Notes under the pieces: model-generated
The model's database searches: none
Told to the model about the DNA's origin: nothing
The model's input: the letters and a program-made list of their open reading frames with translations, nothing else
In this document: positions 1 through 64,000 of the stretch, in pieces
Numbering within the stretch: position 1 is the stretch's first letter
How the letters are laid out: every line of letters starts with the position of its first letter
NCBI GenBank assembly: GCA_041659065.1
Contig: JBAZYY010000001.1
Location: 60,847 to 124,846 of the forward strand
Direction: 5' to 3'
Length of the DNA stretch: 64,000 nt
Source: Parcubacteria group bacterium
Lineage (GTDB): Bacteria > Patescibacteriota > Minisyncoccia > Moranbacterales > UBA11712
Made by a program: the position numbers and the translations under genes

Positions 1-1
1 C

Positions 2-1570
2 AGTATCGTTGTTTTTTCTGCGGTTTTCTTGTTTATGTTTAGAAATTATCTTCAGATCGCGACTTCAGGAGATAATTTTTTGGATGCCGGGCTTAAATCA
101 GCGGTAAAATATTCAAATGACTCGCTGAGTATTTTTGTCCCTCCAAACTTCCATTCATTCTGGCCGAATGCATTCGCGAAGCTGCGCGACAGCTTTGAAC
201 GCAATTATGACAGCTCCTTCTCAAATTATGCCGGTTACTCGGTTTTGCTTCTTTCTCTTTTTGCGGTTGTCAGCGGCATTCGAAATAGAAAAAAAGCAAA
301 ACAGGTCGGACTAATATTCTGGCTATTCGTGGCGTTGGGATTCTATGTTTTATCGTGGGGGCCTTATCTTCACTATGGGGGTGTCGTTGAACCTCCGATA
401 AAAATGCCCTACTGGCTCATATATAATAATCTGCCCTTCTTTAATAATATCAGGACGGTAGGCAGGCTATTCATTTATTCCATGTTGGGATTTTCCATGC
501 TTGCCGCTTGGGGCGTGGCTTTCTTGCTGGCAAAAACCAGCTCGAAGCGGGAAAACAATATTGAGCCAATCGATAAAAATAATTCATCATTCACCGAGGT
601 AAAAAGAGGCAGTTTTTTGGGATTCAGCCGGCGCTCCCTGATTGTCTATCTCGTCGTTTTCGCGGTGATTATTATCGAATATCTCGCTATTCCACTAAAG
701 GAAAATTCCCTTATGCATTCTTCGTTTTATGAAAAGCTTGGCCAAGACAAAGATAAGTACAGCGTCCTGGAAGTGCCGGGGAGCACGAATTATGATTTTG
801 CTTCGCGCGATCTCGTCTGGAAAAGCATTCATAGAAAAGAAACGATTAATGGGTATGATTTTGCCCGTGTTTCCGACAATAGCTATCTTTTCCAGCGGGG
901 AACGCCAATAATAAGGACGTTGCTGTATGATATTCCGGATGGAATCAATCAGGATAGTGATAGGGACATTATGCGAGATGCCTACTATAGAATTTCAAGC
1001 GAGATCTTAAATTATTATAATATTAGATATGTAATCCTTGATAAGGAAGGACTGAAAGGCGATCCCGCGAAAAATGAGCCGGACAATTTTTATTCAGCCA
1101 GAGCTTATGTCAGAAGTGTCGTGGATTGCGCGGGCGAATATGAAGATGAATATCTCTACGCCTGCGAAATAAATAAAAATGAGAAACCGGAACACATGTA
1201 TTTGGCAATGGACTATTCCAATCCGCACTGGGTCGGAAAGGACAAGGGAAAAGAGGGGATAAGGCGGTTTGCTGAAAATGGTGCTGGTATCAAGCTGGTC
1301 AATATGACCGGCGCGTCTCAGAAAAGCAGCCTGAGCTTAAAGCTAAAACTTTACAAGCCACTTCTTTTTAAGGTCTATCTTAACGGCCAGGAAATGTACA
1401 GCCGCTATATAACGCAGATTTCTGAAAAGGCGCAGATCACGGTTGACCTTCCGCGAATTACTCCGGGGGAAAATAACATAACTTTCGGAGTATTCTCCGC
1501 GGACGGTTCCGAAATTCATTCCGACCAAAAATCCGATACGGCCACTGTATACAGCGTGGGCGTTGAATAA
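2..1570 (+). CDS. Membrane protein, 5'-truncated at window edge. N-terminal TM helices plus a C-terminal soluble domain; possibly the C-terminal part of a GT-C/YfhO-like glycosyltransferase
   Basis: The reading frame is open back to position 2 with no in-frame stop. Hydrophobic segments are followed by a ~300 aa hydrophilic domain. The C-terminal region (YVILDKEGLKG) resembles the C-terminus of the 24880-26745 protein. Confidence 0.5.
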   Translation, partial: SIVVFSAVFLFMFRNYLQIATSGDNFLDAGLKSAVKYSNDSLSIFVPPNFHSFWPNAFAKLRDSFERNYDSSFSNYAGYSVLLLSLFAVVSGIRNRKKAKQVGLIFWLFVALGFYVLSWGPYLHYGGVVEPPIKMPYWLIYNNLPFFNNIRTVGRLFIYSMLGFSMLAAWGVAFLLAKTSSKRENNIEPIDKNNSSFTEVKRGSFLGFSRRSLIVYLVVFAVIIIEYLAIPLKENSLMHSSFYEKLGQDKDKYSVLEVPGSTNYDFASRDLVWKSIHRKETINGYDFARVSDNSYLFQRGTPIIRTLLYDIPDGINQDSDRDIMRDAYYRISSEILNYYNIRYVILDKEGLKGDPAKNEPDNFYSARAYVRSVVDCAGEYEDEYLYACEINKNEKPEHMYLAMDYSNPHWVGKDKGKEGIRRFAENGAGIKLVNMTGASQKSSLSLKLKLYKPLLFKVYLNGQEMYSRYITQISEKAQITVDLPRITPGENNITFGVFSADGSEIHSDQKSDTATVYSVGVE

Positions 1571-1642
1571 ATTCGTGGTGTCAAGTCAGGTCGTTTCGCA
1601 GCGCAAATAAACAGGCAAATCTATGGACATCCGCCTGTTTTT

Positions 1643-1651
1643 TTGCTATAA
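1643..1651 (+). promoter_or_regulatory. Extended -10 element TGCTATAAT 7 nt upstream of the thpR ATG (leaderless-type promoter)
   Basis: TTTTTTTGCTATAATTTAGCTATG, with no room for a Shine-Dalgarno sequence. Confidence 0.4.
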
Positions 1652-1658
1652 TTTAGCT

Positions 1659-2207
1659 ATGCAAAGGCGCTTGTTTATTGCAATTTCAGTACCAGAAAAT
1701 ATCAAAAAGCGTGTTTTCAGGCTGATTGAAAGGGAATACGAAAATCTGCCTGTAAGGTGGGTCAGGCCTGAAAATTTTCATCTCACGCTCAATTTTTTGG
1801 GCTATGTTCCTGAAGAAAAAATTCCCGAAATTTGCAAATCCTTGGAAGCTGTGGCGTCGGATAAGCCCGCGTTTGATATCGACTTCACTGAGATTTGCGT
1901 TGGACCCACCGAAGCGGTGAAAAAAATGATTTGGGTGAAAGGCGGACAGAATAATAGTTTGGACGCGTTAAGATATTCTTTAGATCGCGAACTGCACTAT
2001 TCTTCGCGGGAAAAAAATAAATTTATTCCTCATTTGACATTCGGGCGTATCAAGAGGACTCTTTGGAACAAATTAAAACCGCAGCCGCAGATCGAAAGGG
2101 AATTTAAATTTTTACTGCCTGTTTCAAATGTTGATCTGATGGAGAGCAGATACGAAAAAGGAAAGAGGACGTATTATTGCTTGGCGAGCTTTGTTTTAAA
2201 TGGATAA
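1659..2207 (+). CDS. thpR: RNA 2',3'-cyclic phosphodiesterase (2H phosphoesterase, ThpR/LigT family)
   Basis: Two H-x-T/S-x motifs (HLTLNFLG and HLTFGRI) with typical spacing, ~180 aa. Start chosen at the internal Met (MQRRLFIAISVPENIKK) to match the family N-terminus. TGCTATAAT lies immediately upstream. Confidence 0.8.
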   Translation: MQRRLFIAISVPENIKKRVFRLIEREYENLPVRWVRPENFHLTLNFLGYVPEEKIPEICKSLEAVASDKPAFDIDFTEICVGPTEAVKKMIWVKGGQNNSLDALRYSLDRELHYSSREKNKFIPHLTFGRIKRTLWNKLKPQPQIEREFKFLLPVSNVDLMESRYEKGKRTYYCLASFVLNG

Positions 2208-2243
2208 TGCCTTGAAAAAGTCGGTTGTAATCCGGACAATAAA

Positions 2244-2957
2244 ATGAGAATTCTCGGCGTAAGAATCGATAATTATCCCAAAGATCAAATCGTTCGCCTG
2301 ATTGACGATGCAATTTCCGGTTCAAGTCCCGGACAAAAATTCATAGTAACGCTTAACCCGGAAATTATTCTGAAAGCCCGCGCGAATGCTGAATATAAGC
2401 GAATACTAAATTCGTCCGATCTCAACGTTTGTGACGGCTTCGGGGTCAAACTGGTTTCGTTTTTGAAGAGGGATAAAATAAGGGCAAGAATCGCCGGAGC
2501 AGATTTAGTCGATCACACGCTTAAGAAAGCCGCAGGGTGCGGATCCGAAGTATTGGTCATTGTCCGAACTGATAGCTTAAGCAGGCCGGAGGAGATCGAG
2601 AAGGAAGTGCGGGATAAATATGGGATGAGTATAGCAGCTGAATATTGCGGGAATGGTTGTGAAATAAAAGACTCGACAGCTCAAAGGGCGGAAATAGTAT
2701 TTGTTAATTTTGGGGCCCCGGAACAGGAAAGTTATATTTTTAACAATAAAGAAAAATTTCCCCGAGCCAAAATTTTGGTCGGAGTGGGGGGCACGTTTGA
2801 TTTTATCACCGAAAAAATAAGAAGAGCTCCCAAAATCTTAAGAAGTATTGGCTTGGAATGGCTCTGGCGGCTGTTGCAAGAGCCAAAAAGGTTGCGAAGA
2901 ATCATAAACGCAGTGGTTGTATTTCCGATAATCGCCCTAACAAGTTCAAAAGAATAA
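2244..2957 (+). CDS. WecB/TagA/CpsF-family glycosyltransferase (GT26)
   Basis: Family-typical motifs: N-terminal GVRIDNY, GFGV, PEQE and C-terminal WLWRLLQEPKRLRR. Confidence 0.8.
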   Translation: MRILGVRIDNYPKDQIVRLIDDAISGSSPGQKFIVTLNPEIILKARANAEYKRILNSSDLNVCDGFGVKLVSFLKRDKIRARIAGADLVDHTLKKAAGCGSEVLVIVRTDSLSRPEEIEKEVRDKYGMSIAAEYCGNGCEIKDSTAQRAEIVFVNFGAPEQESYIFNNKEKFPRAKILVGVGGTFDFITEKIRRAPKILRSIGLEWLWRLLQEPKRLRRIINAVVVFPIIALTSSKE

Positions 2958-2959
2958 AC

Positions 2960-3697
2960 ATGCCAAAACAAAAAATATTTATTCCAATTGCGTCGCTTAT
3001 TTTAGGCCTGTTTATTGTCTGGGGCTTGACATTTTTCAATTGGACGCCAGCGACATCTTATTTGGCTTATGCTATATTGGTAATTTTTTTTCTAGGAACT
3101 CTTGTATCGAACCAGCAATATGAAGAAGATAAAGTCGCAAAAATCCAAAGGATTATGGGCGCATTTCTTCTGTCGTATATTTTTTATTTCCGGCTGCTTT
3201 ACGCGCCCATCAGCCGTTTTTTCTTCGAGAATCTGATCAGCAAAGTTTCTTTTTTTTCCGATCTGCTGACGCTCTTTCTTTTCCTGATTTTTTTCTTTCT
3301 TTTCGGGACGACTTTCCTGGTCATTAACAGCTACGCTCGTTTCGGCTTTCTTTCCGAATGGCGAATCTTTAACAATTTACGCGCTTATTATGCGTTTCGG
3401 ATTCTTTTTTTCACAATGTTTCTTGCGTTCATAATGCTCTACGCGCGCAACTCATTTTTTTCAATCAATAACTCTTTCTATCTGAATAAAATTCTGGGTC
3501 CTGCTACATGCAACTGGACTTATGTGAGTTATCAGAATTTTCTTTCCACGGGGAAGGAAAAGCAGGGGAGAGACGTCTGTTTATACAATTACGCTCAAGA
3601 TAGGAATGATGTTAAGTATTGCAATTTAATTTTTGATCCGGATGTCGAAAGCCAATGCCTTGAATATTTTAATCCCGGCTCAAGCGTTCAAGAATGA
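2960..3697 (+). CDS. Polytopic membrane protein with Cys-containing C-terminal tail, unknown function
   Basis: Multiple hydrophobic helices. Start set at the ATG at 2960 because the longer ORF overlaps the upstream gene. The 3' end overlaps the gltX start (ATGA). Confidence 0.5.
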   Translation: MPKQKIFIPIASLILGLFIVWGLTFFNWTPATSYLAYAILVIFFLGTLVSNQQYEEDKVAKIQRIMGAFLLSYIFYFRLLYAPISRFFFENLISKVSFFSDLLTLFLFLIFFFLFGTTFLVINSYARFGFLSEWRIFNNLRAYYAFRILFFTMFLAFIMLYARNSFFSINNSFYLNKILGPATCNWTYVSYQNFLSTGKEKQGRDVCLYNYAQDRNDVKYCNLIFDPDVESQCLEYFNPGSSVQE

Positions 3698-5202
3698 CAT
3701 TAAATAATCTCAAAAAACCTAGAGTAAGATTCGCGCCGAGTCCCACCGGCTATCTTCATATTGGGGGCCTCCGAACGGCGCTCTATGATTTTCTTTACGC
3801 CAAAAAAAACGGGGGAGATTACTATTTGCGGATCGAAGATACGGATCAGAAACGACTAGTGCCAGATGCTATCGCCAAACTGATTGAATCGCTAAAATGG
3901 GCGGGAATAATGCATGACGAAGGCGTATTTATTAGCCAAAAGGGAGATATCATTGAAGAAGGGCAGTATGGGCCGTACATTCAATCCAAAAGGATTAAAT
4001 TATATCAAAAATACGCTCATGAGCTAATAAAAAAGGGGAAGGCATACTACTGTTTTTGTAGTCCAGAACGACTTAGTTCATTGCGCTCCATTCAGGAAAA
4101 AGCAAAAATTGCGCCAGCCTATGACAAGCTATGTTTGCGTACGGTTTCACAAGAAGCTGCAGAAGATCGCATAAAAAATGGCGAAAAATATGTGATCCGT
4201 TTCGACGTTCCTGAATCTGGCGAGACAGAATTTGACGATGTTGTTAGGGGAAGAGTTCGATTTGCCAATAAAAATTTGGATGATTGCGTTATCTTAAAAT
4301 CTGATGGCTTTCCGACTTATCATCTGGCGCATGTAGTGGATGATCATCTAATGAAAACTTCTCTGGTTTTACGCGCAGAGGAGTGGCTTCCTAGCGCACC
4401 CAAACACATTTTGCTATTTAAAGCATTCGGCTGGGAGCCAACTCAATATGGGCATCTAAGCGCCATATTAAATAAGCAAACGAAAAAAAAGCTTTCAAAA
4501 CGAGACGGGGATGTAAGTGTTGAAGATTTTAAAAAGAAAGGATACTTGCCAGAAGCAGTGATAAATTTTATTGCCCTACTCGGTTGGAATCCAAAGACAG
4601 AACAGGAAATTTTCACCTTGCCTGAGCTAATTGAGCAGTTTGATGAAAAAAAACTTAATAAAGCGGGCGCGATTTTTGATTTGGAAAAGCTGGATTGGAT
4701 GAACGGACTTTATATCCGCGAAAAAAACATCAAAGAGCTGGTTGACCTTTGCCGGCCGTATCTCGAACCCTCCTTCGCCAAGGCTACGGAGGGCAAGAAA
4801 TTACCCGATGATTATCTTGAAAAAATTGTGAGCGTGGAAAGAGAGCGGATGAAAAAACTTTCTGACATCGCTGAGAATGCTGATTTTTATTTTAAGCAGC
4901 CGACATACGAAAAAGATCTGTTGATTTGGAAAAAAATGAAAGGCGCAGAACTCATTGAATCCCTGCGGAGATCCTTAACGGCGCTGGATGGCATTCCGGA
5001 TAATAAATGGAACATAGAAAATTTAAGCAGTATTTTATTGGAGGCAGCTGATCCCAAAAATAGGGGAGCGCTTCTGTGGCCCCTTCGAGTGGCTCTTACC
5101 GGTGAAAAGAGAAGTCCTTCACCCTTTGAGGTGGCATGGGCGATAGGACGCGTGGAGAGCATTAAAAGGATACGTAAAGCTATAAGTTTAGCGGAAAAAT
5201 AA
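3694..5202 (+). CDS. gltX: Glutamate--tRNA ligase
   Basis: HIGH motif (PTGYLHIGGLRTA) and KMSKS-like KLSKRDG; class I aaRS length. Confidence 0.9.
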   Translation: MTLNNLKKPRVRFAPSPTGYLHIGGLRTALYDFLYAKKNGGDYYLRIEDTDQKRLVPDAIAKLIESLKWAGIMHDEGVFISQKGDIIEEGQYGPYIQSKRIKLYQKYAHELIKKGKAYYCFCSPERLSSLRSIQEKAKIAPAYDKLCLRTVSQEAAEDRIKNGEKYVIRFDVPESGETEFDDVVRGRVRFANKNLDDCVILKSDGFPTYHLAHVVDDHLMKTSLVLRAEEWLPSAPKHILLFKAFGWEPTQYGHLSAILNKQTKKKLSKRDGDVSVEDFKKKGYLPEAVINFIALLGWNPKTEQEIFTLPELIEQFDEKKLNKAGAIFDLEKLDWMNGLYIREKNIKELVDLCRPYLEPSFAKATEGKKLPDDYLEKIVSVERERMKKLSDIAENADFYFKQPTYEKDLLIWKKMKGAELIESLRRSLTALDGIPDNKWNIENLSSILLEAADPKNRGALLWPLRVALTGEKRSPSPFEVAWAIGRVESIKRIRKAISLAEK

Positions 5203-5208
5203 AATTTA

Positions 5209-6570
5209 GTGAATACAAAAAAATTAAAATTTAAAGTTAAAAATTTAAAGTTTTGGCGCCGCTACGCTACGACTATTTTTTATATTTTTCTGGTAGCGAT
5301 ATCTCTATATTGCGTTAAATACAGGACATTTGCTCAGAGCGTAAATACTTCAACCAACAGCAGCTCTACGGATAACCAACAAATTATTCAGGACAAGCAG
5401 CAGCAAATTAAGGACCTTAAGCAAAAGGAAGAGACGTACCGGCAGATGATCGATCTCAAGCAAGATAAGGCTCAAACGCTTGAAAATCAGATATCACTGA
5501 TGGAAAGTCAAATTTCATCCCTGGAAAATGATATTGCCGCATTGCAAAATCAAATCGATAAGACCACGCTTGATATTAATGATCTTGAAGGGAAAGTGGG
5601 GGAAAGAGAAGCGGAAATTGGGCAGCGAAAAGAAATTCTATCCCAACTAATCCAGTCTTATTATGAAAATAATCAGGATCCGGCGATGGAGATAGTTTTG
5701 CGGAACGCGAGTTTTTCGGAATTTTTAAGTCAGTCTGATTATATTTCGCAAACGGGAGTAAAAATGGATAATGTTTTGGCCGGGGTAGTGGAAATAAAAA
5801 ATCAACTTGAAAGCGAAAAAAAGGAGCTGGAAATCAAGAACGCGGAACAAAAGGAGCAGCAGGGCAAAATCTTGGAAAAGCAATCATATCTCGATAATGA
5901 ACAAGAATCCAAAAAACAACTACTTGATCAGACGCATGGGGAGGAGCTTAAGTATCAAGATCTCTTGTCACGAGTCGAACAGCAAAAGCAAGAACTATTG
6001 GGAGATATTGATGAATTAAGCCAAGAAAAAAGTTCCGATCTGGCTGCGGTTGAAGCAACTATTGAGAAGCCAAAATCCGGCCTGGCTTCCACAAAATGGT
6101 ATTTTTCGCAGCGCGATTCGCGTTGGGGTGACCAGCATATCGGTTTTTCAAGTACCCTTATGAAAAGTTACGGGTGCGCGGTAACGGCGATATCCATGGT
6201 GCTCAAGTATCATGGGATCGGTATCGACCCGGGCGTAATGGCCCAGCAGTCAATTTTCTATCATGACTTGATTGTTTGGCCGAAACAATGGAAAGGAGTC
6301 CAACTGGTTTCTTCCACGGGTCATGGAAACATTGAGTGGGATGTTGTTGATCAAGAAATAAAAAATAAAAATCCGGTGATAGTATTTGTAAAAGCCACCA
6401 AAAGGGGAGCGGGGCACTATGTGGTGATTCATGACAAAGATAAAAACGGCGAGTATGTCGTGCACGATCCATACTGGGGGGACAATATTTTTCTGAGTTC
6501 GACACGGGCATATGTCGGCGCGCTTTATAACAGCCCGACTGCGATTGATCAAATGATCATCTATCATTAA
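5209..6570 (+). CDS. PcsB-like cell-wall hydrolase: signal anchor, long Q/E/K-rich coiled coil, C-terminal papain-like (peptidase C39-like/CHAP-like) domain
   Basis: GTG start; N-terminal TM segment; ~270 aa coiled coil; C-terminal domain carries a catalytic-Cys motif (SYGCAVTAISMVL) and a downstream His (HYVVIHD). Confidence 0.65.
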   Translation: MNTKKLKFKVKNLKFWRRYATTIFYIFLVAISLYCVKYRTFAQSVNTSTNSSSTDNQQIIQDKQQQIKDLKQKEETYRQMIDLKQDKAQTLENQISLMESQISSLENDIAALQNQIDKTTLDINDLEGKVGEREAEIGQRKEILSQLIQSYYENNQDPAMEIVLRNASFSEFLSQSDYISQTGVKMDNVLAGVVEIKNQLESEKKELEIKNAEQKEQQGKILEKQSYLDNEQESKKQLLDQTHGEELKYQDLLSRVEQQKQELLGDIDELSQEKSSDLAAVEATIEKPKSGLASTKWYFSQRDSRWGDQHIGFSSTLMKSYGCAVTAISMVLKYHGIGIDPGVMAQQSIFYHDLIVWPKQWKGVQLVSSTGHGNIEWDVVDQEIKNKNPVIVFVKATKRGAGHYVVIHDKDKNGEYVVHDPYWGDNIFLSSTRAYVGALYNSPTAIDQMIIYH

Positions 6571-6602
6571 ACCACGCTTAAAATTTATTTTCTTAATTTT
6601 CA

Positions 6603-7169
6603 GTGAAAGAAAAAAAACGAGGACTCTATAAATTATTATCAAGAAAAAAGATTTATCAGAATCCTTGGCTGGCTGTTCGTGAAGACCGCGTTCTTCGTCC
6701 AGGTGGAGACCAAGGTGTTTTCGGGGTCGTGGAAATGCAAGCTGGATCCACAATCCTTGCGATCAACGACAAGAATGAAGCTTATGTCGCCAAGGAGTAT
6801 AAGTATGCTATTGATCGAAATTCCGTCGAGCTGATAAGTGGGGGTATTAATAAAGGCGAGTCTCCGCTCGCAGCGGCAAAGCGAGAACTGAAAGAAGAAG
6901 CTGGCCTAAGAGCCGCTAGGTGGATTAGTTTGGGGGTCGTTGATCCTTTTACGACGATCGTGAAGTCACCGAATTATATGTTTTTGGCGTTAGACGTGAC
7001 GGAGGGAGTCAGGTGTCTCGACAAAGGAGAGATATTAAAAGTCATTAAAGTGCCCTTAGTAAAGGTCGTGGATATGGTTATAAAAAGTAGAATTACTCAT
7101 TCGGCGAGTTGTGTCTGTGTATTGAAGGCGAAAGAGTATCTGGCGGGAAAGAGGTCCAATGTCGCATAA
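6603..7169 (+). CDS. Nudix hydrolase (ADP-ribose pyrophosphatase-like)
   Basis: Nudix box GGINKGESPLAAAKRELKEEAGL; GTG start. Confidence 0.8.
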   Translation: MKEKKRGLYKLLSRKKIYQNPWLAVREDRVLRPGGDQGVFGVVEMQAGSTILAINDKNEAYVAKEYKYAIDRNSVELISGGINKGESPLAAAKRELKEEAGLRAARWISLGVVDPFTTIVKSPNYMFLALDVTEGVRCLDKGEILKVIKVPLVKVVDMVIKSRITHSASCVCVLKAKEYLAGKRSNVA

Positions 7170-7271
7170 GCTACATTGTGCGACATTGCCTATGCACCTC
7201 AACCGCTCCTTCCCTCTCAAAAAATAATGAATAAAATAAAATATTTTTAAAATATATTTTCTTATTCTTTT

Positions 7272-7312
7272 AACAAAAACCTCCGCTTCTCTTCCGGGAG
7301 CGGAGGTCTTAT
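7272..7312. terminator. Hairpin terminator between convergent Nudix and nifU genes
   Basis: CCTCCGCT...AGCGGAGG stem with an A-run on the plus strand and a T-run on the minus strand. Confidence 0.55.
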
Positions 7313-7336
7313 ATATAGGAGACGGTATAAATAAAT

Positions 7337-7768
7337 TTATTTTTTCTTCTTTACGTTCATACTCGTCTTCTTTCTCGGCGTTGATTTTTGCGGCTTCCCT
7401 TGGTAGTCCTCTATAGCTCGTTTTAAAGCGTCTGCTGCCAAATTTGAACAGTGCATTTTAGCCGGAGGCAGGCCCTCGAGGTTTTCAGCTACGTCGTTGC
7501 GGGTTATGTTCTGGGCGCTCTTCAGATCTTTTCCTTTTGCCATTTGAGTGATCATGGACGACGTCGCGATCGCAGCTGCGCATCCCAAAGTTTCAAATTT
7601 TATATCGGAGATGGTTTCTTCTCCCTGCTTATCCTTTTTTACTTTGATATAGACGGTCATAATATCGCCGCAGGATGGATTTCCCACACTGCCAACGCCA
7701 TCCGGATTTTTTATCCGGCCTTGGTTCTTCGGGTTCATAAAATTATCCATAACAATTTTCGAATACAT
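7337..7768 (-). CDS. nifU: Fe-S cluster assembly scaffold (NifU/IscU-like) with Lys-rich C-terminal tail
   Basis: Three conserved Cys (GNPSCGD, LGCAAA, HCSNLA), ~125 aa core, then a KKKK tail. Confidence 0.85.
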   Translation of the reverse strand: MYSKIVMDNFMNPKNQGRIKNPDGVGSVGNPSCGDIMTVYIKVKKDKQGEETISDIKFETLGCAAAIATSSMITQMAKGKDLKSAQNITRNDVAENLEGLPPAKMHCSNLAADALKRAIEDYQGKPQKSTPRKKTSMNVKKKK

Positions 7769-7803
7769 TTTTTGGTATTTAGTGCTTAGGGATTGGTATT
7801 TAG

Positions 7804-9012
7804 TTATGCATGCTTCCCTGCTATTTTTCTCAATTTGATAATGACCTCTTTCAGGGAATCAATAAAATAATCGATCTCCAGCTTTGTCGTATATTTTCCC
7901 AAGGTGACTCGCAGGCTGCCATGGCTTTCCTCTTCTGGAAGTCCGATTGCTTTGAGGACATGAGACGATTGGAGATTCCCCGCGGAACAAGCGCTTCCGG
8001 TTGAAACTGCGATTCCCTTAATATCCAAGCCCAGAAGAATTCCCTCCCCCTCAACATCTTGAAAAGTGAAGTTTGCGTTATTTGGACTTCGTTTTGTTTT
8101 ATCTCCATTAAGCTTCACGCCTCTGATTTCTTTTGTGATCCTTAAGATTAAATGGTTTCTCATCTTCTCAACGATTTTGGAAACCTTGTTGCGTTGTTTG
8201 TCGGCAAGCGCTATGGCTGATCCCAGCCCGACTATCCCGGGAACATTATGAGTTCCCGCGCGCATATTGAATTCGTGGCCTCCTCCGTCTTGGATTCTTT
8301 TTAGAGGGGTATTTTTTCTGATATAGAGGCATCCAATGCCTTTGGGGCCGTATATTTTATGGGCTGACATGGAAAGCAAATCGACACCCAGGCTGTCAAC
8401 CTTGCAGTCCAGGTAATTTATGGCTTGGGTGGCATCCGTGTGAAAGTATATCTTACTATGCTTCCCGGAAACATTGATTTCAGAAAGGAGCTTTCCGACT
8501 TCCTTGATCGGCTGGATTGTCCCGATTTCGTTGTTCACATACATAATGCTGACTAAGATGGTTCCCGGTTTGATTGATTTTTTAACATCTTGAATATTAA
8601 CTAGCCCGTTTTTTCCCACTGGCAAATAGGTTATCTCGGCCATCCCCTGTTCCTCAATCTTTCGACAAGCATTCAGAACGCAGGAGTGTTCAAATTGCGT
8701 AGTAATGACGTGTGGCATGCCGACATTCTCGTCTTTCTTGGCGCTGGCAAGAGTAATGCCCTTTATCGCCAAGTTATTGCTTTCGGTGGCTCCAGACGTA
8801 AAAATTATTTCGGACGACTCACAGCCAAAAAAATCAGCCGTCTGTTTTCGGGACTTTTCAACCGCGTCATTCGCTTCCCGCCCGAAGGAATGAAGAGACA
8901 TCGGATTGCCGAATTTTTGCGAAAAAAACGGCCGCATCGCAGAAAAAACAGCCAGGTCTACAGGTGTTGTTGCGGCGTAATCAAGATAAATTCTTCGCTT
9001 TGCCATATCCAA
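7804..9012 (-). CDS. nifS: Cysteine desulfurase (class V aminotransferase, NifS/IscS)
   Basis: PLP-Lys motif SMSAHKIYGPKGIG and active-site Cys region STGSACS; ~400 aa. Confidence 0.9.
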   Translation of the reverse strand: MDMAKRRIYLDYAATTPVDLAVFSAMRPFFSQKFGNPMSLHSFGREANDAVEKSRKQTADFFGCESSEIIFTSGATESNNLAIKGITLASAKKDENVGMPHVITTQFEHSCVLNACRKIEEQGMAEITYLPVGKNGLVNIQDVKKSIKPGTILVSIMYVNNEIGTIQPIKEVGKLLSEINVSGKHSKIYFHTDATQAINYLDCKVDSLGVDLLSMSAHKIYGPKGIGCLYIRKNTPLKRIQDGGGHEFNMRAGTHNVPGIVGLGSAIALADKQRNKVSKIVEKMRNHLILRITKEIRGVKLNGDKTKRSPNNANFTFQDVEGEGILLGLDIKGIAVSTGSACSAGNLQSSHVLKAIGLPEEESHGSLRVTLGKYTTKLEIDYFIDSLKEVIIKLRKIAGKHA

Positions 9013-9162
9013 TAGTAGAATTCTGATCTATAGTTTATAGAAATTTTATAGACATAATCCTAAATTCATTTATATTCTGCCCGATATATTGCATTATTTT
9101 GATCAAGAATTAATCAAAATTTCACTACCGGACATACAATATTATACTATTCCCTATCGCGA

Positions 9163-9176
9163 ATTCTTGCAAGAAT
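9163..9176. promoter_or_regulatory. Perfect 14-bp palindrome ATTCTTGCAAGAAT in the divergent nifS / nuclease promoter region
   Basis: Read directly from the sequence. A second palindrome TTGATCAA lies at 9099-9106. Confidence 0.35.
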
Positions 9177-9257
9177 GCTAAGGGTAAGTTAAATTAACTA
9201 GGGTCGGCAAGGTCTTCACCTAAATTTTAAGAACCGGCATTCTAAAATATAAATATT

Positions 9258-10409
9258 ATGAACACTTCCTATTCCGCTCTCGACACGTTTCAGACTTGTC
9301 CGCTGAAGTATAAATACCAGATAATAGACAGAATAAAGACGCCTAAATCCAAGGAGCAGTTTTTTGGCGTGCTTTTGCATAACACTCTTAAAATTGTGCA
9401 CACGCCTGGGATTCTTTCCCCTACTCTTGAGCAAGCGCTTGATTTTTATTCTAAAAACTGGAATGCGGAGGTTTTTTCCGACGAGATTGAAGAACGATCT
9501 GCTTTTGCGCAAGGCGTTTCAATGCTTCAGGATTACTATAAAAAAAATGATATTGCAAGAATCAATATTGTTGATCTCGAGTCCAGATTTCAAGTGGAAA
9601 TCGGTCCCGCAAAGGCTGAAGCTCACGGGTCCAGCGAAGAAAAGCACATTTTAACGGGCATAATAGATCGAATCGATAAAACAGAGGATGGGTTTGAAAT
9701 AATCGACTACAAGACCACGCGCAAGCTTCCCAGCCAGGAAAAAGTGGACAATGACCTCCAGCTTTCTCTATATTTGAAGGGATTTTTAAAGCGGTACCCG
9801 AAAGAGATTGAAAATCTGGATAAGATAAAGGTAAGTTTGTACTATCTGAAGCATGGCGTTAAGCTGACCTCGCAGCGCACGCTGAGCCAAATAAACGAGA
9901 GCGAACAATTGGTTTCGGACCTCATTGAGCAGATAAGCAAGTCAAGCTTTGAGCCGGACATCTCCGGTCTCTGTGATTGGTGCGGATATCAAAAGATTTG
10001 CCCGATGTGGAAACACAAATTCCGAGAAGAAGAAAAGCAGGATGTCGACATAAAAAAAACGATTCAGGATTATATCTCATTGAAAGACGAAATAAAATCA
10101 AAAACGGACCGAATCGGGAGGATTCAAGGGGAGATCAATGATTACATGGACAAGGAAAAAATAGATCAGGTCTTTTCAGATGCCGGAAGTGTTTTGCGGT
10201 CAATTAGAAAAACTTATAAATATGACAACCTCAAACTACGCGAACTCTTGGAGCCGCTCGACAAATGGGAAGGAATCTTAAAGGTGGATGGAACTGCCCT
10301 AAGGAAGATTATAGGGGTTTTGCCTTTCAACGTGAAAAAAGAAATCGAGAAAGCCAAGGAAATAGACAAGGAATCGAAGAGTTTTATGATTAAGAAAGGT
10401 CAAAAATAG
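9258..10409 (+). CDS. PD-(D/E)XK nuclease (Cas4/RecB/AddB-nuclease-like) with C-terminal Cys cluster and coiled-coil extension
   Basis: N-terminal CP..YKY motif, IIDRIDK...EIIDYKT (D/E-x-K core), CDWCGYQKICPMW Cys cluster, and a ~130 aa charged helical C-terminus. Confidence 0.65.
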   Translation: MNTSYSALDTFQTCPLKYKYQIIDRIKTPKSKEQFFGVLLHNTLKIVHTPGILSPTLEQALDFYSKNWNAEVFSDEIEERSAFAQGVSMLQDYYKKNDIARINIVDLESRFQVEIGPAKAEAHGSSEEKHILTGIIDRIDKTEDGFEIIDYKTTRKLPSQEKVDNDLQLSLYLKGFLKRYPKEIENLDKIKVSLYYLKHGVKLTSQRTLSQINESEQLVSDLIEQISKSSFEPDISGLCDWCGYQKICPMWKHKFREEEKQDVDIKKTIQDYISLKDEIKSKTDRIGRIQGEINDYMDKEKIDQVFSDAGSVLRSIRKTYKYDNLKLRELLEPLDKWEGILKVDGTALRKIIGVLPFNVKKEIEKAKEIDKESKSFMIKKGQK

Positions 10410-10460
10410 GCGATAATCTTAATTAAATAAGTTTAATCGGTTGCGAGCAAGCCGCGAACT

Positions 10461-10982
10461 ATGAATTTGTCTCGCTTAAAAGAAAATTTAAAAAATTGGA
10501 TACGCAAATTCTTCCTGATCAATGATACTCCCCACAAGATAGCGGGCGGGGCGGCTTTGGGTATTTTTCTGGGAATCACGCCGGGCGAAGGGGTTCTGGC
10601 TACGCTGTTCCTATCTTCTCTATTTCGCTTAAACCGCCTGGCGGCTCTTGCGGGCTTGGGGGTGGTGAACATATGGACGACATTCCTGGTTTTTCCTTTA
10701 GCAGCGGCCGTTGGGAGCTGGATTTTTGGGATTGATTACGAAAGCCTGAAAAATAATTTCCATGGTGCGACCGAATCTGGAATAAGATATTTTTTTAGCA
10801 AAGCCATTTTTTTTGATTTAACGCTGCCGCTTATGGTTGGTTTCGCAGTAGTGGCCGGAGTAATTTCCGCCTTGGTTTACTTCGGGCTTTTGTATCTTTT
10901 GATAAACAAAAAGCATCTTCGAAAGGATACTCATATGCTGGAAAAAAAGATAATTTTGCAAGTAAGGCGCAATCCTCATTAA
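10461..10982 (+). CDS. DUF2062-family membrane protein
   Basis: Family-typical N-terminus (IRKFFLINDTPHKIAGGAALGIFLGITP) followed by TM helices. Confidence 0.6.
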   Translation: MNLSRLKENLKNWIRKFFLINDTPHKIAGGAALGIFLGITPGEGVLATLFLSSLFRLNRLAALAGLGVVNIWTTFLVFPLAAAVGSWIFGIDYESLKNNFHGATESGIRYFFSKAIFFDLTLPLMVGFAVVAGVISALVYFGLLYLLINKKHLRKDTHMLEKKIILQVRRNPH

Positions 10983-11018
10983 AGGTAGCCTCGATAGGAC
11001 GGTTTTTGTTTTAGCTGG

Positions 11019-11564
11019 CTATTTTATACAGCATTTCGCACCTTGGTATCCCCTATTCTTCGCTTCTTCTTCGGAAGAAAAGCAGATTTTATTTTCCGAC
11101 TTTATCCGAGCCGCCCATTGGCAGCTGGCGAGATGATATTTATTTGAATTTTTGCTGGCAACATAAGGGCAGTTTTTCGTATCTACAAGGGGCGCCTCAT
11201 TAACTTCGGAGCCCGCTTTCATTTTGGATGATTGGCCGGTTGTGGGGGCGCTATTTAAAACCGTACTTACCTGCTTTTCAGTTTTTGCGGCATCCTCTGC
11301 GGGCGCAGTCGGATTAGCAGATTGAGCTGTCTTATTAATTACGATATTACTGTCCTTTACCTCTTCTCCTTTTAAATAACCAGCTTCAAAAGAGATAGCC
11401 GCAATTAAGACAATTCCAACTGCGAGTATTAACTTATCTCCGTATTTTTGCCATTCGGATTTAAATTTGTGTCCAAAAGATTTCTTTTTTGTTTCAGATC
11501 TAGCTTTATAAAAGCCATTTTCATCGACTTCCAGTTCAAATTCAAGCTGGTCTTGTGTTGACAT
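11019..11564 (-). CDS. Membrane-anchored protein with C-terminal Cys-rich Ada-like zinc-binding domain
   Basis: Single TM helix, low-complexity linker, then a C-terminal motif ([38 protein letters not shown]) resembling the Ada N-terminal Zn-binding fold. Confidence 0.5.
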
Positions 11565-11667
11565 TAGAGTGGTAATGGATTATACTTTTTTTGTTATCTT
11601 CTACTTTAATTTTATTTTTTTGCTCGCCCGCAGCGCTAGACATAGCATTGTGGGCAGGTTTAATTCT

Positions 11668-11940
11668 ATGGCGCATCGAAAAGCTGGTGGATCTACTCAA
11701 CTAGGTCGTGACTCCGTTTCTAAGAGGCTCGGCGTAAAAAAATTTGGCGGTCAAAAAGTCAAATCTGGCAATATCATTGTTCGTCAAAGAGGTGCAAAAT
11801 TCAGGCCCGGGAAAAATGTCAAAAAAGGAAATGACGATTCGTTATTTGCGATTGCTGACGGAGTTGTAAAATTTTCCACCAAGAAAGTACAAAAATTTAC
11901 CGGAAAACTGGAACTTGCGCGATACGTAAGCGTTGAATAA
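11668..11940 (+). CDS. rpmA: 50S ribosomal protein L27
   Basis: [16 protein letters not shown]...[15 protein letters not shown]; start at the internal ATG that matches the L27 N-terminus. Confidence 0.9.
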
Positions 11941-11967
11941 GATTTTCTTCCTAAAGTTGAATCCTGC

Positions 11968-12004
11968 AGCTAATAAGCAAAAATAGTCAGCCTTGGGCTG
12001 ACTA
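11968..12004. terminator. Bidirectional rho-independent terminator (rpmA / pyrG convergent)
   Basis: AGTCAGCC-ttg-GGCTGACT hairpin flanked by A- and T-runs. Confidence 0.7.
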
Positions 12005-13636
12005 TTTTTTGTTGGCAGCTGCTTTGACGAATTCCAAAAATAAGGGGTGGGGTTTCAGAGGTGAGGATTTAAATTCGGGATGAAATTGTGTCCCCAGAAA
12101 AAAGGGATGCATGCTTCTTGGCAGTTCGGCTATTTCCATCAATCGTTTGTCAGGTGATGTGCCACTGAACAGCAGGCCTTTTTCCTCAATAAGATCTATA
12201 TATTCAGGGTTAACTTCCCAGCGGTGGCGATGGCGCTCTGAAATCGCATTGCTCCTATAGGCTTGGCGCGCAATGGTGCCGTTTTTTATTATGGCCGGGT
12301 AGGCACCGAGCCGCATTGTCGCTCCATAGTTTTTGTCTTCCAAATTCTTTTTTTGTTCGGGCATTATGTCAATGACCGGATGCGCAGTGTTGCGATTTAC
12401 TTCCGTGGTGTGAGCATCCTTAAAGCCTAAAATATGCCGGCAGAACTCTATTACTGCAAGTTGCATGCCATAACAAAGCCCAAAGTATGGGATTTTATTG
12501 ATGCGGCAAAATTCGATAGCTTTGATTTTTCCTTCAATTCCCCGCTCTCCAAACCCGCCCGGAACGATAATTCCGGAATATTTTTTGAGATTTTTGAGTT
12601 TGGAGGGGCTTTTTTCGAATTCCTCGCTATTGATCCATTCGATAGCCGGTTTTCGGTGGTTTTTATAACAAGCGTGCTTCACGGACTCAATGACGGATAT
12701 ATACGCATCGGAAAGAACGAAATCTCCCGTGCCAAAATATTTACCCACAATTCCTATGCGCAATGGTTTTTTGGATAACTTAACATTTTGAACCATTGCC
12801 TTCCATTTGGTGAGGTCCTTCTTTTTTGATTTTAAATTGAGCTTTGCCAGCAAACGATCGCTAAGATGATCCTTTTCAAAATTTAGCGGGACTTCGTAGA
12901 TGCTTTCGACATCGGGAGCGCTGATAACATCATCCTCTTTCAGATTGCAGTGATCGGCTAGCTTTTCTTTTCTCTTTTTATCAAGGGCAAGCGCAGATCT
13001 AGCTACGATCAAGTCCGGTTGCACTCCGGCGGCATTCAGCGATCTTACTGCGTATTGGGTCGGCTTGGTTTTCATTTCTCCGATCATGGAGGGAATCGGG
13101 AGATAGCTTACGAGGACGAACATCACATCATCCCTGTGTCTCAGGCGCAGCATTCTGCCCGCTTCAATAAACAGCAGGCCCTGATATTCCCCAACTGTTC
13201 CTCCTATTTCGATTAACATCACGTCGGCCTTGGATTTTTGTTGGGCTTTTTGAATTCGGCGGATAATTTCTTTCGGTACATCCGGAACAACATCTACGCA
13301 ACGCCCGCCATAACCCATAGATCGCTCTCTGTCGATGATGGCCTTATAAACCATCCCATTAGTCATATAATTGGTGCTGGGTAAGGTAAGGCCAATAAAA
13401 CGCTCGTAATGTCCCATGTCTTGGTCGGTTTCCATCCCGTCATCTAAAACAAAAACCTCTCCATGCTCCGTTGGATTCATTGTTCCCGCGTCAACGTTCA
13501 GATAGGGGTCGATTTTCATGGTAGTAATCCGGAAGCCTTTCGATTGCAGGATATTTCCTATCGAGGCCGTAGTGATGCCTTTCCCAACGCCGCTCATCAC
13601 GCCGCCGACAACAAATATGTATTTGGGTTTTTTCAT
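12002..13636 (-). CDS. pyrG: CTP synthase
   Basis: N-terminal synthetase domain (VVGGVMSGVGKGIT) and C-terminal glutamine amidotransferase domain (GLCYGMQ); 544 aa. Confidence 0.95.
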   Translation of the reverse strand: MKKPKYIFVVGGVMSGVGKGITTASIGNILQSKGFRITTMKIDPYLNVDAGTMNPTEHGEVFVLDDGMETDQDMGHYERFIGLTLPSTNYMTNGMVYKAIIDRERSMGYGGRCVDVVPDVPKEIIRRIQKAQQKSKADVMLIEIGGTVGEYQGLLFIEAGRMLRLRHRDDVMFVLVSYLPIPSMIGEMKTKPTQYAVRSLNAAGVQPDLIVARSALALDKKRKEKLADHCNLKEDDVISAPDVESIYEVPLNFEKDHLSDRLLAKLNLKSKKKDLTKWKAMVQNVKLSKKPLRIGIVGKYFGTGDFVLSDAYISVIESVKHACYKNHRKPAIEWINSEEFEKSPSKLKNLKKYSGIIVPGGFGERGIEGKIKAIEFCRINKIPYFGLCYGMQLAVIEFCRHILGFKDAHTTEVNRNTAHPVIDIMPEQKKNLEDKNYGATMRLGAYPAIIKNGTIARQAYRSNAISERHRHRWEVNPEYIDLIEEKGLLFSGTSPDKRLMEIAELPRSMHPFFLGTQFHPEFKSSPLKPHPLFLEFVKAAANKK

Positions 13637-13710
13637 AACAATAAATTAAAAAAAATTAGGGTGGCAAACAGATACCCCCTAAAGGCACGCTTGAAATTTT
13701 TAATCTTATG

Positions 13711-14157
13711 TTAATTTTCCTCAGCCACTAATATCAGCCGCAAATTTGCCTCGAGGCCATGGTCGAGTTCGATTCGGATATCATAATCGCCCATTTCCTT
13801 TATCGGTTCGTCAATCTTCACATTAGCTGCTTCAACCTTCAAACCTTCATTTTTGAGTTCTTTGGCTATATTTTTTTCGTTAACAGATCCAAACAATATC
13901 CCATCTTTTTCTTTGACTTTCATGTATAGTTCCCGTCCCTCCAGTTGTTCAGCAAGACTCTGCACTTCTTGCAATTCCATTTTCGCGTCCTTTTCTTTTC
14001 TGGATTTATTGGCATCTGCTGAGGCGACGTTTTGCTTGGTCGCTTCGACCGCAAAACCTTTCGGAATAAGAAAATTCCTGCCGTATCCATCGGCTACTTC
14101 TTTTATGTCTCCCTCCCCTCCAAGATTGTCCACTTTTTTAGTTAAAACTACCTTCAT
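13711..14157 (-). CDS. rplI: 50S ribosomal protein L9
   Basis: MKVVLTKKVDNLGGEGDIKEVADGYGRNFLIPKG; 148 aa. Confidence 0.9.
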   Translation of the reverse strand: MKVVLTKKVDNLGGEGDIKEVADGYGRNFLIPKGFAVEATKQNVASADANKSRKEKDAKMELQEVQSLAEQLEGRELYMKVKEKDGILFGSVNEKNIAKELKNEGLKVEAANVKIDEPIKEMGDYDIRIELDHGLEANLRLILVAEEN

Positions 14158-14211
14158 AGCATTGTCTTTTCTTTAGTATAACCTATTTTTAAATTTTTGA
14201 AAATGCCGCTG

Positions 14212-15522
14212 TTATTTGCCAATTTTAGCTTTAATTGTTTCCAGGGCTTTGTCCATCTGGGGATCCCTGTTGTTATTGTAGTCATCATCAGTGAAGTCTA
14301 CATCGATAGTCGGGTCAATTCCCTTCTCCATTATATAGTCACCGCGCGGAGTAAGCCAGCGGGCAATTGTAATTCTTACACTGGAGCCTTCGCTTAATTT
14401 TTCCAGCTGTTGAACCGATCCCTTTCCAAAAGTTTTCTTCCCGATAAGTGGCGCGTCAAGCTCATCCCTCAATGCTCCAGCCGTAATTTCTGACGCGCTT
14501 GCGCTCCCGCTGTTTACCAGCACTGCCACTGGCAAATTGCCTAAAATATCGCCTCCTCGAGCTACGTAATCTTGCTTAGCGCTGTTTCTCTCCTCTTCTG
14601 AAACTACAACTTTGCCTTTGGGTATGAATTTTGAAGAAACGTCAACCGCAGCTTCCAAATATCCGCCCGGGTTGTTTCTCAGGTCTAATATTATTCCTTT
14701 CGCATTCTGTGAGACGGCAATGTTTGCGACCCTACTCATCTCCGAAGTAGTGTCATCGCCAAATTTGGTTATTTTAATTACCGCAATATTATCACCTTTA
14801 AATTCCAGTTTAACGCTCTTAACGTTGATCTGTTCGCGAGTTATTTTGACCTCGACTGGATTATTGCTCTTATCATGCAAAATGGTAATGGCGACTTCCG
14901 TGCCTTTTTGGCCTCGAATCATCGAGACTGCTTCATCGACTGTCATATCGGTGGTTAATTTATCTCCGATTTTAAGTATCTTGTCTCCCGCTCTCAGGCC
15001 GGCTTTTTCCGCTGGAGTGCCTTCGAGTGGCGCAATGACTGTCAATATCTCATTTTTCATTCCAATTTCCACGCCGATACCCTCAAAAGTTCCTTGCAAA
15101 TCATCCGAAAACTGCTGGCTTTCTTCCGGATTCATAAAGCTTGAAAACGGGTCACCGAGGGACTTAATCATCCCGGAAATTGCTCCGTATACCATCTTGT
15201 TTTTATCGAGCTTGCTCTGGTCGACGTATTTGTCGTTTACCAGATTCCATGCCTCCCAGAAAAGGCTAAAATCAACGTCGCTTGGCTGGTTTTTGTTTGC
15301 ATTATTCTTAGCTAAAAGGTTTCCAATGGACGACGTCGAACTGTTGCTCCGAGAGGTCTTATAACTGGAATAAGTCACGCCGCCATAAAAGCTGACGCAT
15401 AATAAAATTGCGACAATAAAAATCTTAAAGTTTTTTCTGAAGCCAGATTTTTGGCTATGTAATAAAGTGAGCTTCTCGTCTGGCTGCTGGTCTAAGTTTT
15501 CCGTTTGTGGTTCAATTGGCAT
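14212..15522 (-). CDS. ctpA: C-terminal processing peptidase (S41, PDZ-containing), membrane-anchored
   Basis: N-terminal TM helix, PDZ domain, and S41 catalytic region with Ser in LVNSGSASASE and Lys in TFGKGSVQ. Confidence 0.85.
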   Translation of the reverse strand: MPIEPQTENLDQQPDEKLTLLHSQKSGFRKNFKIFIVAILLCVSFYGGVTYSSYKTSRSNSSTSSIGNLLAKNNANKNQPSDVDFSLFWEAWNLVNDKYVDQSKLDKNKMVYGAISGMIKSLGDPFSSFMNPEESQQFSDDLQGTFEGIGVEIGMKNEILTVIAPLEGTPAEKAGLRAGDKILKIGDKLTTDMTVDEAVSMIRGQKGTEVAITILHDKSNNPVEVKITREQINVKSVKLEFKGDNIAVIKITKFGDDTTSEMSRVANIAVSQNAKGIILDLRNNPGGYLEAAVDVSSKFIPKGKVVVSEEERNSAKQDYVARGGDILGNLPVAVLVNSGSASASEITAGALRDELDAPLIGKKTFGKGSVQQLEKLSEGSSVRITIARWLTPRGDYIMEKGIDPTIDVDFTDDDYNNNRDPQMDKALETIKAKIGK

Positions 15523-15532
15523 AAAATTTGTT

Positions 15533-16348
15533 TCAAACTATATGGGGATTAGGTTTTCCCAAATACTTCCAGAAATATTTAGCGGCGCTTCGGATGTGGT
15601 TGCGAGTCAGGTGATTAAAGAGCACGGCGCCAAAAACGTTTCGGCTTGCAGATCCTTTGCCATGGTAATGGAACATCCTAGCATAAGGGAAATACACGAC
15701 TTTCAAATTATTTTCCCAAAATCTGCGGCACCAATCCACATCTTCAAAATACATAAAAAAATCTTCCACTATCAGGCCAATATTCTTCAGCGCGTTTCGA
15801 GAGGTCATCATTGCCGAGCCCATAATCCAATCCGCTTCAATTATTTTGTCGTGGTCGAAGTTTTTATACAAAAAATCATCGACTCTCCTTCTCGCGGATT
15901 TAAGCCTTCCAAAGAATGTCCTCCGAAGCAATATGACCAGCGGTGTGTAAAATCTGAAACAGGAATACTGCAGATGTCCGTCAAAATTCAGAAGTTTTGG
16001 CCCTATCAATCCTATTTCCGGATTTTTTTTGAGATGTTCCAGGAGCAGATTAACGGCTTTTTTCTCGACTATTATGTCTGCGTTGAGAACAAGGACATAG
16101 TGCCCATTTGATCTCTTGATCCCCTGATTGACCAGGTATCCGAATCCGACATTTTCTGCAAAAGGATGGTATTGGAATTCCGGAAAATCTTCCCGCATCA
16201 TCATCTCCGTATCTTCCTCAGCAGCGCTGTCCATAACATGAATATCGTAGTCCAGCTCGAATATATTCTTTTTTAAGGATTCCAGGCAGAGCTTAAGAAC
16301 CGTAGGATTCTTGTAGCTCGTCACAATTATCGATAAATCCTTGTCCAT
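15533..16348 (-). CDS. Family 2 glycosyltransferase
   Basis: LSIIVTSYKNP and a D-x-D-like HVMDSAAEED motif. Start set at the ATG at 16348 to avoid overlap with the upstream LCP gene. Confidence 0.75.
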   Translation of the reverse strand: MDKDLSIIVTSYKNPTVLKLCLESLKKNIFELDYDIHVMDSAAEEDTEMMMREDFPEFQYHPFAENVGFGYLVNQGIKRSNGHYVLVLNADIIVEKKAVNLLLEHLKKNPEIGLIGPKLLNFDGHLQYSCFRFYTPLVILLRRTFFGRLKSARRRVDDFLYKNFDHDKIIEADWIMGSAMMTSRNALKNIGLIVEDFFMYFEDVDWCRRFWENNLKVVYFPYARMFHYHGKGSASRNVFGAVLFNHLTRNHIRSAAKYFWKYLGKPNPHIV

Positions 16349-16355
16349 TTTGAGT

Positions 16356-17417
16356 TTAGTTGAAGATATTCTTGCAGGCCTCGTGAATTTTGTCATAATT
16401 TCCGCCTTGAGGGAGAAGGATGTAGGTTTTTCCCTCGGGAGTATCGGCCCTCGATGAATATAGGAGGCCTTCATCAGTGGTGTCAAAAACCTTTTGCTTT
16501 ATCTGAGGATCCTGCATTTTTTGGGCGAGCTCATAGAATTTTTTCATTTCGGAAACATCCATATCCATCCGAACATCCGCTCCCAGTACTGTTAAAATAT
16601 CGTTAACTTTTCCAAAATCGGATAAGGTTCCCAGGCTCAAAAATTTATCCTTCAGGGCAATAAGCACCTGCTGCTGCCTTTTTGCCCGTTCGAAATCAGA
16701 AGATGCATAACGAGCTCTCACGAAGAACAAGGCTTTGTTGCCGTCAATATGGTTTTTCCCGGCTGGCAAGGAGAAATCCAGAGCATTTTCCCCTTCGAAT
16801 TGAGTAGGTTCAGAGAAAGGTTTGTCCAGATAAACATCCACTCCTCCCAGCTTGTTGATCAGTTCTTCAAATCCCACAAAGTCGATGCGCACCGCATAGT
16901 GGATTGGAAGCCCTGTAACTTCTCCTACGATTTTTTTCATCGCGTCGAGCCCTTGGTTTTCTCCTCTTTCTTCTGCGTAGGCATGAACAGCATTTATTTT
17001 CATCTGAGTGGAGCTTCCCGGCATGGTGACATAAAGATCTCTGGGAATTGAAATCAGGGCAATTTTATTTTCATTCGGTTTAATGGAGGCGACCATGATA
17101 GAATCAGCCAGCAGCCCCCCGCCAGGAATTTTTTCTCCGCGCATTCCGAGCAAGAGCACGTTTATCTGTCCTTCACTTTGTCCCTGGAGCTCGTTTACGC
17201 CTCCAACTACCGGAATCGAATTCCAAATGCTTTTTAAAAATCCATCCTTAGTTGAAATTTGGCTGAGAGTCATACCTGCTCGGTACATCACAAATCCTCC
17301 GGCGGCAACTATAAGCAGTATCAATATGATGAGTGCCTTAAACCATCTTCTTTTATAAAGTCTTTTCTTCTTTGGGAACCCATCTTGCCTGCCGGCTTTT
17401 CTCGAAAATACGCCCAT
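16356..17417 (-). CDS. LytR-CpsA-Psr (LCP) family cell-wall glycopolymer phosphotransferase
   Basis: N-terminal TM helix plus LCP core (ILLLGMRGE...ADSIMVASI...ISIPRDLYV). Confidence 0.85.
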   Translation of the reverse strand: MGVFSRKAGRQDGFPKKKRLYKRRWFKALIILILLIVAAGGFVMYRAGMTLSQISTKDGFLKSIWNSIPVVGGVNELQGQSEGQINVLLLGMRGEKIPGGGLLADSIMVASIKPNENKIALISIPRDLYVTMPGSSTQMKINAVHAYAEERGENQGLDAMKKIVGEVTGLPIHYAVRIDFVGFEELINKLGGVDVYLDKPFSEPTQFEGENALDFSLPAGKNHIDGNKALFFVRARYASSDFERAKRQQQVLIALKDKFLSLGTLSDFGKVNDILTVLGADVRMDMDVSEMKKFYELAQKMQDPQIKQKVFDTTDEGLLYSSRADTPEGKTYILLPQGGNYDKIHEACKNIFN

Positions 17418-17532
17418 AGAAAATGCGTGAAATTTTAAACAAAAAATACTCGGATCAAGAAATCCTCAATGAGTATACTATACTATTTGAGGGATGGCAA
17501 TGCAACAGAAATACCTGTGCTACAGATATCTG

Positions 17533-18696
17533 CTACTTATTTAAGCTCAAGTAAATTTCAAGAGTTTTTCTGGCTGTTGTCTGCCAGGAAAATTGTTGGG
17601 AAACGGCCAGTCCTTTTTCGATCAGAACGGACCTGGCCTTTGTGTCTCGGAGTACTTGGTCAATATTTTCGGCAAATTGCTCGTAATTTTGCGGATCACA
17701 AAAAAGCGCGCCGTTCTTCCCGATTTCCGGCAAAGAAGTTTCATTCGAAGAGACAATGGGCGTGCCGGATGCCATTGCTTCAAGAATAGGAAATCCGAAT
17801 CCCTCGTAGAGCGACGGAAATACAAAACAATCGGCCAATTTATATAAAATCGGCTTGTCTGGCTCCTCAATCCAGCCCGGAAAAATAATATCGTCTTGTA
17901 GCTCCATTTTTCCGACTAAATCATCGATTTTTCTGTCGAAATTATGCGCGTTTTTGTCTCCTGCAATAACCAGTTTCAGTTCCCTATGACCGTATTTACC
18001 AAGCAGTATCCGGTAGGCCTCAATGAGCGCCGGAATGTTTTTCCTGGGCTGCAGGGTGCCGAGATATAGCAAAAACTTTTCAGGCAATTTATATTTATTT
18101 TTAACCTCTTCCTTTTCCTGATTGCTGAAGTTCGCACTGTAGCTGTCGAAGTCAATTCCGTTGCATATCGACGCCACTTTTTCCTCCGGCGCTTGATAAT
18201 ATTTTATAATATCTTTTCTGGAATATTCCGACACGGCGATTACTCGATCGGCTCTGCGAATGCTTCTCGGAATAAAAGTCTTCAAAAAAAATAGATCAAG
18301 TTTCTTGATGAATTCCGGAAAATAATTAAAAGAGATATCATGAATAGTAGTCACTAGCTTTGTTTTCCGGGGAAGCCAGAACGGAGTTATATATTGGGTG
18401 TGATAAACATCCACTGGATTTTTTTTAAGATGCATGGGAAGCTGCCATAGATTCCAGCTGAATTTGTCTTTATTTCCCACAAATTCAACCCTGAAATTAT
18501 TCCCCAAACTGAGCTTTTCCAACTCCCCTGCTAACTGCTTATCGCTGGCGGGATCCCGGTCCGTAAAAAGATGATACTCATTGTCCTTATCAATTACAGC
18601 CAAATTTTTCACCAAATTGAAAAAATAAACCTCACTACCGGTTTGATTTTTGCCTATTAGCCTGATATCGATCCCAATTTTCATAATAACTTGCAA
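17533..18696 (-). CDS. Family 4 glycosyltransferase (GT-B)
   Basis: C-terminal EX7E-type motif FPSLYEGFGFPILEAMASGTPIV. Confidence 0.85.
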   Translation of the reverse strand: MQVIMKIGIDIRLIGKNQTGSEVYFFNLVKNLAVIDKDNEYHLFTDRDPASDKQLAGELEKLSLGNNFRVEFVGNKDKFSWNLWQLPMHLKKNPVDVYHTQYITPFWLPRKTKLVTTIHDISFNYFPEFIKKLDLFFLKTFIPRSIRRADRVIAVSEYSRKDIIKYYQAPEEKVASICNGIDFDSYSANFSNQEKEEVKNKYKLPEKFLLYLGTLQPRKNIPALIEAYRILLGKYGHRELKLVIAGDKNAHNFDRKIDDLVGKMELQDDIIFPGWIEEPDKPILYKLADCFVFPSLYEGFGFPILEAMASGTPIVSSNETSLPEIGKNGALFCDPQNYEQFAENIDQVLRDTKARSVLIEKGLAVSQQFSWQTTARKTLEIYLSLNK

Positions 18697-18708
18697 ATAA
18701 AGGGCGTA

Positions 18709-20358
18709 TTAAAGCGGATCAGCGCCGATAATTAAATCTTTGGCGCTAACAACGGTCGCCATACCCAGCCAGAAAGTTCCCATAAAAAGTCCGGCGTTAA
18801 ACAAATTGGGTATGATGAGCGAAATGACGCCTAAAACCAGAAAGATATTAAGCGTCTTCTCGAATTCGCCTTTTATAGTCGGGCAGCTAATGATTTTGTT
18901 TAAAGGGCAAATTGGAGAAATGCGGCGGAAAGAATATACGAATAAAAAACCGATTACGGAAACGAAAATTATCAGGCCAAATAGTCCGCTGCCCGCCCAA
19001 ATTTGCAGAAAGATATTGCTTTCATTAAGGCCTGCGCCTCGTTCGTCCGCGCCCAATGATTGCGTTATGGATGCGTAGCCTACGCCAGTAATAGGATGTT
19101 TTTTGATAATCTCCCAACTTTGTTTGTAGATTGCGCTTCTGGTCATTACATTCGGATCTTTTCTGTAGATTTGGGCTATCATTTTTCCCCGCGACTTATA
19201 GCTGGCTATATCTTCCAGATTAATGTGCTGGCAACCGAATTTATTCAGCTCGTCCGCAGTCGCAACCGATTCGGGAATGCTGGACCCTGGCGCGCAGGCG
19301 ACAGTTATTTTTTGCTCGCTGGTGGCGGTTGATCTGGCTCGGTCAAAAATATCGAATTTCGAAAGATTAAAGATTCTTATCAAAAAAATAGAAATGAGAA
19401 GGATAATCAGAAATATTGCTATCTGCTCTGCTGATTTTCCGTAGGAGAATTTGAACCAGCTTCCCTTTTCTTTGCCAAGACCGGGTATTAAAAAGATAAA
19501 AAATATCGATACTATTGCAATTCCAATCCAGGTTGACCGCGAAAGAGTGAGGATCGCGAGGAGAAGGGCTGAAAAGATAAATAGGTGAGTTATAAATTTC
19601 AGCCAGCCGGAGTATTCTATTTCGCCGCGTTTGGTCGAGAGATAATAAGCTACTGACAAGAAGGCTGCCAGAGAAAAACAAAGAAAAATTCCCAGCCAGT
19701 CGGGTTCGGCAAAAGTGGAATTCGGGCGGCCAAACATAACTTCAAATGATTTGAAGCCGAATTTATCGGCTAGCACCTGATAGAATCCGTATTTGACAAC
19801 AACTAGATATGATCCGACGAAAAAAGCAAAAGTTTTTATGAGGTCGCTTTTATTCCTCACAAAATTCCTGATTAGAAAGTATAAAAGCACAAAGGAAAGA
19901 AGAATTAAGCTGTTTTTTACATTTAATGCCTTGAAGGTTGAGGAAAGTAGCGGCAATAAACTCAACGGCATTAAAGAAAAAAAAGCTGTGTCCATCCAGT
20001 TGGGTTTTAGAATTCTGAAATCCAATCGCTTCGAAAGCCAAAGGATAAAAATGGCCGCAACTAATATCGCTTCCAAAAATTGGTAAGGCCGAAGTTGAAG
20101 CGGCAGAAAATCGGAAACCAAAATGATGTTTTCGAGTGGAATTAGGCTTATAAATAGGAAAAAAATCCAGCGCGGACGGTAAAGCGCGACGAGCAAAGTT
20201 AGGATGGATATAAAGGTGAAGTCGCCTTTTCCGAGAGGAAGTTTATTTTTTAAAGACAGCGTAATAATCGCAGCTGACAGCAACAAGCTAAAAAGCCAGA
20301 GAATCACGAGCTCCCGTTTAAAAATATTTTTTAGCGCGCTTGTAATTTCATTCAGCAT
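18709..20358 (-). CDS. O-antigen ligase/polymerase-like (Wzy/WaaL-type) polytopic membrane protein
   Basis: More than 10 predicted TM helices with a large loop near the C-terminal third; sits inside a glycosyltransferase cluster. Family assignment is tentative. Confidence 0.5.
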   Translation of the reverse strand: MLNEITSALKNIFKRELVILWLFSLLLSAAIITLSLKNKLPLGKGDFTFISILTLLVALYRPRWIFFLFISLIPLENIILVSDFLPLQLRPYQFLEAILVAAIFILWLSKRLDFRILKPNWMDTAFFSLMPLSLLPLLSSTFKALNVKNSLILLSFVLLYFLIRNFVRNKSDLIKTFAFFVGSYLVVVKYGFYQVLADKFGFKSFEVMFGRPNSTFAEPDWLGIFLCFSLAAFLSVAYYLSTKRGEIEYSGWLKFITHLFIFSALLLAILTLSRSTWIGIAIVSIFFIFLIPGLGKEKGSWFKFSYGKSAEQIAIFLIILLISIFLIRIFNLSKFDIFDRARSTATSEQKITVACAPGSSIPESVATADELNKFGCQHINLEDIASYKSRGKMIAQIYRKDPNVMTRSAIYKQSWEIIKKHPITGVGYASITQSLGADERGAGLNESNIFLQIWAGSGLFGLIIFVSVIGFLFVYSFRRISPICPLNKIISCPTIKGEFEKTLNIFLVLGVISLIIPNLFNAGLFMGTFWLGMATVVSAKDLIIGADPL

Positions 20359-20397
20359 AATTTTAAGTTTAGCATGTCGCGAGGAATAAAAAAGGTT

Positions 20398-21525
20398 TTA
20401 GCAGCCAATAATATTTTTGTTAAACGCATCCCAACTGAATCGTTTCGACCTCGCTTCAGCTTTTTCCGAAAGACTTCGTCGCAGCTTCCCGTTTTTCAGA
20501 ACCTTGGCCATTACTCTGGCCATTTCTTCTGTGTCATGAGAATTAAAATATAAAACAGCATTGCCGCCTACCTCTGGAAGTGATGATGACTTTGAAACCG
20601 CGGCGGGCGCTCCGCTAGTCATAGCTTCAAGGACCGGCAGCCCGAAGCCCTCATAGATTGACGGAAAAACAAAAAGATCGCAATTTCGATAAAGAGCCGG
20701 CAAATCTTTTTGCTGGACGAACCCAGCAAGAATCACTTTGTCTTTTAAGTCAGCCGTTTTGATCTCTTTTTTGAGGTCGGAGAACAGCGGGCTGAATTTT
20801 GATTTGTCATCGCCCGCAAGAACCAGTTTAATATCGCCGAATTGATATCGGGAAAGCATTTCCCGAAAAGCCGCGAGAAGATCAGGGATGTTTTTCCGAA
20901 AATCAAATCCACCCACGTAAAAAACGTATCTTCCGTAAATGTCATATTTATCAAGAATTTTATTGTCAGACTGGGGGTCTTTTTCCCCGGCGAATTCCGC
21001 GCTTATGGAAGGATAGGACACCTTTATGCTCTGCGCTTTAATTTTCAGATATTTATGAATATCCCGCTTGGTCCATTCGGATACTGCGAAAATTTCGTCG
21101 GCTTTTTTCACGCCTCGCCAAATCAATGAGGCATAAAACTTTTTTCGCCAATTATCCAGATATTCCGGAAAAATTTTCCAAACCATGTCATGAACAAGCA
21201 TTTTATGCCGGATGCCTTTAAGTATCGTCGGTGATTGATAAAGTGAAATAAAAAGTTCGCATTTGTCCCTGGCGGCCATTCTTGGCAAAAGAAGTTTTTC
21301 CCACCATATTTTTCGGATAAGGTCGTCCCGTCCGTAAATTTTTGGCAAGGAGATGCGTTTTCTAAAGTTTTTTGGCAAATCCAAATCAATGTCATTTTCC
21401 AAATATAAAAAATACTCATTATCTTCAGGGTGAGATTTTATGAGATTTTCAATAAAGCCTCTGGTCACCTGCCCGATTCCCGTGTCCGACTTTCTTAAAA
21501 ACGAAGCATTAATGCCAATTTTCAT
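20398..21525 (-). CDS. Family 4 glycosyltransferase (GT-B)
   Basis: FPSIYEGFGLPVLEAMTSGAPA motif. Confidence 0.85.
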   Translation of the reverse strand: MKIGINASFLRKSDTGIGQVTRGFIENLIKSHPEDNEYFLYLENDIDLDLPKNFRKRISLPKIYGRDDLIRKIWWEKLLLPRMAARDKCELFISLYQSPTILKGIRHKMLVHDMVWKIFPEYLDNWRKKFYASLIWRGVKKADEIFAVSEWTKRDIHKYLKIKAQSIKVSYPSISAEFAGEKDPQSDNKILDKYDIYGRYVFYVGGFDFRKNIPDLLAAFREMLSRYQFGDIKLVLAGDDKSKFSPLFSDLKKEIKTADLKDKVILAGFVQQKDLPALYRNCDLFVFPSIYEGFGLPVLEAMTSGAPAAVSKSSSLPEVGGNAVLYFNSHDTEEMARVMAKVLKNGKLRRSLSEKAEARSKRFSWDAFNKNIIGC

Positions 21526-21633
21526 AATGAAATTCTATAGTATTAGGGAGTTTTTAACAAGCAGATTTTAATATGAAAAAGGCGCCTTGGGGGTTTATTT
21601 TCAAGACGCCACAATTTACGGCTGTGCTCAGTA

Positions 21634-22602
21634 CTACTTAGCCGACGAAATAACATAGATCCGCCGATCCTTGAGTCTCTCGATAGTTCGTTCAGCGTCA
21701 ATGCCGGGAAGATTCAATGAGTTGAGCTCGCTTACTCTATCGCCGATTAAGTCAAACGGGCGTAGGGTTTGAATCTTCAGATTGCGCCCTCGGAGGATAT
21801 TATCTTCGGCATCCCGATGACTATCGTAGGAGTTTTTGATAATCTTCACGCCAGTCATCCCAGCCACAAGCTCGACGACCAAGCGAGCTGTCTCATCCAG
21901 GCTGAGAATACTTTGGACGTCTTTCTTAGACCGGATATCCTGGGTCACCAAGATGCTACCAGGCAACTCTGAGAGGACCATCGTAATTGCATCGAAAAAT
22001 TGGTCTTTCATGCCGAGGTTAAAATATTGGAGCACCCCCTCGGTATAAAAAAATACGCAATATCCTCGTAATATTCGGCATAATTCCCGCATCTTAGACT
22101 TATTTAGGATATCCAGTGGATGTAGGACAAGGTTACAAGGAATTTTCCCTTGGAATTCTCCTTCTATAAAGACTTCAAGATGTTTTAAAACATCCATAGA
22201 AAGATCCGTATGAAATGCTATCTTGTTGCTTTGCTGGGCCATTTCAATAAGGGAGGGCGATAGCCCGGCGCCAAGGCCACAGATATGGTTAAAGCCAAGC
22301 GCATATGCAAGAATTTGCGTGACCAGTGTCCTAACTTCAATGATTGGACTTAATAAATAAATCCCATGTCGGATCTCTTCCGTCTTATCGGCGATCATGG
22401 AAAAATTCGCTAATGGCCATTTGGCCCTTACATGCTCCAAAACATGCGTTGCCATGATTTCATTTACATCCAGGAATTGCGCAAACCTAGAGGCTAATGA
22501 ATCGGATTTAGAATACAATGATCGCATAAATAGAACTAGGTATGCAGTCTTATCGACCAGTAGATTGCCGTTATATTTATTCATTTGCTGTCTAGCCTCC
22601 AA
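21634..22602 (-). CDS. Class I SAM-dependent O-methyltransferase (LCM/Tcm-family-like)
   Basis: Motif I-like ICGLGAGLSP resembling the LCM family VxLGAGLDTR; ~320 aa. Tentative. Confidence 0.5.
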   Translation of the reverse strand: MEARQQMNKYNGNLLVDKTAYLVLFMRSLYSKSDSLASRFAQFLDVNEIMATHVLEHVRAKWPLANFSMIADKTEEIRHGIYLLSPIIEVRTLVTQILAYALGFNHICGLGAGLSPSLIEMAQQSNKIAFHTDLSMDVLKHLEVFIEGEFQGKIPCNLVLHPLDILNKSKMRELCRILRGYCVFFYTEGVLQYFNLGMKDQFFDAITMVLSELPGSILVTQDIRSKKDVQSILSLDETARLVVELVAGMTGVKIIKNSYDSHRDAEDNILRGRNLKIQTLRPFDLIGDRVSELNSLNLPGIDAERTIERLKDRRIYVISSAK

Positions 22603-22620
22603 AGCAAGATTTAAATTACT

Positions 22621-22638
22621 CCTTTATCGCGATAAAGG
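22621..22638. promoter_or_regulatory. Perfect 18-bp palindrome CCTTTATCGCGATAAAGG, 19-36 nt upstream of the methyltransferase start codon
   Basis: Read directly from the sequence; it is its own reverse complement. Confidence 0.4.
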
Positions 22639-22777
22639 TTTCGATTTATAATGAGTTCTTTAGCTCATATTGTCAAGCGGAAACTCCCGTCATTTTACTC
22701 GATTTTTTTCGGCATTTATGCTATAGTTAGGTCTGTAATTGTAAGAGCCTTTAAATAGCTTAAATAAGGCATAAATT

Positions 22778-23761
22778 ATGCGTTTAATTGTAAATATTCC
22801 GGCTTATAACGAAGAAGATAAAATTTCCGAAATAATCGAGAATATTCGCGCCAGTTTTGCTTCCGAATTTTACGCCAATGGCAAAGGAAAAATTATCTCG
22901 GAAAAACTAGTTCAAGTGGTTGATGATGGATCGACCGACAGAACTTTTGAAAAGGCGCGTGCTTCGCAGGCGGATATTATTGTGTCCTATAAGCCTAATC
23001 GTCGACTCGCCTATGCTTTCAAAAGAGCCGTGGAAAGTGCTCTGGAAAACGGGGCTGACATTATGGTAAATATTGACGCCGACGGCCAATTTGATCCCAA
23101 TGATATTTCCAAGCTGCTTATTCCCATACTCGATGGGAAGAGCGATATGGTGATTGCTAATAGATTCGGAAAACATAAGGCGAAGGATATGCCCATGGTC
23201 AGGAATTTTTTCAATCGTTTAGCCGCTAAAATGGTAGGCTTTTTTCTTAACTACAAGACGGAGGATCTGACCTGTGGTTTTCGCGCGCATAGCCGTGAAA
23301 CGCTTTTGCGGTTGAATCTCACTAATATGAATTTCACTTACACGCAGGAAACCATAATTGACGCGATAGGCAAAAATCTCAAATTAATGTGGGTTCCTGT
23401 GACCGTGACCTATTTTGCGGACAGAGAGCCGAAAATAACAAAATCCATCTGGAAGTTCATAGCCAATGGCTTCAAAATAATTCTGAAGGCTGTCCGCGAT
23501 GTGCGCCCGCTGAAATTTTTCGGGAGCCCAGGCTTTTTCCTGATAGCTGTTTCTTTGGTCGTATTTTTATTTTTCCTTTATCATTACTTCCTTACTTTTC
23601 AGATTACAACTTATCGGAACTACATCCTTCTCTCCTTTTTCCTCTTTGTGGTCGGCTTTCAATTCCTGGTTTTTGCGCTTATCGCCGATATGATAAAATC
23701 AAATCGAAAATTAACGGAGGAGCAGATGTATATGTTTAAAAAAGAAAAATACAAGAAATGA
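22778..23761 (+). CDS. Family 2 glycosyltransferase (DPM1/GtrB-like) with C-terminal TM helices
   Basis: IVNIPAYNEE...VVDDGSTDRT...DADGQ motifs and two C-terminal TM helices. Confidence 0.8.
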   Translation: MRLIVNIPAYNEEDKISEIIENIRASFASEFYANGKGKIISEKLVQVVDDGSTDRTFEKARASQADIIVSYKPNRRLAYAFKRAVESALENGADIMVNIDADGQFDPNDISKLLIPILDGKSDMVIANRFGKHKAKDMPMVRNFFNRLAAKMVGFFLNYKTEDLTCGFRAHSRETLLRLNLTNMNFTYTQETIIDAIGKNLKLMWVPVTVTYFADREPKITKSIWKFIANGFKIILKAVRDVRPLKFFGSPGFFLIAVSLVVFLFFLYHYFLTFQITTYRNYILLSFFLFVVGFQFLVFALIADMIKSNRKLTEEQMYMFKKEKYKK

Positions 23762-24867
23762 GAATTTTATTCATTTCGCGCGCCTACCCTCCTGTGACTG
23801 GCGGAATTGAAAATCAGAACTACGGTCTAGCCAATGCTCTCAAGTCCTTTGCAGACGTGAAAATAATCGCCAACAAAAAGGGTAAGAGAAACTTACCGTT
23901 TTTTTTGCCGTGGGCGGGCTTGGCAGGTTTGTTTTTTGCCTCCCGTTTTGACGCGATAATTCTGGGCGATGGCGTACTATCCCCTATCGGAAGAATGCTA
24001 AAATTTTTTTATCCTCGGAAAAAAGTATTTTCAATCATCCACGGGCTGGATATTACCTATGCCCGCAAAAAGTCACTCCTTGGGAGAGTATATCGGTCCA
24101 TAAATATTCCAGCTCTAAAAAGCTTAGACAAGCTGGTTATGGTCGGAAACAGCACGATTGAAGAAACCGTAAAATCAGGTATTTTAAGAGATAAATGTGT
24201 CTTCATACCAAATGGTGTTGATCCAAAGGATATATGCGAAAAGCACGGGAGATCGGAGCTGGAAAATCTGATAGGCATGAGTCTCGACGAGAAAAAAGCA
24301 ATTGTTCGCGTAGGAAGATATGTCAAGCACAAGGGCACGGACTGGTTTATTGAGGAAGTCATGCCAAAGCTTCCAGAAAATTATATCTTGGTCGCGGCGG
24401 GCGGGGTTGTGGCAAAAAAGACTCCGGGAGACGAGAATATTCATCCGATTTGCCAGAAAGCGGTGGTTGATAATAAACTAAAAAGCAGAGTTGTCCTACT
24501 GACAAATCTTCTCTGGCGGGACATGAAAGTTCTCTTCAATACCGCTGATTTATTTATTTCTCCGAATGTCAAAATAGAGGGCTCAATGGAAGGCTTTGGG
24601 ATTAATGCCATCGAGGGTGCGGCTTGCGGAAGAGTTGTAGTGGCTTCCCGCCTTGAAGGGCTCCAGGATGCCATTACGGATGGAGAAAATGGTTTCCTGA
24701 TTGAGCCGGGAAACGTGGAAGAATACGTAAGAACCATAACCAGAATTCTTGAAGACGACGAATCTCGCGCGGAATTTTCCCAGCGGGCCAAAAACTATAC
24801 GACTCGCAATTTCAGCTGGGATGTTATCGCGAAAAAATATATGGAAGTTCTTGCAGGCGCGCGCTAG
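23758..24867 (+). CDS. Family 4 glycosyltransferase (GT-B)
   Basis: EGFGINAIEGAACGRVVV motif; start overlaps the upstream GT2 gene (ATGA). Confidence 0.8.
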   Translation: MRILFISRAYPPVTGGIENQNYGLANALKSFADVKIIANKKGKRNLPFFLPWAGLAGLFFASRFDAIILGDGVLSPIGRMLKFFYPRKKVFSIIHGLDITYARKKSLLGRVYRSINIPALKSLDKLVMVGNSTIEETVKSGILRDKCVFIPNGVDPKDICEKHGRSELENLIGMSLDEKKAIVRVGRYVKHKGTDWFIEEVMPKLPENYILVAAGGVVAKKTPGDENIHPICQKAVVDNKLKSRVVLLTNLLWRDMKVLFNTADLFISPNVKIEGSMEGFGINAIEGAACGRVVVASRLEGLQDAITDGENGFLIEPGNVEEYVRTITRILEDDESRAEFSQRAKNYTTRNFSWDVIAKKYMEVLAGAR

Positions 24868-24879
24868 AATTTAAGCGAT

Positions 24880-26745
24880 ATGATTTTTGATATCCTAAAA
24901 CTAATTGTAGTTTTTCCGATTATCTTGGTGCTGCCAGGCATATTTTTTATGCTCGCGGCTTTTGGAAGATCGAATGCGAAAATCTCATTTTTTGAAAGAG
25001 CGGTATTGACGGTACCCTTCAGTATAATAATCATCGATTTGATTTGCTTCATTTTGAACCGCTTTGACATTCCGATTAAAGGCGTTATTCTCCTGGGATC
25101 GATTATCATTTTTTGCTTAATCGGGTTTATTGCTTATCAGTATCGATTTAAGTCCCGAGGAGAAAAAAATAAGGAAGCTGATTTGCAGCCGGATAATCTT
25201 TTTAATTTTTCGAATTGGCAGACAATTTTTATCCTGCTTTCAATTTTTGTGGCCGTTTTCATCCGCGTAGCTTATCTCTCGGATACGATAGTTCCTTCCG
25301 CCACGGATCTTGGACATCATATGTACTGGTCGCAAACGATTATCGACAGCGGAAAATTACCGGTCTACGGAATGCCCGACTTTATTATCGGCGAACATAT
25401 TATTTTTGCGGCAGTTAATCTTCTGTCCGGAGTCGGCCTCATGACAGCTATGCCCACGCTCCTGTTGCTTTTTGTGAATATTGCCGGTATTTTCACGCTT
25501 GTGATTCTGGCCGCCAGATTATTTAAAAATAAAAATATTACCGCAGTGATGTTTCTTGTCGCGGGGGTTTTGTATGCCATAAACGCTCCGCAAGGAAAAT
25601 ATGTAAGCGGTGGAGTCGTTGGGAATATAATCGGCGACATGCTGATTCCGGTCGTTCTTTATTTTCTCTATCGAGCGCTGGCCGAGAAGGACAGCTTTTT
25701 TGGCGGGCTTTTTCTTTTCAGTCTTATAGGTATTCTCTACACGCACCACTTGAGTTCGTTTATTTTATTATTTTCGATAGCCGGAATAATATTTTTCTAT
25801 CTGGCGGTCAATTTTCGCGGAATTTTCAATATTATCCTTGCCTGGATCAAAATATTCGCGCGCCCTTTTCCCATCGCAGTCCTACTGATCGCGCTAATTT
25901 TCTTCATTTTTGTATTTATGCCGTCGTACTTCAACCCGTCCGCCGTCAGCCAAGCTACCGGAGCGCCCACAAAAATAACCAGAGTAGGCTTAAATCTAAA
26001 TCAAATTGAGATGAACGCCGGCAGTGGGCGCCTGATCCTGGGAGCTTTAGGAATGCTTTTGATAGCAGTACTTGCCTGGAAACCAAAAAAATATTGGATA
26101 TCCTTCGCGGCGGGCTGGGTGATAATAAGCCTGGTTATGGCCTATAAACCCAATTTGCTCCTTATAAATATTCCGAGCGACCGAGTTGGAAATTATCTTT
26201 TTCTTCCCTTTTCTATTCTTTCGGCTTACGCGTTGGTGAAATATTTTGAACTGTTCAGAAAATCAGCCTCAAAATTTTTTGCTTCAGTTCTGTTATACGC
26301 GCTGATGTTTTTCATCATCACCAACGGACTTTCGGACAGCGCGGATGCCTTCAAGTCAAAGAACCAATTCCAGGAAATCATGGAAACATATCACTCGGCG
26401 GAATTCTTATCAAAGAACGTCGATACCTCAAAAGATATTATACTCAAAGATCACATAAATATCGCCGGAGACTCTTTCTACAAACTTTTTTTCATGAAAG
26501 ATTACAAATATCCGCTAAGCCGAGGTAATCTTTCGCGCTATGTCGATCCAACAAAACCGCGCGAAATCTGCACGCGCGACATCATTGATGATCCTGAAAA
26601 TGACACCGGAAAAGCGTGTCTATCCGACACGGGAGTTGATTATGTCGTTCTTAACGCTCAGCTGGAGGGCATGAGTTTCGAGAAGTATCCAAGCTTCTCA
26701 AAAGTTTACGCGTCGAATTATATCTCGGTTTTTAAGAAAAATTAA
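24880..26745 (+). CDS. Large polytopic membrane protein (putative GT-C-type / YfhO-like glycosyltransferase), unknown specificity
   Basis: About 14 TM helices plus a ~150 aa C-terminal soluble domain; shares an architecture and a C-terminal motif with the truncated first ORF. Confidence 0.5.
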   Translation: MIFDILKLIVVFPIILVLPGIFFMLAAFGRSNAKISFFERAVLTVPFSIIIIDLICFILNRFDIPIKGVILLGSIIIFCLIGFIAYQYRFKSRGEKNKEADLQPDNLFNFSNWQTIFILLSIFVAVFIRVAYLSDTIVPSATDLGHHMYWSQTIIDSGKLPVYGMPDFIIGEHIIFAAVNLLSGVGLMTAMPTLLLLFVNIAGIFTLVILAARLFKNKNITAVMFLVAGVLYAINAPQGKYVSGGVVGNIIGDMLIPVVLYFLYRALAEKDSFFGGLFLFSLIGILYTHHLSSFILLFSIAGIIFFYLAVNFRGIFNIILAWIKIFARPFPIAVLLIALIFFIFVFMPSYFNPSAVSQATGAPTKITRVGLNLNQIEMNAGSGRLILGALGMLLIAVLAWKPKKYWISFAAGWVIISLVMAYKPNLLLINIPSDRVGNYLFLPFSILSAYALVKYFELFRKSASKFFASVLLYALMFFIITNGLSDSADAFKSKNQFQEIMETYHSAEFLSKNVDTSKDIILKDHINIAGDSFYKLFFMKDYKYPLSRGNLSRYVDPTKPREICTRDIIDDPENDTGKACLSDTGVDYVVLNAQLEGMSFEKYPSFSKVYASNYISVFKKN

Positions 26746-26750
26746 CCTGT

Positions 26751-27149
26751 ATGCAAAGCAAAATAATCATTATCGCAACCATTATACTTTTTATCGCGGG
26801 TATCGCGGTCCTCTTCATGATTGAATCGCTGAATCATAACTATGACTATGGCAAAAGCTGGAGTGTAGTTTATTTCAGCAAGCCCTCTGATAATTCTGCG
26901 GATTTTACGATTGAGAATCATCAGGGAGCGGATGAAAATTACAAGTATAGTTATCAGATAAACGGAGAAGCAGTCAGTACCGGGGAAACTGAAGTGCCGG
27001 CTGGAGGCAAAGTCACCGTCGCGCCACCTCAGGAATACGAAATGAAATTGCAGGAAGCAAGGGAATCAGTCAGCGCGCCAAATGTCATTGTCGATGTAAT
27101 ACTGGACAGTTCCGAATATAAGATTAACAAGGTAATTCGTAATCAGTAA
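26751..27149 (+). CDS. Membrane-anchored hypothetical protein
   Basis: N-terminal TM helix plus a ~100 aa extracytoplasmic domain; begins 5 nt after the GT-C-like gene. Confidence 0.45.
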   Translation: MQSKIIIIATIILFIAGIAVLFMIESLNHNYDYGKSWSVVYFSKPSDNSADFTIENHQGADENYKYSYQINGEAVSTGETEVPAGGKVTVAPPQEYEMKLQEARESVSAPNVIVDVILDSSEYKINKVIRNQ

Positions 27150-27213
27150 TTGGTAATTTGGATATAAAATGTCCGAATTACAAACTTTAAATTGCCAATT
27201 ACAGGATTTTTTG

Positions 27214-28331
27214 TGAAAATTCTTTTGCTGACTCGCCCGATTTGTCCGCCCTGGGACGAAGGGTCGAAAAACTTCGCTTTTACTTTAGCAAATAACGTAC
27301 ATAACGCGGAAATCCACATTCTGACCTGTGGGGCTTTGGAAAATCTGCCTAAAAATGTCATCCAGCATCCCATATACTCATCCCCCAAGCTGAATCTAGC
27401 GCAAAAAATAAAATTATTTTGGTTTCTCAAAAAGATGGATGGCTTTGACATTATTCATTCGCTCTTCACGCCCACTAAGATAAATTCTTTTTTTATCAAG
27501 CGCGCTATTAAAACCAAGAACTCAAAAATAATCCAAACGGTTGCCACTTTGCGCGAAGATTTATACAAGGAGGATGATTTCAAAAAAATACTCTTTGGCG
27601 ATTTAATTATTACCTATTCCGATTATGCCCGTGAAAAAATTGAAAAAACCGGAATTAGCGATGTTCGCCGCGTTTATCCGGGAATTGATGTGAGCAAGTA
27701 TAGCCCTCAAGAGAAGAGTGCCGTATTAATGGAAAAATATGGAATTACTAGCCAAGACTTCGTTATAAATTTCACGGGAGAATATACTCGTTTGGGCGCC
27801 ATAGAGGATGTGATCAGCTGTTTTTTGGATCTCGCGGATGAAAATAGCAGTTTCAAACTGCAGCTGGCTTGCCGGATAAAGAATGAAAAGGACGCACGGA
27901 AAAAAGAAGAGGTGAAAAAGCGATTGGAAATTGCAGGGATATTAGATAGAGTGCTCTTTTTCGACGATCAAAAATTTGAGATGCCAGATGTTTATAATCT
28001 TTCGGATGTTTCGATCTTTCCGGTAAGGACTATGGATGGAAAATTTGATATTCCCCTGGCAGTGATCGAAGCTATGGCCTGTGAAAAACCGATGATCGCG
28101 AGTAGTTTGGAGCGGTTGAAATATTTTTTGAACGACAGCAATTGTATATTGATTAAACCGGGCGATCGGGAAGCGCTCAAGGAAAAAATTTTACACTTAT
28201 ACAAGAATCCGGAAGTTCGAAACGAACTTGGCGGAAAAGGCATGAGGTTCGTCCGGGAAAATTTTGATATAATGAAGATAGTCGGAGAATACGAAAAAAT
28301 TTACTTGGAAATTGGTGGCAGTAAACATTAA
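27214..28331 (+). CDS. Family 4 glycosyltransferase (GT-B)
   Basis: C-terminal motif FPVRTMDGKFDIPLAVIEAMACEKPMIAS. Start uncertain: GTG at 27214 or ATG at 27192. Confidence 0.75.
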
Positions 28332-28360
28332 GAGTCACATGTATTATCACGCTACTAAGC

Positions 28361-29911
28361 ATGATAATATATGCATTATCTACAAAAATGAGTGAGTACG
28401 TACTGAAAAAAGTCGGCGAGCACAAAAGGATAATCGAACCGGTTGGCAATATGAAAGTGCCTGTAGTCTTCCCTGTTTCGGATGTTTTGATGCCCGGCAC
28501 GGCTACGATTGAGGAATTAGCCAATGTCGCTTGCGACCCGCATGTTTTCCATCATGTTGCTGCGCTCTCGGACACGCATTCCAAAAAAGGCCGCAAAAAT
28601 CCCACCGGCTCAGCGGTAGCGACCAGAAGATTTTTTCTTCCTCAGGCAATGGATACGGCGCCAAATTGTGGTATGCGGCTTATCAGTACTCCTTTTGGAG
28701 AGAATGATTTGGACGGTAAGGCAGTTAACAAGCTTTTTGAAGAGCTTATTAAAGTAATTCCTACAGCAGTATATGTTGGAACCCGAGTGGACATTGATAC
28801 TGTGGTGGACGTCTGCCGTCGCGGAACGAAGGCAATTCTCGAAAAACTGAAAATTGATTCGAGTGAATACGAATATATTTTTAACGGTGGGAACTTTTTC
28901 AATGAAATTCCCAGCGAAAAAGATATACTCGACTCGATCCCAAGGACTTTTTTGCGGATTGCTCAATTGCGACTGGGAATTTTAGGCGCCGCCGGAAACC
29001 ATTTTTTGGATTTAATGAAAGTCGCTGATATTTTAGATGAAGATGTTGCAAACAAGCTGGGCATCAAAAAGGGCCAGTATCTATTTTTGATGCATACTGG
29101 ATCAGGAATGCTCGGTCAATATGCTTCATATTTTTATACTCCCAAGGAAAAAGAGCATCGCAGCCAAAAGATTGTCCTTGAAATGGGGCGGAGAGGTTTT
29201 TTGAAAAAAAATAACCCCGTTCATGAACAACTAAGGCGTGAAATTCCAGCCTGGAGGAACAAGCAAGAGTTTTACTCGATCGACAGCGAGTCTGAATTGG
29301 GGAGAATGTATATGACTGCCCATCGAGCCAGCGCAAACCACGGTTTTGCCAACCGCTCGATTCTGACTGAGCATATTCGTTTAACCGTGAAAAAAGTTTT
29401 TGGAAAAGATTTCGAGCTGCCGCTCATTTATGACATGCCGCATGTCCATGTGCAAGAGGAAACCCATTACGGGGAGAAAGTCCTGGTGCATCGTAATGGC
29501 GCTAGTCGCGCGAATGGCCCCGAACGAATGCGAAAATTACTTGACGGAGGATCAGCCTTCGTCAATCCGTTGCATGCCGAAACAGGTGAGCCAATTTTCA
29601 TTCCGTCTTCGATGGCGACTCCTTTTTATTTTGGCGTCGGTACCGACGAAAATGATGCGACCTTCTTTTCGGCCAGCCATGGTACCGGAAAAGCGAAAGA
29701 AAAGCAAGGCGTCGTTCCGAAAAATCGCGAAGAGCTGATGGAGAAGATGAAAAAAAGCAAAGTAAAGCTTTTTAACGCGAAATCTCGGCAGATTATCGAT
29801 CAGGACAGTTCGCATTATAAAGACGTGGAAGAAGTAATCGCCGGAATGACCGAAAATAAAATAATTAAAGTCGTGGCAAAAATGGATCCGATAGCGGTTT
29901 TGATGGCCTAA
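28361..29911 (+). CDS. rtcB: RtcB-family RNA 3'-phosphate ligase (divergent)
   Basis: RtcB signature motifs present: NCGMR, AGNHF, HTGSGMLG, VHRNGASRA and SASHGTGK (the His that is guanylylated in RtcB). Confidence 0.7.
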   Translation: MIIYALSTKMSEYVLKKVGEHKRIIEPVGNMKVPVVFPVSDVLMPGTATIEELANVACDPHVFHHVAALSDTHSKKGRKNPTGSAVATRRFFLPQAMDTAPNCGMRLISTPFGENDLDGKAVNKLFEELIKVIPTAVYVGTRVDIDTVVDVCRRGTKAILEKLKIDSSEYEYIFNGGNFFNEIPSEKDILDSIPRTFLRIAQLRLGILGAAGNHFLDLMKVADILDEDVANKLGIKKGQYLFLMHTGSGMLGQYASYFYTPKEKEHRSQKIVLEMGRRGFLKKNNPVHEQLRREIPAWRNKQEFYSIDSESELGRMYMTAHRASANHGFANRSILTEHIRLTVKKVFGKDFELPLIYDMPHVHVQEETHYGEKVLVHRNGASRANGPERMRKLLDGGSAFVNPLHAETGEPIFIPSSMATPFYFGVGTDENDATFFSASHGTGKAKEKQGVVPKNREELMEKMKKSKVKLFNAKSRQIIDQDSSHYKDVEEVIAGMTENKIIKVVAKMDPIAVLMA

Positions 29912-29913
29912 AT

Positions 29914-30483
29914 ATGAAAATTATTACCATTTCCGGGCTGGATGGTTCGGGAAAATCAACTCAAATCGAGTTTCTAAAAAAATATCTTGAATCACAAGGC
30001 AAGTCTTTTTATTATTTTCACGCAGTTCAGTTTTCGATATTTAATAGAATATTAAATAAGAAAAAAAGAAATAGTGGAGTCGAAAAAAGCGCGACACAGG
30101 CTAATTGGTTTCAAATTCAACTTCGGAAAATCTCATTACTTGTTGATATTTGCAGATTTAAAAAATTAGTTAAGAAAATAGATGCAGATTACATCATCAG
30201 TGACCGGTATTTTTATGACAGCGTCGTGAATATAAATTTTCTTTCGCGGAATAATAAAACGCTATTCGCGGAGAAATTTATTCCACGGCCCGACTTAGCG
30301 ATTTATCTCAAAGTGAACCCTGAAAAAATTATGCAAAGGGAAAGAAAGCCGGATCAAGGGCTTGAATATCTTATAAAAAAACAAGAGTTATATGAAGATA
30401 AATCAAAGTATTGGGATATAATGGTTATTGATGGAGAGGCAGCTAAAGAAGAAATATTCAAGGTCTTAAAATCCAAAATATAA
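29914..30483 (+). CDS. Thymidylate-kinase-like P-loop nucleotide kinase
   Basis: ISGLDGSGKSTQ P-loop and a DRYFYDSVV (DRY) motif; 189 aa. Confidence 0.6.
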   Translation: MKIITISGLDGSGKSTQIEFLKKYLESQGKSFYYFHAVQFSIFNRILNKKKRNSGVEKSATQANWFQIQLRKISLLVDICRFKKLVKKIDADYIISDRYFYDSVVNINFLSRNNKTLFAEKFIPRPDLAIYLKVNPEKIMQRERKPDQGLEYLIKKQELYEDKSKYWDIMVIDGEAAKEEIFKVLKSKI

Positions 30484-30581
30484 AACTCAAAGTTCAAATC
30501 AAGTCTGAATGACTAAGTCTAAATATTTGAATTTTTTATTTTAGATTTGATTTGATATTTGGATTTTTTAATTAGAAATTT

Positions 30582-32084
30582 ATGAGTCGATTTTTGGTAA
30601 AATCATTTTTTTGGGTGACGCTTTCAGAGATTATCTATAATCTCTCGGCTTATGTTATCCATGCCGTGATGGGGCGGGTTCTGGGTCCTTCTGATTACGG
30701 CCGATATGGGATCGTTATCACGCTGACTACAATGATCGTTGTGCTTATTGGACAGGGTGTTCCTACCGCAATGTCAAAATACCTTAGCGAGATTTTCGAA
30801 ACGCAGCAAGGCTTAATTCCGGTCATTAAGAAACAAACTGCTCGGATTCAAATTATCTTAATAGGAGTAGTGACAGTTATCTTTTTTCTCTTGACCCCTT
30901 TGATAGCCCGTGTTCTTGGTGATTCTACGCTAACTCCCCTTTTCCAAATATCGACTTTAGTCATTCCAGCCTTTGCGCTTGCGTCATTTTATTTTTATTA
31001 TTACACCGGACTCCATCTTTTCAATAAACAGGCTATTCTTAAGACTTCCCGGTCTTTCGCGAGAATAATTTTCATTCTAGGGTTTGCTTGGCTTTTGAAA
31101 TCACGAGGTATGGCTCTTCAGGGAGCGATTATCGGTTATATTCTGGCTCCCCTTTCGATTTTTTTCGAGGCCAATTTTTTCGATCCCTACAAAAAAATTA
31201 AAGCAGGAGGCTTTTTTGATTGGCGAAAGCTTGTGAAATATGCCTGGCCAATGACGCTTTTTCTGATTGCCTACGAATTTATGATAACTATCGACCTGTA
31301 TTTAGTTAAAGGTCTTCTAAAAAGTGATTATCTGACTGGAATCTATAATGGAGCGATTACGGTCGGCAGAATCCCCTATTTCCTTTTTTATGCTTTAACG
31401 ATAATTATCCTGCCGGCGGTTTCCAAATCGACTTCTAGCAATAATGACAAAGAGACTAAAACACTTGTTAGCGAATCATTACGGCTAATGGTCATGTTTC
31501 TTGTCCCTTTGTCAATTCTGATGTCAGTATTTTCTCCTTCAATAATAAGGGTTTTCTATTCGGCAAAATATTTGGATGCCGCTTTGCCGATGTCAATCCT
31601 GATGAGCGGGGTGACCTTTCTCACGGTTTTCTACTTTTTGGCCTTTGCGCTGAATGGCGCGGGAAAAGTAAAAATTCCAATGGTTATCTCGTTTGTCGGT
31701 TTGGCGCTTAATGTAATATTCAGTTTTATTTTTATAAAAAAATACGCCCTCATGGGCGCGGCTCTGGCAACATCAGTGACTTCCTTTATTACCATGCTTT
31801 TGGCGTTAATATACACGTATCGATATTTCGGCTATTTATTCGAAATGAAGAGGTTTATAAAAATAATCTTGGCATCCGCTGTTATGTATTTTGCGGCCCT
31901 GCTATTTCCACAGGGGAAATTAACATTTATTCTCTGGTCGGCTATCCTGATCCTCTTTTATGTATTCCTTCTTTACGCAATGAAAGAACTGGGGTCTTCT
32001 GATGTTCAAATAATAAGGCAGCTGATTAAAAGAAAAAATAAGAATAAAGTAGAATTTGAAAAGGAAGAAATCGAAGAAAGATAG
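30582..32084 (+). CDS. Wzx-type polysaccharide/oligosaccharide flippase (MOP superfamily)
   Basis: 500 aa with ~14 TM helices and a flippase-like hydrophobicity pattern; lies in a glycan locus. Confidence 0.7.
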   Translation: MSRFLVKSFFWVTLSEIIYNLSAYVIHAVMGRVLGPSDYGRYGIVITLTTMIVVLIGQGVPTAMSKYLSEIFETQQGLIPVIKKQTARIQIILIGVVTVIFFLLTPLIARVLGDSTLTPLFQISTLVIPAFALASFYFYYYTGLHLFNKQAILKTSRSFARIIFILGFAWLLKSRGMALQGAIIGYILAPLSIFFEANFFDPYKKIKAGGFFDWRKLVKYAWPMTLFLIAYEFMITIDLYLVKGLLKSDYLTGIYNGAITVGRIPYFLFYALTIIILPAVSKSTSSNNDKETKTLVSESLRLMVMFLVPLSILMSVFSPSIIRVFYSAKYLDAALPMSILMSGVTFLTVFYFLAFALNGAGKVKIPMVISFVGLALNVIFSFIFIKKYALMGAALATSVTSFITMLLALIYTYRYFGYLFEMKRFIKIILASAVMYFAALLFPQGKLTFILWSAILILFYVFLLYAMKELGSSDVQIIRQLIKRKNKNKVEFEKEEIEER

Positions 32085-32102
32085 GTATTTAAACGCTTAT
32101 CC

Positions 32103-33617
32103 CTAAAGGTTTAATTTCTCGCCTTCAAGCGCGAAGTATCGTTTGACGCCTTGATAGACTTCGCTTTCTATCTCATCGTCCGCCTTAGCCGCGGCTATGC
32201 GTATCCATTCCTGCCAATCGGCAGTTTTTTTGTTAATAACGCTTAAGCGTTGCTGGGTTTCAAGAAATCTTTGCTCAATATTTCCCTCTTGTTCGCGAAA
32301 ATCCCTCATCTTACTTTCGTTTTGAAGCAGGATATTTTCCAGTTCACCCTTTTTAGAATCGTAGTTTTCGATATCATTCGGTGTGACTTTTGTTTCTAGC
32401 TTGGCTCCTGATATTTTTTTGGCGGTACCATTCGCATCAATATGAATATTTGTCAGGCGGCCCAACTGATGAGAAATAATTCTGTCAACCTTCATAATGT
32501 ATTGATTGATATCTTCGAGAAACATTTTTTTGCGGTCAAACCAGCCGGAAATGTGAAGTCCCTCAATTTCATTAAACATTTTTTTTAAAATACTCATGGC
32601 ATGAGAATAGATTCTATCAGCTGTTTCGAGCATTTGGCGATGCCTAGCAAGCCGCAGCTCGATCTCCCGAATGCTCTCCGTCTGCAAGCTTATTTCGGAA
32701 AGCAGTTTTTCGAGTTCTCTGCGGGCGACATCTCGCTCCTCACTGGATCGCACGAAGATATCAGTCGTTCTCTCCGGTTCAGCTGAAAGACTTGCCAGAT
32801 TGATGACGTTTCGCAGAAGTATGGCGACTGTCATCGGTCCAACTCCACCAGGAACAGGTGTAATAAAAGCGGCTTTCGAGCTTACTGAATCAAAATTAAC
32901 ATCTCCCGCAATCTTTGTCCCGTTGCGGGATATTCCGACATCAATCACAACGGACTTCGACTTAACCATGTCAGCCGTGATAAGCCCCTTTACGCCTGTG
33001 GCACTGACCAAGATATCAGCCCGCTCCGTAAAGTCGGAAAGATTATGGGTTTTGTCATGGCAAATAGTTACAGTTCCGCCCCTCTCCAAAAACATTTCAC
33101 TAAGCGGCTTCCCGACGATATCAGAATAGCCGACTATGACCGCATTCTTTCCGGATATCTCGATGTCGTATTCGCTCATTAATTCGATTATGCCCAGAGG
33201 CGTTGCTGGTCCGATCAACATATTTTGTTCTCCGGATTGCATGAATTCTCCAAAATTTGCCGGAGTTAGGCAATCTGCGTCTTTGCCGGGGTCAATTGCG
33301 GACAACGCATTATATCGATCAATGTGGTCGGGCAGCGGAAGTTGGACTAGAATGGCGGTGATCCGATCATCGGCGTTGAGAATGTCAATTTCTTCGATTA
33401 GCTGATTCTCGGATATTTCTTCGGGAAAAACAATCTCTTCTGCGACAATCTCGACCTCTCGCGCGGCTTTAATTTTGTTCTCAACGTAAATCCTAGAAGC
33501 CGGATCTTCTCCGACAGTGACAATTGCCAGCACTGGCTTCTTCTCCATTTTCGAAACGGAATCTTTGATTTTAGATCTGATTCTTTCAGCTAATTTCGCG
33601 CCATCAAGAAGTATCAT
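32103..33617 (-). CDS. folD: Bifunctional methylenetetrahydrofolate dehydrogenase/cyclohydrolase FolD fused to a ~215 aa C-terminal helical/coiled-coil extension
   Basis: The N-terminal ~285 aa are canonical FolD (YVENKIKAA..., GKNAVIVGYSDIVGKP, PVPGGVGPMTVAILL). The ORF then continues for ~215 residues rich in E/K/R/L. Confidence 0.8.
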   Translation of the reverse strand: MILLDGAKLAERIRSKIKDSVSKMEKKPVLAIVTVGEDPASRIYVENKIKAAREVEIVAEEIVFPEEISENQLIEEIDILNADDRITAILVQLPLPDHIDRYNALSAIDPGKDADCLTPANFGEFMQSGEQNMLIGPATPLGIIELMSEYDIEISGKNAVIVGYSDIVGKPLSEMFLERGGTVTICHDKTHNLSDFTERADILVSATGVKGLITADMVKSKSVVIDVGISRNGTKIAGDVNFDSVSSKAAFITPVPGGVGPMTVAILLRNVINLASLSAEPERTTDIFVRSSEERDVARRELEKLLSEISLQTESIREIELRLARHRQMLETADRIYSHAMSILKKMFNEIEGLHISGWFDRKKMFLEDINQYIMKVDRIISHQLGRLTNIHIDANGTAKKISGAKLETKVTPNDIENYDSKKGELENILLQNESKMRDFREQEGNIEQRFLETQQRLSVINKKTADWQEWIRIAAAKADDEIESEVYQGVKRYFALEGEKLNL

Positions 33618-34360
33618 ATTTGAATTTTAGAGAATAAGTAGTTTCCGACAATAAGCAACAGCAGGGTTACAATCGCAAGAATATACAGGTCAACGTGCAA
33701 TCCAAAATGAGTCATATCGATCAGGGTTCCCCTGAGGCCATCTACGCCGTAAGCCAGCGGATTCAGGCTTCCGATAATCGTAATTGCTTTCGGCAGCCCT
33801 TGAAAGGGAAAAAGCGCTCCGGAAAGGAAAAAAATTGGCATCACCAAAAAATTCATAATAAGCTGGAATCCCTGCATGTCTTCGAGGACTGAAGCGATTG
33901 CTGTTCCCAAGGCGGTGAAAAGAAGCGCTATCAAAAACATGAAGACAAGCGCTACTGGAAAAAGCAGCCAATTCTCGGGCCGAAATCCCACAGCTAAAGA
34001 TATTAAAAAAACGATTACCCCCTGCAAAAGGGCAACCGTTGCTCCGCCAAAGGTTCTCCCGATCATGATTTCCATTCTGGAAACCGGGGCGACCAAAGTT
34101 TCCTTCAAAAAACCGAATTGCTTGTCCCAAATAATTTCGATTCCCGAAAAGACGGAGGTAAAGAGCACGCTCATCGCAATAATCCCCGGGGCCAGGAATT
34201 GGATATAATTTCCGCCGCCGGCTCGCTGATAAATCGGCCCGAAACCGTATCCTAAGGCAAGTAAAAACAGCAGTGGCTGGCCAATCGAGCCAATAATCCT
34301 GGATTTCGACCGGGAGTACCGCTTGAGTTGCCTTAGCCAGAGTATATAGATAGTGCTCAT
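33614..34360 (-). CDS. ABC-2 type transporter permease
   Basis: Six TM helices, 248 aa; start overlaps the upstream folD (ATGA). Confidence 0.75.
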   Translation of the reverse strand: MSTIYILWLRQLKRYSRSKSRIIGSIGQPLLFLLALGYGFGPIYQRAGGGNYIQFLAPGIIAMSVLFTSVFSGIEIIWDKQFGFLKETLVAPVSRMEIMIGRTFGGATVALLQGVIVFLISLAVGFRPENWLLFPVALVFMFLIALLFTALGTAIASVLEDMQGFQLIMNFLVMPIFFLSGALFPFQGLPKAITIIGSLNPLAYGVDGLRGTLIDMTHFGLHVDLYILAIVTLLLLIVGNYLFSKIQI

Positions 34361-34403
34361 GCTGTTGTTATATTACAAACGGATAAAATCTTGCGGATGT
34401 GGA

Positions 34404-35198
34404 TTATCTTCTTGTCCAGAGGCGGCTATGCATTCGCATTTCAGCTTTACTTTCGGCGTGTTCTTCTCGAATGTCGCGGCCCGTGATCTCCAAGAAGGCT
34501 TCTTCCAGGGAATCGGTTTTAGTGGACTGTTCCAGCTCTTTAGATGTCCCCGCCGCAACAATTTTGCCATGGTCAATAATTGCAATCCGATTAGAGATTC
34601 TTTCGGCTTCTTCCATGATATGGGTCGAGAAGAAGATGGTTATCTTTTCTTTTTTATTTAGATCTCCAATGTAACCCCAGATATGGTTTCGCGTTTGTGG
34701 GTCAAGCCCAAGCGTCGGTTCGTCAAGAAAAAGTATCTTGGGGTGATGCAGGAGTCCTCGGGCGATTTCCAACCTGCGCTTCATGCCTCCGGAAAAATTT
34801 TTTACATATTCGTCTTTTCTGTCCCATAGCTCGACAATTTCCAGCAACTCTTTGGTCCGCGTATCCCTGATTTTAGGGGGTATCTTGTAGAGCACTCCGT
34901 GAAAATGCATGTTTTCATAAGCCGTGAGTTCATCATCAAGGCTTGGATCCTGGAAAACAATTCCAAAATTACGTCGAACTTCATCGGGCTTTTCGGTTAC
35001 ATCGTAGCCATTCAGCAGAACCTGGCCGCTCGTGGGGCGCAAAAGGGTTGTCAGAATTTTTATGGTAGTTGTTTTGCCGGCACCATTGGGTCCCAAAAAA
35101 GCAAAGATATCCCCCTCTTCCACCTCAAAAGAGATGTCATTGACAGCCTCGATTTCTCCAAATTTTTTTACTAAATTTTTGACTGAAATAGCTGGCAT
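34404..35198 (-). CDS. ABC transporter ATP-binding protein
   Basis: Walker A (GPNGAGKTT), ABC signature (FSGGMKRRLEIARGL) and Walker B (ILFLDEPT). Confidence 0.85.
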   Translation of the reverse strand: MPAISVKNLVKKFGEIEAVNDISFEVEEGDIFAFLGPNGAGKTTTIKILTTLLRPTSGQVLLNGYDVTEKPDEVRRNFGIVFQDPSLDDELTAYENMHFHGVLYKIPPKIRDTRTKELLEIVELWDRKDEYVKNFSGGMKRRLEIARGLLHHPKILFLDEPTLGLDPQTRNHIWGYIGDLNKKEKITIFFSTHIMEEAERISNRIAIIDHGKIVAAGTSKELEQSTKTDSLEEAFLEITGRDIREEHAESKAEMRMHSRLWTRR

Positions 35199-35230
35199 AT
35201 ACGATTAGTACGTATTAAGAAGGTATTTTA

Positions 35231-36496
35231 TTATATTCCTGGTACCGGATATTTACGAAATACTTTTTCAATTTCCTCTCTTAGTTTATTTAAATAATTT
35301 TCATCTGAATGATTATTTAAAGCATCAACAATCCATCCGCCTATCTTCTTCATCTCATCTTCTTTCATTCCCCTGGTTGTAGCAGCGGGAGTGCCCAATC
35401 TTATTCCACTAGGCTTTAGGGGTGGATTAGGATCGTCTGGAATAATCTGTTTATTGACAGTAATTGATACCTTATCTAGTGTCTGTTCCGCTAATTTTCC
35501 ATCTATTCCAAAACTTTCAACAGTATTCGCAACCATCATATGATTGTCCGTTCCATCAGTAATAAGCTTAACTCCATTGTCCATCAATGTTTGCGCAAGA
35601 ACTTTAGCATTCAGGAGAACTTGTTTGCCATATTCCTTATATTCAGGTTGTAACGCTTTTCCTAGCGCCACTGCTATTGCCGAAATGGTATTCATATGTG
35701 GTCCTCCTTGAAGGCCTGGAAAAACGGATTTATCTATTTTTTCAGCGAATTCTTTTTTGCACATAATTATTCCTCCTCTGGGCCCTCGAAGGGATTTATG
35801 CGTAGTAGCGGAAACCACATCAAATCCATGATCAAACGGATTACGCATGACGTCGGCTGCTATGAGCCCGCCAATATGAGCAACGTCTGCAAAAGTTATT
35901 GCCCCTACCTCATCCGCAACTTTCTTGAAGTCGGAATAATTATAATCTCGTGGATATGAAGTATAACCGCACATCACAATTTTTGGTTTTATTTCTTTCG
36001 CCAGCCTCATCAACTCATCGAAATCTATTCTTCCTTTTTCATCTGGATGAGTTTTGTACCGAGTAAAATTAAACACCTTTCCCATGTGAGAAACTGGAGC
36101 GCCATGAGTTAAGTGCCCTCCATGAGTCAATTCCATCGCCAGTACGGTATCGCCAGGTTCCAAAAAAGCGAAATATACAGCTTGATTCATGGGTGATCCT
36201 GAAAGAGGCTGAACATTAGCATGCTCGCATCTGAACAACTTTTTTGCTCGCTCTCTGGCAAGATCTTCAACTATATCAGTATAGGTTTGGCCGCCATAAT
36301 ATCTTTTACCAGGATATCCTTCCGCGTACTTATTGGTCAGTATTGATCCGTTAGCTGCAAAGACTTCGGGATAGGTATAGTTTTCTGAAGGTATTAGCTC
36401 TATTCCTCTAGATTCTCGTTTTTCTTCTCCGATGATTGCGTCATAAACTTCCGGATCATTCGTCTTTAGCAGATCTAGATTTTTTTTCACATCCAT
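35231..36496 (-). CDS. glyA: Serine hydroxymethyltransferase
   Basis: PLP-Lys motif TTHKSLRGPRGG; start set at the Met of MDVKKNLDLL. Confidence 0.95.
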   Translation of the reverse strand: MDVKKNLDLLKTNDPEVYDAIIGEEKRESRGIELIPSENYTYPEVFAANGSILTNKYAEGYPGKRYYGGQTYTDIVEDLARERAKKLFRCEHANVQPLSGSPMNQAVYFAFLEPGDTVLAMELTHGGHLTHGAPVSHMGKVFNFTRYKTHPDEKGRIDFDELMRLAKEIKPKIVMCGYTSYPRDYNYSDFKKVADEVGAITFADVAHIGGLIAADVMRNPFDHGFDVVSATTHKSLRGPRGGIIMCKKEFAEKIDKSVFPGLQGGPHMNTISAIAVALGKALQPEYKEYGKQVLLNAKVLAQTLMDNGVKLITDGTDNHMMVANTVESFGIDGKLAEQTLDKVSITVNKQIIPDDPNPPLKPSGIRLGTPAATTRGMKEDEMKKIGGWIVDALNNHSDENYLNKLREEIEKVFRKYPVPGI

Positions 36497-36689
36497 ATTT
36501 ATTTTATTTAAGCAAATTAACAAACTTACCCCCGGCTTTCTGGAAAAGCGGGAGTATGATAAAATTGTAATAAAGTTTAGGGTTTAAGGCAAATAAATTC
36601 TCAAAAATGGAGAAAGGACAGTCTAGTTTTTCTGGCGGGCCTTCCTTTGAGCTTAAGCAAGAGATTTAACCAACGATATAATCAGTGGG

Positions 36690-37721
36690 ATGAAGGAATC
36701 AATTCTTTATGAAAAACTGAAAAAAGAGCTTATAAGATGCAAAACCTGCAGCCATTATTGCGTTATCGCGCCAAAAAAGAGGGGGATTTGCGGAGTGAGA
36801 GAAAATATTAATGGAAAATTATTTTTTTTGCCTTACGGGCGGGTTATCGCGAAAAGCATTGATCCGATCGAAAAAAAACCGCTTTTTCATTTTTTGCCGG
36901 GAAGCCTCTCTTTTTCTATCAGCACTGTTGGCTGCAATCTGCGTTGCGCGAATTGTCAGAATTGGACAATTTCCCAGTTCGGGAAATTGCCCGGTGTTAC
37001 CCGGGAAATGATTGAAAAAAGCGGTGAGGAGTTGCCGCCCAAAGAAATAATCAAGCTGGCTAAAGAAAATAATTGCCCAAGCATTTCCTATACTTACACC
37101 GAACCCACAATATTTCTTGAATATGCGCTTGAGACAATGAAGCTGGCAAAAAAAGCCGGTCTCAAAAATGTATGGGTGTCTAATGGATTCATGAGCAAGG
37201 AAACATTTCAGCTGATTACTCCCTATTTGGATGCCATAAACATAGATATCAAGTCCTTTGACGACAAATTTTATCAAGAAAACTGCGGAGCAAGGCTCGC
37301 GCCGGTACTAGAGAATTGCAAACGCGCGGTGAAAAATAAAATTTGGCTTGAAACGACAACCTTGGTTATTCCGACGCTTTCCGACGACGAAAAAATGCTG
37401 CGAAAAATCGCAGAGTTTATAAAGACAGAATTAGGCGATTTCGTCCCTTGGCATGTCAGCGCTTTTTCCGGTGCAATTTCTTGGAAGCTGCAGCACCTTT
37501 CCGAGACAACTGTCGAAAAGATCAAGCAAGCTTACGAAATTGGAAAATCAACCGGCCTCAAGTATGTTTACGCGGGCAATATTCCCGGTTCGGACATGGA
37601 AAACACTTATTGCTCCAAGTGCGGAGAAAGAATGATTAAAAGAATTGGCTACGATGTCAAGAGGCTCGATAAAGAAGGAAAGTGCGGCAAGTGTGGGGGA
37701 AAATTAAATCTTGTAGAATAA
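36690..37721 (+). CDS. AmmeMemoRadiSam-system radical SAM enzyme (PflA-like)
   Basis: Radical SAM CNLRCANCQNW (CxxxCxxC); an N-terminal CxxC...C cluster; a C-terminal CSKCG...CGKCGG zinc ribbon; ~340 aa. Lies upstream of the Memo-like and AMMECR1 genes. Confidence 0.7.
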   Translation: MKESILYEKLKKELIRCKTCSHYCVIAPKKRGICGVRENINGKLFFLPYGRVIAKSIDPIEKKPLFHFLPGSLSFSISTVGCNLRCANCQNWTISQFGKLPGVTREMIEKSGEELPPKEIIKLAKENNCPSISYTYTEPTIFLEYALETMKLAKKAGLKNVWVSNGFMSKETFQLITPYLDAINIDIKSFDDKFYQENCGARLAPVLENCKRAVKNKIWLETTTLVIPTLSDDEKMLRKIAEFIKTELGDFVPWHVSAFSGAISWKLQHLSETTVEKIKQAYEIGKSTGLKYVYAGNIPGSDMENTYCSKCGERMIKRIGYDVKRLDKEGKCGKCGGKLNLVE

Positions 37722-37748
37722 ATTTCTAATATCCAATTTCTAATATCC
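37721..37748. repeat. Tandem duplication of the 14-mer AATTTCTAATATCC in the radical-SAM / Memo intergenic spacer
   Basis: Two exact adjacent copies, followed by related AATATC/TCCAAAT motifs. Confidence 0.4.
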
Positions 37749-37887
37749 AATGAAAATTCCAATATCAAAATCCAAATGACAAATAAAATTCAGAGTTTAA
37801 AATCGAAAAATATTTTAAAATTGGAATTTGGAGGTTTGAGCAAAACTATGGCTGGTAATATTATTAATAATTCAATTAACGTGTCTC

Positions 37888-38685
37888 ATGATTAGGTTTG
37901 CCGCTATAACCCCTCATCCCCCCATAGCTATTCCAACAATCGGAAAGAACGATTTAAACTTGTGCCGAAAGACAGTTAATGCCATGAAGCAACTGGGAGA
38001 AAAATTCCGTGCCGTAAAAGCAGAAACTATTGTTCTTATCTCCCCGCATGGCCCGGTTCAATATGACAAATTCCTCTTTAATTATACGCCGGTTCTCCGC
38101 GGCGATCTGTCTCAATTCGGGGATACTAGGAAATTTTTATTCGAAAATGATCGCGGACTGGTGGATGAGGCCGTAAATAGCTTGAGAAATAACGGTCTTC
38201 CAGTTGGATTGGTTCGCGAGTTGGAACTTGACCATGGGGCGTTGGTGCCTCTTTTCTATCTTCTTAATGAAAAAGATGCCTCATATAACCCAAGGCTTGT
38301 CCATCTTTCGTATACGATGCTGCCTCTTGATTATCATCTGAAATTCGGGAGAGTTCTGGGGCAGGTGCTTCAAAGTTCGGAAAAAGTAATTTCGTTTATC
38401 GCAAGTGGCGATCTTTCGCACCGAGTGACCCAGGACGCACCAGCCGGATATTCTCCTCAGGGGCGAATTTTCGACAAAAATTTAATCAGCTTGATTCAAC
38501 GCAAAAACCTCAAGGGAATAATGGAATTGGATCCGGCATTTATAGAAGAAGCGGGAGAATGCGGATTGCGCTCGATAATCATGATGCTCTCGGGCATTTC
38601 AAATCTTCGCTGGGAAATAAAATCATTGAGTTACGAAGCACCTTTTGGAGTCGGGTATTTAGTTGCCAATATCAACATCAAATAG
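37888..38685 (+). CDS. Memo-like protein (AmmeMemoRadiSam system protein B; LigB-type extradiol-dioxygenase fold)
   Basis: Memo-like motifs: PHPP, LISPHGP, ASGDLSHR and CGLRSIIMML. A YgiD-like LigB-superfamily enzyme is the alternative assignment. Confidence 0.55.
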   Translation: MIRFAAITPHPPIAIPTIGKNDLNLCRKTVNAMKQLGEKFRAVKAETIVLISPHGPVQYDKFLFNYTPVLRGDLSQFGDTRKFLFENDRGLVDEAVNSLRNNGLPVGLVRELELDHGALVPLFYLLNEKDASYNPRLVHLSYTMLPLDYHLKFGRVLGQVLQSSEKVISFIASGDLSHRVTQDAPAGYSPQGRIFDKNLISLIQRKNLKGIMELDPAFIEEAGECGLRSIIMMLSGISNLRWEIKSLSYEAPFGVGYLVANINIK

Positions 38686-38729
38686 GACTTCGGCGGATAT
38701 CAAGAGGGATTTAAATCTATTTTTATCAT

Positions 38730-39269
38730 ATGGAGCGACATATTCAGCTGGCCAAGAAAGCTATTGAGAAATTTGTCAAAACCGGCAAAAAAATAGAGAT
38801 ACCTTCCGATCTCCCCCCGAATTTTTACGAGAAGGAATACGGAGTATTTGTCAGTCTCCACAGGGGAGATAAGTTGAGGGGCTGTATAGGAACCTATCTT
38901 CCCCAATATAGAAATTTAGCTGAAGAAATAATTCAAAATGCTATCGCGGCCTCGAGCGAAGATTACCGTTTTCCACCAGTTACTGCTGATGAAATTAACA
39001 ATCTGGAGATCAAAGTCAGCCTTCTAAACCAGCCCGAAAAAATTGGCAGTTTGGAAGATCTCGATGCAAAGAAATACGGCATAATTGTAAAATCAACGGA
39101 TGGCAAGTGCGGCCTGCTCCTGCCTGATCTTGAGGGAGTTGAAAGCGTGGAGCAGCAAATTTCGATCGCCTGCCAAAAGGCGGGTATAAATCTGAGTTTT
39201 GATAAAGATATTGAGATCTCTCGATTTGAAGTCACAAAATACCCGGGAGAAAATAATCAAGAAAGCTAA
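38730..39269 (+). CDS. AMMECR1-domain protein (AmmeMemoRadiSam system protein A)
   Basis: Hallmark LRGCIGT motif and a second Cys (DGKCGLLLP); 179 aa. Confidence 0.8.
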   Translation: MERHIQLAKKAIEKFVKTGKKIEIPSDLPPNFYEKEYGVFVSLHRGDKLRGCIGTYLPQYRNLAEEIIQNAIAASSEDYRFPPVTADEINNLEIKVSLLNQPEKIGSLEDLDAKKYGIIVKSTDGKCGLLLPDLEGVESVEQQISIACQKAGINLSFDKDIEISRFEVTKYPGENNQES

Positions 39270-39272
39270 TTA

Positions 39273-41216
39273 ATGCGAGATAAACGCTACATAATACAAG
39301 TCATTCCACTCATTCGCCTGCCGCTCATGCGGACGCAGGCTTTTTCGTATTACAATCCGGAGATTCTGCCGGCAGGTTCGCTGGTAAAGGTTTCATTTTT
39401 TCGCCAAAACGTACTGGGAATCGTAGTCGGCATCAGAGATGATTTTGAGCATAAGGGTACGATCAGAATAAAAAACATTGGAGAAGTGATTGAAAAATCT
39501 TTTCTTACGGAAAAGCAGCTGGCGCTTGCTAACTATGTAGCGGAAAAATATATTTGCCCGCCTGGCATCGTCCTCAAGGGAATGATTCCAAGCCAGTTTA
39601 AAATGAGGGCTAAAAAAGGAAGCGCCCAGACATTGAAGGGCAAAAATATAATTACTAAAAGCGCGATAGCGGAAAAAATTTCAAAAGACAAGTCGAAATA
39701 TTTTGTACTGGATGGGAGCGGGACGGAAAGAGAAGCGGTAAACTTGGCGCTCATAGGTGAATTAGTAAAAACAAAAAAGCAATGTCTGATTCTTGTTCCG
39801 GAAATATATTTTTCCCATGGCATTTACGAAAAAATTAAAACAAATTTTCCCGAGCAGGAGATCGCGCTGTTTCACAGCAAAATGGCCAAAGGAAAGCAGA
39901 ATGAGTGGCGGGAAAAAGTGAAGGAGGGAAAATTAAAAGTAATTATTGCTTCGCGGGCGGGAATTTTTCTTCCCTTTAAATCTTTGGGTCTCGTCATTGT
40001 GCGGGAACCGCAGGAAGCATCCTTTAAACAGTGGGATACAGCGCCGCGGTATAACGCAGCCGATAGTGCTCGTTTTCTGGCTGATCAATATGGCGCAAAA
40101 TTGATATTCGAAAGCTTCATGCCGTCCGTTAAACTATTTAAAAAAATCGAAGACCGGGAATACATGCGGATCAGCTGCAGTCAAACTGGAAAAGAAAAAC
40201 GCAAAATTGAAATTGTGGACATGTACCCGGAAAAGAAATCGGCTGATTTACCGATCTCAAAAAATCTTTATTCGGGGCTTGCCAAAAGCATAGAGGATAA
40301 AAAGCAAGCCTTGCTGCTCGTAAATCGCCGGGGTTTTTCAACTTTTTCGATTTGTCAAAGCTGCAAAAAGGTACTTAGTTGCCCGAAATGTGATAAGGCA
40401 CTTGTGTATTTTGACGAAAAATCACAATATGTCTGCCTCCACTGTGGGTATAAGCGAGATCTCCTGAGCTCCTGTCCAAGTTGTGGCGGATTTCAGTTCT
40501 CGCATTATGGAGTGGGATCTCAAACCGTCGAAAAGAAATTAAAAAAGCTGTTTCCCTTTATTAAAATTGGAAGGCTCGATTCCGACACGATAAAAAGCCA
40601 AAGCCGCCTAAAAAAACTTTATGCCGATCTTTTTGGGAAAAAAATAGATATTCTTACCGGTACGCAGATAGCGCTGGAAAGCATGGAGTCCGGCAGTTTC
40701 AGCTTAGTGGGAATTATTTCCGCCTATGACTTTTTTGGGAAGCCGGATTACAATTCCAGAGAAACAGCGTTCTTTAATCTTGGCCGAGCTCGCGAACTCG
40801 TAGGAAGCCAAGGAGTCCTGATTATTCAAGCTCCATCCCTGAATGACCCGCTTTTCAAATATCTGGAAAGCGGGAAATCCGAAGATTTTTTGAAAGACGA
40901 ATTAAAATTAAGGAAAAAGTACGCCTATCCTCCCTACTCTCAAATTATTAAACTGAGCTACGCCGATCATTTGCAAAAAAAAGCGGAAAGCGAATCTGCG
41001 CGTGTGTTTGACTTGCTGAATGTTAAAAGCCATAATAATATAAGGATTGAGGACCCGTTTGCGCCGTATCTCGCGAAAAAAAGGGGGAAATTTACAATAA
41101 ATATACTGATAAAGATATCAGGCAAGGAAGTTATCGCCGACACGCCTATTTACGCAATTATGAGTTCGCTCGGGAAAGGCTGGAAAATCGACGTGGATCC
41201 CATTTCAACCGTTTAA
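39273..41216 (+). CDS. priA: PriA-like primosomal protein N' with degenerate ATPase motifs
   Basis: PriA-like N-terminal 3'-DNA-binding region and a 4-Cys zinc-binding insert (CQSCKK...CPKCD...CLHCG...CPSCGG). Walker A reads GSGTERE, with no Lys where GSGKTEV is expected. The DEEH box is replaced by REPQ. Confidence 0.65.
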   Translation: MRDKRYIIQVIPLIRLPLMRTQAFSYYNPEILPAGSLVKVSFFRQNVLGIVVGIRDDFEHKGTIRIKNIGEVIEKSFLTEKQLALANYVAEKYICPPGIVLKGMIPSQFKMRAKKGSAQTLKGKNIITKSAIAEKISKDKSKYFVLDGSGTEREAVNLALIGELVKTKKQCLILVPEIYFSHGIYEKIKTNFPEQEIALFHSKMAKGKQNEWREKVKEGKLKVIIASRAGIFLPFKSLGLVIVREPQEASFKQWDTAPRYNAADSARFLADQYGAKLIFESFMPSVKLFKKIEDREYMRISCSQTGKEKRKIEIVDMYPEKKSADLPISKNLYSGLAKSIEDKKQALLLVNRRGFSTFSICQSCKKVLSCPKCDKALVYFDEKSQYVCLHCGYKRDLLSSCPSCGGFQFSHYGVGSQTVEKKLKKLFPFIKIGRLDSDTIKSQSRLKKLYADLFGKKIDILTGTQIALESMESGSFSLVGIISAYDFFGKPDYNSRETAFFNLGRARELVGSQGVLIIQAPSLNDPLFKYLESGKSEDFLKDELKLRKKYAYPPYSQIIKLSYADHLQKKAESESARVFDLLNVKSHNNIRIEDPFAPYLAKKRGKFTINILIKISGKEVIADTPIYAIMSSLGKGWKIDVDPISTV

Positions 41217-41228
41217 TTCCAAATAACT

Positions 41229-41699
41229 ATGGACAACAACGAAACGTTGAATATAATAAAATACCCGGATGGCTTTTTAAGAAATAAGACTCATGCGGTC
41301 AAGGATTTTAGCGATCCCAAGCTTGAACTGCTGATCAAGGGCATGGTAAAAGCGATGGAAGTTAACAAAGGCATAGGGCTCGCTGCTCCTCAAGTCGGAT
41401 CCAGTCTTAAAATTTTCATTTGTAGAGTCGATAATGAACTTTATGCCCTGATTAATCCCGAGATCAAATCCTTTTCAAAGAAAAAAGAATTTTACGAAGA
41501 GGGCTGTTTGAGTTTTCCCGGAAAATATTTCCAGATTGAACGGCCCATAAAAGTCAAAGTCAAAGCGTACGATCTTAAAGGGAAAAAAATCAGGATTAAA
41601 GCCGATGGCCTCTTGGCGAGAGTTATTCAGCATGAGATTGACCATCTGGACGGAGTTTTGATAATCGACCGGGTAAAATCGGATAAGAAAGATAAATAG
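41229..41699 (+). CDS. def: Peptide deformylase
   Basis: Motifs GIGLAAPQVG, EGCLSFPG and HEIDHLDG. Confidence 0.9.
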   Translation: MDNNETLNIIKYPDGFLRNKTHAVKDFSDPKLELLIKGMVKAMEVNKGIGLAAPQVGSSLKIFICRVDNELYALINPEIKSFSKKKEFYEEGCLSFPGKYFQIERPIKVKVKAYDLKGKKIRIKADGLLARVIQHEIDHLDGVLIIDRVKSDKKDK

Positions 41700-41716
41700 A
41701 AAATACTAAATTACTA

Positions 41717-42682
41717 ATGACAAAAGATCAGCGCATAATTTTTTGGGGGTCGCCGGAATTTGCGGCGGATATTTTACATAAGCTGTTAAAAGAAAAATTT
41801 AATATTGTCGCAGTCGTCACCCAGCCGGACAAAAAAATCGGCCGGAAACAGGAAATTTCAGAGCCGCCAGTCAAATCAATCGCTTTGAAAAATAAAATAA
41901 ATATATTTCAGCCGGAAAATCTCAAAGAGGAAGAGTTTATAAGGCAAATCAAGCGACTTGAACCGGATTTGCTTCTCGTGGCCGCGTACGGAAAAATAAT
42001 TCCCAAAGATATTTTGGATATTCCCCGCCGAGGATCAATTAATGTCCATGCTTCGCTCCTCCCAAAATACAGGGGTGCTTCCCCTATTCAAAGCGCGATA
42101 ATCGCCGGAGATGAAAAAACCGGCGTGACTCTCATGCTTATGGACTCTGGACTCGATACGGGAGACATTATCGCCCAAAAAGAAATTAAAATAGGAAAAG
42201 ACGAAACTTCGGAGACTCTGACAAAAAAATTATCGGCGCTTGGAGGCGAGCTTCTTGTGAACTCTATCGGCTCTTGGCTTGAAGGCGGAATTAAAGCCAT
42301 TCCTCAGGATAGCGGCCAGGCCAGCTATTCTAAAATCATAAAAAGGCAAGATGGCGAGATAAATTGGGAAGAGCCGGCATTGGAAATTTATCAAAAGTAC
42401 AAGGCCTACTTTCCCTGGCCGGGCCTGCATACGCTTCTTGATGTCAAAGGTGAGTTAAAGCGCATCAAGTTGGTTGACATCTATCCCCTGAAAAGCCCTG
42501 GAGCTGGCGGAAAGGCGGGAAAAATCATAAAAGTGGAAGAAAAAATTGCCGTGCAGACCAGCGAAGGATTGCTAGCTATCAGAAAGGCGCAGATTGAAGG
42601 AAAAAGAGAAATGGCGGCTGAAGAAATTGCCAAGGGCTATCCGGAACTAATCGGTTCTGTTTTTCAAAACAATTTCAAATAA
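41717..42682 (+). CDS. fmt: Methionyl-tRNA formyltransferase
   Basis: N-terminal formyltransferase domain (INVHASLLPKYRGASPIQ) plus the C-terminal domain; 321 aa. Confidence 0.9.
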   Translation: MTKDQRIIFWGSPEFAADILHKLLKEKFNIVAVVTQPDKKIGRKQEISEPPVKSIALKNKINIFQPENLKEEEFIRQIKRLEPDLLLVAAYGKIIPKDILDIPRRGSINVHASLLPKYRGASPIQSAIIAGDEKTGVTLMLMDSGLDTGDIIAQKEIKIGKDETSETLTKKLSALGGELLVNSIGSWLEGGIKAIPQDSGQASYSKIIKRQDGEINWEEPALEIYQKYKAYFPWPGLHTLLDVKGELKRIKLVDIYPLKSPGAGGKAGKIIKVEEKIAVQTSEGLLAIRKAQIEGKREMAAEEIAKGYPELIGSVFQNNFK

Positions 42683-42697
42683 AACTATCCAAAACAT

Positions 42698-43519
42698 ATG
42701 GGCCAAAATAAAGATAATCAGAAAGCTTTTATCGCTGGATTCATTTTAATTTTACTGGTTATACTTTGGGTAATTCTAAAGCCTGCTATTAGTTCTTGGA
42801 AGGGGTCAAAGTCGCAAAATGCAGAAGATAAGATGGCAGAGGTTTTTTCGGCTGCGCCGACTATTTCCGCGAGCGACCTCTACAAAGAGCTTGAGCAAAA
42901 TTACGACCGATTCATTATCGATACGAGAAGCGCGATAGAATTTAAAAAAGGTCATATCGCGGCCTCGAAAAATCTGGATCGAGATTCTTTAAGCGTAAGT
43001 ACCTTAACTGCGCTTGGAGTAAAAAAAACAACTGAAATTATTTTAATTGATAATCCAGAAAACATCTACAAAACGGCCGGAAAAGTAACTGAGCTTTTAG
43101 GCTCCGGATTAGTGGAGGTGAAATATCTCGAGGGAGGTCTGGCGAGTTGGACAGAGCTGGGCTATGCGCTGGTTTCTTCAGGCGGATCCGATCTCGACAG
43201 TTCCAAAGTAAAAAAAATCAGTTTGGAACAATTAAAGAGCGATCTTGAGAGATCTTCGGATCTGGTGCAAATTATTGATATTAGGGAAAGTTCAGCTTAT
43301 AACCAAGGTCACCTAAAAGGCGCGGAAAATTTTCCGCTGGCTGATTTGGAAAAAGGGAAGAAAGACATTTCCTCCATTAAGGAAGTAGTTGTTTATGGCG
43401 GAAGCGAAGAAAGCTTTAACGCAGTGGTTGCTTTATTTGATCTTAACTTTTTCAACGTCTATCAACTGAACGGAAACTATGAAGATTGGAAAAACTCCGG
43501 GGGAAATATCGAAAACTAA
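42698..43519 (+). CDS. Membrane-anchored tandem rhodanese-like domain protein (catalytic Cys apparently absent)
   Basis: N-terminal TM helix and two rhodanese-like repeats (FIIDTRSAIEFKKGHI and IIDIRESSAYNQGHL); no Cys in either active-site loop position. Confidence 0.6.
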   Translation: MGQNKDNQKAFIAGFILILLVILWVILKPAISSWKGSKSQNAEDKMAEVFSAAPTISASDLYKELEQNYDRFIIDTRSAIEFKKGHIAASKNLDRDSLSVSTLTALGVKKTTEIILIDNPENIYKTAGKVTELLGSGLVEVKYLEGGLASWTELGYALVSSGGSDLDSSKVKKISLEQLKSDLERSSDLVQIIDIRESSAYNQGHLKGAENFPLADLEKGKKDISSIKEVVVYGGSEESFNAVVALFDLNFFNVYQLNGNYEDWKNSGGNIEN

Positions 43520-43546
43520 ACAATTCGCAATTTAATCTTTCGGAAA

Positions 43547-43577
43547 CAAAAAAAAGGAAGCCTGGCTTCCTTTTTTT
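43547..43577. terminator. Bidirectional rho-independent terminator (rhodanese / groES convergent)
   Basis: A8-GGAAGCC-t-GGCTTCC-T7. Confidence 0.75.
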
Positions 43578-43593
43578 GTTTTGAATACTGTTG

Positions 43594-43872
43594 TTATTTC
43601 AAAATAGCCAGTATGTCTTCGTTCTTCACGATCAAATATTCCTTTTCCCCGACCTTCACTTCGCTACCAGAATACTTGGAATAAATTACTTTCTGGCCTT
43701 TTTTTACTTTAATCTTCTTGTCATCTCCCGTTGCGATGACCAAACCTTCCTGGGGCTTTTCCTCGCTGGTGTCTGGCAAGACAATTCCTGAGGCGGTTTT
43801 GGCATCGGCTTTCAGGGGTTCAATCAACACGTTCTCCCCTAGTGGTTCGATGGTTACGTTGGATTTAGCCAT
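43594..43872 (-). CDS. groS: Co-chaperonin GroES
   Basis: 92 aa with a GroES-like mobile loop and beta-barrel pattern (IVLPDTSEEKPQEGLVIATG). Confidence 0.8.
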   Translation of the reverse strand: MAKSNVTIEPLGENVLIEPLKADAKTASGIVLPDTSEEKPQEGLVIATGDDKKIKVKKGQKVIYSKYSGSEVKVGEKEYLIVKNEDILAILK

Positions 43873-43961
43873 AATATCATGAGATTAATTATTAGTAGCG
43901 CCAATATTAATTCTAGCTTGAAAAGAGCCGAAAGTCAATAAAAATAGCAGAATAAATTGGC

Positions 43962-44225
43962 TTATACGATTTTCTTTTGAGTGCTCTCGCTCGTGATTTC
44001 TTGCGGCGCCGTTTCAACGGTTTTTTTGCGACTGATCGCGAAAATATAAATAATTTCAAGAATTGCCAGGGTATTTACGACAAGTAGAATAATAAACCAG
44101 ACAAGATTTGACCTTCGAGCTGCTCTCCAAAGAGCCACGCCTTTCCAAGAAATAGTCCAGACAGCCGCCAAAGCGATGATCCAGCCGTGGGTCGAGAGAA
44201 AGCTTATAAGTTGGCTTTTGTTCAT
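43962..44225 (-). CDS. Small membrane protein, hypothetical
   Basis: Two predicted TM helices (WIIALAAVWTISW and VWFIILLVVNTLAIL). Start chosen at an internal Met; uncertain. Confidence 0.4.
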   Translation of the reverse strand: MNKSQLISFLSTHGWIIALAAVWTISWKGVALWRAARRSNLVWFIILLVVNTLAILEIIYIFAISRKKTVETAPQEITSESTQKKIV

Positions 44226-44334
44226 AGGGGTTTGAAATAAATATTTAACTTGTTTGAAATCTATTTTATCACAATGCAAATGGCATTATCAAATCTTTCT
44301 CGCATTAATGCCGGGGCGAAGGATACAAGCGATA

Positions 44335-44526
44335 TTAGTCCAAATATTGGCCGTTCGGCAGAAGCTTTTCGGGTATTCCCAAACCTTGGTCTCTCAATTT
44401 TTTTCGTTCGCATTTCTCAAAATCATTCGTGCAGTAAATTAATACAATGGCTTCGCGGGACGTATCGGTGCAAAAAAGGCCGTAAATGGGACATTTCTCG
44501 CAATAGGGGCATTCATTTTCTTTCAT
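44335..44526 (-). CDS. Small Cys-rich protein (putative metal-binding), hypothetical
   Basis: 63 aa with seven Cys (CPYCEKC...C...C...C). Confidence 0.4.
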   Translation of the reverse strand: MKENECPYCEKCPIYGLFCTDTSREAIVLIYCTNDFEKCERKKLRDQGLGIPEKLLPNGQYLD

Positions 44527-44598
44527 AGTGGATTTAATATTTATAAATTAAGAGTTCCTTCGGTTATCGGAAAAATTAGCAATAAATGTTGGAAGTCA

Positions 44599-45021
44599 TC
44601 AGGTTAGCAATTTAAAGCCTTTTCGGACTGCGATTTTTTCCGCGTCTCCATCTTGGAAATATTTATCGATCTCATCTTCACTGATCCATCTATAGTCCGA
44701 ATGATCCTCAGAATTCAGCTTGATTTTTTGAGTTGGATCGGCCATTTTCGCAAAATAGTCAATTTCCACGGAATGTTTGTTTTCATTTTCCGAAATATAC
44801 GTGAAAACATGAAACGGATTTTTTACAATCGCTTCAATGCCCAATTCCTCAGAAATTTCTCGCTTGAGCCCATCCTCGATCGTTTCGCCAAATTCGATAT
44901 GCCCGCCAATAAGTTCGTATTTTCCAGGCAGGAATTTTTTCACATCAGCGCGTTTGGCAATAAATAACTTGCCGTCACGATGAAGGAAAACGCAAGCTGT
45001 AATGGCTTGATATTTTTCCAT
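44599..45021 (-). CDS. Nudix hydrolase (MutT-like)
   Basis: Nudix box GGHIEFGETIEDGLKREISEELGIE. Confidence 0.8.
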   Translation of the reverse strand: MEKYQAITACVFLHRDGKLFIAKRADVKKFLPGKYELIGGHIEFGETIEDGLKREISEELGIEAIVKNPFHVFTYISENENKHSVEIDYFAKMADPTQKIKLNSEDHSDYRWISEDEIDKYFQDGDAEKIAVRKGFKLLT

Positions 45022-45133
45022 CTTGATTCATACAATAAACTTGAAAGATGTCTTAATTATACAACCTACGCAAAGAAACACCAGTCTGAGTTGAGCTAGT
45101 GTTTCCTATAAAGTGACTGGTTGCTAGGCTTTA

Positions 45134-45727
45134 TTAAAGTAGGTTTCCACGGCTTGGGCTATACCATTGGCCGCTTTTTCCCACCGCGACAACGCATATC
45201 AAAAGTAACGAAATCGAAATTGGCCACCAAATTTGGGCTTGCCATGGTACGGGAATAAGGAACAGAACATCCGGTGTAGTGAATGACTGGGGCCAGCCGA
45301 TCAGGGCTTTGAGCCAAACATAATAAAAAATGTCCCAAAAAGAAAAGACCCAAAAGAAAATAGCCCAACGATTATACTTTTGTTTGACTGCTACCACTGC
45401 GATGAGCAAAATGAGTATCAAGGTTGCGGCTTCACGATACATTTCCGCGGACAGGAAATTAAACGGCAGCTTGGCAAGAATATCTGCTTGCTGATAAGTG
45501 AAAATTAAAGCTATCCCATCTGTGGAATTGGCAAGTCCTATAGCTCCGCGCAGGTACATTACAACCGCAGCCTCAATATATCCAAATGCAATGCCGAAGA
45601 TAGCCGTATATACCAAAACCGCGCGCGGGATGGAAAGTTTACCGCGCCAAAGATAAAAGCTTATAAAGGGTATCAAGGCAAACAAATTTACCCACCAGGG
45701 CGACGCAAAAAACTGGAATCGGTCCAT
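45134..45727 (-). CDS. Polytopic membrane protein, Trp-rich, hypothetical
   Basis: Five to six TM helices; no recognisable motif. Confidence 0.45.
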   Translation of the reverse strand: MDRFQFFASPWWVNLFALIPFISFYLWRGKLSIPRAVLVYTAIFGIAFGYIEAAVVMYLRGAIGLANSTDGIALIFTYQQADILAKLPFNFLSAEMYREAATLILILLIAVVAVKQKYNRWAIFFWVFSFWDIFYYVWLKALIGWPQSFTTPDVLFLIPVPWQAQIWWPISISLLLICVVAVGKSGQWYSPSRGNLL

Positions 45728-45774
45728 ATTATCTAAAATTTATTTAAACTGCAATGAATGTCCTCGCTGGGTGC

Positions 45775-46188
45775 CTATCCTCTCCCGGCTTTTCGCGCGC
45801 CTTTCTCATCCGAGCCAAAATGGTGGGCAATTTCATGCCGAACAGTGCTCACAATTTGGTTTTTCAGCTCTTCCTTTGTCTGGCAGATGCTTTCCAGCGG
45901 TTTTTTGAAAATAGTGATCCGATCCGGGAATACCGGTCCGACATCAAGCCGCTTGGATTGATGGTACCCCTCATAAAGACCGAGAAGCAGCGCGTTTTTT
46001 CTGCCGCTAAGTTTTGCTTTTTCCAGTTGATCCCGGGTCGGAAAGTCTTCCATAAAAAAAGCCAGATTATGTATCCTATCTTGAAATTTTTTGGGTACGT
46101 TGTCTATGGCTTCAGCTACCCATTTTTCAAATTGTTTTGCGGGAACTTGCATAGTAATGGGCGCGTTTTCATTACTGCTTTTTGCCAA
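45775..46188 (-). CDS. Zincin-like metallopeptidase-family protein (HExxH)
   Basis: HEIAHHFG motif in a ~130 aa protein, consistent with the small zincin-like family. Confidence 0.55.
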   Translation of the reverse strand: MAKSSNENAPITMQVPAKQFEKWVAEAIDNVPKKFQDRIHNLAFFMEDFPTRDQLEKAKLSGRKNALLLGLYEGYHQSKRLDVGPVFPDRITIFKKPLESICQTKEELKNQIVSTVRHEIAHHFGSDEKGARKAGRG

Positions 46189-46269
46189 AGTTATACCCTA
46201 GCAAAGCCTTAATTTCACCTTACTGTCTCTTCTTGCAGCAAAAAGTAATGTATTCGGGAAAAGCAATGA

Positions 46270-47307
46270 TTATTGTTGCGTGAAGATATCTCGGCAAGCG
46301 GTCTGCATCTGGGAATAATTATCCTGTCCCGCTATGGGGACCAAGACATAGCCCACTCCGCCAGTCCCAGGGACCTTCAGAAGGCCCTTCTCAGAATTTT
46401 CAAAAACCCGCTGGACGATATCGGCTTCTTTCAAGCTGATAAATTGGTCATAGAAACCTTTCATTTCATCAGGCGTAAGGTTTGTTTTGACATTATTGCC
46501 GATTATGGTCAGGATATTGTTCAGCTTGCCGAAATCCGCGAGCGTCCCCAACGTTACCAACTTGTCTTTCAACGCTTTGAGAATTACTTGTTGACGCTTG
46601 GAACGGTCGAAGTCATTGGTTGTCTCCCGGGCGCGGGCGTAGCAAAGAGCTTTGTCGCCATTCAAGCGATTGGTACCCGCCGGAAGAGAAAATACTCCTC
46701 CACATTCATTTCCTTCAACAAACTGCTTCGGTTCGGTGAATGGTTTCAGAATTCGTACGTCGACGCCTCCCACCGTATCAATCAGTTGCTTGAAACCGTC
46801 AAAATTAATAACTACTGCGTGATCGATTTTGAGGCCCGTGATTGTCCCCATCATTTCTTCCATTTTTTCCATCCCCTGGGCGCGTCCACCGCTTTGCCAA
46901 TAGGAATAGACTGAATTGATTTTGCCACGCTCATTCGTGCCGGGAATTTGCACGTAAAGGTCTCGCGGGACCGAAATCAGTCCGACTTTATTGTTTTTGG
47001 TGTCAAACGAAGCAACCATAATTGAATCAGCGAGCAGTCCCCCGTGAGGGTCGCTTGCGCCTCGCATGCCCAAAAGCAGGATATTAGTACGCCCATTATC
47101 TCCCGAAAGAGCTTTGGAGCCGCTGAGTAAACTGCCAAGGGCCGAATTGCCCGAGCCGGAGATTTTGTTCATAATATAACCGGTTTTCCAGGCAAAAAAT
47201 CCCCCCACGGCAACGATTATGATGATTACAAACAAGGATAATTTAAACCACCTTTTTTTATAAAATTTTTTCTTATGAGCCAGGCGTTCGGATTGAAAAT
47301 TTTTCAT
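46270..47307 (-). CDS. LytR-CpsA-Psr (LCP) family protein (second copy)
   Basis: N-terminal TM helix; NILLLGMRGASDPHGGLLADSIMVASF...ISVPRDLYV; paralog of 16356-17417. Confidence 0.85.
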   Translation of the reverse strand: MKNFQSERLAHKKKFYKKRWFKLSLFVIIIIVAVGGFFAWKTGYIMNKISGSGNSALGSLLSGSKALSGDNGRTNILLLGMRGASDPHGGLLADSIMVASFDTKNNKVGLISVPRDLYVQIPGTNERGKINSVYSYWQSGGRAQGMEKMEEMMGTITGLKIDHAVVINFDGFKQLIDTVGGVDVRILKPFTEPKQFVEGNECGGVFSLPAGTNRLNGDKALCYARARETTNDFDRSKRQQVILKALKDKLVTLGTLADFGKLNNILTIIGNNVKTNLTPDEMKGFYDQFISLKEADIVQRVFENSEKGLLKVPGTGGVGYVLVPIAGQDNYSQMQTACRDIFTQQ

Positions 47308-47495
47308 TAAGATTTCGCTTATTAGTTAGTAGTATAATTTTTTTCGTGACCGCCAGATTGACTCAATAATTCTAGCACAAACAAAAGCTGTAGTATACCG
47401 TATGCCGCTGCAGCAGTTAAGGTGAAAAGAATCCGACTCCCGCGGGATTTAAAGTTTCTTTGATTTTTTGATCAGCGTCAGTTTTTCAGATTTTC

Positions 47496-47702
47496 TCATT
47501 TTTTTGATTCGAGATTCTTCTTTGGAAGCCGCCGAACGGTTTTTAAATTTTTTGAATAAGCTAATTTCACCGGCCGTCGGGCAAAAGTGTATTTCGCGCC
47601 CAACTTGGAATCGTTATGTTCGGCAATTCTCCGCGCGAGATTCGTGGTAATTCCGGTATATAGAGTTTTGTCGGCGCATTCGAGGATATAAAGGTAGTAC
47701 AT
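47496..47702 (-). CDS. GIY-YIG nuclease-domain protein (short)
   Basis: [29 protein letters not shown]. Confidence 0.7.
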
Positions 47703-47801
47703 AATTCTGTGTTTTGGAATTTAAGCCGGAGCTATATTCCTTAAGCTTAATTCTAGCGAAGCATTGTCACAGCCGCCAAGAGGAAAAGCAGGCGGATGTA
47801 G

Positions 47802-48332
47802 TCAAATAAGTATTAATTTTTTAACAAAGGTTATCTTCGTGCCTTGTTTAATTTCAGTATCTGCAGATTTGACTAATTTTCTCTTTCCCGGCACTTTCAT
47901 AAGTTTTTGTCCGTTGGTTTCAATAATAAATTCATCTGCGAATCCTTTTACTCTTGACAACCCATGTCCCGGTGAACCATATAAGATGTCATTATTCGGA
48001 TCGCCATCCCAGCTTTCATTATCAGCTACTATTACTGTAATTTTATTAGGTTCAAAGTTTACTGCTATTTCACCTCCGGTGGCGTACTCTAACGCATTTT
48101 TGCTCAGTTCAACTATGCAGTAGCAGAGGAAAGATATTTTTGGGTTGGCGGAATCAAGTTGATTCTCGGCAAATATTGTATCTAACCAAGCATTTAATCT
48201 TCCAACTAAGCGGTAAGTATCAATGGGTGTTTCAATATCGCCAAAATGATCGTCATCGAAATGAATTTTATAACATTTGGGATTAGTCTCTTTTTTCTCC
48301 GGTTGCTTAAATAACCTTCCTTCGTCTTCCAT
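47802..48332 (-). CDS. RsbW-like anti-sigma-factor kinase / GHKL ATPase-domain protein
   Basis: N-box-like ELSKNALEYA, G1-like VIVADNESWDG and G2-like GSPGHGLSRVKGFAD. Confidence 0.5.
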   Translation of the reverse strand: MEDEGRLFKQPEKKETNPKCYKIHFDDDHFGDIETPIDTYRLVGRLNAWLDTIFAENQLDSANPKISFLCYCIVELSKNALEYATGGEIAVNFEPNKITVIVADNESWDGDPNNDILYGSPGHGLSRVKGFADEFIIETNGQKLMKVPGKRKLVKSADTEIKQGTKITFVKKLILI

Positions 48333-48383
48333 GCAAATTCTATAAATATTAAGCTAATTATCCTTCTCCCCCGCTATTGGAAT

Positions 48384-48782
48384 TCAGAGCGGCTCATCTC
48401 GATATTCCCCCTTGTAGTTTATAAGTTGATCACTAGGAATTCCAAGCGATAGTCCGTATCGCTCTGCCTCGTCGTATTGCTCTTTGCTTTTGCGATTCAC
48501 GCGGAAAACTTTGTCTCGGTAAATTATATAATGGTGCGTATCGTTTTTGAAATCGGCGTACCAGGAACCGCCGTGCGCGCTGTCGAGCGAGTGGCTGATT
48601 TTTTTCGCGACTGACGCCGCCTCGTCTTCCGGAATGTCAACTTCATGTTTTGTCCACTGTGAAAGCCAAGGGGTTTCATGATGCGCGTCAACTTTTTCAA
48701 TCTCCGTGCCCAAAATTTTGATATCTTTCAAAATATACTTGTTTTCCAGACTCTCTTCGATTATAACGCCTCTGTAGTTCAT
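48384..48782 (-). CDS. Hypothetical protein
   Basis: 132 aa, His-rich, no recognisable motif. Preceded by an AAGGGA RBS and the shared palindromic promoter motif. Confidence 0.45.
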   Translation of the reverse strand: MNYRGVIIEESLENKYILKDIKILGTEIEKVDAHHETPWLSQWTKHEVDIPEDEAASVAKKISHSLDSAHGGSWYADFKNDTHHYIIYRDKVFRVNRKSKEQYDEAERYGLSLGIPSDQLINYKGEYRDEPL

Positions 48783-48804
48783 ATATTTCCCTTATACACC
48801 GTCG

Positions 48805-48847
48805 GAATTACATAATTATTTTATCCCTAAGATTAGACTTTAGAAAT
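48805..48847. repeat. Bipartite palindromic promoter motif, copy 1 (GGAATTACATAATT ... CCCTAAGATTAGACTTTAGAAA)
   Basis: Read from sequence; a degenerate copy of the motif also seen at 48881-48919 and 50072-50127. Confidence 0.6.
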
Positions 48848-48880
48848 GGCTACAAATTGCATCATAATATTACGGCCGTG

Positions 48881-48919
48881 GAATTATGAATCTGTTTCCT
48901 AAAGTTCGACTTTAGGAAT
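48881..48919. repeat. Bipartite palindromic promoter motif, copy 2 (GGAATTATGAAT ... TCCTAAAGTTCGACTTTAGGA)
   Basis: The 21-nt hairpin TCCTAAAGT-tcg-ACTTTAGGA is identical to the one at 50106-50126. Confidence 0.65.
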
Positions 48920-48927
48920 GATTGGAT

Positions 48928-50025
48928 TTATCTTTTTCGAGAATATGCCAATTGCTTACCGCGAAATTGCTTCTTTGCCGCAATATGCTTTGCCTTATCA
49001 CTCGTTTTATGTTTTATTCTTGCGATCTGGTCGGCTATCATTCGCTCGGCGTAATATTGTCTTTTGTCTCTCGCATTCTTTGGATCAAAATCTTTCCCTT
49101 TTTCTTTGAGGAGCCACTTTCTAATGAGCTTTTGCTCGTCTGGTGTGGCTAAAGTAGCGAATTCTTCTGGATAATTAATATATTGTTCACAGAGTATCGC
49201 CCAATATTCTGTCGTTATGAGATAATTTTTTTCATTGGGGTTAGGATTTCTAATTGCAGCAAGATAATTTCGAAAGACGCTTGTATTCGCAAGCTCGGAA
49301 GTCTGATAAGCGCGGCTCACTTCGACAAAAAAATCAATCCTTTGCTCCGGTGTCATAAAATTACTGAACGTCCCCTGATGCATATGCCCTATCTCGTGGC
49401 TTAATCTTAGAACAATTAACCTCGCATTATAACTAACTCCAAGCTCTTTCCCTTTATATTTTGCATTTTGGGGCGCTTTAAAAAAAATCAGATTGTCCTT
49501 GTTGAGACTTTCAACTCCTCCGACGACATAATCATTTTGCATCCCGTATTTGGGCTGAGCCTTATAAACCTTATTTTGAAATTTTACTTCTGCAACATTT
49601 TTGTTTATTGTTCCCGCAGGATAACATCCTTCTTCTTCGCTAAAAATTTTTGACAAAAATTTCTGGTCAACTCCAAGCTTTTCGAACCCAATTATTTTTG
49701 GGCGAGCTGGAATTTTTCCCTTGGCTTCGCGAGCCTGTTTGTCGGCAATCGATAATTGTTCAAATAAGTAATCCGAGTATAAATCATCGAGGTATTCAAT
49801 TTTTTCCCGATACTCCGGGTTATTTTTTAAAATTCTTTCTCTATATTTTTCAGCTGCCTGTGATTTGACTTGTTTTTTGGCTAGCGCCGCGTCACTTGTG
49901 CCCAAAGTCAAAATTCCGGCTGCCAATGCGACGTTAGCGAATTTTTTAAACAAATTTCTTTTTGCCACAGGATTATTTTCAGAATCCGAAACTTTTTTTA
50001 TTTTGGTAAAATTTTCAAGTCCCAT
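48928..50025 (-). CDS. Secreted HExxH-motif protein (putative zinc metallopeptidase), Lys-rich
   Basis: N-terminal signal/anchor (VALAAGILTLGTSDAALA), LSHEIGHMHQG motif and a basic C-terminus. Confidence 0.55.
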   Translation of the reverse strand: MGLENFTKIKKVSDSENNPVAKRNLFKKFANVALAAGILTLGTSDAALAKKQVKSQAAEKYRERILKNNPEYREKIEYLDDLYSDYLFEQLSIADKQAREAKGKIPARPKIIGFEKLGVDQKFLSKIFSEEEGCYPAGTINKNVAEVKFQNKVYKAQPKYGMQNDYVVGGVESLNKDNLIFFKAPQNAKYKGKELGVSYNARLIVLRLSHEIGHMHQGTFSNFMTPEQRIDFFVEVSRAYQTSELANTSVFRNYLAAIRNPNPNEKNYLITTEYWAILCEQYINYPEEFATLATPDEQKLIRKWLLKEKGKDFDPKNARDKRQYYAERMIADQIARIKHKTSDKAKHIAAKKQFRGKQLAYSRKR

Positions 50026-50071
50026 AAGGCTAATCTATTCTATGTGATTTTTTATATCTTCCCTCGCCGCC

Positions 50072-50127
50072 GGAATTACGTAATTTGTCATGTAGCTCCC
50101 CTGATTCCTAAAGTTCGACTTTAGGAG
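50072..50127. repeat. Bipartite palindromic promoter motif, copy 3 (GGAATTACGTAATT ... TCCTAAAGTTCGACTTTAGGA)
   Basis: Perfect 12-nt palindrome AATTACGTAATT plus a perfect 9-bp-stem hairpin; upstream of the HExxH gene. Confidence 0.65.
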
Positions 50128-50186
50128 AGATTATTGTCTGCACGATTATTTATTTACCTCCCCGATTCATAATCGCCAACTCTCTC

Positions 50187-50555
50187 TTAACTCTCGATAA
50201 TTACCTCCACCTTATCTAAATCAAAAACCTCTTTAACCTCAATGATGATCGCGCATTTGACCTCAAATTTTGTGCCTTTGTTTCTTTTTTTGGCGATTTC
50301 GAAATATTCTCCTTTGTCATGAAGATCGGCCGTCCCTTTGAGGCGCAGATATTTCCCGCTGTTCATGGCGACGACCGAAACCCGATTGTCTTTTTTGAGA
50401 TTCGAAAGAGTCGTTTGCGTTTGGCAAGCATTGATGAGTAATTTTTCACCAATGAAGCCCTCCGACATCATCACGATGGTATGCGGCCCGCTTTCTTCGG
50501 AATAGGTCGCAAGAACCAGCTCCACTCCCTCTTTAAATATTTCTTTCCAGTCCAT
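50187..50555 (-). CDS. Pyridoxamine 5'-phosphate oxidase-like FMN-binding split-barrel protein
   Basis: 122 aa with a family-like N-terminus (VELVLATYSEESGPHTIVMM) and C-terminus (YLRLKGTA). Confidence 0.55.
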   Translation of the reverse strand: MDWKEIFKEGVELVLATYSEESGPHTIVMMSEGFIGEKLLINACQTQTTLSNLKKDNRVSVVAMNSGKYLRLKGTADLHDKGEYFEIAKKRNKGTKFEVKCAIIIEVKEVFDLDKVEVIIES

Positions 50556-50753
50556 AAATTTTATTTACTTAGATAATCGCGGATTTGTAATCCTTTCCTA
50601 GCTAAACAGGGCTTTGTCGTTTAATGAGGCAGTAAACCAACCGATGTCGCCCACGAGCTTAATTGGCAGGGTGAGCTTGATGCTGCATCCTCATCCTAGC
50701 CCAAATTCCGCATTATTTCAAATAAAAAGCCCCGGTCGGAAAAAAATGAAACA

Positions 50754-50790
50754 TTGACAATGGGTGGTTTTTGCTGTAATTTTCAGAAAA
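50754..50790 (+). promoter_or_regulatory. Sigma70-like promoter (TTGACA ... TGTAAT) upstream of the 50809 ORF
   Basis: TTGACA at 50754-50759 and a -10-like TGTAAT ~15-17 nt downstream; GAGGAGG RBS 7 nt before the ATG. Confidence 0.45.
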
Positions 50791-50808
50791 ATACCGAGAT
50801 GAGGAGGC

Positions 50809-51228
50809 GTGGCCATGGAGGGATATGGGGGAAAAATTTCACAAAAAATAGCCAGAATTTGGAATCGCGTCATTGTCAGGAGTAACTATGATGTACTCTA
50901 TGACGAACTCCGAAGCCTGGAGTTCTTTTGCATCCTGTTCGTAGTTGGGGCTTTCGGCTTCCTTTTTGCCCAATGCGAATTCGCATCAGTTTTAGAAAAA
51001 GATCAATTTCTCGTGTTTCTTGAGGCGATCTTTTTTCTCTTACAAGCCGTGATGGCATTATTTCTGAAGGCCGCATCAAAAAAAGCCATCCTCAGGCTCA
51101 AGAAGGACTTTGAGTTCATCAATAGCGGATTTGCGCGCATGATAATCTTAACTAGGTACGAACGTGCCGGTGCGCAATTCCGCAGGATGTTGAGAAAAAT
51201 TTTCCCTGGCCAGTTGAGAGGTATATAA
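50809..51228 (+). CDS. Small membrane protein, hypothetical
   Basis: Good promoter and RBS, two hydrophobic helices and a basic C-terminus. Confidence 0.4.
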   Translation: MAMEGYGGKISQKIARIWNRVIVRSNYDVLYDELRSLEFFCILFVVGAFGFLFAQCEFASVLEKDQFLVFLEAIFFLLQAVMALFLKAASKKAILRLKKDFEFINSGFARMIILTRYERAGAQFRRMLRKIFPGQLRGI

Positions 51229-51250
51229 GAAAGCTCCCACCTGTCATCAA

Positions 51251-51285
51251 GGGCATCCCGCTGGCTGGGATGCCCTGCTTTATAT
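51251..51285. terminator. Hairpin GGGCATCCC-gctggct-GGGATGCCC between convergent genes
   Basis: Perfect 9-bp stem followed by a T-rich tract. Confidence 0.55.
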
Positions 51286-51321
51286 ACAAAGCAACTTTAT
51301 AATTCAAAAAAAATATCTTTT

Positions 51322-51879
51322 TCAACCTTTCAGCTTTTTGACCCAAGCGATAAGCGCAACCAACAGCTCCTCTATTTTTTCCTTGCTCTTCTCATTTTGA
51401 ATTTTGCCGCCTATGATATTTTCCGCTGCGAATGGCACCATGACTTCCGGGCGATTGATTGGATACATATCAAGAAAAACAAAAGACTGGCGGAGATGAT
51501 ATTGTGCTCTCGCTCCTCCGAGCATGCCAATTGAAGCGCTCATGACAGCCACCGGTTTTCCCTCAAGGCTGTTGTCGCCGTGAGGACGCGAAGCCCAGTC
51601 AATGGCATTTTTAAGCACGCCGGGGATTGAATAATTATATTCAGGAGAGGCAATTAGGACTGCGTCAGCTGATTTTACCAAATTTTTGAATTTTTTCACG
51701 CCTTCGGACGGATTAGTTTCGAAGTCTTGATTAAACAAGGGAAGGTTGATGTCCGCGATTTCAATTTCCGCTTCCGGCGGGCAAATTTTCAGAGCTTCGT
51801 TCATCAAAGCTTTGTTGTAGGAATCTTCGCGTAGACTACCAATCAGTCCGACTATTTTTATTTTGGGTGCGTTATTCAT
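51322..51879 (-). CDS. NADPH-dependent FMN reductase (flavodoxin-like fold)
   Basis: IKIVGLIGSLREDSYNKAL N-terminus typical of the NADPH-dependent FMN reductase family; 185 aa. Confidence 0.8.
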   Translation of the reverse strand: MNNAPKIKIVGLIGSLREDSYNKALMNEALKICPPEAEIEIADINLPLFNQDFETNPSEGVKKFKNLVKSADAVLIASPEYNYSIPGVLKNAIDWASRPHGDNSLEGKPVAVMSASIGMLGGARAQYHLRQSFVFLDMYPINRPEVMVPFAAENIIGGKIQNEKSKEKIEELLVALIAWVKKLKG

Positions 51880-51903
51880 ATCTTCAAATCTAATAATTAT
51901 TGC

Positions 51904-53139
51904 TTATGAATGCGATATCTGATAGATTACCCCGGCTTTGTCGTCCGATACGTAAATTTTCCCGTCTGGTCCGGTGACAATCCCGACAGGTCGGCCGAGG
52001 GCTTGGCTGTTTCCGGCCAGCCATCCGGTGGCAAAATCTTCCGAACCGAGATAATTTCCGGAGGCGTCGAATTTAAAGCGGACTATCTTATATCCTGTCG
52101 GAACGCTTCTGTTCCATGAGCCGTGGTAAGCGACCAGGAGGTCATTCTGGTAGTCCGCGGGAAATTGGCTTCCCTGGAGAAAATCAAGCCCGAGCGGAGC
52201 GGAATGCGCCTGGATGTCGATGAAAGAAGGCTCGGTAGTTTTGCAAAAATCAATTTTAGCTCCGGCGGGATCAAAATTGGAGTCATGAACTTGCTTTCCA
52301 TAGCAATAAGGCCAGCCGTAGTTTTTTCCTTCGCGAATTATATCGATTGTATCCGGGGGCAAGTTATCACCCAGGAAATCCCGACCCATATCCGTGGCCC
52401 AAATTTCGTTTGTTTTCGGATCCACGGCCATGAACACGGCGTTCCGGAGGCCGGTGGCAAACGGCTGGAAATTGCTTCCGTCTTTATTGAGGGAGGAAAT
52501 TGCCGCCCGGCGCGCATCATTCTCGACGCAGGCGTTGCAAGAAGACCCGATTGAGACATACAGCCGTCCGTCCGGACCGAACAGCAGGCTGCGGGTAGTG
52601 TGCTCGCCTCCCGCGGGCAGATCAACAATTTTTTGCTTGGTCGCTTCGGTGTAGAGAGGAATTTTCGAGATTTGGTTTTCTTCGCCGATATAGAGCGTGG
52701 CCGCGGCATCCGGATCAAGCGCGAGCCCATGTGGATGGTTAAGTCCCGTCAGGACATCGCTTTGATTCATGACGACGCCATTTTGAATTTCGAGTTGAGT
52801 CACAACGCCGGCAGAGGGGCGACTGACCCACATATTGCCAAGCTTATCAAAAATCATTACCCGTGCGTCCGGAAGATTTTTGGCAAAAATAGAAATTGAA
52901 AATCCGGCCGGCAAGGTTAGTGGCAACCCGGTGGAATTGGTCGTATTCGTTGGGGCTGCAGGACTGGGGGAATTATTCGAAGCAGTTTGGATTGTAGTGG
53001 GCAAGAAATCAGTAATGTTCTGCGCCGGTTTCTGAAAGGCCGGGGCGCTGCCTCGAAAATTTTTCCACACAAAATACCCGCCCCCGGAAAGCAGGATGAT
53101 GACTGCTAAAATCATTGCAAATATGGATATTTTTTTCAT
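51904..53139 (-). CDS. Membrane-anchored PQQ-dependent sugar dehydrogenase-like beta-propeller protein
   Basis: N-terminal TM helix; HPHGLALDP, HTTRSLLFGPDGRLYVSIGS and GRPVGIVTGPDGKIYVSD repeats resembling soluble glucose/sorbosone dehydrogenases. Start at an internal Met (MKKISIF). Confidence 0.55.
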   Translation of the reverse strand: MKKISIFAMILAVIILLSGGGYFVWKNFRGSAPAFQKPAQNITDFLPTTIQTASNNSPSPAAPTNTTNSTGLPLTLPAGFSISIFAKNLPDARVMIFDKLGNMWVSRPSAGVVTQLEIQNGVVMNQSDVLTGLNHPHGLALDPDAAATLYIGEENQISKIPLYTEATKQKIVDLPAGGEHTTRSLLFGPDGRLYVSIGSSCNACVENDARRAAISSLNKDGSNFQPFATGLRNAVFMAVDPKTNEIWATDMGRDFLGDNLPPDTIDIIREGKNYGWPYCYGKQVHDSNFDPAGAKIDFCKTTEPSFIDIQAHSAPLGLDFLQGSQFPADYQNDLLVAYHGSWNRSVPTGYKIVRFKFDASGNYLGSEDFATGWLAGNSQALGRPVGIVTGPDGKIYVSDDKAGVIYQISHS

Positions 53140-53338
53140 AATGCGTTTGGCGTGAAAAATTATCACTTACCCTCTATTGCAGTTATTACAATCAATCAGC
53201 AGATTTCTTTAAGGATTATAGCATATTTTGCCGCAAAACAATTTCTTGCAAGCTATCGAATTTTAGGCCTGGAACTTGATAATTACCGAAAAATCGAATA
53301 GAATAAATGAGTCTGTTTATCCAGATTGCCGTGTATAT

Positions 53339-53412
53339 TGGGGAGTAGCCAAGCGGTAAGGCAGTGGCCTCTGAAGCCACCATCGGGGGTCCGAATCCCT
53401 CCTCCCCAGCCA
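53339..53412 (+). tRNA. tRNA-Gln (anticodon CUG)
   Basis: Manual cloverleaf: acceptor UGGGGAG/CUCCCCA (U1-A72), D-arm GCC...GGC, anticodon stem GUGGC/GCCAC with loop CUCUGAA, T-arm GGGGG-UCCGAAU-CCCUC, CCA encoded. Confidence 0.85.
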
Positions 53413-53652
53413 TCTTTCGCCAAGGCTTCAGAGTGGCTTTGAAACAATCTTTTGCGTAAGACCACAGAGTGGCTTTGGCTGCAATAAAATGTTCTATTTA
53501 TATATTATTTATAGCTCAAAATCTAGAAATTTCTATTACGTCTAAAATCTGGATCAGAAAAAGCTTTCGCATATAAAAGACTGCTGAATTTGGAAGCCTT
53601 AAGGAAAGATAAGTGAAGCGCCTTTGGTATTCCGAAGCTTTAGCGAAGGATA

Positions 53653-53666
53653 CCCTCCTCCCCAGC
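53653..53666 (+). repeat. 14-nt direct repeat of the tRNA-Gln 3' end (CCCTCCTCCCCAGC), 243 bp downstream of the tRNA
   Basis: Exact match to 53397-53410 inside the tRNA T-arm/acceptor. Confidence 0.55.
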
Positions 53667-53703
53667 TGATAAATTAACTTTTAGAAAATATTTACTTAAG
53701 CGC

Positions 53704-54474
53704 ATGGATAGAGTTGTGCTATTCCGTTATCACAAAAAACCGCTTATTTGTCGCAGCAGATTGCGGCTGATAAGAAAATTTAATCCGAGAATAAAGATTT
53801 TCGGACTTTATGGCGGGAAGGAATCGCAATTTCCAAAGTATCAAAAATATCTGGGATCATTTTTTGAGCATAATTACTGCATAAAAGGCAAATCAAATAA
53901 TTGGAAATGGAAAAACAGCGATCTGGCTATCAAGCTGTGGTATAAAAGTATTGGCAAAAAAATTGAATTTGATATGCTTCACGTTATTGAGTGGGATCTT
54001 TTGCTTTTCGATTCGTTGGATAAAATTTATAAAAAAATTCCTGAAAATAGCCTGGGCTTAACAGCTCTTACTCCATATAAAAACGTTGAAAATAAATGGT
54101 TCAAGCCATTTAGAGGTGAGTGGATAAAGCTATTGAAATACGCGCAGGATAAGTATAGCTATAACGGAAAACCCCAGGCCGCGCTGGGGCCAGGCTTTTG
54201 CCTCCCCAAAAAATTCTTGGAGAAGTATAGCGAAATTCAAGTTCCTGTATTATGTAACGATGAATTGCGCCTGGCGTTATTTGGTCAAATTTTTAAGCAT
54301 AAACTAATTAATACGGGCTTCTACCTAAAATGGTTTGATTTTGTTGGAGAGCTGCTTTTTAATTGCAGGGGGAAAGAAATTCCTTTGGCGTTAATTAGAA
54401 GAGAGCTTAAGAAAAAGGGCGGAAAAAGATCATTTCATCCTTTCCGAAAACGACTTAAAAAATCTATGCTATAG
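53704..54474 (+). CDS. Hypothetical protein, Lys-rich
   Basis: 256 aa ORF with no recognisable motif and no obvious RBS; lies in the tRNA-adjacent islet. Confidence 0.4.
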   Translation: MDRVVLFRYHKKPLICRSRLRLIRKFNPRIKIFGLYGGKESQFPKYQKYLGSFFEHNYCIKGKSNNWKWKNSDLAIKLWYKSIGKKIEFDMLHVIEWDLLLFDSLDKIYKKIPENSLGLTALTPYKNVENKWFKPFRGEWIKLLKYAQDKYSYNGKPQAALGPGFCLPKKFLEKYSEIQVPVLCNDELRLALFGQIFKHKLINTGFYLKWFDFVGELLFNCRGKEIPLALIRRELKKKGGKRSFHPFRKRLKKSML

Positions 54475-54570
54475 CTTTTTCATATATATTAAAAAAAATT
54501 CAAACATTGTCTCGCAATTGAAGCAACTGTTAAAATAATAGCTTGCAAAAGCTTTTTTCGTTTGCTTAAA

Positions 54571-54599
54571 TTGACAATGGAGATAAAAAAGACTATAAT
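54571..54599 (+). promoter_or_regulatory. Consensus sigma70 promoter TTGACA-N17-TATAAT with ~175 nt leader before the 54775 gene
   Basis: TTGACA at 54571-54576 and TATAAT at 54594-54599; a palindromic CCATCAATGATGG lies just downstream of the -10. Confidence 0.55.
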
Positions 54600-54774
54600 A
54601 GATAGTTGACCATCAATGATGGCAATTTTTGTTTTTGGGATTGGAGTTTAGTTATTATCTTAGGTTCCTTAAATAACGTAATTTTTTCTACGATGCTAGC
54701 TTTTTTTCGCTTATAAATAGGAAAAAGAAAGCTCGTCTCGTAGAGAGAGCTATTAAATTTTATGGAGGTGTACG

Positions 54775-55584
54775 ATGGCAGCAAAGTCGTATGCTACTGG
54801 CTGGACCTCGGAATCCCCGACGCCCGCCCAGATGAAAGAGTTCATGGCACAAGCTGAAAGCGGTCGGATCACTAAAACCCGGATGCAAAATTTTCTTCGG
54901 GCAAACCATGACCAGATTCTGCTTTCCAGAACGACCGAGGCAGAAGCTCGGGCGAGCGAGATTTTAGATCGCCGCAATGTTATCACTGCCTATGAGGTCG
55001 CAGAGAGATGGGCAATGGAAATTGATCCCCCTACCCGGATTCCCTACACCGCAAAAACGTTGGAAAGGTGTGCCCGGGAAAATGACAGTAATGAGAACTG
55101 GTACCTGATTTATGTCATCGGACTTTCATTGCGTGAGCAATACAGCATCCGTGGACCTAATATTCCCGGCGGTCGGGGTGGGAGTTTTAGGGGCAAACCG
55201 CCTGATATCAGCGACGAATATCTAGAGCGTTCATTTCAATCTGGATACTACCTCTTAAACATCCGGTGCAATTTCACTAAAATGAGGTGGCAAGATCAGA
55301 CAAATGTTATAGGGGCCTGGGGTGAAAAATATAAGCGCGCAGACGAGCGCATGCTTAGCGAGGTTATGCTATCTCGCCTTATGGTGAAATATGTTCACTT
55401 CGCTGGCATTTATCCTGGATTCTATCACTGGGGATTTGGGATGATGCCCGAATGCAATGGTAAGAGGATGGGAAGAGTCACTCTATATCAGGAGGGCGGT
55501 AATATCTGCTTTTCCTCCCAGCATCCTGACCACTTTAGTTCCTCAAACTATGGCGTCGTCATGCTTCGTGAGCCCGATTTCTAA
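54775..55584 (+). CDS. Hypothetical protein encoded by a compositionally atypical (GC-rich) gene
   Basis: Strong GGAGGTG RBS 6 nt upstream. GC content is visibly ~10 points above neighbouring genes. Strong terminator downstream. No recognisable motif. Confidence 0.55.
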   Translation: MAAKSYATGWTSESPTPAQMKEFMAQAESGRITKTRMQNFLRANHDQILLSRTTEAEARASEILDRRNVITAYEVAERWAMEIDPPTRIPYTAKTLERCARENDSNENWYLIYVIGLSLREQYSIRGPNIPGGRGGSFRGKPPDISDEYLERSFQSGYYLLNIRCNFTKMRWQDQTNVIGAWGEKYKRADERMLSEVMLSRLMVKYVHFAGIYPGFYHWGFGMMPECNGKRMGRVTLYQEGGNICFSSQHPDHFSSSNYGVVMLREPDF

Positions 55585-55645
55585 GCCACGGGTTAAGAGG
55601 TAAAATTTAGGGTATTTGTCAAATAACCTGATCCCTTCTTCGAAG

Positions 55646-55688
55646 CCGAGGTGCTGCAGCGCAGTACACACCTCGGTTTTCTTTTTTT
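55646..55688 (+). terminator. Rho-independent terminator after the GC-rich gene
   Basis: CCGAGGTG-15 nt loop-CACCTCGG followed by T-run TTTTCTTTTTTT. Confidence 0.75.
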
Positions 55689-55736
55689 AAAAGCAAACTT
55701 ATAAAATCCATATCGCGTATAAGTAAAAAACCGACC

Positions 55737-55766
55737 TCTCGAGGCCGGTTTTAAATAGGTCAGGTA
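55737..55766 (-). terminator. Putative terminator downstream of ftsX
   Basis: CCGACCTC-tc-GAGGCCGG hairpin with flanking A/T runs. Confidence 0.45.
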
Positions 55767-55772
55767 AAAAAA

Positions 55773-56681
55773 TCATATCTTCAAATATTTTCGGATGGCA
55801 ATGAGGCTGCTGATTGTGCCGAGAAGAATTCCCGCGAGGACTATGACCAAAAAAATGAGGATAAAATAGCGGGAAAAATCAGCTTGGACGACACTGACAT
55901 AACTTGAACCGACAATCATCGGAGTAACAATCTTAATCATAGGAAACAGAAACGCGGTCGAGATGACGGCGGCGACAACGCCGTAAATAATCCCTTCAAA
56001 TACGAATGGCAAGCGAATGAAGCTGTTGGATGCCCCTACAAGGCGCATAATTTCAATTTCATCGCCGTGCGTGTAGATTGTCATGCGAATGACGTTGAAC
56101 GTGATCAAAATCGCTATGGACGCAAAGAGGATAAACAGAAAGAGGCCGGTTTTGCGCACGGTTTTGAGAGTTGTGCTAAAGCGGTCAATCACCAGCTTGT
56201 ATTGCCGGTAATTGATGCTATTAATGTCTTGCTTGAAGGCGGAATTCTCAATTGAGCTCGCAATGACCTCATATTGCTCCGGATTCGTCGCTTTTATATT
56301 GATCGACGCCAGGAGCGGATTTTCATCCACAGCGTCCACTGCCTTCAAAATGTCAGGCTTATCGGCATTGTTGGTTTTGAATTCATCCAGAGCCTCATTC
56401 TTTGAGACATATTCCGCTGATTTGACTTCTTTATATCTTGATACTTCGCTCTTAAATTCAAGAATCCTGGACTCCGTTACTTCGCTTTTAAAATAGACCC
56501 GGATATCAAGCTTGTCCTGGATATATTTGAGGCCGAGATTGGCTGTGATGCTCAAAACCAGGATGATGCTGATAATAATGAGGGCTAAGGTCAAAATACT
56601 GACCGCGGCGACGCTCAGTGATCCGTTTCGATAGAAATTCAGAAAGCCTGATTTAGTTGTTCTCTTAAGAAGTACCCACAT
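55773..56681 (-). CDS. ftsX: Cell-division ABC transporter permease FtsX
   Basis: Four TM helices with a large extracellular loop after TM1; 302 aa; immediately downstream of ftsE. Confidence 0.8.
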   Translation of the reverse strand: MWVLLKRTTKSGFLNFYRNGSLSVAAVSILTLALIIISIILVLSITANLGLKYIQDKLDIRVYFKSEVTESRILEFKSEVSRYKEVKSAEYVSKNEALDEFKTNNADKPDILKAVDAVDENPLLASINIKATNPEQYEVIASSIENSAFKQDINSINYRQYKLVIDRFSTTLKTVRKTGLFLFILFASIAILITFNVIRMTIYTHGDEIEIMRLVGASNSFIRLPFVFEGIIYGVVAAVISTAFLFPMIKIVTPMIVGSSYVSVVQADFSRYFILIFLVIVLAGILLGTISSLIAIRKYLKI

Positions 56682-56700
56682 GACCTAAATTTAAAAAATA

Positions 56701-57414
56701 TTAAATTGCATAGCGGCCTTTGGAGTGGTCCCGAATAATTCTGCCTTGGTCTAGTGTTATCACTCTCCGTTTAATGTTATTTACGATATCCTTATCATGC
56801 GTGGCCAGAAGCACGGTCGTGCCCAGCTTATTGATCTTGAGGAGCAGCTGGATAATTCCCCAAGCGCTGATGGGATCGAGGTTTCCAGTCGGCTCATCGG
56901 CAATAATCAATGCGGGTCTGTGCACCAAAGCTCGGGCGATAGCGACTCTCTGCTGTTCTCCTCCGGAAATTTCCCGCGGATAACTTTTCATTTTGGTATG
57001 AAGCCCGACGATTTCCAAAATCTGCGGTACGGATTCTTCGATCTCGCGGTCGGTATGCCCGGACACTTCAAGCGCAAAAGAAACATTTTCAAAAACGGTT
57101 TTTTTAGGGAGAAGCTTAAAGTCTTGAAATACCGTGCCGATCCTGCGCCTGTGTCGGGGAAGCTGTTTGGAGGTAATTAAAGTGATATCCTCGCCATTAA
57201 AAAGAATTTGTCCGGAAGTCGGTTTGTCTTCGGAATAAAGCAGCTTCAAGATTGTTGATTTACCGGCGCCGCTGTGTCCCACAATGGAAACAAAATCTTT
57301 TTCTTCAATATCAAAAGAAACATCGTCCAATGCGACGCAGTTGGCGGCTCCAGTATATATCTTCTGTACATTTATAAATTGAATCATCGGCATAAGAGAA
57401 ATCTCAAAGCTCAA
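56701..57414 (-). CDS. ftsE: Cell-division ATP-binding protein FtsE
   Basis: Walker A GHSGAGKST, ABC signature ISGGEQQRVAIARAL and Walker B LIIADEPT. Confidence 0.9.
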   Translation of the reverse strand: MSFEISLMPMIQFINVQKIYTGAANCVALDDVSFDIEEKDFVSIVGHSGAGKSTILKLLYSEDKPTSGQILFNGEDITLITSKQLPRHRRRIGTVFQDFKLLPKKTVFENVSFALEVSGHTDREIEESVPQILEIVGLHTKMKSYPREISGGEQQRVAIARALVHRPALIIADEPTGNLDPISAWGIIQLLLKINKLGTTVLLATHDKDIVNNIKRRVITLDQGRIIRDHSKGRYAI

Positions 57415-57447
57415 ATGTCAAAAGTTAAAACTATGAAAATTATTTTT

Positions 57448-58543
57448 TTATAACTTGCAATTATCCGCGAGATAAGCTTCGACGAATGCGTCCAGATCCC
57501 CATCTAAAACGTCGGCTGGATTTTTGGACTCAACCTTTGTGCGATGGTCTTTGACCAGTTGATAGGGATGCAAAACATAAGATCTAATTTGACTCCCCCA
57601 CTGAACCGACGCGTGTTCGCCCTTGAGGCTCTCTTTTTCTTTTGCTTTTGCTTCCAGATTTTTCTGGAACAGTTTTGCTTTCAGTATATTTAAAGCTTTT
57701 TCTTTGTTTTGCAGCTGGCTTCGCTCGCTTTGGCAAGTGGCGGTTATTCCGGTCAGGAGATGCGTGATTCTGACTGCGCTTGAGGTTTTATTGACCGATT
57801 GACCCCCGGCTCCCCCGGAGCGATAAGTGTCGATTCGCAGATCCTTGGGGTCAAATTCGACTACATCCGAGGCCGAATCAAGCTCTGGTAAAATCTCAAC
57901 TAGTGCAAAGGATGTTTGCCTCAGATTATTGGCGTTAAACGGAGACAGTCTGACCAGGCGGTGGATGCCGGCTTCCGAGCGAAGATTTCCATAAGCCATC
58001 CTACCTCTGATTTCCAAGGTCGCGCTCTTAATCCCGGCCTCCTGTCCTCGGGATTCGGATATTATCTTAGCGTGCCATTTTTTTCTCTCGGCAAAACGCA
58101 GGTACATTCGCATCAGCATCTCAGCCCAATCCTGCGCGTCCACTCCGCCTGTACCGCTATGAATGCTTAAAATCACATTACGGTTGTCATATTCTCCTTG
58201 GAATGTCATTTCCTTTTCGAGTTCAAGTAGTTTCTGATCAAGCATTTCAAGCTCGGTCTGGATTTCCCTTTCCATCTTCTTGTCATTTGCGGAAATTTTT
58301 GAAAGTTCGGAAAGATTATTCAGGGAAGATTCAGTCTCGGACAGTCCGCTTACTTCTTTTTTGAGCATCTCCAGCTCTTTTAAGGTTTCCTGCGCTTTCT
58401 CCGGATTCTGCCAGAAGTTTTCATCCGCACTTAAGACCTCGAGTTCGGTGATTTTTTTTGATTTCGAGGCAAAGTCAAAGACAGTCACTTAACGAATTGA
58501 CTCTCAGGCGCATCTCATCAATTTTGTTCAAAATTTCTTGCAT
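57448..58543 (-). CDS. prfB: Peptide chain release factor 2, expressed via programmed +1 ribosomal frameshift
   Basis: SPF tripeptide-anticodon motif and GGQ motif (SGGAGGQSVNKT). Frame 0 runs from ATG 58543-58541 through MQEILNKIDEMRLRVNSLSDCL and ends at CTT TGA C (58480-58474). The +1 frame continues as DFASKSKK... to 57448. Confidence 0.85.
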
Positions 58544-58550
58544 TGGCCTA

Positions 58551-58559
58551 ATTATAACA
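58551..58559 (-). promoter_or_regulatory. Extended -10 element TGTTATAAT 7 nt upstream of the prfB ATG (leaderless-type promoter)
   Basis: Read on the minus strand: ...ATGTTATAATTAGGCCAATG. Confidence 0.4.
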
Positions 58560-58783
58560 TAGAGGGACATTTCCGCCAATATCCAGGGTAATAAGTAGCT
58601 AACTTTTGGGAGTAAATTTGGCTGAAATCATGGAATTATTTGCGCTCAGGAAAATAGTTGCTATAATTCAGAATGTTGTTGTGGGCCTGTGATATTTTCC
58701 TTTGAGTTTCAAAGGTTAAGCTAAAGGACTACTAAACAGTTGAAAAAAACTATTACTTTAACTATCGAGGGAAAATATGGCAG

Positions 58784-58857
58784 GCGGGATTAGTTTAGTG
58801 GCAGAACACGACCTTCCCAAGGTTGAAACACGGGTTCGATTCCCGTATCCCGCTCCA
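58784..58857 (+). tRNA. tRNA-Gly (anticodon CCC)
   Basis: Manual cloverleaf: acceptor GCGGGAU/AUCCCGC, anticodon stem CGACC/GGUUG with loop UUCCCAA, T-arm ACGGG-UUCGAUU-CCCGU, CCA encoded. Confidence 0.85.
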
Positions 58858-58864
58858 AAAATTT

Positions 58865-58877
58865 GCCGATGTAGCTC
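58865..58877 (+). pseudogene. tRNA 5' fragment (GCCGATG-TA-GCTC: acceptor strand plus start of D-stem) with no contiguous cloverleaf
   Basis: Matches the canonical tRNA 5' end through position 13, then diverges. It is complementary to the acceptor 3' strand of the fragment at 59073-59099. Confidence 0.4.
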
Positions 58878-58937
58878 CCTCCGTCGTCCCGCAGAGCGGG
58901 ACTTTGGCGGGCAGGCAGTTGGCAGAATAAAAAATAA

Positions 58938-59011
58938 GCCCACATAGCTCAGCTGGTAGAGCAATGCTTTCGTAAAGCAGAGGTCGTCGGTTCGACTCCG
59001 ACTGTGGGCTC
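58938..59011 (+). tRNA. tRNA-Thr (anticodon CGU)
   Basis: Manual cloverleaf: acceptor GCCCACA/UGUGGGC, D-arm GCUC-AGCUGGUA-GAGC, anticodon loop UUCGUAA, T-arm GUCGG-UUCGACU-CCGAC; CCA not encoded. Confidence 0.85.
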
Positions 59012-59072
59012 AGGCTTAGGTAGGCGGGGCGACGCAATTCCGCCAAAGGCGGATAAACTCCACGCGTAGGTC

Positions 59073-59099
59073 GCCGGTTCGATCCCGGCCATCGGCTCA
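59073..59099 (+). pseudogene. tRNA 3' fragment (T-arm GCCGG-TTCGATC-CCGGC plus acceptor 3' strand CATCGGC-T-CA) lacking an upstream D/anticodon arm
   Basis: Canonical T-loop. The acceptor strand pairs perfectly with GCCGATG at 58865-58871, ~205 nt upstream. No anticodon arm can be folded from the intervening sequence. Confidence 0.4.
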
Positions 59100-59135
59100 A
59101 ATAAAAAAGCCCGGCCGATAAGAGCCGAGCTTTTT
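59092..59135 (+). terminator. Terminator-like hairpin plus T-run after the tRNA cluster
   Basis: CGGCTC...GAGCCG stem followed by TTTTT. Confidence 0.5.
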
Positions 59136-59147
59136 ACAAAAACATTT

Positions 59148-60197
59148 CTACGGAAATACCGAAGGGTCGCCTTGCGAAGTTGCGCCCAAGGAGCTTTCAA
59201 ATTGTTTCATTCCTGAGTCGGTAAATTCAGCAAGCTCTGAATCCTTATTCCAGGCGTAATCCTTGAGAAAAATTGTGATGTTATAATCTTTTGTTTTTTC
59301 TTTTAACCAATCCGCAAAGGTTGTTTTTTTGACAAAAATTTGCCGGATGTGAACCAAGTCCTGGTCATCTTCGGTCTTTTTTTCTTCAAGTTTGATGATA
59401 TGGAAGCCCAAAGGGCTTTCTATAGCCTCACTTACCTCGCCTGGTTTCATCGCGAAAGCTTTGTCAGAGACAGCTTGGATTAGTTGGTCCTTGGTTGACC
59501 AGCCCAAATCTCCCCCACCTTGAGAACTTTGCCCCTCGGAATCGATACTTGCAACTTTCGCGAAATCTTCCTTGTTCTTTGCTACTCTTTCCCAAAGCGA
59601 TTGGGCTTTTTTAAGCTGGGTGGAGGTATCCACTTCATTAGCGTAAGCTTCTGATAACTTCTCGGCGTATAACTCCGGCTTCACTACCTGTTGTTTAAAA
59701 TCAGAAAAGGTCCAGCCATAGAGCCGAGCCAGATCGCTGATGAGTTTTTCCCGGTTGCCATATTGCTGAATATTATTTTCAACCTCGGCGTCAACCGCCT
59801 GATCACTGATTTCTATGCCACGTTTTTGCGCCAAGCTCAGAATAATTTTATTTTCAATAAGTTTGTTAATCACCTCTTTCTCTTTTACTTTCAGCCGCTT
59901 TTCCCCCTGATCTGTCCCGAAGTCAACTCGCATGCCGATCTGTTCAAAATCCTGGGATTCATAAAACTTTTTAACGGAGTTTAAATCCGCTTTGATTTCA
60001 TTCACGCTGATTGAGCCCGCTCCATTTACGTAAACGGCAGGAAAAGGAAGTAAGTTTGATACACTAGTGAAAACACGATTGTTCCAATTAAACTTATATA
60101 CGCCGAGTACCATAACCAAAAGAAAGGCAAAAATAATAACAATGGCCGCAATGACCGAGATTAGCAAAGTCAGCTGCTTTTTTTTATTCTTTTTCAT
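59148..60197 (-). CDS. Membrane-anchored parvulin-type peptidyl-prolyl isomerase (PrsA/SurA-like foldase)
   Basis: N-terminal TM helix, SurA-like helical region, and C-terminal parvulin domain (GGDLGWSTKDQL...SPLGFHIIKLEE). Confidence 0.75.
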   Translation of the reverse strand: MKKNKKKQLTLLISVIAAIVIIFAFLLVMVLGVYKFNWNNRVFTSVSNLLPFPAVYVNGAGSISVNEIKADLNSVKKFYESQDFEQIGMRVDFGTDQGEKRLKVKEKEVINKLIENKIILSLAQKRGIEISDQAVDAEVENNIQQYGNREKLISDLARLYGWTFSDFKQQVVKPELYAEKLSEAYANEVDTSTQLKKAQSLWERVAKNKEDFAKVASIDSEGQSSQGGGDLGWSTKDQLIQAVSDKAFAMKPGEVSEAIESPLGFHIIKLEEKKTEDDQDLVHIRQIFVKKTTFADWLKEKTKDYNITIFLKDYAWNKDSELAEFTDSGMKQFESSLGATSQGDPSVFP

Positions 60198-60230
60198 TGA
60201 AGTATGATTTAAAAATTCAAAATTCTCACG

Positions 60231-60656
60231 CTATACTTTTGGAGTAAAAAAGAATTTCCACCACTTTTGCCAATTCGGCGAATTGTCTTCCACGGGAGCT
60301 TGTTCATTTGAATTCACGTTTTCATTCTTGCTTTGCTGGGCCCCTATCTCCTTTTGAAGTACGATCATTTTTTCGTCGGCCTTCTGGAGATTTAATTTTT
60401 CGCGAGCTTCCTTTTCCTGGTAATCTGATGAAGAGAGATAAGATAGCAAGTCGCCCAACTGGCTATTTTCCTTGTTTAACCCTTCGATTTGGCTTTGCAG
60501 CTCGTCAATTTCCTTTTGAATTTGGTGTTTGCGGTAAGTCTCTTTGCCGAGAGATATCCCGATTAAAACCAGCACAGTTAAACCTCCCAGAAAGAATAAT
60601 CCGGAAAAAAATTTTACGCCGATCTTTGTTTTATCTCTCCTAAGTCCTCTCGGCAT
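60231..60656 (-). CDS. FtsB/DivIC-like septum-formation initiator (TM helix plus coiled coil)
   Basis: Single TM helix followed by a heptad-rich region (IQKEIDELQSQIEGLNKENSQLGDLLSYLSS). Confidence 0.55.
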   Translation of the reverse strand: MPRGLRRDKTKIGVKFFSGLFFLGGLTVLVLIGISLGKETYRKHQIQKEIDELQSQIEGLNKENSQLGDLLSYLSSSDYQEKEAREKLNLQKADEKMIVLQKEIGAQQSKNENVNSNEQAPVEDNSPNWQKWWKFFFTPKV

Positions 60657-60895
60657 CGGCAGTCGCTAAAATGATTATGAAATGCAATGTAAATACTAAA
60701 GTCTGAAGAGCGGCGCAAGCGTAAAGGCTACCATTGAGATAACGGCGAGAAGAGATATGATTATCCAGATTAATCGAATTTTTTTTCTATGGCTGTTTTT
60801 CACCTGGCTAAAAAATTATATTTAAGTGTATCTAACGTAACCCACTATTTTAATTGCATCGCTGCTGGCGGGGTTTCTTTTATAAGATTATACCA

Positions 60896-62695
60896 TTATT
60901 TCCGCATTACCGCCAGAAAGGCGGAGCTTGGTATTTCAACCCGTCCGACTTGGGACATCTTTTTCTTCCCCTTTTTCTGTTTTTCAAGAAGTTTTCTCTT
61001 TCGAGTGACGTCTCCCCCGTAGAGTTTGGCGGTTACATCTTTTCGGAAAGCCTTAATTGTTTCGCGAGCAATAATTTTTCCGCCGATCGCGGCTTGGATG
61101 GCTACCTGGAAATTCTGGCGAGGGATGGCATCTTTGAGTTTTTCTACGGCTATTTTTCCATCGGAAAATGCCTTATCCCTGGGTACAATTCTCGAAAACG
61201 CGTCTATTTGATCTCCGGCGACCATGATGTCGAGCTTAATGAGGTCATTCGGTCTATAGCCCGTTACCTCATAATTCATGGATGCAAAGCCGCTGGTTGC
61301 GCTTTTTAGCCGGTCATGGAGGTCAATGATTACATCCGTGAGAGGCGCGTTAAAGGTTAGGATGATCCGCTCGCTGTCCAGATACTCCGTGTTTTTATAC
61401 TCGGCTCGCGTGGTATTCATGAGTTCCATAATGTTTCCGAGATAGCTCGAGGGCGAAATAATATCCAGCTTTACATACGGCTCTTCAATAGACTCGATCA
61501 CGGAGGGATCGGGCATTTCAAGCGGTGAATATATATCCAGCATCTCATTTTTGCCCTTTGCTTTTACTCGATAAACAACACTTGGCGACGTAATTACAGG
61601 CTCAATTTCAAATTCTCTCCTCAGCCGTTCCTGGACAATTTCAAGGTGCAGGAGTCCTAGAAATCCGCAGCGAAAGCCTCGTCCCAGTGCCTGGTTGCTT
61701 TCGGGTTCAAATGTAAAGGCGGCGTCATTTAATTTCAGTTTGCCCAAGGAGTCTCGCATTACATTATAGTCATCTCCGTCGGCCGGATACAGGCTGGCGT
61801 AAACCATGGGTCTGATTTCTTTATAGCCCGGAAGTGGTTCAACGTTTGCGGCCTGTTTTTCAAATGCAATCGTATCTCCGACTCGACAGTCCACGACACT
61901 CTTGAAGCCGGTTGCAATATAGCCGATCGCGCCGGCGGAAAGAGTATTAGTTTTCTTTAATTCCGGATGAAAATACCCGACTTCTATTACGCTGCTTGGC
62001 TGCCGGGTCGCGATTGTCATAATCTTGTCTTCGGATTTAATTTTCCCATCGATTATGCGGACATAGGCCAGAACTCCTCTGTAAGAATCATATTTTGAAT
62101 CGAAAATTAGGGCCCGGGCGGGTTTTGCTAGATCTCCTTTTGGAGCGGGTACTTTTTGGATGACATTTCTAAGGATTTCTTCGACCCCCTCCCCGCTTTT
62201 CCCACTGGCGAGAAGAATTTCCTCGGGCATGCATCCGAGAAGATGAATAATCTCTTTCTTTGTTTTTTTAATTTCGGCATTCGGAAGATCAATCTTGTTA
62301 ACGACGGGGATAATTTCCAGCCCTTGCTCAATGGCTTGGTACAGATTCGCAACCGTTTGCGCTTGCACGCCCTTAGTCGCATCAACCAGAAGCACCGCGC
62401 CTTCCACCGCAGCGAGAGACCTCGAAACTTCATATTGAAAATCAACATGTCCCGGAGTATCAATCAGGTTCAAAACGTATTGATCGTCATCAAAGGAGTA
62501 CTGCATCCTTACTGGCTGCAGCTTGATGGTGATTCCCCTTTCTCGCTCAAGATCCATAGTGTCTAATAGCTGTTCTTTCATTTTCCGGTCCTCGACAGTA
62601 TTCGTGATTTCGAGCATTCGATCCGCCAAAGTCGATTTACCATGGTCTATGTGAGCTATGATACAAAAATTTCGGGTATTTTTTTGAATATCCAT
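60896..62695 (-). CDS. lepA: Elongation factor 4 (LepA)
   Basis: G-domain motifs IIAHIDHGKSTL, DTPGH and NKID plus the LepA-specific C-terminal domain; 599 aa. Confidence 0.95.
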   Translation of the reverse strand: MDIQKNTRNFCIIAHIDHGKSTLADRMLEITNTVEDRKMKEQLLDTMDLERERGITIKLQPVRMQYSFDDDQYVLNLIDTPGHVDFQYEVSRSLAAVEGAVLLVDATKGVQAQTVANLYQAIEQGLEIIPVVNKIDLPNAEIKKTKKEIIHLLGCMPEEILLASGKSGEGVEEILRNVIQKVPAPKGDLAKPARALIFDSKYDSYRGVLAYVRIIDGKIKSEDKIMTIATRQPSSVIEVGYFHPELKKTNTLSAGAIGYIATGFKSVVDCRVGDTIAFEKQAANVEPLPGYKEIRPMVYASLYPADGDDYNVMRDSLGKLKLNDAAFTFEPESNQALGRGFRCGFLGLLHLEIVQERLRREFEIEPVITSPSVVYRVKAKGKNEMLDIYSPLEMPDPSVIESIEEPYVKLDIISPSSYLGNIMELMNTTRAEYKNTEYLDSERIILTFNAPLTDVIIDLHDRLKSATSGFASMNYEVTGYRPNDLIKLDIMVAGDQIDAFSRIVPRDKAFSDGKIAVEKLKDAIPRQNFQVAIQAAIGGKIIARETIKAFRKDVTAKLYGGDVTRKRKLLEKQKKGKKKMSQVGRVEIPSSAFLAVMRK

Positions 62696-62778
62696 ATTAT
62701 TTAATCTAGCGCATTTTCGGCTTTTTGCAAATAAAAAAAGTGCCGTGAAGTGACACTTAAATTTTCATTTTAAATTTT

Positions 62779-64000
62779 TTAGATCCCACTCGCCTCCGTT
62801 GGGTCTTCCGGCAGAGCTTGTCGCTGGCGCAAGATATTGCGAGAAAAGAAATTTTTAATCGCGTAAAATTCTTTAATTTTCAGCAGCCAGCTAAGCAAAG
62901 CGTACAGCGCCAATCCGACTGCTCCGCAGAAAAGCATTTGTGAAAAAACTCCCGCGAAAGTATCGAGATTCACAAATGACTCGATTAGGTATTTTGAAAG
63001 CTGCGCGGCGATTCCGGCCGCCAAAGCGGAGATGGCAATCTTGATTGTCCCTTCGGAAATAGAGCTGTCATTCAAATTGCCAGCTTTTATATGGAGCATT
63101 ATCATAAGCAAAAACATATTCACGATACAGGCGGACGAAAACGCGATGGCAAGTCCCAGAACGCCCCAGTAATGAGTGAAAATTAAGGCTGCGGCCAAAT
63201 TAACTACCTCGCTGATAATTCCGGTAAAAAAGGGTATTTTTGTGTTATGCAGGGCATAGAAGGAACGAGTTAGGAGAGGCAGAATGCTTTGCGCAAAAAG
63301 ACTGATAGCAAAGATACCCAGACATTGAAAAGTGAGCGTGGTATCCTCCCAATCGAACTTTCCGCTCCCAAGGATTACTCGCACGACCTGAGCTCGAAGT
63401 ACTAGGAGTAAAACGCTGGCCGGGATGACAAAATAAAGAATTTGCCGGAACGTCTCCGAAAAGTGACTGATGAAAACCGGGAAATCTTTTTTGGCGGCGG
63501 CATGAGACAAACTTGGGAATACGGCCAGCGCCAGTGGTATGCCAAAAATACCGAGCGGAAAACTTTGCAAATTATTCGCAAAATTGAAAATTGCCAAGCT
63601 TCCGGCAGCCAGAGTCGAAGCGATAATTGTAATAATTAAAAGGTTGATCTGCGTGACAGCCAAGCCCATAGTCCGTGGTATCATCAAGCGAATAATTTTT
63701 CTGAAATGTTTATTTTTGAGGTCAAAATTTAAATGGAACGAGAAGCCTGAAAGTTTAAGGGCCGGGTATTGAAGCAGCATGTGCAAAAAAGCTCCCAGTA
63801 CCACTCCCCAGGCTAGCCCGGCTATTCCAAAATATTTTACCAAAAAAATTGCTCCGACAATTATTCCCAAATTGTACATAATGGGCGCTAGAGAATAAAT
63901 CAAAAAGCGCTTGAAAGAATTCAGAATGCCTCCAAAGACGCCACTGATTCCCAGAAATATTGGACTCAAAAACATTATTCTTGTCAAAGTGATGACTTCC
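62779..64000 (-). CDS. murJ: Lipid II flippase MurJ (MviN family), N-terminus runs off the window
   Basis: Polytopic MOP-superfamily protein. The ORF is open to the window edge and is missing ~100 N-terminal residues relative to typical MurJ. Confidence 0.7.
   Translation of the reverse strand, partial: EVITLTRIMFLSPIFLGISGVFGGILNSFKRFLIYSLAPIMYNLGIIVGAIFLVKYFGIAGLAWGVVLGAFLHMLLQYPALKLSGFSFHLNFDLKNKHFRKIIRLMIPRTMGLAVTQINLLIITIIASTLAAGSLAIFNFANNLQSFPLGIFGIPLALAVFPSLSHAAAKKDFPVFISHFSETFRQILYFVIPASVLLLVLRAQVVRVILGSGKFDWEDTTLTFQCLGIFAISLFAQSILPLLTRSFYALHNTKIPFFTGIISEVVNLAAALIFTHYWGVLGLAIAFSSACIVNMFLLMIMLHIKAGNLNDSSISEGTIKIAISALAAGIAAQLSKYLIESFVNLDTFAGVFSQMLFCGAVGLALYALLSWLLKIKEFYAIKNFFSRNILRQRQALPEDPTEASGI

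Follow-up and report, generated by a model that had tools for sequence, protein, structure and literature searches.

Known associations of AMMECR1 and PCAD-Memo proteins

AMMECR1 proteins carry two defined motifs, RGChG and DxRa, and consist of a RAGNYA fold present in duplicate, with a cysteine that looks catalytic; modification of RNA bases has been predicted for them, and an organic radical on the cysteine has been suggested (Balaji & Aravind 2007, PMC2034487). In the same study, gene neighbourhoods and fusions tied AMMECR1 both to a radical SAM enzyme and to a 'ring-opening dioxygenase' (PMC2034487), and in archaea AMMECR1 has been linked to NFACT and to a Mut7-C RNase (PMC4075521). The PCAD-Memo superfamily is defined by four histidine motifs, SHxPA, NDHA, DHG and GxSH, together with a glutamate metal ligand (PMC8431788). 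Curated NCBIfam models describe the grouping as AmmeMemoRadiSam, with TIGR04337 for the radical SAM enzyme, TIGR04335 for protein A (AMMECR1) and TIGR04336 for protein B. No experimental or biochemical characterisation of AmmeMemoRadiSam was found in the searchable literature.

Organisation of the locus

The whole stretch of DNA analysed here, from a bacterium of the candidate phyla radiation (CPR), 64 kb long and referred to as the window, has in its list of open reading frames three co-oriented genes on the + strand (Table 1), for a radical SAM enzyme, a LigB-like protein and an AMMECR1 protein. The initial annotation had described them as a complete AmmeMemoRadiSam triad. As far as the conserved three-gene unit and the passing of two curated models are concerned this stands, but the middle protein misses the cut-offs for protein B and Memo. 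We have little doubt that the known AMMECR1/radical SAM/PCAD-Memo-superfamily system is genuinely present at this locus, in a LigB-type version. Two of the three proteins already carry AmmeMemoRadiSam names in GenBank, the first being listed as 'AmmeMemoRadiSam system radical SAM enzyme', and no second copy of the radical SAM, LigB-like or AMMECR1 gene is present in the 64-kb window.

Table 1. Features of the locus (positions in the window)
Feature	Position	Strand	Length and evidence
glyA (serine hydroxymethyltransferase), divergent	35231-36523	-	Pfam SHMT 490 bits; upstream locus boundary
Radical SAM enzyme, AmmeMemoRadiSam family	36690-37721	+	343 aa; TIGR04337, Pfam Radical_SAM
Intergenic spacer, AT-rich	37722-37887	+	166 bp; tandem 14-mer and one sigma-70-like site
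LigB-fold (PCAD-Memo superfamily) protein, TK2203-like, 'protein B' position	37888-38685	+	265 aa; Pfam LigB
AMMECR1-domain protein (AmmeMemoRadiSam protein A)	38730-39269	+	179 aa; TIGR04335, Pfam AMMECR1
priA	39273-41216	+	TIGR00595 329 bits, cut-off 230
def	41229-41699	+	TIGR00079 148.6 bits, cut-off 104
fmt	41717-42682	+	TIGR00460 294.9 bits, cut-off 201.5
Two-domain rhodanese	42698-43519	+	last of the packed downstream block 39273-43519

The previously reported neighbourhood of priA, def and fmt is found directly 3′ of the trio, each gene scoring above its NCBI curated cut-off. Together with the rhodanese gene they are co-oriented, with intergenic gaps of 3-17 bp, and the LigB-like and AMMECR1 genes are therefore probably co-transcribed with priA, def, fmt and the rhodanese gene as a single transcription unit. 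The downstream gene order matches that of two Moranbacteria relatives (L084 and L085) and of many CPR loci, and the position of glyA is unchanged in L002, L003, L004 and L084.

The spacer between the first two genes does contain the tandem 14-mer that had been reported in it: AATTTCTAATATCC is repeated 2.2 times at 37721-37751 with 100% matches (Tandem Repeats Finder), which makes this one of only two sites in the window with a repeat score of at least 50, and the 14-mer has no further occurrence in the window. A promoter-like ATGACA-16-TAAAAT with 10/12 matches is present at 37776-37803, site counts being within shuffle expectation. Reading frames in the spacer extend over 9 and 15 codons only. 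An Rfam search of the spacer gave no match at E ≤ 1, and its RNA fold z-score is +0.94. Neither the spacer nor the 14-mer is conserved; among the closest relatives the radical SAM and LigB-like genes are -4, 94 and 94 bp apart. A riboswitch, a small RNA and an operator were rejected on the Rfam result, the fold score, the uniqueness of the 14-mer and the variable length, and the region probably does no more than separate the genes and carry an internal promoter.

Radical SAM enzyme and AMMECR1 protein

The radical SAM enzyme passes the curated AmmeMemoRadiSam model TIGR04337 with 313.9 bits against a cut-off of 220 and matches Pfam Radical_SAM with 75.8 bits. Every motif claimed for it as a PflA-like enzyme was found in the translation: the CX3CX2C cysteines C82/C86/C89 lie within VGCNLRCANCQ, four additional cysteines (C17/C20/C24/C34) are present near the N-terminus, and a C-terminal zinc ribbon of the form CxxC...CxxC reads CSKCG...CGKCG. 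Both the core and the additional cysteines are invariant among 12 homologues. Among characterised proteins it comes closest to activases of glycyl-radical enzymes (YjjW, 56 bits; PflA, 55 bits; PDB 3C8F, E 8e-6). An ordinary pyruvate formate-lyase (PFL) activating enzyme was nevertheless rejected, the score with TIGR02493 being 55.4 bits against a cut-off of 231.75, and no glycyl-radical enzyme is encoded among the annotated neighbours (28361-43519) or in the related loci.

The AMMECR1 protein is equally clear, with 137.4 bits for TIGR04335 (cut-off 99), 159 bits for Pfam AMMECR1 and a match to PH0010 (PDB 1VAJ) at E 1e-23. The LRGCIGT motif that had been reported is in the translation, RGCIG carrying Cys52, and is accompanied by DYRF, which fits the published DxRa.

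The middle protein is LigB-like

The middle gene had been described as encoding a Memo/LigB-fold protein, and the LigB half of this description holds. Pfam LigB is matched with 120.9 bits against a gathering score of 26.3. In a Foldseek search with the AlphaFold model (pLDDT 94.3), TK2203 gave a TM-score of 0.86, TK2203 and the PCAD enzymes (LigB-type protocatechuate dioxygenases) together spanned 0.78-0.86, and Memo and YgiD (2PW6) each reached 0.66. TK2203 (PDB 5HEE) is also the closest solved structure by sequence (E 9e-14, 26% identity). Assignment to the Memo family itself was rejected: while the other two NCBIfam models of the system are passed, TIGR04336 gave 18.3 bits against a cut-off of 26, over residues 134-247 only; Pfam Memo (PF01875) gave 23.8 bits against 27; a profile of the middle protein's family found no match to Memo in the PDB at E ≤ 1; and Memo ranks low by fold. 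Homologues at about 50% identity do pass TIGR04336 and are named 'protein B', so that the LigB-like family straddles the boundary of this model. A catabolic dioxygenase of the YgiD, HpaD or LigAB type was likewise rejected, as there is no equivalog-level score (the best, HpaD_Fe, is 37.2 bits against a cut-off of 316) and no catabolic context, aromatic-catabolism genes being absent among the annotated neighbours and from the related loci. The middle protein is thus a LigB-type stand-in for protein B and not a classical Memo. The locus does not contain what the initial annotation had named as a refuting outcome, namely a YgiD-type dioxygenase and a standard PFL-activating enzyme with unrelated surroundings.

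The histidine motifs of the protein are PHPP (H10), SPHG (H54), DHG (H116) and GDLSH (H178). H10, H54, H116, H178 and E224 are conserved in the LigB-like family, in which AGECG (E224, C225) is invariant. H10, H54, D115, D175 and H178 are essentially invariant across all 80 loci compared below, at positions corresponding to the four PCAD-Memo histidine motifs (PMC8431788). E224 aligns with the glutamate in the GEGG motif of HpaD. C225 we take to align with the metal-binding Cys244 of Memo (human MEMO1). Judged by its sequence, the protein is a LigB-fold member of the PCAD-Memo superfamily with its characteristic histidine motifs and a putative metal site.

Conservation of the trio and loss of partners

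We compared 80 species-level loci carrying a LigB-like gene, with at most 10 kb of flanking sequence, or less near contig ends. In 36 of them, spread over at least four phyla, the LigB-like and AMMECR1 domains are joined in a single protein, and another 19 have a separate AMMECR1 gene beside the LigB-like one (55/80 in total). A TIGR04337-like radical SAM gene is found within 10 kb in 48 of the 80 loci. There are also nine loci with only the LigB-like and radical SAM genes, 16 with AMMECR1 and no nearby radical SAM gene, and 16 in which the LigB-like gene has neither partner nearby. The trio occurs in identical order in L002, L003, L084, L085 and the P0002 contig, the relatives with this arrangement being at 73-90% identity. 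At the locus of the closest species representative (L004, 74% identity) the LigB-like gene stands alone with priA directly 3′, and no radical SAM or AMMECR1 gene is nearby. The system is therefore not obligatorily tripartite. It had been argued that presence in a reduced genome implies an essential role; this argument is weak, because related genomes, L004 among them, keep only the LigB-like gene at the locus.

Of the trio, the LigB-like gene is the one most often retained in CPR, and at least 23 loci have it directly upstream of (priA-)def-fmt. Among the 80 loci the def-fmt linkage is absent outside CPR, and the association with priA-def-fmt is probably a lineage-specific gene order of CPR rather than a functional link. 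Less probably, the CPR version of the LigB-like protein serves a separate function linked to this operon.

All 21 Bacillota loci have an adjacent radical SAM gene, and none of the 10 Acidobacteriota loci has one in its retrieved flank (at most 10 kb, or less near contig ends); the former hosts are anaerobes and the latter belong to aerobic soil lineages. Strict anaerobes among the hosts of the LigB-like family include Dehalococcoides mccartyi, Desulfotomaculum, Pelotomaculum and Desulfofundulus, which, together with the O2-labile radical SAM partner, argues against O2-dependent ring cleavage.

Additional neighbours

The survey of conserved extra neighbours proposed by the initial annotation as a source of candidate substrates returned mostly lineage synteny, with one link worth keeping. 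The only recurrent and functionally suggestive neighbour is a flavoprotein of the geranylgeranyl-reductase family, present in 10 of the 80 loci. In nine Acidobacteriota loci, mostly from Pyrinomonadaceae, its gene divergently adjoins the LigB-AMMECR1 gene, and the L054 protein passes TIGR02032 (164.5 bits, cut-off 158.8). A weaker homologue separates the radical SAM gene from the LigB-like gene in a single CPR locus (L018). No gene of this family is present in the 64-kb window. As far as the substrate is concerned, this neighbour speaks against RNA and points to isoprenoids instead.

The remaining candidates were set aside because they look like lineage synteny: ClpB, GltX, WecG, LigT and a secreted protein of 470 aa that matches nothing in Pfam, all in CPR, GyrB in Acidobacteriota, and, in Bacillota, cwlD (Pfam Amidase_3) with the block preceding it, which from gene sizes and the known Bacillus gene order we presume to be ecfA-ecfT-truA-rplM-rpsI. 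In the window LigT-WecG-GltX lie 32 kb from the trio, and the translation-related neighbours in CPR (GltX, LigT, Def and Fmt) are either that far away or plain synteny.

Possible function and alternative explanations

The explanation that we consider best overall, and likely, is that the locus is a LigB-type AmmeMemoRadiSam copy carrying out a multi-step covalent modification, the three proteins probably performing successive steps of it. The PFL-activase-like radical SAM enzyme would split SAM, and the resulting 5′-deoxyadenosyl radical would remove a hydrogen from the substrate. The LigB-like protein would bind a metal via H10, H54 and E224, possibly also C225, and with H116 and H178 could perform an O2-independent redox or rearrangement step. 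The cleft between the two RAGNYA domains of AMMECR1 may be where the substrate binds, the invariant cysteine of RGCIG acting as a nucleophile or group carrier. As the likeliest substrate we suggest, tentatively, an RNA base or nucleotide. Counting against this explanation are the score of the middle protein below the protein B cut-off, the loci without one or both partners, the geranylgeranyl-reductase-family neighbour and the distant or merely syntenic position of the translation-related genes in CPR.

Alternatively, though we regard this as unlikely, the substrate of the three enzymes could be an isoprenoid or polyprenyl lipid or a quinone-like molecule instead of RNA. The geranylgeranyl-reductase-family gene in the nine Acidobacteriota loci and in CPR L018 would fit such a substrate. 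Burroughs and co-workers, in work of 2019 on the PCAD-Memo superfamily, are moreover said to have proposed an isoprenoid link for its Memo clade. However, nine of the ten loci with this gene come from a single phylum and the present window has none, and both the fold of AMMECR1 and the contexts of its gene in archaea suggest nucleic acids.

Somewhat less probable still is that the LigB/Memo-type protein and AMMECR1 form an ancient two-enzyme core that archaea and eukaryotes also have (in humans as MEMO1 and AMMECR1), with the radical SAM enzyme as an add-on of anaerobes that may supply without O2 the oxidising or radical step which aerobes perform with O2. This suggestion derives from the distribution of the radical SAM gene, constant in Bacillota and missing from the Acidobacteriota flanks.

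We consider it quite improbable that the radical SAM enzyme is an activase or maturase that equips AMMECR1 (at RGCIG) or the LigB-like protein with a radical or a post-translational modification, the protein so altered being the actual catalyst. Its kinship with YjjW, PflA and 3C8F would agree with this, as would the invariant Gly-Cys-x-Gly motif of AMMECR1, on which Balaji and Aravind suggested a cysteine radical (PMC2034487). Neither the LigB-like nor the AMMECR1 sequence, however, contains a glycyl-radical signature of the RVxGY type. Furthermore, AMMECR1 lacks a nearby radical SAM gene in 16 loci, and to our knowledge eukaryotes possess AMMECR1 and Memo without the AmmeMemoRadiSam radical SAM enzyme, so that AMMECR1 cannot strictly depend on activation by it.

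Least probable of all is that adjacency merely reflects inherited gene order and that the LigB-like protein stands alone, as an aromatic extradiol dioxygenase or as a factor working with priA-def-fmt: its best scores are indeed with LigB-type dioxygenases, and it often lies upstream of (priA-)def-fmt or without partners, but the AMMECR1 fusions across phyla, the constant radical SAM neighbour in Bacillota, the sub-equivalog dioxygenase scores, the many strictly anaerobic hosts, the lack of aromatic-catabolism neighbours and the restriction of the def-fmt linkage to CPR all speak against it.

Relatives of two disease-associated human proteins, AMMECR1 and MEMO1, are joined in this system with a radical SAM enzyme, so that solving any of its members would matter. 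If the two-enzyme core with a radical SAM add-on were true, bacterial operons would offer a direct handle on the chemistry of AMMECR1 and MEMO1. The present copy adds little by itself, as GenBank already has it annotated and the LigB-type variant and the fusions have been described since 2007. Useful by-products are a clear assignment of the CPR partner to the LigB type, with a hybrid Glu-Cys motif at its putative metal site, the observation that the trio is often reduced to the LigB-like gene alone at the loci of related CPR genomes, and the evidence that the priA-def-fmt linkage is a gene order specific to CPR.

Comparison with known systems

TK2203 of Thermococcus kodakarensis, a putative extradiol dioxygenase, is the closest relative of the LigB-like protein in both structure and sequence; it differs in having ALPDS in the alignment where the LigB-like family has the invariant AGECG. 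With human MEMO1 (3BCZ, 7KQ8) the superfamily fold is common and the C-terminal halves align weakly (SGDLSH/SSDFCH, ECG/ICG), whereas the N-terminal histidine motifs are LigB-like here (PHPP, SPHG) and Memo-like in MEMO1 (PHAGY, GPSH). The radical SAM enzyme shares its core with the PFL-activating enzyme and the other glycyl-radical-enzyme activases, but scores 4-8 times under the cut-offs of those families and adds the N-terminal four-cysteine motif and the C-terminal zinc ribbon. Compared with AmmeMemoRadiSam as modelled by NCBIfam, the radical SAM and AMMECR1 proteins lie above the cut-offs and the genes are adjacent and co-oriented, the difference being that the position of protein B is taken by a LigB-type protein. 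The family of this third partner also supplies the AMMECR1 fusions in Bacillota, Chloroflexota and Acidobacteriota. The locus is an ordinary instance of a widespread association that was published, fusions included, in 2007. It is exactly the grouping of Balaji and Aravind (PMC2034487), in which LigB-like and AMMECR1 domains are fused in many loci with the radical SAM gene alongside; in CPR, by contrast, the genes are separate, lie upstream of priA-def-fmt and have often lost their partners.

Results

The trio is encoded by three forward-strand ORFs at the positions reported in the initial annotation, in a metagenome-assembled genome of the Parcubacteria group (candidate phyla radiation, CPR), and priA, def, fmt and a rhodanese gene follow with gaps of 3-17 bp. 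GenBank names the products 'AmmeMemoRadiSam system radical SAM enzyme' (MFA5871172.1), 'class III extradiol dioxygenase subunit B-like domain-containing protein' (MFA5871173.1, the middle gene) and 'AmmeMemoRadiSam system protein A' (MFA5871174.1).

Features of the trio locus and of related stretches of the window
Feature	Position	Strand	Remarks
LigT-WecG-(279-aa ORF)-GltX	1623-5202		GltX stop at 5202
14-mer repeat AAAATTTAAAGTTA x1.9	5226-5252		just past GltX end
RtcB RNA ligase, thymidylate kinase, MurJ/polysaccharide-flippase-like gene	28361-32084		order kept in L084 and L085
FolD	32103-33617	-	methylene-THF dehydrogenase/cyclohydrolase
ABC-2 transporter pair	33614-35198		between FolD and SHMT
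glyA	35231-36523	-	upstream of trio, opposite orientation
TATAAT region	36677-36692		perfect TATAAT 7 nt 5' of ATG (36690)
Radical SAM enzyme	36690-37721	+	343 aa ORF
Spacer	37722-37887		166 bp
LigB-like middle protein	37888-38685	+	265 aa ORF
AMMECR1 protein	38730-39269	+	179 aa ORF
priA	39273-41216	+	TIGR00595, 329 bits (cut-off 230)
def	41229-41699	+	TIGR00079, 148.6 bits (cut-off 104)
fmt	41717-42682	+	TIGR00460, 294.9 bits (cut-off 201.5)
Two-domain rhodanese	42698-43519	+	

Both outer genes score above the curated NCBIfam cut-offs. The radical SAM enzyme reaches 313.9 bits on TIGR04337 (cut-off 220) but only 55-56 bits on the PflA and YjjW activase models (cut-offs 232-250); PFL-AE is its sole match in a PDB sequence search (E 8e-6). 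It has the CX3CX2C motif (C82/C86/C89), the extra N-terminal cysteines (C17/C20/C24/C34, invariant in 12 homologues) and the C-terminal CxxC...CxxC ribbon that had been described. This zinc ribbon is dispensable, being missing from the enzymes of the closest Moranbacteria-like relatives, which end right after the GNI motif (L084:7108-8004, L085:7010-7906, L052:8373-9326). With TIGR04335 the AMMECR1 protein reaches 137.4 bits (cut-off 99), and among solved structures it matches PH0010 (1VAJ, E 1e-23); its LRGCIGT, noted initially, and its DYRF fit the published RGChG and DxRa motifs (PMC2034487).

The middle gene had been called Memo/LigB-fold; it is of the LigB type and TK2203-like, not Memo. 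It scores 120.9 bits on Pfam LigB, 23.8 on Pfam Memo (gathering score 27) and 18.3 on TIGR04336, the protein B model (cut-off 26), where only the C-terminal half is matched. The best solved relative is TK2203 of Thermococcus kodakarensis (5HEE, E 9e-14), and a confident AlphaFold model built from 24 homologues (pLDDT 94.3) gave Foldseek TM scores of 0.86 against TK2203, 0.78-0.83 against HpaD, aminophenol dioxygenases and DesB, about 0.75 against DOPA dioxygenases, 0.70 against LigB and 0.66 against both Memo and E. coli YgiD. A search of PDB sequences with the family profile yields TK2203 and dioxygenases of the LigB type; Memo is not among the hits at E<=1. All 24 aligned homologues match TIGR04336 weakly (best 8e-11) and HpaD-type models more strongly (best 2e-20). 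Since homologues at about 50% identity carry the NCBI name 'AmmeMemoRadiSam system protein B', the family straddles the low TIGR04336 cut-off, and the window's protein falls just below it.

The 166-bp spacer does begin with the tandem 14-mer that had been noticed, a perfect 2.2-copy AATTTCTAATATCC, and such a repeat is rare in the window: the only other one scoring >=50 also has a 14-mer unit and again lies directly after a gene end. The spacer has no match in Rfam, no excess of RNA structure (z +0.94) and one promoter-like site, within chance expectation. Its length is not conserved: a relative at 90% identity and L085 have 94 bp, and in L084 there is no spacer, the radical SAM and LigB-like genes overlapping by 4 bp at the stop of the one and the start of the other. 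The best reading is an ordinary intergenic region, AT-rich and with a duplication by slippage, possibly containing an internal promoter. At the radical SAM gene start, preceded by a TATAAT, no Shine-Dalgarno sequence lies at a usable distance, and the mRNA may lack a leader or have only a very short one.

The order of the trio is the same on identical contigs from other samples, in the relative at 90% identity and in two Moranbacteria-like relatives (L084 and L085, 73-76% identity), where the block reads FolD<SHMT< rSAM-LigB-AMMECR1-PriA-Def-Fmt-Rhodanese. In the window, one-carbon genes lie on both sides, Def and Fmt 3' and FolD and SHMT, the route to 10-formyl-THF, 5' (32103-36523). In L084 the ABC-2 transporter pair is missing and FolD abuts SHMT; in L085 the place of SHMT is taken by nothing more than a short ORF of 101 aa. 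The window's FolD has Pfam domains at residues 4-276 and a C-terminal extension of ~225 aa, rich in charged residues and without Pfam match, whereas in L084 and L085 the protein has only 277-287 aa.

When one genome of each GTDB species was scanned by pattern, the LigB-like family turned up in at least 591 species of Patescibacteria, Chloroflexota (including Dehalococcoides), Bacillota (Desulfotomaculum, Pelotomaculum, Desulfofundulus and others), Acidobacteriota and Armatimonadota. Among the best 80 loci, an adjacent radical SAM gene is seen in 21/21 from Bacillota and 0/10 from Acidobacteriota.

Gene context of the LigB-like family: best 80 loci of the at least 591 species
LigB-like gene	Radical SAM within 10 kb	No radical SAM within 10 kb
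Fused to AMMECR1 (same ORF)	27/80	9/80
Separate, AMMECR1 adjacent	12/80	7/80
Separate, AMMECR1 absent	9/80	16/80

Extra conserved neighbours had been proposed as candidate substrates, and we clustered every ORF lying up to 8 kb from the LigB-like gene at these 80 loci and annotated recurrent clusters. Recurrent neighbours were found, but apart from a reductase they are housekeeping genes, each linked in one lineage only. A common CPR order is GltX< WecG< LigT< rSAM> ClpB> (secreted 470-aa protein, no Pfam match)> LigB-like> [AMMECR1>] [PriA>] Def> Fmt>. In Bacillota the fused gene comes after cwlD (Pfam Amidase_3 match), itself at the end of what we take, from gene sizes and Bacillus order, to be an ecfA-ecfT-truA-rplM-rpsI block. 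In Acidobacteriota the radical SAM gene is lacking, and the fused gene has gyrB on one side and on the other a divergent gene of the geranylgeranyl reductase family (TIGR02032, 164.5 bits against a cut-off of 158.8 in L054). Linkage to priA-def-fmt was seen in at least 23 CPR loci and no non-CPR locus among the 80, and we take it for gene order peculiar to the CPR, not for functional coupling. LigT-WecG-GltX is 32 kb from the trio here; many other CPR genomes have it right beside the radical SAM gene, a difference that points to a rearrangement.

Two conserved CPR proteins recur. One, of ~450-500 aa (to ~750 aa in a few), carries a signal or anchor segment at its N terminus and matches nothing in Pfam or NCBIfam; its gene directly precedes the LigB-like gene in 22 loci (L005, L009, L014-L017, L020-L024, L028-L034, L037, L044, L051, L065), and is absent from the window's locus. 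The other, a ~90-aa ORF without Pfam match, lies on the opposite strand between the LigB-like gene and def, in place of AMMECR1 and priA in loci without them (L016, L017, L019, L021, L023, L028, L032-L034, L065).

Discussion

The AmmeMemoRadiSam interpretation was right in substance, except that the middle gene is not Memo, an essential role is unsupported and the spacer is unremarkable. Recurrent fusion and adjacency across phyla are strong evidence that AMMECR1 and the TIGR04337 enzyme have a functional partner in the LigB-like family. A PFL-activase-like radical SAM enzyme, a LigB-fold protein with a predicted metal site and a Cys-bearing AMMECR1 are inherited as a unit, often fused, and would act one after the other in a single covalent modification. 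O2-dependent ring cleavage is unlikely to be the LigB-like step, because many hosts of the family are strict anaerobes and the radical SAM partner is oxygen-labile. Because the radical SAM gene is adjacent in all Bacillota and no Acidobacteriota loci, one could speculate that a LigB/Memo-AMMECR1 pair is older and that anaerobes in particular have added this enzyme to it for a step independent of O2, although the pattern could equally reflect lineage gene order.

As substrate we tentatively favor an RNA base or nucleotide, because AMMECR1 has a RAGNYA-fold cleft and a likeness to Tyw3 (PMC2034487) and its archaeal members are linked to NFACT and the Mut7-C RNase (PMC4075521). The main rival, an isoprenoid, is rather unlikely. 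The geranylgeranyl-reductase link seen in these loci speaks for it, as does a weaker reductase homologue between the radical SAM and LigB-like genes of one CPR locus (L018); the 64-kb window has no gene of that family. Burroughs et al. (2019) reportedly proposed an isoprenoid link for the Memo clade. It is improbable that the radical SAM enzyme serves as a protein activase. Hardly probable at all is a LigB-like protein acting as a stand-alone enzyme, even though the gene occurs alone, with catalytic-looking residues intact, in 16 of the 80 loci. The closest species representative (L004, 74% identity; SHMT< LigB-like> PriA> Def> Fmt>) leaves no space at this locus for either partner gene, radical SAM or AMMECR1. 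With only the LigB-like gene kept at these loci, the earlier argument that the system is essential in a reduced genome is weak.

Four His motifs, SHxPA, NDHA, DHG and GxSH, are given for the PCAD-Memo superfamily (PCAD, LigB-type protocatechuate dioxygenase) in a passage of PMC8431788 citing Burroughs 2019. The middle protein keeps all four, as PHPP (H10), SPHG (H54), DHG (H116) and GDLSH (H178), and AGECG is invariant in its family. The site looks like a hybrid of the PCAD and Memo types, because E224 falls on the Glu of the GEGG motif in HpaD and C225 presumably lies opposite Memo's metal-binding Cys244 (a weak hhalign match to the MEMO1 sequence). No experimental study of the AmmeMemoRadiSam system was found in the searchable literature. 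The system, this LigB variant included, has already been described and annotated: Balaji and Aravind (2007) reported the LigB-like family, as a 'ring-opening dioxygenase', neighbouring or fused with AMMECR1, alongside a radical SAM enzyme (PMC2034487).

Follow-up and report, generated by a model that had tools for sequence, protein, structure and literature searches.

A predicted PriA pseudohelicase with an eroded ATP site at the priA-def-fmt locus of a Parcubacteria group bacterium

The priA locus and the architecture of its product

The analysed window is a 64,000-nucleotide (64-kb) stretch of one contig from a Parcubacteria group bacterium. An ORF with an ATG start at 39273..41216 encodes a priA orthologue of 647 aa, a predicted pseudohelicase identified by TIGR00595 and a PDB match; all genes and protein features given here lie on the + strand. 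The AMMECR1 gene (38730..39269; PF01871) ends 3 nt upstream of the priA start and is mentioned for context only. Downstream, priA is followed by its synteny partners def, coding for peptide deformylase (41229..41699; PF01327, E = 4e-51), and fmt, coding for methionyl-tRNA formyltransferase (41717..42682; PF00551, PF02911), and then by a rhodanese-domain gene (42698..43519; PF00581), the last before a terminator-like hairpin (43549-43577). When the window ORFs were scanned against Pfam, none of DnaB, DnaC/DnaI, DciA, DnaD, PriB, PriC or DnaT was detected among them.

The TIGR00595 profile matches residues 148-644 of the ORF product with 329 bits (cutoff 230.35), and the narrower PRK05580 sub-models, with 240-390 bits, do not reach their cutoffs (760-1250). 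Klebsiella pneumoniae PriA (4NL4) matches the protein at E = 5e-52. The AlphaFold model (pLDDT 88.6, pTM 0.88) was compared with known structures by Foldseek, and the best nine PDB matches are all PriA, with E. coli PriA 8FAK on top (TMq 0.85, E = 2e-48). [quoted passage not shown] It differs from the canonical proteins in having neither the winged-helix domain nor the ATP-site motifs and in being about 85 residues shorter. In the structural alignment, its identity to E. coli PriA is 23%, compared with 29% for an intact Moraniibacteriota control. The model fits the fork-bound, CRR-pivoted 8FAK better than the apo/ADP structures (TMq 0.65-0.69), which suggested a protein locked in an "activated" state; this idea was dropped, since the intact control P0300 behaves alike (0.81 vs about 0.70).

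The 3'BD occupies residues 17-106 (39321..39590), where PF17764 (PriA_3primeBD) gives 54.1 bits (cutoff 22.7). Its pocket residues Y26, G35 and K67 align with Y18, G37 and K61 of E. coli PriA and are conserved at 91-100%, and the conservation of Y26, G35, V38, K67, Y93 and P106 equals that in intact PriAs. The position of E. coli Asp17 is Ser in the window PriA, as it is Thr/Ser in many intact non-proteobacterial PriAs. The earlier note, which had ascribed to the protein a preserved N-terminal 3'-DNA-binding region, was thus right on this point.

No winged-helix domain is present between the 3'BD and lobe 1 in the AlphaFold model. It is replaced by a short disordered linker, a low-confidence segment of residues 107-135 (39591..39677), of which residues 110-122 have a pLDDT below 50 with no fold predicted. 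The same organization is found in natural active controls, the intact short PriAs of Moraniibacteriota/Parcubacteria (such as P0300, P0330 and P0345), which share the locus, the predicted fold and the absence of the domain at 34-38% identity, and which keep GPAGSGKTEVYI, DEEQD, GSATPS, KGWDL and GRxxRPG; in P0300, there is likewise a linker only. We therefore rejected winged-helix loss as a part of the degeneration: since the intact relatives also do without the domain, its absence predates the loss of the motifs. An E. coli PriA with the winged helix deleted (PDB 6DCR) resembles the window PriA in this domainless architecture (TMq 0.68), though it is an engineered deletion and an active helicase, whereas in the window lineage the absence is natural.

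Several elements beyond the 3'BD are retained. The aromatic-rich loop (motif IIa), S250-F-K-Q-W-D-T-A-P-R-Y260 (40020..40052 by alignment), has S250, K252, Q253, P258 and R259 invariant within the clade and Y260 conserved at 90% or more, and K252, Q253, P258 and Y260 are conserved in intact PriAs too. In E. coli PriA, this loop comes immediately after motif II (PMC5175346), the same placement as in the window PriA. Motif IV, N351-R-R-G354 (40323..40334), is invariant or nearly so in both degenerate and intact PriAs. The CRR (40353..40484), located by alignments and PF18319, contains four CxxC pairs, C361/364, C370/373, C388/391 and C401/404, which make two predicted zinc sites; the eight cysteines are invariant in alignments of 60 and of 47 sequences, and PF18319 (Zn_ribbon_PriA) covers residues 370-395 with 24.0 bits, slightly below its cutoff of 26. 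The zinc-binding insert noticed earlier is indeed kept, but its description as "four-Cys" was wrong, four being the number of cysteine pairs. Finally, the CTD at residues 554-643 (40932..41201) is matched by PF18074 (PriA_C) with 27.0 bits (cutoff 26.9), and E543, R547, P553, P554, D640 and P643 on the CTD side are conserved.

Loss of the ATP-site motifs

The earlier note had read degenerate motifs I, II and III in this protein. GSGTEREAV (from G148), R244-E-P-Q and S281-F-M are all present, and both HMMER and MAFFT place them in the columns of these three motifs. The Walker A remnant D147-G-S-G-T-E-R-E-A155 (39711..39737), positioned by MAFFT and by HMMER alignment to 4NL4, belongs to a P-loop one residue shorter than usual, with Glu154 at the Thr position. 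The Walker lysine is missing in either register, as claimed, but the register itself was off: the residue aligned with the lysine is Arg153 and not Thr151. This arginine is found in 45 of the 47 clade members. HMMER and MAFFT also located the remnants of motif II (Walker B; 40002..40013), where R244-E-P-Q stands for DEEH/DEEQ, of motif III (40113..40121), where S281-F-M stands for SAT, and of motif VI, R505-A-R-E-L-V-G-S512 (40785..40808).

The degeneration is wider than first described, since the Q-motif and motifs V and VI are lost too. Column statistics show Lys at the Q-motif position, residue 129 (39657..39659), a column with Gln in 100% of the intact PriAs compared and with an entropy of 2.9 bits in the clade. 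In the alignment, motif V (40659..40688) keeps its G463-T-Q half and has lost the KGxD half (E469-S-M-E472), so that KGxDF has become ESMES. In motif VI, QxxGRxxR has become RARELVGS, with loss of the Gln, the Gly and the arginine-finger residues. Collectively, SF2 residues have gone from all of these sites: Gln from the Q-motif; the glycines, Lys and Thr from Walker A; Asp and Glu from motif II; Ala-Thr from motif III; Gly and Asp from motif V; and Gln, Gly and Arg from motif VI. The alignment to the PriA profile that the earlier note had proposed as a check leaves the motif columns empty of Walker A/B residues, and neither Walker motif turns up in a shifted position anywhere in the 647 aa. 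The Pfam helicase domains also score below cutoff, at 14.8 bits for DEAD (cutoff 26) and 21 bits for Helicase_C. With every SF2 class of nucleotide-binding and hydrolysis residues missing, ATP hydrolysis appears unlikely, as was supposed from the outset.

A comparison of the columns conserved at 80% or more in 93 intact PriAs shows what has been lost and what has been kept. The degenerate clade has lost Q, I, II, III, the Gly/Asp of V, VI and three positions of motif Ia, namely L180, Q183 and R187, all conserved in intact PriAs. Since these motif Ia positions are gone, the DNA contacts of lobe 1 may be weaker. The 3'BD pocket, the aromatic-rich loop, NRRG, the eight Cys, GTQ, Q519 and the CTD residues remain conserved at 86-100% in the degenerate clade. 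In the clade, mean entropy reaches 2.01 bits at the ATP-site columns, above the protein-wide mean of 1.4 bits, and the same columns have 0.19 bits in intact relatives; retained-core columns have 0.05 bits in the clade and 0.12 bits in intact relatives. Two positions, Arg153 and Leu509, have stayed conserved in the clade, which might point to a pocket that has been remodelled and not emptied. Judged from its sequence, the window protein belongs to PriA by ancestry and domain architecture without being a PriA helicase.

Relatives, selection and rival explanations

The decay is common to the orthologues in 18 species-representative Moranbacteria-type MAGs, and about 50 relatives at 42-49% identity share it together with the shortened loop, which answers the earlier suggestion that the relatives be inspected for the same degeneration; the relative nearest to the window PriA, P0003, is 77% identical to it. 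The degenerate gene resides in a priA-def-fmt-rhodanese-groES block in 18 species, with def following priA in 18/18 clade loci as it does in intact-PriA genomes, and the same block houses an intact priA in sister Moraniibacteriota genomes. The priA-def-fmt order is also seen beside the intact PriAs of Saccharibacteria, Thermoactinomyces, Thermincola and Moraniibacteriota. Since an intact PriA occupies the same block in sister genomes, the dead copy is the orthologue of the intact priA and not a spare paralogue.

Divergence was assessed as identity to canonical PriAs with the motif columns removed, in degenerate vs intact proteins. Even so, the RecA lobes of the degenerate proteins are more distant (27.7 vs 33.9% and 28.1 vs 35.5%). 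Neither the 3'BD (26.9 vs 27.2%) nor the lobe-2/CRR segment (32.5 vs 33.3%) shows any excess, so that the extra divergence is limited to the RecA lobes.

The source of the window is a metagenome-assembled genome, and an indel or a chimera might have destroyed real motifs. This reading, which the earlier note had named as the outcome that would overturn its claim, is refuted and can be set aside almost with certainty: a contig assembled independently (Logan SRR18595301) codes for exactly the same 647-aa protein, in-frame homology flanks every motif on both sides, and the same lesions recur in the roughly 50 relatives from many samples. Alternatively, priA might be decaying, either as a pseudogene or as a relic without function that a reduced genome is about to lose. 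Patescibacteria genomes are indeed reduced and the catalytic motifs are erased; moreover, priA diverges faster than its neighbours (42-47% interspecies identity vs 60-89% for def, Memo and groES), and one relative, L009, carries an in-frame TAA at codon 63. This stop, however, affects just one codon, and the contig that carries it is covered about 1.6x; full-length ORFs persist in 17 of the 18 relatives at species level and across about 50 protein clusters. Furthermore, eight orthologue pairs within the clade gave a dN/dS of 0.10-0.18 for the whole gene and of 0.03-0.23 for each folded domain, with 0.06-0.16 in the RecA lobes, 0.03-0.12 in the lobe-2/CRR segment, whose cysteine-rich region is the lowest in the gene, and 0.2-0.4 in the linker. 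Fifty-six positions, including the eight Cys and the 3'BD pocket, are invariant within the clade. The degenerate priA is under purifying selection, and a functionless relic is highly improbable.

Given that the gene is maintained, the protein might still work as an ATPase or translocase through non-canonical residues, such as Arg153 in place of the Walker lysine. The near-constancy of this arginine in the clade speaks for such a reading, as do the DEEQ or EEEQ versions of motif II kept in some members and the purifying selection on both RecA lobes. Nevertheless, we hold it to be very unlikely: the shortened P-loop has lost its glycines and Thr, the Q Gln, the III Ala-Thr, the V Gly/Asp and both VI arginines are gone, leaving columns of about 2 bits, and Pfam DEAD and Helicase_C stay below their cutoffs. 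In addition, K230R alone kills the ATPase of E. coli PriA (PMC5778457), and the same replacement of Lys by Arg is found in the inactive D. radiodurans PriA (PMC4504706). It is also conceivable, if improbable, that the gene is a specialised or regulatory extra copy, for instance a dominant fork-capping factor, beside an intact PriA elsewhere in the genome. The genome was read within 64 kb only, and MAGs labelled Moraniibacteriota with intact PriAs do exist. However, the degenerate gene occupies the exact place of the intact one, the intact and degenerate genes that were located belong to different assemblies, with no WGS prefix common to the four intact-PriA assemblies looked up and the 18 degenerate-PriA ones, and the window contains no second PriA. 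A contig scan gave one locus per degenerate-clade assembly, weak evidence as its patterns were tuned to that clade.

Proposed function and recurrence in Patescibacteria

We consider it likely that the window protein is an orthologous PriA turned pseudohelicase, a fork-binding platform without ATP-driven unwinding. The earlier note had put forward a non-catalytic restart or scaffold role, or a pseudo-enzyme; motif loss, purifying selection and positional orthology favour a combination of these, a pseudo-enzyme kept for non-catalytic fork binding or scaffolding. We infer that it lacks ATPase activity, binds forks and recruits the helicase. The PriA fold is kept together with the parts that recognise DNA structure, namely the 3'BD, the DNA-facing aromatic-rich loop, motif IV, GTQ, the two-zinc CRR and the CTD, while every residue binding or hydrolysing ATP has been lost. 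Such a protein probably recognises broken replication forks and does not unwind DNA. The motorless PriA would bind abandoned forks or D-loops in a structure-specific manner and, once bound, could serve as a docking platform for the replicative helicase, directly or via a loader. It would not itself unwind the lagging-strand arm, and restart would be limited to substrates already exposing lagging-strand ssDNA or would depend on another helicase.

The PriA helicase motifs have been reported as well conserved across bacteria, with Deinococcus-Thermus as a notable exception (PMC4504706). D. radiodurans PriA, with a K-to-R change in Walker A, has no ATPase or helicase activity and binds ssDNA, forks and DnaB (PMC4504706). 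It resembles the window PriA in several respects (Lopper et al. 2015, PMC4504706): the Walker lysine is replaced by Arg, Walker B deviates from the DEEH consensus, and the remaining PriA architecture, including the cysteine-rich region, is kept. Its proposed role is in restart, through the binding of DNA and DnaB and with no unwinding; that protein was assayed, whereas the window PriA is known from its sequence. By analogy, the window PriA would be a further case of this known kind of PriA pseudohelicase, with a similar role as a platform for fork binding and loading. Its decay is nevertheless broader, extending over Q, I, II, III, V and VI with a shorter P-loop, whereas the Deinococcus paper describes poor motifs I and II only; and, unlike Deinococcus PriA, it is devoid of a winged-helix domain. 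The two presumably arose separately, because intact orthologues hold the same locus in sister Moraniibacteriota genomes; the nearest relatives of the window PriA are Patescibacteria PriAs, in trees that contain no Deinococcus sequence.

The E. coli variants provide another parallel. In priA300 (K230R), the Walker lysine is replaced by Arg as in the window clade, and K230A lacks the lysine as well. Both ATPase-dead variants still bind forks and assemble the primosome; they sustain restart by PriA-PriB, and in vitro they permit the loading of DnaB (PMC5778457, PMC10175261). They are, however, single engineered changes in an otherwise intact motor, whereas in the window PriA the whole site has been eroded naturally. 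Furthermore, restart in E. coli proceeds through PriB, DnaT and DnaC, none of which is known in the window lineage, and the E. coli PriA-PriC route still needs helicase activity.

In the 50%-identity cluster representatives closest to the window PriA, Walker A GK[TS] and motif VI are both missing from 65 of 123 short PriAs, vs 2 of 38 long ones. At least six groups with more than one member can be distinguished among the degenerate representatives, with intact ones in between. The degenerate representatives are never monophyletic in 100 bootstrap NJ trees and differ in their molecular lesions; in more than one lineage they are found at the ancestral LigT-priA-def-fmt locus. Fitch parsimony on the NJ trees gave 15-23 changes across bootstraps, with deep NJ nodes (about 30% identity) being unreliable. 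An AMMECR1-priA adjacency is common to the window clade and the P0238 clade, which could share ancestry. Since the deep nodes are unreliable and this adjacency is shared, we speak only of several independent losses. The taxonomic spread of the other degenerate clades is partly established, from P0141 and P0382: P0382 bears the label "Patescibacteria group bacterium", and both have Parcubacteria-like gene contexts. On balance, motor loss of PriA seems to be recurrent in Patescibacteria, among short PriAs without the winged-helix domain. A limited literature search found no prior report of a CPR/Patescibacteria PriA without helicase motifs.

If motor loss is indeed recurrent, many ultra-small, probably episymbiotic bacteria would routinely restart replication with a motorless PriA. 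Next to Deinococcus-Thermus, the window clade is probably a second, independent lineage, one in which the motor is far more thoroughly erased and the gene nevertheless stays in its canonical place, subject to strong purifying selection. Motor loss combined with retention supports the view, originating from E. coli K230R genetics, that unwinding is dispensable and that the indispensable job of PriA is structure-specific fork recognition and helicase loading. The intact and dead orthologues paired at one locus would then constitute a natural experiment on the purpose of the PriA helicase. The sister genomes with an intact PriA in the same operon are matched controls that could show which forks need the motor, and such pairs could also show what replaces it in reduced genomes.

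Proteins of this kind carry the JGI/IMG name "primosomal protein N' (superfamily II helicase)". For degenerate PriAs, the annotation as a superfamily II helicase overstates the likely activity.

Identity and ATP-site motifs of the window PriA

The 647-aa protein encoded at 39273..41216 (+) is a PriA. It matches TIGR00595 with 329 bits (cutoff 230.35), and phmmer against the PDB retrieves K. pneumoniae and E. coli PriA at E = 5e-52. The Pfam 3'-DNA-binding domain (3'BD) covers residues 17-106 (54.1 bits) and the PriA C-terminal domain (CTD) residues 554-643 (27.0 bits); the PriA zinc ribbon, with 24.0 bits, falls slightly below threshold. AlphaFold2, given 60 homologues, models the protein confidently (pLDDT 88.6, pTM 0.88); the nine PDB entries that match best are PriAs without exception, 8FAK (TMq 0.85) ranking first. 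The model fits this fork-bound structure better than the apo ones, but since an intact control does likewise, the 8FAK-like conformation is uninformative on degeneration. At NCBI the protein is recorded, on a 339-kb contig, as "MAG: primosomal protein N' [Parcubacteria group bacterium]".

Motif columns were fixed by HMMER alignment to the PriA structure 4NL4 and by four independent MAFFT alignments. Motif I (Walker A), canonically GxTGSGKTEVY, reads DG-SGTEREAV (147-156); motif II (Walker B), DEEH, reads REPQ (244-247); and motif III, GSATP, reads ESFMP (280-284). The strings on which the earlier note had based its claim of a degenerate ATPase thus fall in the motif I, DEEH and SAT columns. 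The Walker A lysine is indeed absent, though the register proposed there has to be corrected, as in the profile alignments the P-loop is one residue shorter and Arg153 stands at the lysine. Furthermore, the decay extends beyond the three motifs listed. Lys129 takes the place of the Q-motif Gln that all (100%) intact PriAs in the comparison carry, motif V (GTQ..KGxDF) has become GTQIALESMES, and motif VI (QVxGRxGR) NLGRARELVGS. The N-terminal 3'-DNA-binding region is kept as described, both by its Pfam score and by pocket columns conserved at 86-100% in the clade of Moranbacteria-type degenerate PriAs; the zinc insert is kept too, with eight cysteines in four CxxC pairs rather than four cysteines. 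An indel artefact can be ruled out, given in-frame homology on either side of every motif, an identical protein encoded by a separately assembled contig, and lesions common to all close relatives. As judged from these motifs, the window PriA is predicted to be incapable of binding or hydrolysing ATP in the SF2 manner.

Conservation and selection in the clade

The same decay is observed in about 50 protein clusters (42-49% identity), several with a Moranbacteria or Moraniibacteriota label, and in 18 species-representative genomes (loci L001-L018); the next-best loci have at most 29% identity and intact motifs. Columns at least 80% conserved in 93 intact PriAs were then scored in the clade. The erosion is specific: lost columns comprise Q129 and G147, S151, G152, K153, T154 and E155 (Q-motif and motif I), three motif Ia positions, D244, E245, E246, A282 and T283 (motifs II and III), and G470, D472, Q505, G508, R509 and R512 (motifs V and VI). 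Kept at 86-100% are the 3'BD pocket (Y26, G35, V38, K67, Y93, P106), E177, H201, W213, F232 and P234, the aromatic-rich loop (K252, Q253, P258, Y260), N351, R352 and G354 of the NRRG motif (R353 at 71%), all eight Cys, G413, G415, GTQ 463-465, Q519 and CTD residues.

Entropy of the ATP-site columns is 2.01 bits in the clade, above the protein average of 1.42, versus 0.19 in 89 intact relatives, and that of the retained core is 0.05 versus 0.12 bits; only Arg153 (45/47) and Leu509 (41/47) are ATP-site columns fixed in a new identity. The gene is under purifying selection, with dN/dS (Nei-Gojobori, eight orthologue pairs) of 0.10-0.18 overall, 0.06-0.16 in the RecA lobes, 0.03-0.12 in the segment of lobe 2 and the two-zinc cysteine-rich region (CRR), and 0.2-0.4 in linker residues 107-135. 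With motif columns removed, identity to canonical PriAs was compared between the clade and its intact sisters: 27.7 versus 33.9% and 28.1 versus 35.5% for the RecA lobes, 26.9 versus 27.2% for 3'BD and 32.5 versus 33.3% for lobe-2/CRR, so that the excess divergence is confined to the RecA lobes. Collectively, entropy, dN/dS and this lobe-restricted divergence show that the catalytic residues of the motor have been released from constraint; the protein, including its RecA lobes as structural and DNA-binding units, is still maintained. One clade ORF, L009 6001-7932 (JBAZXV010000001.1), is a conserved priA of full length but for one in-frame stop, TAA at codon 63; as contig coverage is about 1.6x, either the reads are wrong or the gene was inactivated very recently.

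Orthology and probable recurrence of motor loss

Upstream of the window priA lies an AmmeMemoRadiSam-type trio, radical SAM (36690-37721), Memo/LigB (37888-38685) and AMMECR1 (38730-39269), the last 3 nt from priA; def (41229-41699), fmt (41717-42682) and a rhodanese gene (42698-43519) follow, and then, just before convergent groES, a strong terminator-like hairpin (43549-43577). Perfect over 13 bp, with A and T runs on either side, this hairpin between the convergent genes has the look of a bidirectional intrinsic terminator at the end of the priA-def-fmt-rhodanese unit.

The degenerate gene lies within (radical SAM-Memo-AMMECR1)-priA-def-fmt-rhodanese-groES at 18/18 clade loci. A profile search also found Moraniibacteriota/Moranbacteria-labelled PriAs with all motifs intact (GPAGSGKTEVYI, DEEQD, GSATPS, KGWDL, GRVSRPG), and three of these short proteins (P0300, P0345 and P0330) occupy the same priA-def-fmt-rhodanese-groES block in assemblies that differ from the degenerate ones. 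Since the same block houses the intact gene in sister genomes, the dead gene is its positional orthologue, and the motor was lost within the Moranbacteria-like radiation. Def-fmt also lies downstream of intact PriAs in Saccharibacteria, Thermoactinomyces and Thermincola. No second PriA was found within the 64-kb window, and a distant paralogue elsewhere in the genome seems improbable. The orthologous position is accompanied by a change in flank: in sister genomes (L081, L083) the intact priA is flanked by LigT-WecG-...-GluRS-C39 peptidase-...-NifU-IscS, and this block (LigT, WecG, an unassigned ORF, GluRS, C39-like peptidase, NUDIX, NifU, IscS-like aminotransferase) stands at 1623-9012 of the window, about 30 kb from priA and inverted, which points to a rearrangement that had one of its breakpoints at the priA 5' end. 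The upstream neighbour of the degenerate gene is Memo or AMMECR1 in 18/18 clade loci, and LigT-WecG, not AMMECR1, in intact sisters; AMMECR1 also adjoins priA in one further degenerate lineage (L090).

When 1.84 billion cluster representatives were searched exhaustively with HMMER, 16,655 matched. In a census of the best 150 of these plus reference sequences, Walker A GK[TS] and motif VI were both missing from 65/123 short (560-700 aa) and 2/38 long PriAs, losses of motifs I and VI being strongly concordant. In NJ trees with motif columns masked, the window clade (14 representatives) had 100% support, and degenerate sequences were monophyletic in 0/100 bootstraps, instead falling into six or more multi-member groups with intact sequences between them; by Fitch parsimony, 15-23 state changes are required. 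The lesions also vary, from a one-residue P-loop deletion with Arg in the window clade to a 3-4-residue deletion without the Q-motif region in another group, and substitutions only in others. Two other degenerate representatives, P0141 and P0382 (the latter labelled 'Patescibacteria group bacterium'), keep the ancestral LigT-priA-def-fmt context, and the AMMECR1-priA adjacency shared by the window clade and the P0238 clade might reflect common ancestry. Because of this last point, and because deep NJ nodes (~30% identity) are unreliable, we claim several apparently independent motor losses without giving a number. Recurrence across Patescibacteria, in short PriAs devoid of the winged helix, seems reasonably likely. 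In the degenerate lineage P0171 (L091 3800-6175), a 119-aa ORF that matches the formyltransferase C-terminal domain alone comes after priA, def being absent, and an intein-containing inositol-1-phosphate synthase gene lies nearby.

Proposed role and other features of the window

In E. coli PriA, the 3'BD pocket reads the leading-strand 3' end (PMC5778457), the aromatic-rich loop contacts lagging-strand DNA at the junction (PMC5175346), and CRR, helicase lobe 2 and CTD form an ssDNA pore and partner-docking surface (PMC10175261); the window PriA keeps counterparts of all these elements. The ATPase-dead E. coli K230R/A proteins supported PriA-PriB restart in vivo (PMC5778457) and DnaB loading in vitro (PMC10175261). 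We infer that the window PriA is catalytically inactive, binds forks and recruits helicase. In the best-supported reading, it would bind forks and D-loops in a structure-specific manner and, once bound, nucleate replicative-helicase reloading but leave the lagging arm unremodelled. The window ORFs scanned include no gene for DnaB, a loader, DnaD, PriB, PriC or DnaT.

The closest known counterpart is the Deinococcus-Thermus pseudohelicase, described in 2015 as the notable exception to PriA motif conservation (PMC4504706). D. radiodurans PriA, in which Lys is naturally replaced by Arg, lacks both ATPase and helicase activity, yet its affinity for ssDNA and forks is near normal, and it interacts with DnaB (PMC4504706). 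The window PriA has in common with it the Lys-to-Arg change and the retained architecture; what sets it apart is a probably independent origin, a more complete decay (all six ATP-site motifs) and a scaffold without the winged-helix domain. P0300, an intact control, likewise has nothing but a linker there, so this absence is older than the motif decay. In the literature searched on PriA in Candidate Phyla Radiation/Patescibacteria, no report of such motif loss was found.

Among window ORFs scanned against Pfam, the only obvious DNA-repair/recombination gene besides priA encodes a stand-alone 383-aa PD-(D/E)XK nuclease (9258-10409; PF12705, E = 2e-32) with no helicase domain attached. Five ORFs of 256-621 aa (29-1570, 24880-26745, 48928-50025, 53704-54474, 54775-55584) matched nothing in Pfam at E <= 1e-3 or 1e-4. 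At 15533-32084 lies a large cluster for cell-envelope glycans with several glycosyltransferases (GT1, GT2, GT4), a Wzy-type O-antigen ligase, LytR-CpsA-Psr and a flippase; it is broken up by RtcB and a thymidylate-kinase-like gene, and over the flippase gene (30-32 kb) the GC content falls to 0.369. Finally, the Moranbacteria-type Memo-priA-def-fmt-rhodanese(-groES) locus occurs in public MAGs labelled 'Candidatus Bathyarchaeia archaeon' or 'uncultured Bdellovibrionales bacterium' (clade loci L005, L007, L012, L017), bins that are likely mislabelled or contaminated.

What the first reader, a model, noticed from the sequence alone, without database searches (positions are those of the whole stretch)
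48797..50130. Repeated bipartite palindromic motif in the promoters of three consecutive minus-strand genes
Three intergenic copies (48805-48847, 48881-48919, 50072-50127) share a two-part motif. The first part is a 12-14 nt palindrome GGAATTAC(G/A)TAATT; AATTACGTAATT is perfect in copy 3. Its 3'-terminal TT lies 3-20 nt before a 21-nt hairpin-forming palindrome TCCTAAAGT-tcg-ACTTTAGGA. The hairpin is identical in copies 2 and 3 and degenerate in copy 1. A related GGATTtgtAATCC lies upstream of the PNPOx-like gene at ~50598-50610. The copies sit 25-100 nt upstream of start codons, not after stop codons, and lack T-runs. That pattern fits operator sites of a shared regulator or a miniature repeat family better than terminators.
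Basis: seen in the sequence. Interest (0 to 1): 0.55.

Follow-up and report, generated by a model that had tools for sequence, protein, structure and literature searches.

The report
REP-like hairpin repeats plus promoter-side motif
The repeated "bipartite motif" is two separate things sitting side by side between genes of a tiny uncultured (CPR/Moranbacteria-type) bacterium: a mobile-looking palindromic repeat of the REP kind, tied in related genomes to its own small transposase, and a conserved motif that sits just in front of genes. It is not a pair of operator sites for one regulator.

Summary
TCCTAAAGTTCGACTTTAGGA occurs exactly twice (48897-48917, 50106-50126; 0 expected by chance), with a decayed, non-folding third copy at 48824-48846. 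GGAATTAC(G/A)TAATT is solid in copies 1 and 3 only.

The two parts are separable modules.

(1) The hairpin belongs to a dispersed palindrome family in several Moranbacteria/Parcubacteria genomes, with 69 distinct contexts. It is almost always intergenic and downstream of a stop codon: 24 co-directional sites, 8 convergent, 0 divergent. In relatives it flanks a ~221-aa Y1/HUH transposase. Six transposase loci carry five distinct palindrome types that change with the transposase. The modelled fold best matches the E. coli REP-associated tyrosine transposase. This is a REP/RAYT-like system.

(2) The first part is the upstream edge of "box A", (AAWTACGTAWTT)n-TTCCGGCGGGGG-AGATAAT. In related genomes box A also occurs without the hairpin, 6-35 nt before start codons. 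It is promoter-like, but its function is unproven.

Orthologues of the flanking genes lack both modules, so neither is a conserved operator of these genes. No transposase gene lies in the window. An operator reading stays possible only for the box A palindrome. This is a new member of a known kind, of moderate interest.

The parts
50105..50127 (.). REP-like hairpin, copy 3 (TTCCTAAAGTTCGACTTTAGGAG; 9-bp stem, 3-nt loop). It lies 59 nt after the PNPOx-like stop and 79 nt before the 365-aa start.
   Evidence: Exact 21-mer. DNA and RNA folds. Family membership.
50052..50085 (-). Box A, copy 3. On the gene strand: AATTACGTAATT palindrome (50074-50085), TTCCGGCGG (50067-50075), -10-like ATATAA (50052-50057). 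ATG of the 365-aa gene is at 50025.
48896..48918 (.). REP-like hairpin, copy 2 (TTCCTAAAGTTCGACTTTAGGAA; 10-bp stem). It lies 9 nt after the stop of the 365-aa gene.
   Evidence: The metagenome contigs L024 and L038 that carry this locus both end at this hairpin.
48867..48890 (-). Degenerate box A, copy 2 (gene strand TTCATAATTCCACGGCCGTAATAT). No gene follows it; the next feature is copy 1.
   Evidence: Recognisable only from its context, and not significant on its own.
48824..48853 (.). Decayed hairpin, copy 1 (TCCCTAAGATTAGACTTTAGAAA) plus flank tGGCTAC. It does not fold.
   Evidence: The flank tGGCTACAAAT matches tGGTTACAAAT beside the L012 copy.
48791..48817 (-). Box A, copy 1. On the gene strand: AATTATGTAATT (48806-48817), TTCCGACGG (48799-48807), -10-like TATAAG (48791-48796). 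ATG of the 132-aa gene is at 48782.
48357..48382 (-). Fourth, degenerate box A with no hairpin (TTCCAATAGCGGGGGAGAAGGATAAT). It starts directly after the 132-aa stop and lies 24 nt before the 176-aa start. It is at the same position, directly after the stop of the 132-aa gene, as box A in L062:2900 and L064:2916.
48928..50025 (-). 365-aa gene bracketed by copies 3 and 2. It has a signal-peptide-like N-terminus and an HEIGH motif. Only 6 homologues were found.
48384..48782 (-). 132-aa conserved CPR hypothetical gene downstream of copy 1. There are 1239 homologues, and three checked orthologues have no upstream repeat.
50187..50555 (-). PNPOx-like gene upstream of copy 3.
   Evidence: Pfam PF01243, E=4.8e-7.

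Best explanation
The 'bipartite motif' is a juxtaposition of two independent intergenic modules, read here on the minus (gene) strand as stop codon, hairpin, box A, ATG.

Module 1 (the hairpin). TTCCTAAAGT-CGA-ACTTTAGGAA is a member of a REP-like (repetitive extragenic palindrome) family specific to Moranbacteria/Parcubacteria. In related genomes the same palindrome brackets a ~221-aa Y1/HUH transposase related to REP-associated tyrosine transposases (RAYT). Each transposase lineage has its own palindrome. By analogy with IS200/IS605 and RAYT enzymes, that transposase is inferred to recognise the hairpin in single-stranded DNA and to have spread it to sites just downstream of genes. The window holds two intact copies and one decayed copy, and no transposase gene. 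Once inserted, a copy is transcribed with the upstream gene. It most likely acts as a 3'-end or inter-cistronic stem-loop, giving mRNA protection or attenuation as known for REPs. This step is inferred, not shown.

This is the upstream edge of 'box A': one or two AAWTACGTAWTT palindromes in fixed phase with TTCCGGCGGGGG and an AGATAAT-like hexamer. In relatives box A occurs with or without the hairpin, 6-35 nt before start codons and in one orientation. It is most likely a promoter, possibly with an operator, of a class distinct from the canonical TTGACA/TATAAT promoters also present in this genome. This too is inferred.

The local cluster. The cluster (unit 3, 365-aa gene, unit 2, unit 1, 132-aa gene) is specific to this lineage. 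Close relatives have the 132-aa gene 15-16 nt behind another gene. The units therefore arrived with, or mediated, a rearrangement that brought in the 365-aa gene.
For: Real repeat: exact copies with 0 expected by chance.

Dispersed family: 14 genome loci and 39 metagenome loci, giving 106 hits in 69 distinct contexts. At least 16 copies lie in the sampled parts of one MAG, RIFOXYB1_FULL_43_19. Flanking genes are unrelated to those in the window.

Position: 24 co-directional, 8 convergent, 0 divergent, and 2 inside a CDS (both in the transposase gene). Convergent neighbours were confirmed as real genes. This matches the published REP distribution (PMC3733652 abstract).

Transposase link:
- L008:864-1529 hits Pfam Y1_Tnp (E=1e-7) and NCBIfam REP_Tyr_transpos (E=5e-9).
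- The AF2 model (pLDDT 88.6) best matches 4ER8, RAYT bound to a REP hairpin (E=3.9e-5, TM 0.67), followed by IS608, ISDra2 and IS200 TnpA.
- HUH and Tyr motifs are invariant in 24 homologues.
- Six transposase loci are each flanked up- and downstream by their own palindrome type, with compensatory stem changes.
- JGI names several homologues 'REP element-mobilizing transposase RayT'.
- Inverted doublets occur in L006, L009, L023, L037, L044 and L056.

Decay: copy 1 no longer folds.

Not an ordinary terminator: the genome has canonical hairpin+T-run terminators elsewhere.

Box A is separable: it occurs without the hairpin in L054, L062, L063 and L064. Across 17 sites the consensus is TTCCGGCGGGGG|AGATAAT, with an ORF start 6-35 nt downstream in 14 of 17.

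Not conserved with the genes.
Against: - No Y1 transposase gene lies in the 64-kb window.
- The only such gene tentatively assigned to the same MAG (P0111, assigned by accession proximity) carries a different palindrome, TGGAAGTTCGACTTCCA, which is absent from the window.
- All three window copies lie within 1.3 kb and there are none elsewhere in 64 kb. For this genome, dispersal is not shown, and local duplication could explain the cluster.
- Copy numbers per genome (about 1-16 seen) are far below those of classical REPs.
- There is no GTAG or CGTC tag. About 30% of copies have GGTTA(A/C) one nt from the stem foot instead.
- The NCBIfam RAYT score (36 bits) is below the curated cutoff of 80.
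- In the window, box A occurs only next to the hairpins, apart from 48357-48382. This hints that hairpin and box A may have been copied as one unit here.
- The simple sigma-70 scan does not call box A as a promoter, and no TSS data exist.
- Mobility, cleavage and any RNA-level role are untested.
Confidence: 0.66

Rival explanations
1. Both halves are operator sites of one transcription factor that co-regulates the three consecutive genes as a regulon.
For: Both parts are palindromes and lie upstream of start codons. The box A palindrome sits in fixed phase with a -10-like hexamer at many gene starts in relatives. The neighbouring genes are flavin/redox related.
Against: The hairpin occurs between convergent genes and never between divergent ones. 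It occurs inside and around a transposase gene. It is missing upstream of orthologues of the 132-aa gene and homologues of the 365-aa gene. Copy 1 is decayed and copy 2 has no gene after its box A. The spacing between the two halves varies from 3 to 22 nt. The downstream genes across loci share no functional theme.
Confidence: 0.08
2. The hairpins are locally evolved RNA elements: T-run-less terminators or attenuators, or 3'-end mRNA-stabilising stem-loops. On this view they have no mobile origin, and their similarity between sites reflects selection for one protein- or RNase-binding structure.
For: They always lie downstream of a stop codon, at 0-391 nt and often under 25 nt. The RNA hairpin is stable at -9.8 kcal/mol with z=-4. 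Copy 2 is 9 nt after a stop.
Against: Identical 19-23-mers occur at unrelated loci and in different species. They are physically associated with, and co-vary with, Y1 transposase genes. Inverted doublets exist. The genome uses ordinary GC-rich hairpin+T-run terminators elsewhere. The terminator scan is at chance level (3 found against 2.3 expected). An RNA role after insertion is compatible with the best explanation and does not replace it.
Confidence: 0.12
3. The units (hairpin + box A) are boundaries of a mobile gene cassette. On this view the 365-aa gene, bracketed by direct copies 3 and 2, was moved as cargo, either by Y1-transposase single-strand excision between two like-oriented hairpins or by site-specific or homologous recombination between units. 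This would be an integron-like or PATE-like cassette system in CPR bacteria.
For: Direct repeats bracket exactly one gene. Copies 2 and 3 also share 4-5 flanking nt on each side (91% identity over 32 nt). Relatives lack this gene at the site. A similar gene-unit-gene-unit array is seen in L052. The transposase gene itself is bracketed by like-oriented hairpins, as in IS200.
Against: No recombinase or transposase gene is in the window. Homologues of the 365-aa gene in L054 and L055 are not bracketed by the same units. No empty-site/filled-site pair was recovered. The palindrome is much shorter than an attC site.
Confidence: 0.07
4. The cluster is merely a local tandem or segmental duplication of one intergenic spacer, with no family behind it.
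For: All three copies lie within 1.3 kb in one orientation, and none is elsewhere in 64 kb.
Against: The same hairpin, and the hairpin + box A combination, occur at non-homologous loci in other genomes: L012, L014, L034, L052 and L062:4975-5040.
Confidence: 0.05

Closest known systems
REP / REPIN elements with REP-associated tyrosine transposases (RAYT; E. coli TnpA_REP, PDB 4ER8; Pseudomonas REPIN-RAYT systems)
   Same: The repeat is a short perfect palindrome. It is extragenic and lies downstream of genes, between co-directional and convergent ORFs. Several families occur per genome, each paired with its own divergent Y1/HUH transposase that the palindrome flanks. Inverted doublets occur. 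The transposase sits at a syntenic position, after a PilX_N-like gene in L008, L015, L059 and L060, which suggests vertical inheritance. The best fold match is 4ER8.
   Different: There is no GTAG/CGTC tag; some copies have GGTTA(A/C) next to the stem. Copy number is low (units to tens). The hairpins next to the transposase gene are in the same orientation (IS200-like) rather than inverted. A copy of the cognate palindrome lies inside the transposase CDS. The host is a CPR/Patescibacteria lineage, for which I found no published REP/RAYT description. The protein scores below the NCBIfam RAYT cutoff. The window itself has only 3 clustered, like-oriented singlets and no transposase gene.
IS200/IS605-family insertion sequences and their miniature derivatives (PATEs)
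   Same: A Y1 HUH transposase of IS200 size (about 730 bp from hairpin to hairpin in L008). Like-oriented subterminal hairpins lie at both ends. A 5'-UTR hairpin has its 3' arm overlapping the AGGAG ribosome-binding site, as in IS200.
   Different: Paralogues within one genome are only 53-58% identical, rather than being identical IS copies. The genomic position is conserved across species. No target-site or cleavage tetranucleotide was identified.
E. coli BIMEs (REP clusters with interspersed conserved linker motifs)
   Same: Palindromic units are combined with other short conserved motifs in mosaic intergenic arrays. Arrays with two palindrome families and GGTTA-type linkers are seen in L013, L004 and L052.
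   Different: The accompanying motif here (box A) also occurs alone, at a fixed distance and orientation before start codons. It therefore behaves like a promoter element rather than a BIME linker.
Neisseria Correia elements and other promoter-carrying MITEs
   Same: A small intergenic repeat juxtaposed with a -10-like box facing the downstream gene. It may act as terminator and promoter at the same time.
   Different: There are no terminal inverted repeats or target-site duplication. The hairpin and the promoter-like box are separable, and most hairpin copies (about 55 of 69 contexts) have no box A.

Membership tests
REP/REPIN-RAYT system | Short (about 20-40 nt) palindrome able to form a stem-loop | tested here: met
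   23 nt with a 9-10-bp stem and 3-nt loop. DNA fold -8.0 kcal/mol (z=-4.5) and RNA fold -9.8 (z=-4.0). Copy 1 no longer folds.
REP/REPIN-RAYT system | Many copies at non-homologous extragenic sites within one genome | tested here: inconclusive
   Met in a relative: 10 exact copies plus at least 6 degenerate ones on 6 contigs of RIFOXYB1_FULL_43_19. In the window's own genome only 3 clustered copies are seen in 64 kb, and the rest of that genome was not available.
REP/REPIN-RAYT system | Location downstream of ORFs, between unidirectional or convergent genes, and rarely between divergent ones | tested here: met
   24 co-directional, 8 convergent and 0 divergent sites. This matches PMC3733652.
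REP/REPIN-RAYT system | The cognate palindrome flanks a Y1 (HUH) transposase gene and co-varies with it | tested here: met
   Six transposase loci (L008, L056, L058-L061) each have their own palindrome up- and downstream. This holds in relatives only; there is no such gene in the window.
REP/REPIN-RAYT system | The protein belongs to the RAYT clade of Y1 transposases | tested here: inconclusive
   Pfam Y1_Tnp scores 32.5 bits, above its cutoff of 23. NCBIfam REP_Tyr_transpos scores 36 bits, below its cutoff of 80. The best fold hit is 4ER8 RAYT. HUH and Tyr are invariant. No PDB hit at sequence level.
REP/REPIN-RAYT system | Conserved unpaired GTAG (or CGTC) tag at one end of the palindrome | tested here: not met
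   No GTAG or CGTC adjoins the stem in 69 contexts. Instead, GGTTA(A/C/T) lies 1 nt from the stem foot in about 21 of them.
REP/REPIN-RAYT system | Inverted doublets (REPINs) | tested here: met
   Doublets occur in L006, L009, L023, L033, L037, L044 and L056. They are not present in the window, where all copies are like-oriented singlets.
REP/REPIN-RAYT system | The transposase binds and cleaves the single-stranded hairpin, and the copies are mobile | not testable with these tools
   This needs biochemistry or insertion polymorphism between strains. Only indirect evidence exists: orthologues of the 132-aa gene lack the units.
Autonomous IS200/IS605 insertion sequence | Multiple near-identical transposase copies per genome at varied sites | tested here: not met
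   Paralogues in one MAG are 53-58% identical. One decayed remnant exists (L013). The position after a PilX_N-like gene is conserved across species.
Transcription-factor operator / regulon | Site retained upstream of orthologous genes, restricted to promoter regions | tested here: not met
   The hairpin is absent upstream of orthologues and is present between convergent genes. For the box A palindrome alone the test is inconclusive: it has a fixed phase and orientation before start codons.
Intrinsic (Rho-independent) terminator | GC-rich stem followed by a T-run on the transcribed strand | tested here: not met
   The stem has 3 G-C pairs and is followed by ATCAGGGG or ACAGATTC on the gene strand. 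Genuine terminators with T-runs exist at 11979-12009 and 43549-43577. The scan is at chance level.
Integron attC cassette site | Site of at least 55 nt with R''-L''/L'-R' architecture, next to an IntI integrase | tested here: not met
   The palindrome is only 23 nt. No integrase was found among 30 neighbouring ORFs scanned. Whole-window protein annotation was not exhaustive.
Known RNA family (Rfam) | Match to a covariance model | tested here: not met
   At gathering score there are only tRNAs. The relaxed search of 48250-50850 gives only chance-level hits.

The most novel reading that the evidence does not exclude
Hairpin + box A units are portable 'terminator-promoter' boundaries that let the Y1 transposase, or recombination between units, move whole genes. 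On this reading the 365-aa gene bracketed by like-oriented copies 3 and 2 is cargo of a REP-bounded cassette. This would be a gene-shuffling system in streamlined CPR genomes that supplies each inserted gene with its own promoter.
Probability: 0.07. Interest if true: 0.8.

Novelty: new member of a known kind. Interest (0 to 1): 0.4.

Why it matters
REP/RAYT systems are described mostly from Proteobacteria. Finding palindrome families with co-varying Y1 transposases in Moranbacteria/Parcubacteria has two consequences. First, even ~1-Mb episymbiont genomes with very short spacers keep such elements. Second, it gives a compact model, with few copies and several paralogous transposase/palindrome pairs, for asking what RAYTs are kept for.

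The analysis also separates out box A, TTCCGGCGGGGG-AGATAAT with AAWTACGTAWTT palindromes. This is a recurrent motif in front of genes that may mark a promoter class or regulon in organisms where no promoter has been mapped. That is directly testable by TSS mapping in metatranscriptomes.

For annotation, the result warns against reading such palindromes as operators.

Tried and rejected
- GGATTtgtAATCC at 50581-50593 as a fourth copy: chance level and unrelated.
- Canonical terminator reading: no T-run, and real terminators look different.
- Rfam: nothing.
- tRNA-like T-arm idea for AGTTCGACT: no tRNA is called there.
- Integron attC idea, prompted by CCTAAC...GTTAGG in the sister palindrome family: the site is too short, there is no integrase, and the palindromes flank Y1 transposases instead.
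- Box A as a Shine-Dalgarno element: the distance from the G-run to ATG varies from 6 to 35 nt.
- Box A as a standard sigma-70 promoter: the -35 region fits TTGACA poorly, and the scan does not call it.
- Search for a transposase homologue in the window: none.
- Search in the window for the sister palindromes CCTAACATTCAATGTTAGG and TGGAAGTTCGACTTCCA: none.
- Sequence-level PDB searches with the transposase and with its profile: no hits. The fold search was needed.
- Identifying a cognate transposase in the window's own MAG through cluster look-ups: only P0111 (a different palindrome type) could be tentatively assigned, by accession proximity.
- Empty-site comparison for the 365-aa gene: its few homologues are not syntenic, and two had no DNA available.
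- Literature searches for REP/RAYT in CPR and for the motif strings: nothing relevant.
- L007 (Bacillaceae) and L010 (Bacteroidaceae) matches to the 19-mer: these are ordinary longer terminator stems and were excluded as chance matches.
Full report
WHAT IS IN THE SEQUENCE

The region 48300-50700 carries four co-directional minus-strand genes:
- a PNPOx-like gene (50187-50555);
- a 365-aa protein with a signal-like N-terminus and an HEIGH motif (48928-50025);
- a 132-aa conserved hypothetical (48384-48782);
- a 176-aa protein (47802-48332).

The 21-mer TCCTAAAGTTCGACTTTAGGA is exact at 48897-48917 and 50106-50126, with no match in 100 shuffles. A third copy at 48824-48846 differs at 5 of 23 positions and no longer folds. 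GGAATTAC(G/A)TAATT is clear at 48804-48817 and 50072-50085. Copy 2 keeps only GGAATTATGA, which is not significant alone.

The spacers lie between co-directional genes, so every copy is both upstream of a start and 9-81 nt downstream of a stop. The extra palindrome GGATTtgtAATCC is at 50581-50593, is at chance level and is unrelated.

THE HAIRPIN IS A DISPERSED FAMILY

A scan of one genome per species with the 19-mer core returned 14 loci.
- Twelve are Candidatus Moranbacteria/Parcubacteria MAGs, counting L004, a 1.6-kb contig labelled Pseudomonadales that is evidently Moranbacteria-like and mis-binned. One MAG, RIFOXYB1_FULL_43_19, has 10 exact copies on six contigs.
- Two are unrelated bacteria, where the 19-mer is part of a longer ordinary terminator stem.

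A metagenome scan with the 21-mer added 39 loci. Two of them (L024, L038) are the window's own locus. Allowing mismatches gives 106 hits in 69 distinct sequence contexts. None of the flanking genes is homologous to the window's genes.

For the well-preserved copies with callable neighbours, 24 lie between co-directional genes, 8 between convergent genes and none between divergent genes. The only two inside an ORF are inside a transposase gene. Several convergent neighbours were confirmed as real genes: PIN/histidine kinase, desulfoferrodoxin, amidohydrolase and an HI0933-like protein. A promoter-bound operator should show the opposite bias. The observed bias is the one published for REPs (PMC3733652).

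THE LINK TO A Y1 TRANSPOSASE

In L008 the palindrome lies 14 nt before the start and 5 nt after the stop of a 221-aa ORF. A further inverted copy lies 92 nt upstream, and one copy is inside the CDS.

Evidence that the protein is a RAYT-like Y1 transposase:
- It hits Pfam Y1_Tnp (E=1e-7).
- Its best NCBIfam hit is REP_Tyr_transpos (E=5e-9), but at 36 bits it is below the curated 80-bit cutoff.
- It has 1977 homologues, mostly ~221 aa from Moranbacteria/Parcubacteria. JGI labels several of them RayT.
- In an alignment of 24 homologues the N-terminal YH..NRG, the HUH motif (NHxH) and a Y...N motif are invariant.
- Sequence searches of the PDB find nothing.
- An AlphaFold model (pLDDT 88.6) has as its best structural match 4ER8, the E. 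coli REP-associated tyrosine transposase bound to a REP hairpin. The IS608, ISDra2 and IS200 transposases follow.

Six transposase loci were read, and each is bracketed by its own palindrome:
- TTCCTAAAGTTCGACTTTAGGAA (L008);
- ATTCCTAAAGCTCGGCTTTAGGAAT (L061, with compensatory stem changes);
- TCCTTAAGTTAAACTTTAGGAA (L060);
- TGGAAGTTCGACTTCCA doublets (L056);
- CTCCCAACATCGGATGTTGGGAG (L058);
- TACCAACATTCAATGTTGGTA (L059).

One MAG carries at least three paralogues that are only 53-58% identical. The gene repeatedly sits after a PilX_N-like gene (L008, L015, L059, L060), with decayed N-terminal remnants at the same place in L004 and L013. Together these points describe a RAYT-type domesticated transposase with cognate REPs, not a multi-copy IS. 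Inverted doublets also occur (L006, L009, L023, L037, L044, L056).

The differences from classical REPs are these:
- There is no GTAG/CGTC tag. GGTTA(A/C) lies next to the stem in about 30% of copies.
- Copy number is low.
- The hairpins next to the transposase gene are like-oriented.

THE FIRST PART IS A DIFFERENT MODULE

The same arrangement recurs elsewhere. I call it box A.

In loci fetched through protein homology, which are therefore unbiased with respect to the hairpin, box A occurs without the hairpin. These are L054:4650, L062:2900, L063:63, L063:871, L064:585, L064:1243 and L064:2916. In L062:4975-5040 it occurs with a degenerate hairpin.

Seventeen distinct sites give the consensus TA(A/T)TTCCGGCGGGGG|A(G)ATAAT. 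An ORF start follows 6-35 nt later in 14 of them. Eleven have one or two AAWTACGTAWTT-type palindromes abutting TTCC in fixed phase.

The palindrome's upper part varies: AATTACGTAATT; two tandem AAATACGTATTT; ATTACGCAA-ctaa-TTGCGTAAT; GGAATTAC-N10-GTAATTCC. It could therefore be a structural element or an operator.

The window also holds a fourth, degenerate box A at 48357-48382, right after the 132-aa stop and before the 176-aa gene. Box A lies at the same position after the 132-aa orthologue in L062 and L064.

Box A is otherwise absent from the 64-kb window. The window does have a perfect TTGACA-17-TATAAT promoter at 54571-54600. If box A is a promoter, it is therefore of a distinct class. 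The sigma-70 scan does not call it. Its function is inferred from position and orientation only.

NOT CONSERVED WITH THE GENES

Three orthologues of the 132-aa gene (75-81% identity; L062, L063, L064) start 15-16 nt after the preceding gene, with neither hairpin nor box A upstream. L063 is syntenic downstream, with GIY-YIG and Zincin_1 genes.

Of the few homologues of the 365-aa gene, L054 has no palindrome. L055 has a palindrome of the sister family (CTCCAACATTCAATGTTAGG) before its ATG.

The units, and the 365-aa gene they bracket, are therefore a lineage-specific rearrangement.

THE WINDOW'S OWN GENOME

The window comes from an NCBI MAG labelled 'Parcubacteria group bacterium' (locus tags WC858_00525 and WC858_00530; 339-kb contig). 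No Y1 transposase gene lies in the window.

One homologue, P0111, has a protein accession 822 numbers after the window's protein and probably belongs to the same MAG. This is an inference. P0111 is flanked by TGGAAGTTCGACTTCCA doublets, which do not occur in the window. Whether the genome has a cognate transposase for the window's hairpin is unknown.

MECHANISM

Shown:
- The repeat is real.
- The family is dispersed in relatives.
- Copies lie downstream of genes.
- The palindrome is physically associated with, and co-varies with, a RAYT-like Y1 transposase.
- The hairpin and box A are separable.
- Both are absent at orthologous sites.

Inferred:
- The Y1 enzyme recognises the single-stranded hairpin and spread it, by analogy with 4ER8 and IS608.
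- Transcribed copies act as inter-cistronic stem-loops, as known for REPs.
- Box A is a promoter, possibly carrying an operator.
- The three window units multiplied locally or arrived with the 365-aa gene. Copies 2 and 3 share extra flanking bases (91% identity over 32 nt). Copy 2's box A has no gene after it.

VERDICT

The hairpin is a REP-like repeat, a new member of a known kind in a phylum where I found no published description. The first part is the edge of a separate, conserved motif that precedes genes. Interest is moderate.

Noticed in passing
L008:1309-1331, L015:9325-9347, L060:1697-1721, L061:1694-1718, L056:2115-2151: The Y1 transposase genes carry a copy (in L056 a doublet) of their OWN flanking palindrome inside the coding sequence. 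It always starts about 190-220 nt into the gene, between the N-terminal YH..NRG motif and the HUH motif, and encodes e.g. FLKSNFRK. The internal copy changes together with the flanking palindrome type. This could reflect autoregulation, or the origin of the repeat family. I know of no description of this.
   Followed up: partly
L062:2900, L062:5027, L063:63, L063:871, L064:585, L064:1243, L064:2916, L054:4650, L039:506; window 48357-48382: Box A, TTCCGGCGGGGG-AGATAAT, often preceded by 1-2 AAWTACGTAWTT palindromes, recurs 6-35 nt before start codons of unrelated genes in several Parcubacteria. It is nearly absent from this 64-kb window. It may mark a promoter class or regulon.
   Followed up: partly
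L059:1355-1415 and 2176-2198; L058:1484-1512 and 2201-2223; L004, L013, L014, L052, L055:1044-1063: Sister palindrome families (CCAACATTCAATGTTGG / CCTAACATTCAATGTTAGG, and CTCCCAACATCGGATGTTGGGAG) each have their own Y1 transposase paralogue. They are often interleaved with the window's family in mosaic arrays with GGTTA(A/C/T) linkers. None occurs in the window.
   Followed up: partly
L013:347-470 and L004:334-430: Decayed remnants of the transposase gene (only the first 19-20 codons) sit between palindrome copies, at the same position after a pilin-like gene as the intact gene in L008. L004 is labelled Pseudomonadales but is evidently a Moranbacteria-like contig, so it is probably mis-binned.
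   Followed up: partly
window 54571-54774: A perfect TTGACA-17-TATAAT promoter is followed by a leader of about 170 nt before the gene at 54775. The leader contains a near-palindrome AATAACGTAATT at 54672-54683. It may be a structured leader or a small RNA. There is no Rfam hit at gathering score.
   Followed up: no
window 11979-12009 and 43549-43577: Two long perfect palindromes with A-runs and T-runs on both sides (14-bp stems) look like bidirectional intrinsic terminators. They show what ordinary terminators look like in this genome.
   Followed up: partly
window 59014-59098: ARAGORN calls an 85-nt tRNA-Phe with anticodon AAA directly after tRNA-Thr. Rfam's tRNA model does not reach gathering score there. 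It may be a false call or an unusual tRNA.
   Followed up: no
L024 (start) and L038 (end), equivalent to window 48886-48918: Two independent metagenome contigs covering this locus both end at hairpin copy 2. This is as expected if the palindrome breaks the assembly graph.
   Followed up: no
window 46270-47307 and 16356-17417: Two LytR_cpsA_psr paralogues are 46% identical within the window.
   Followed up: no
L008:1566-1622 (read on the minus strand): The transposase gene has its own extended -10 promoter (TGTATAAT). The palindrome then lies in the 5' UTR, and its 3' arm contains the AGGAG ribosome-binding site. This resembles the RBS-sequestering stem-loop of IS200.
   Followed up: no
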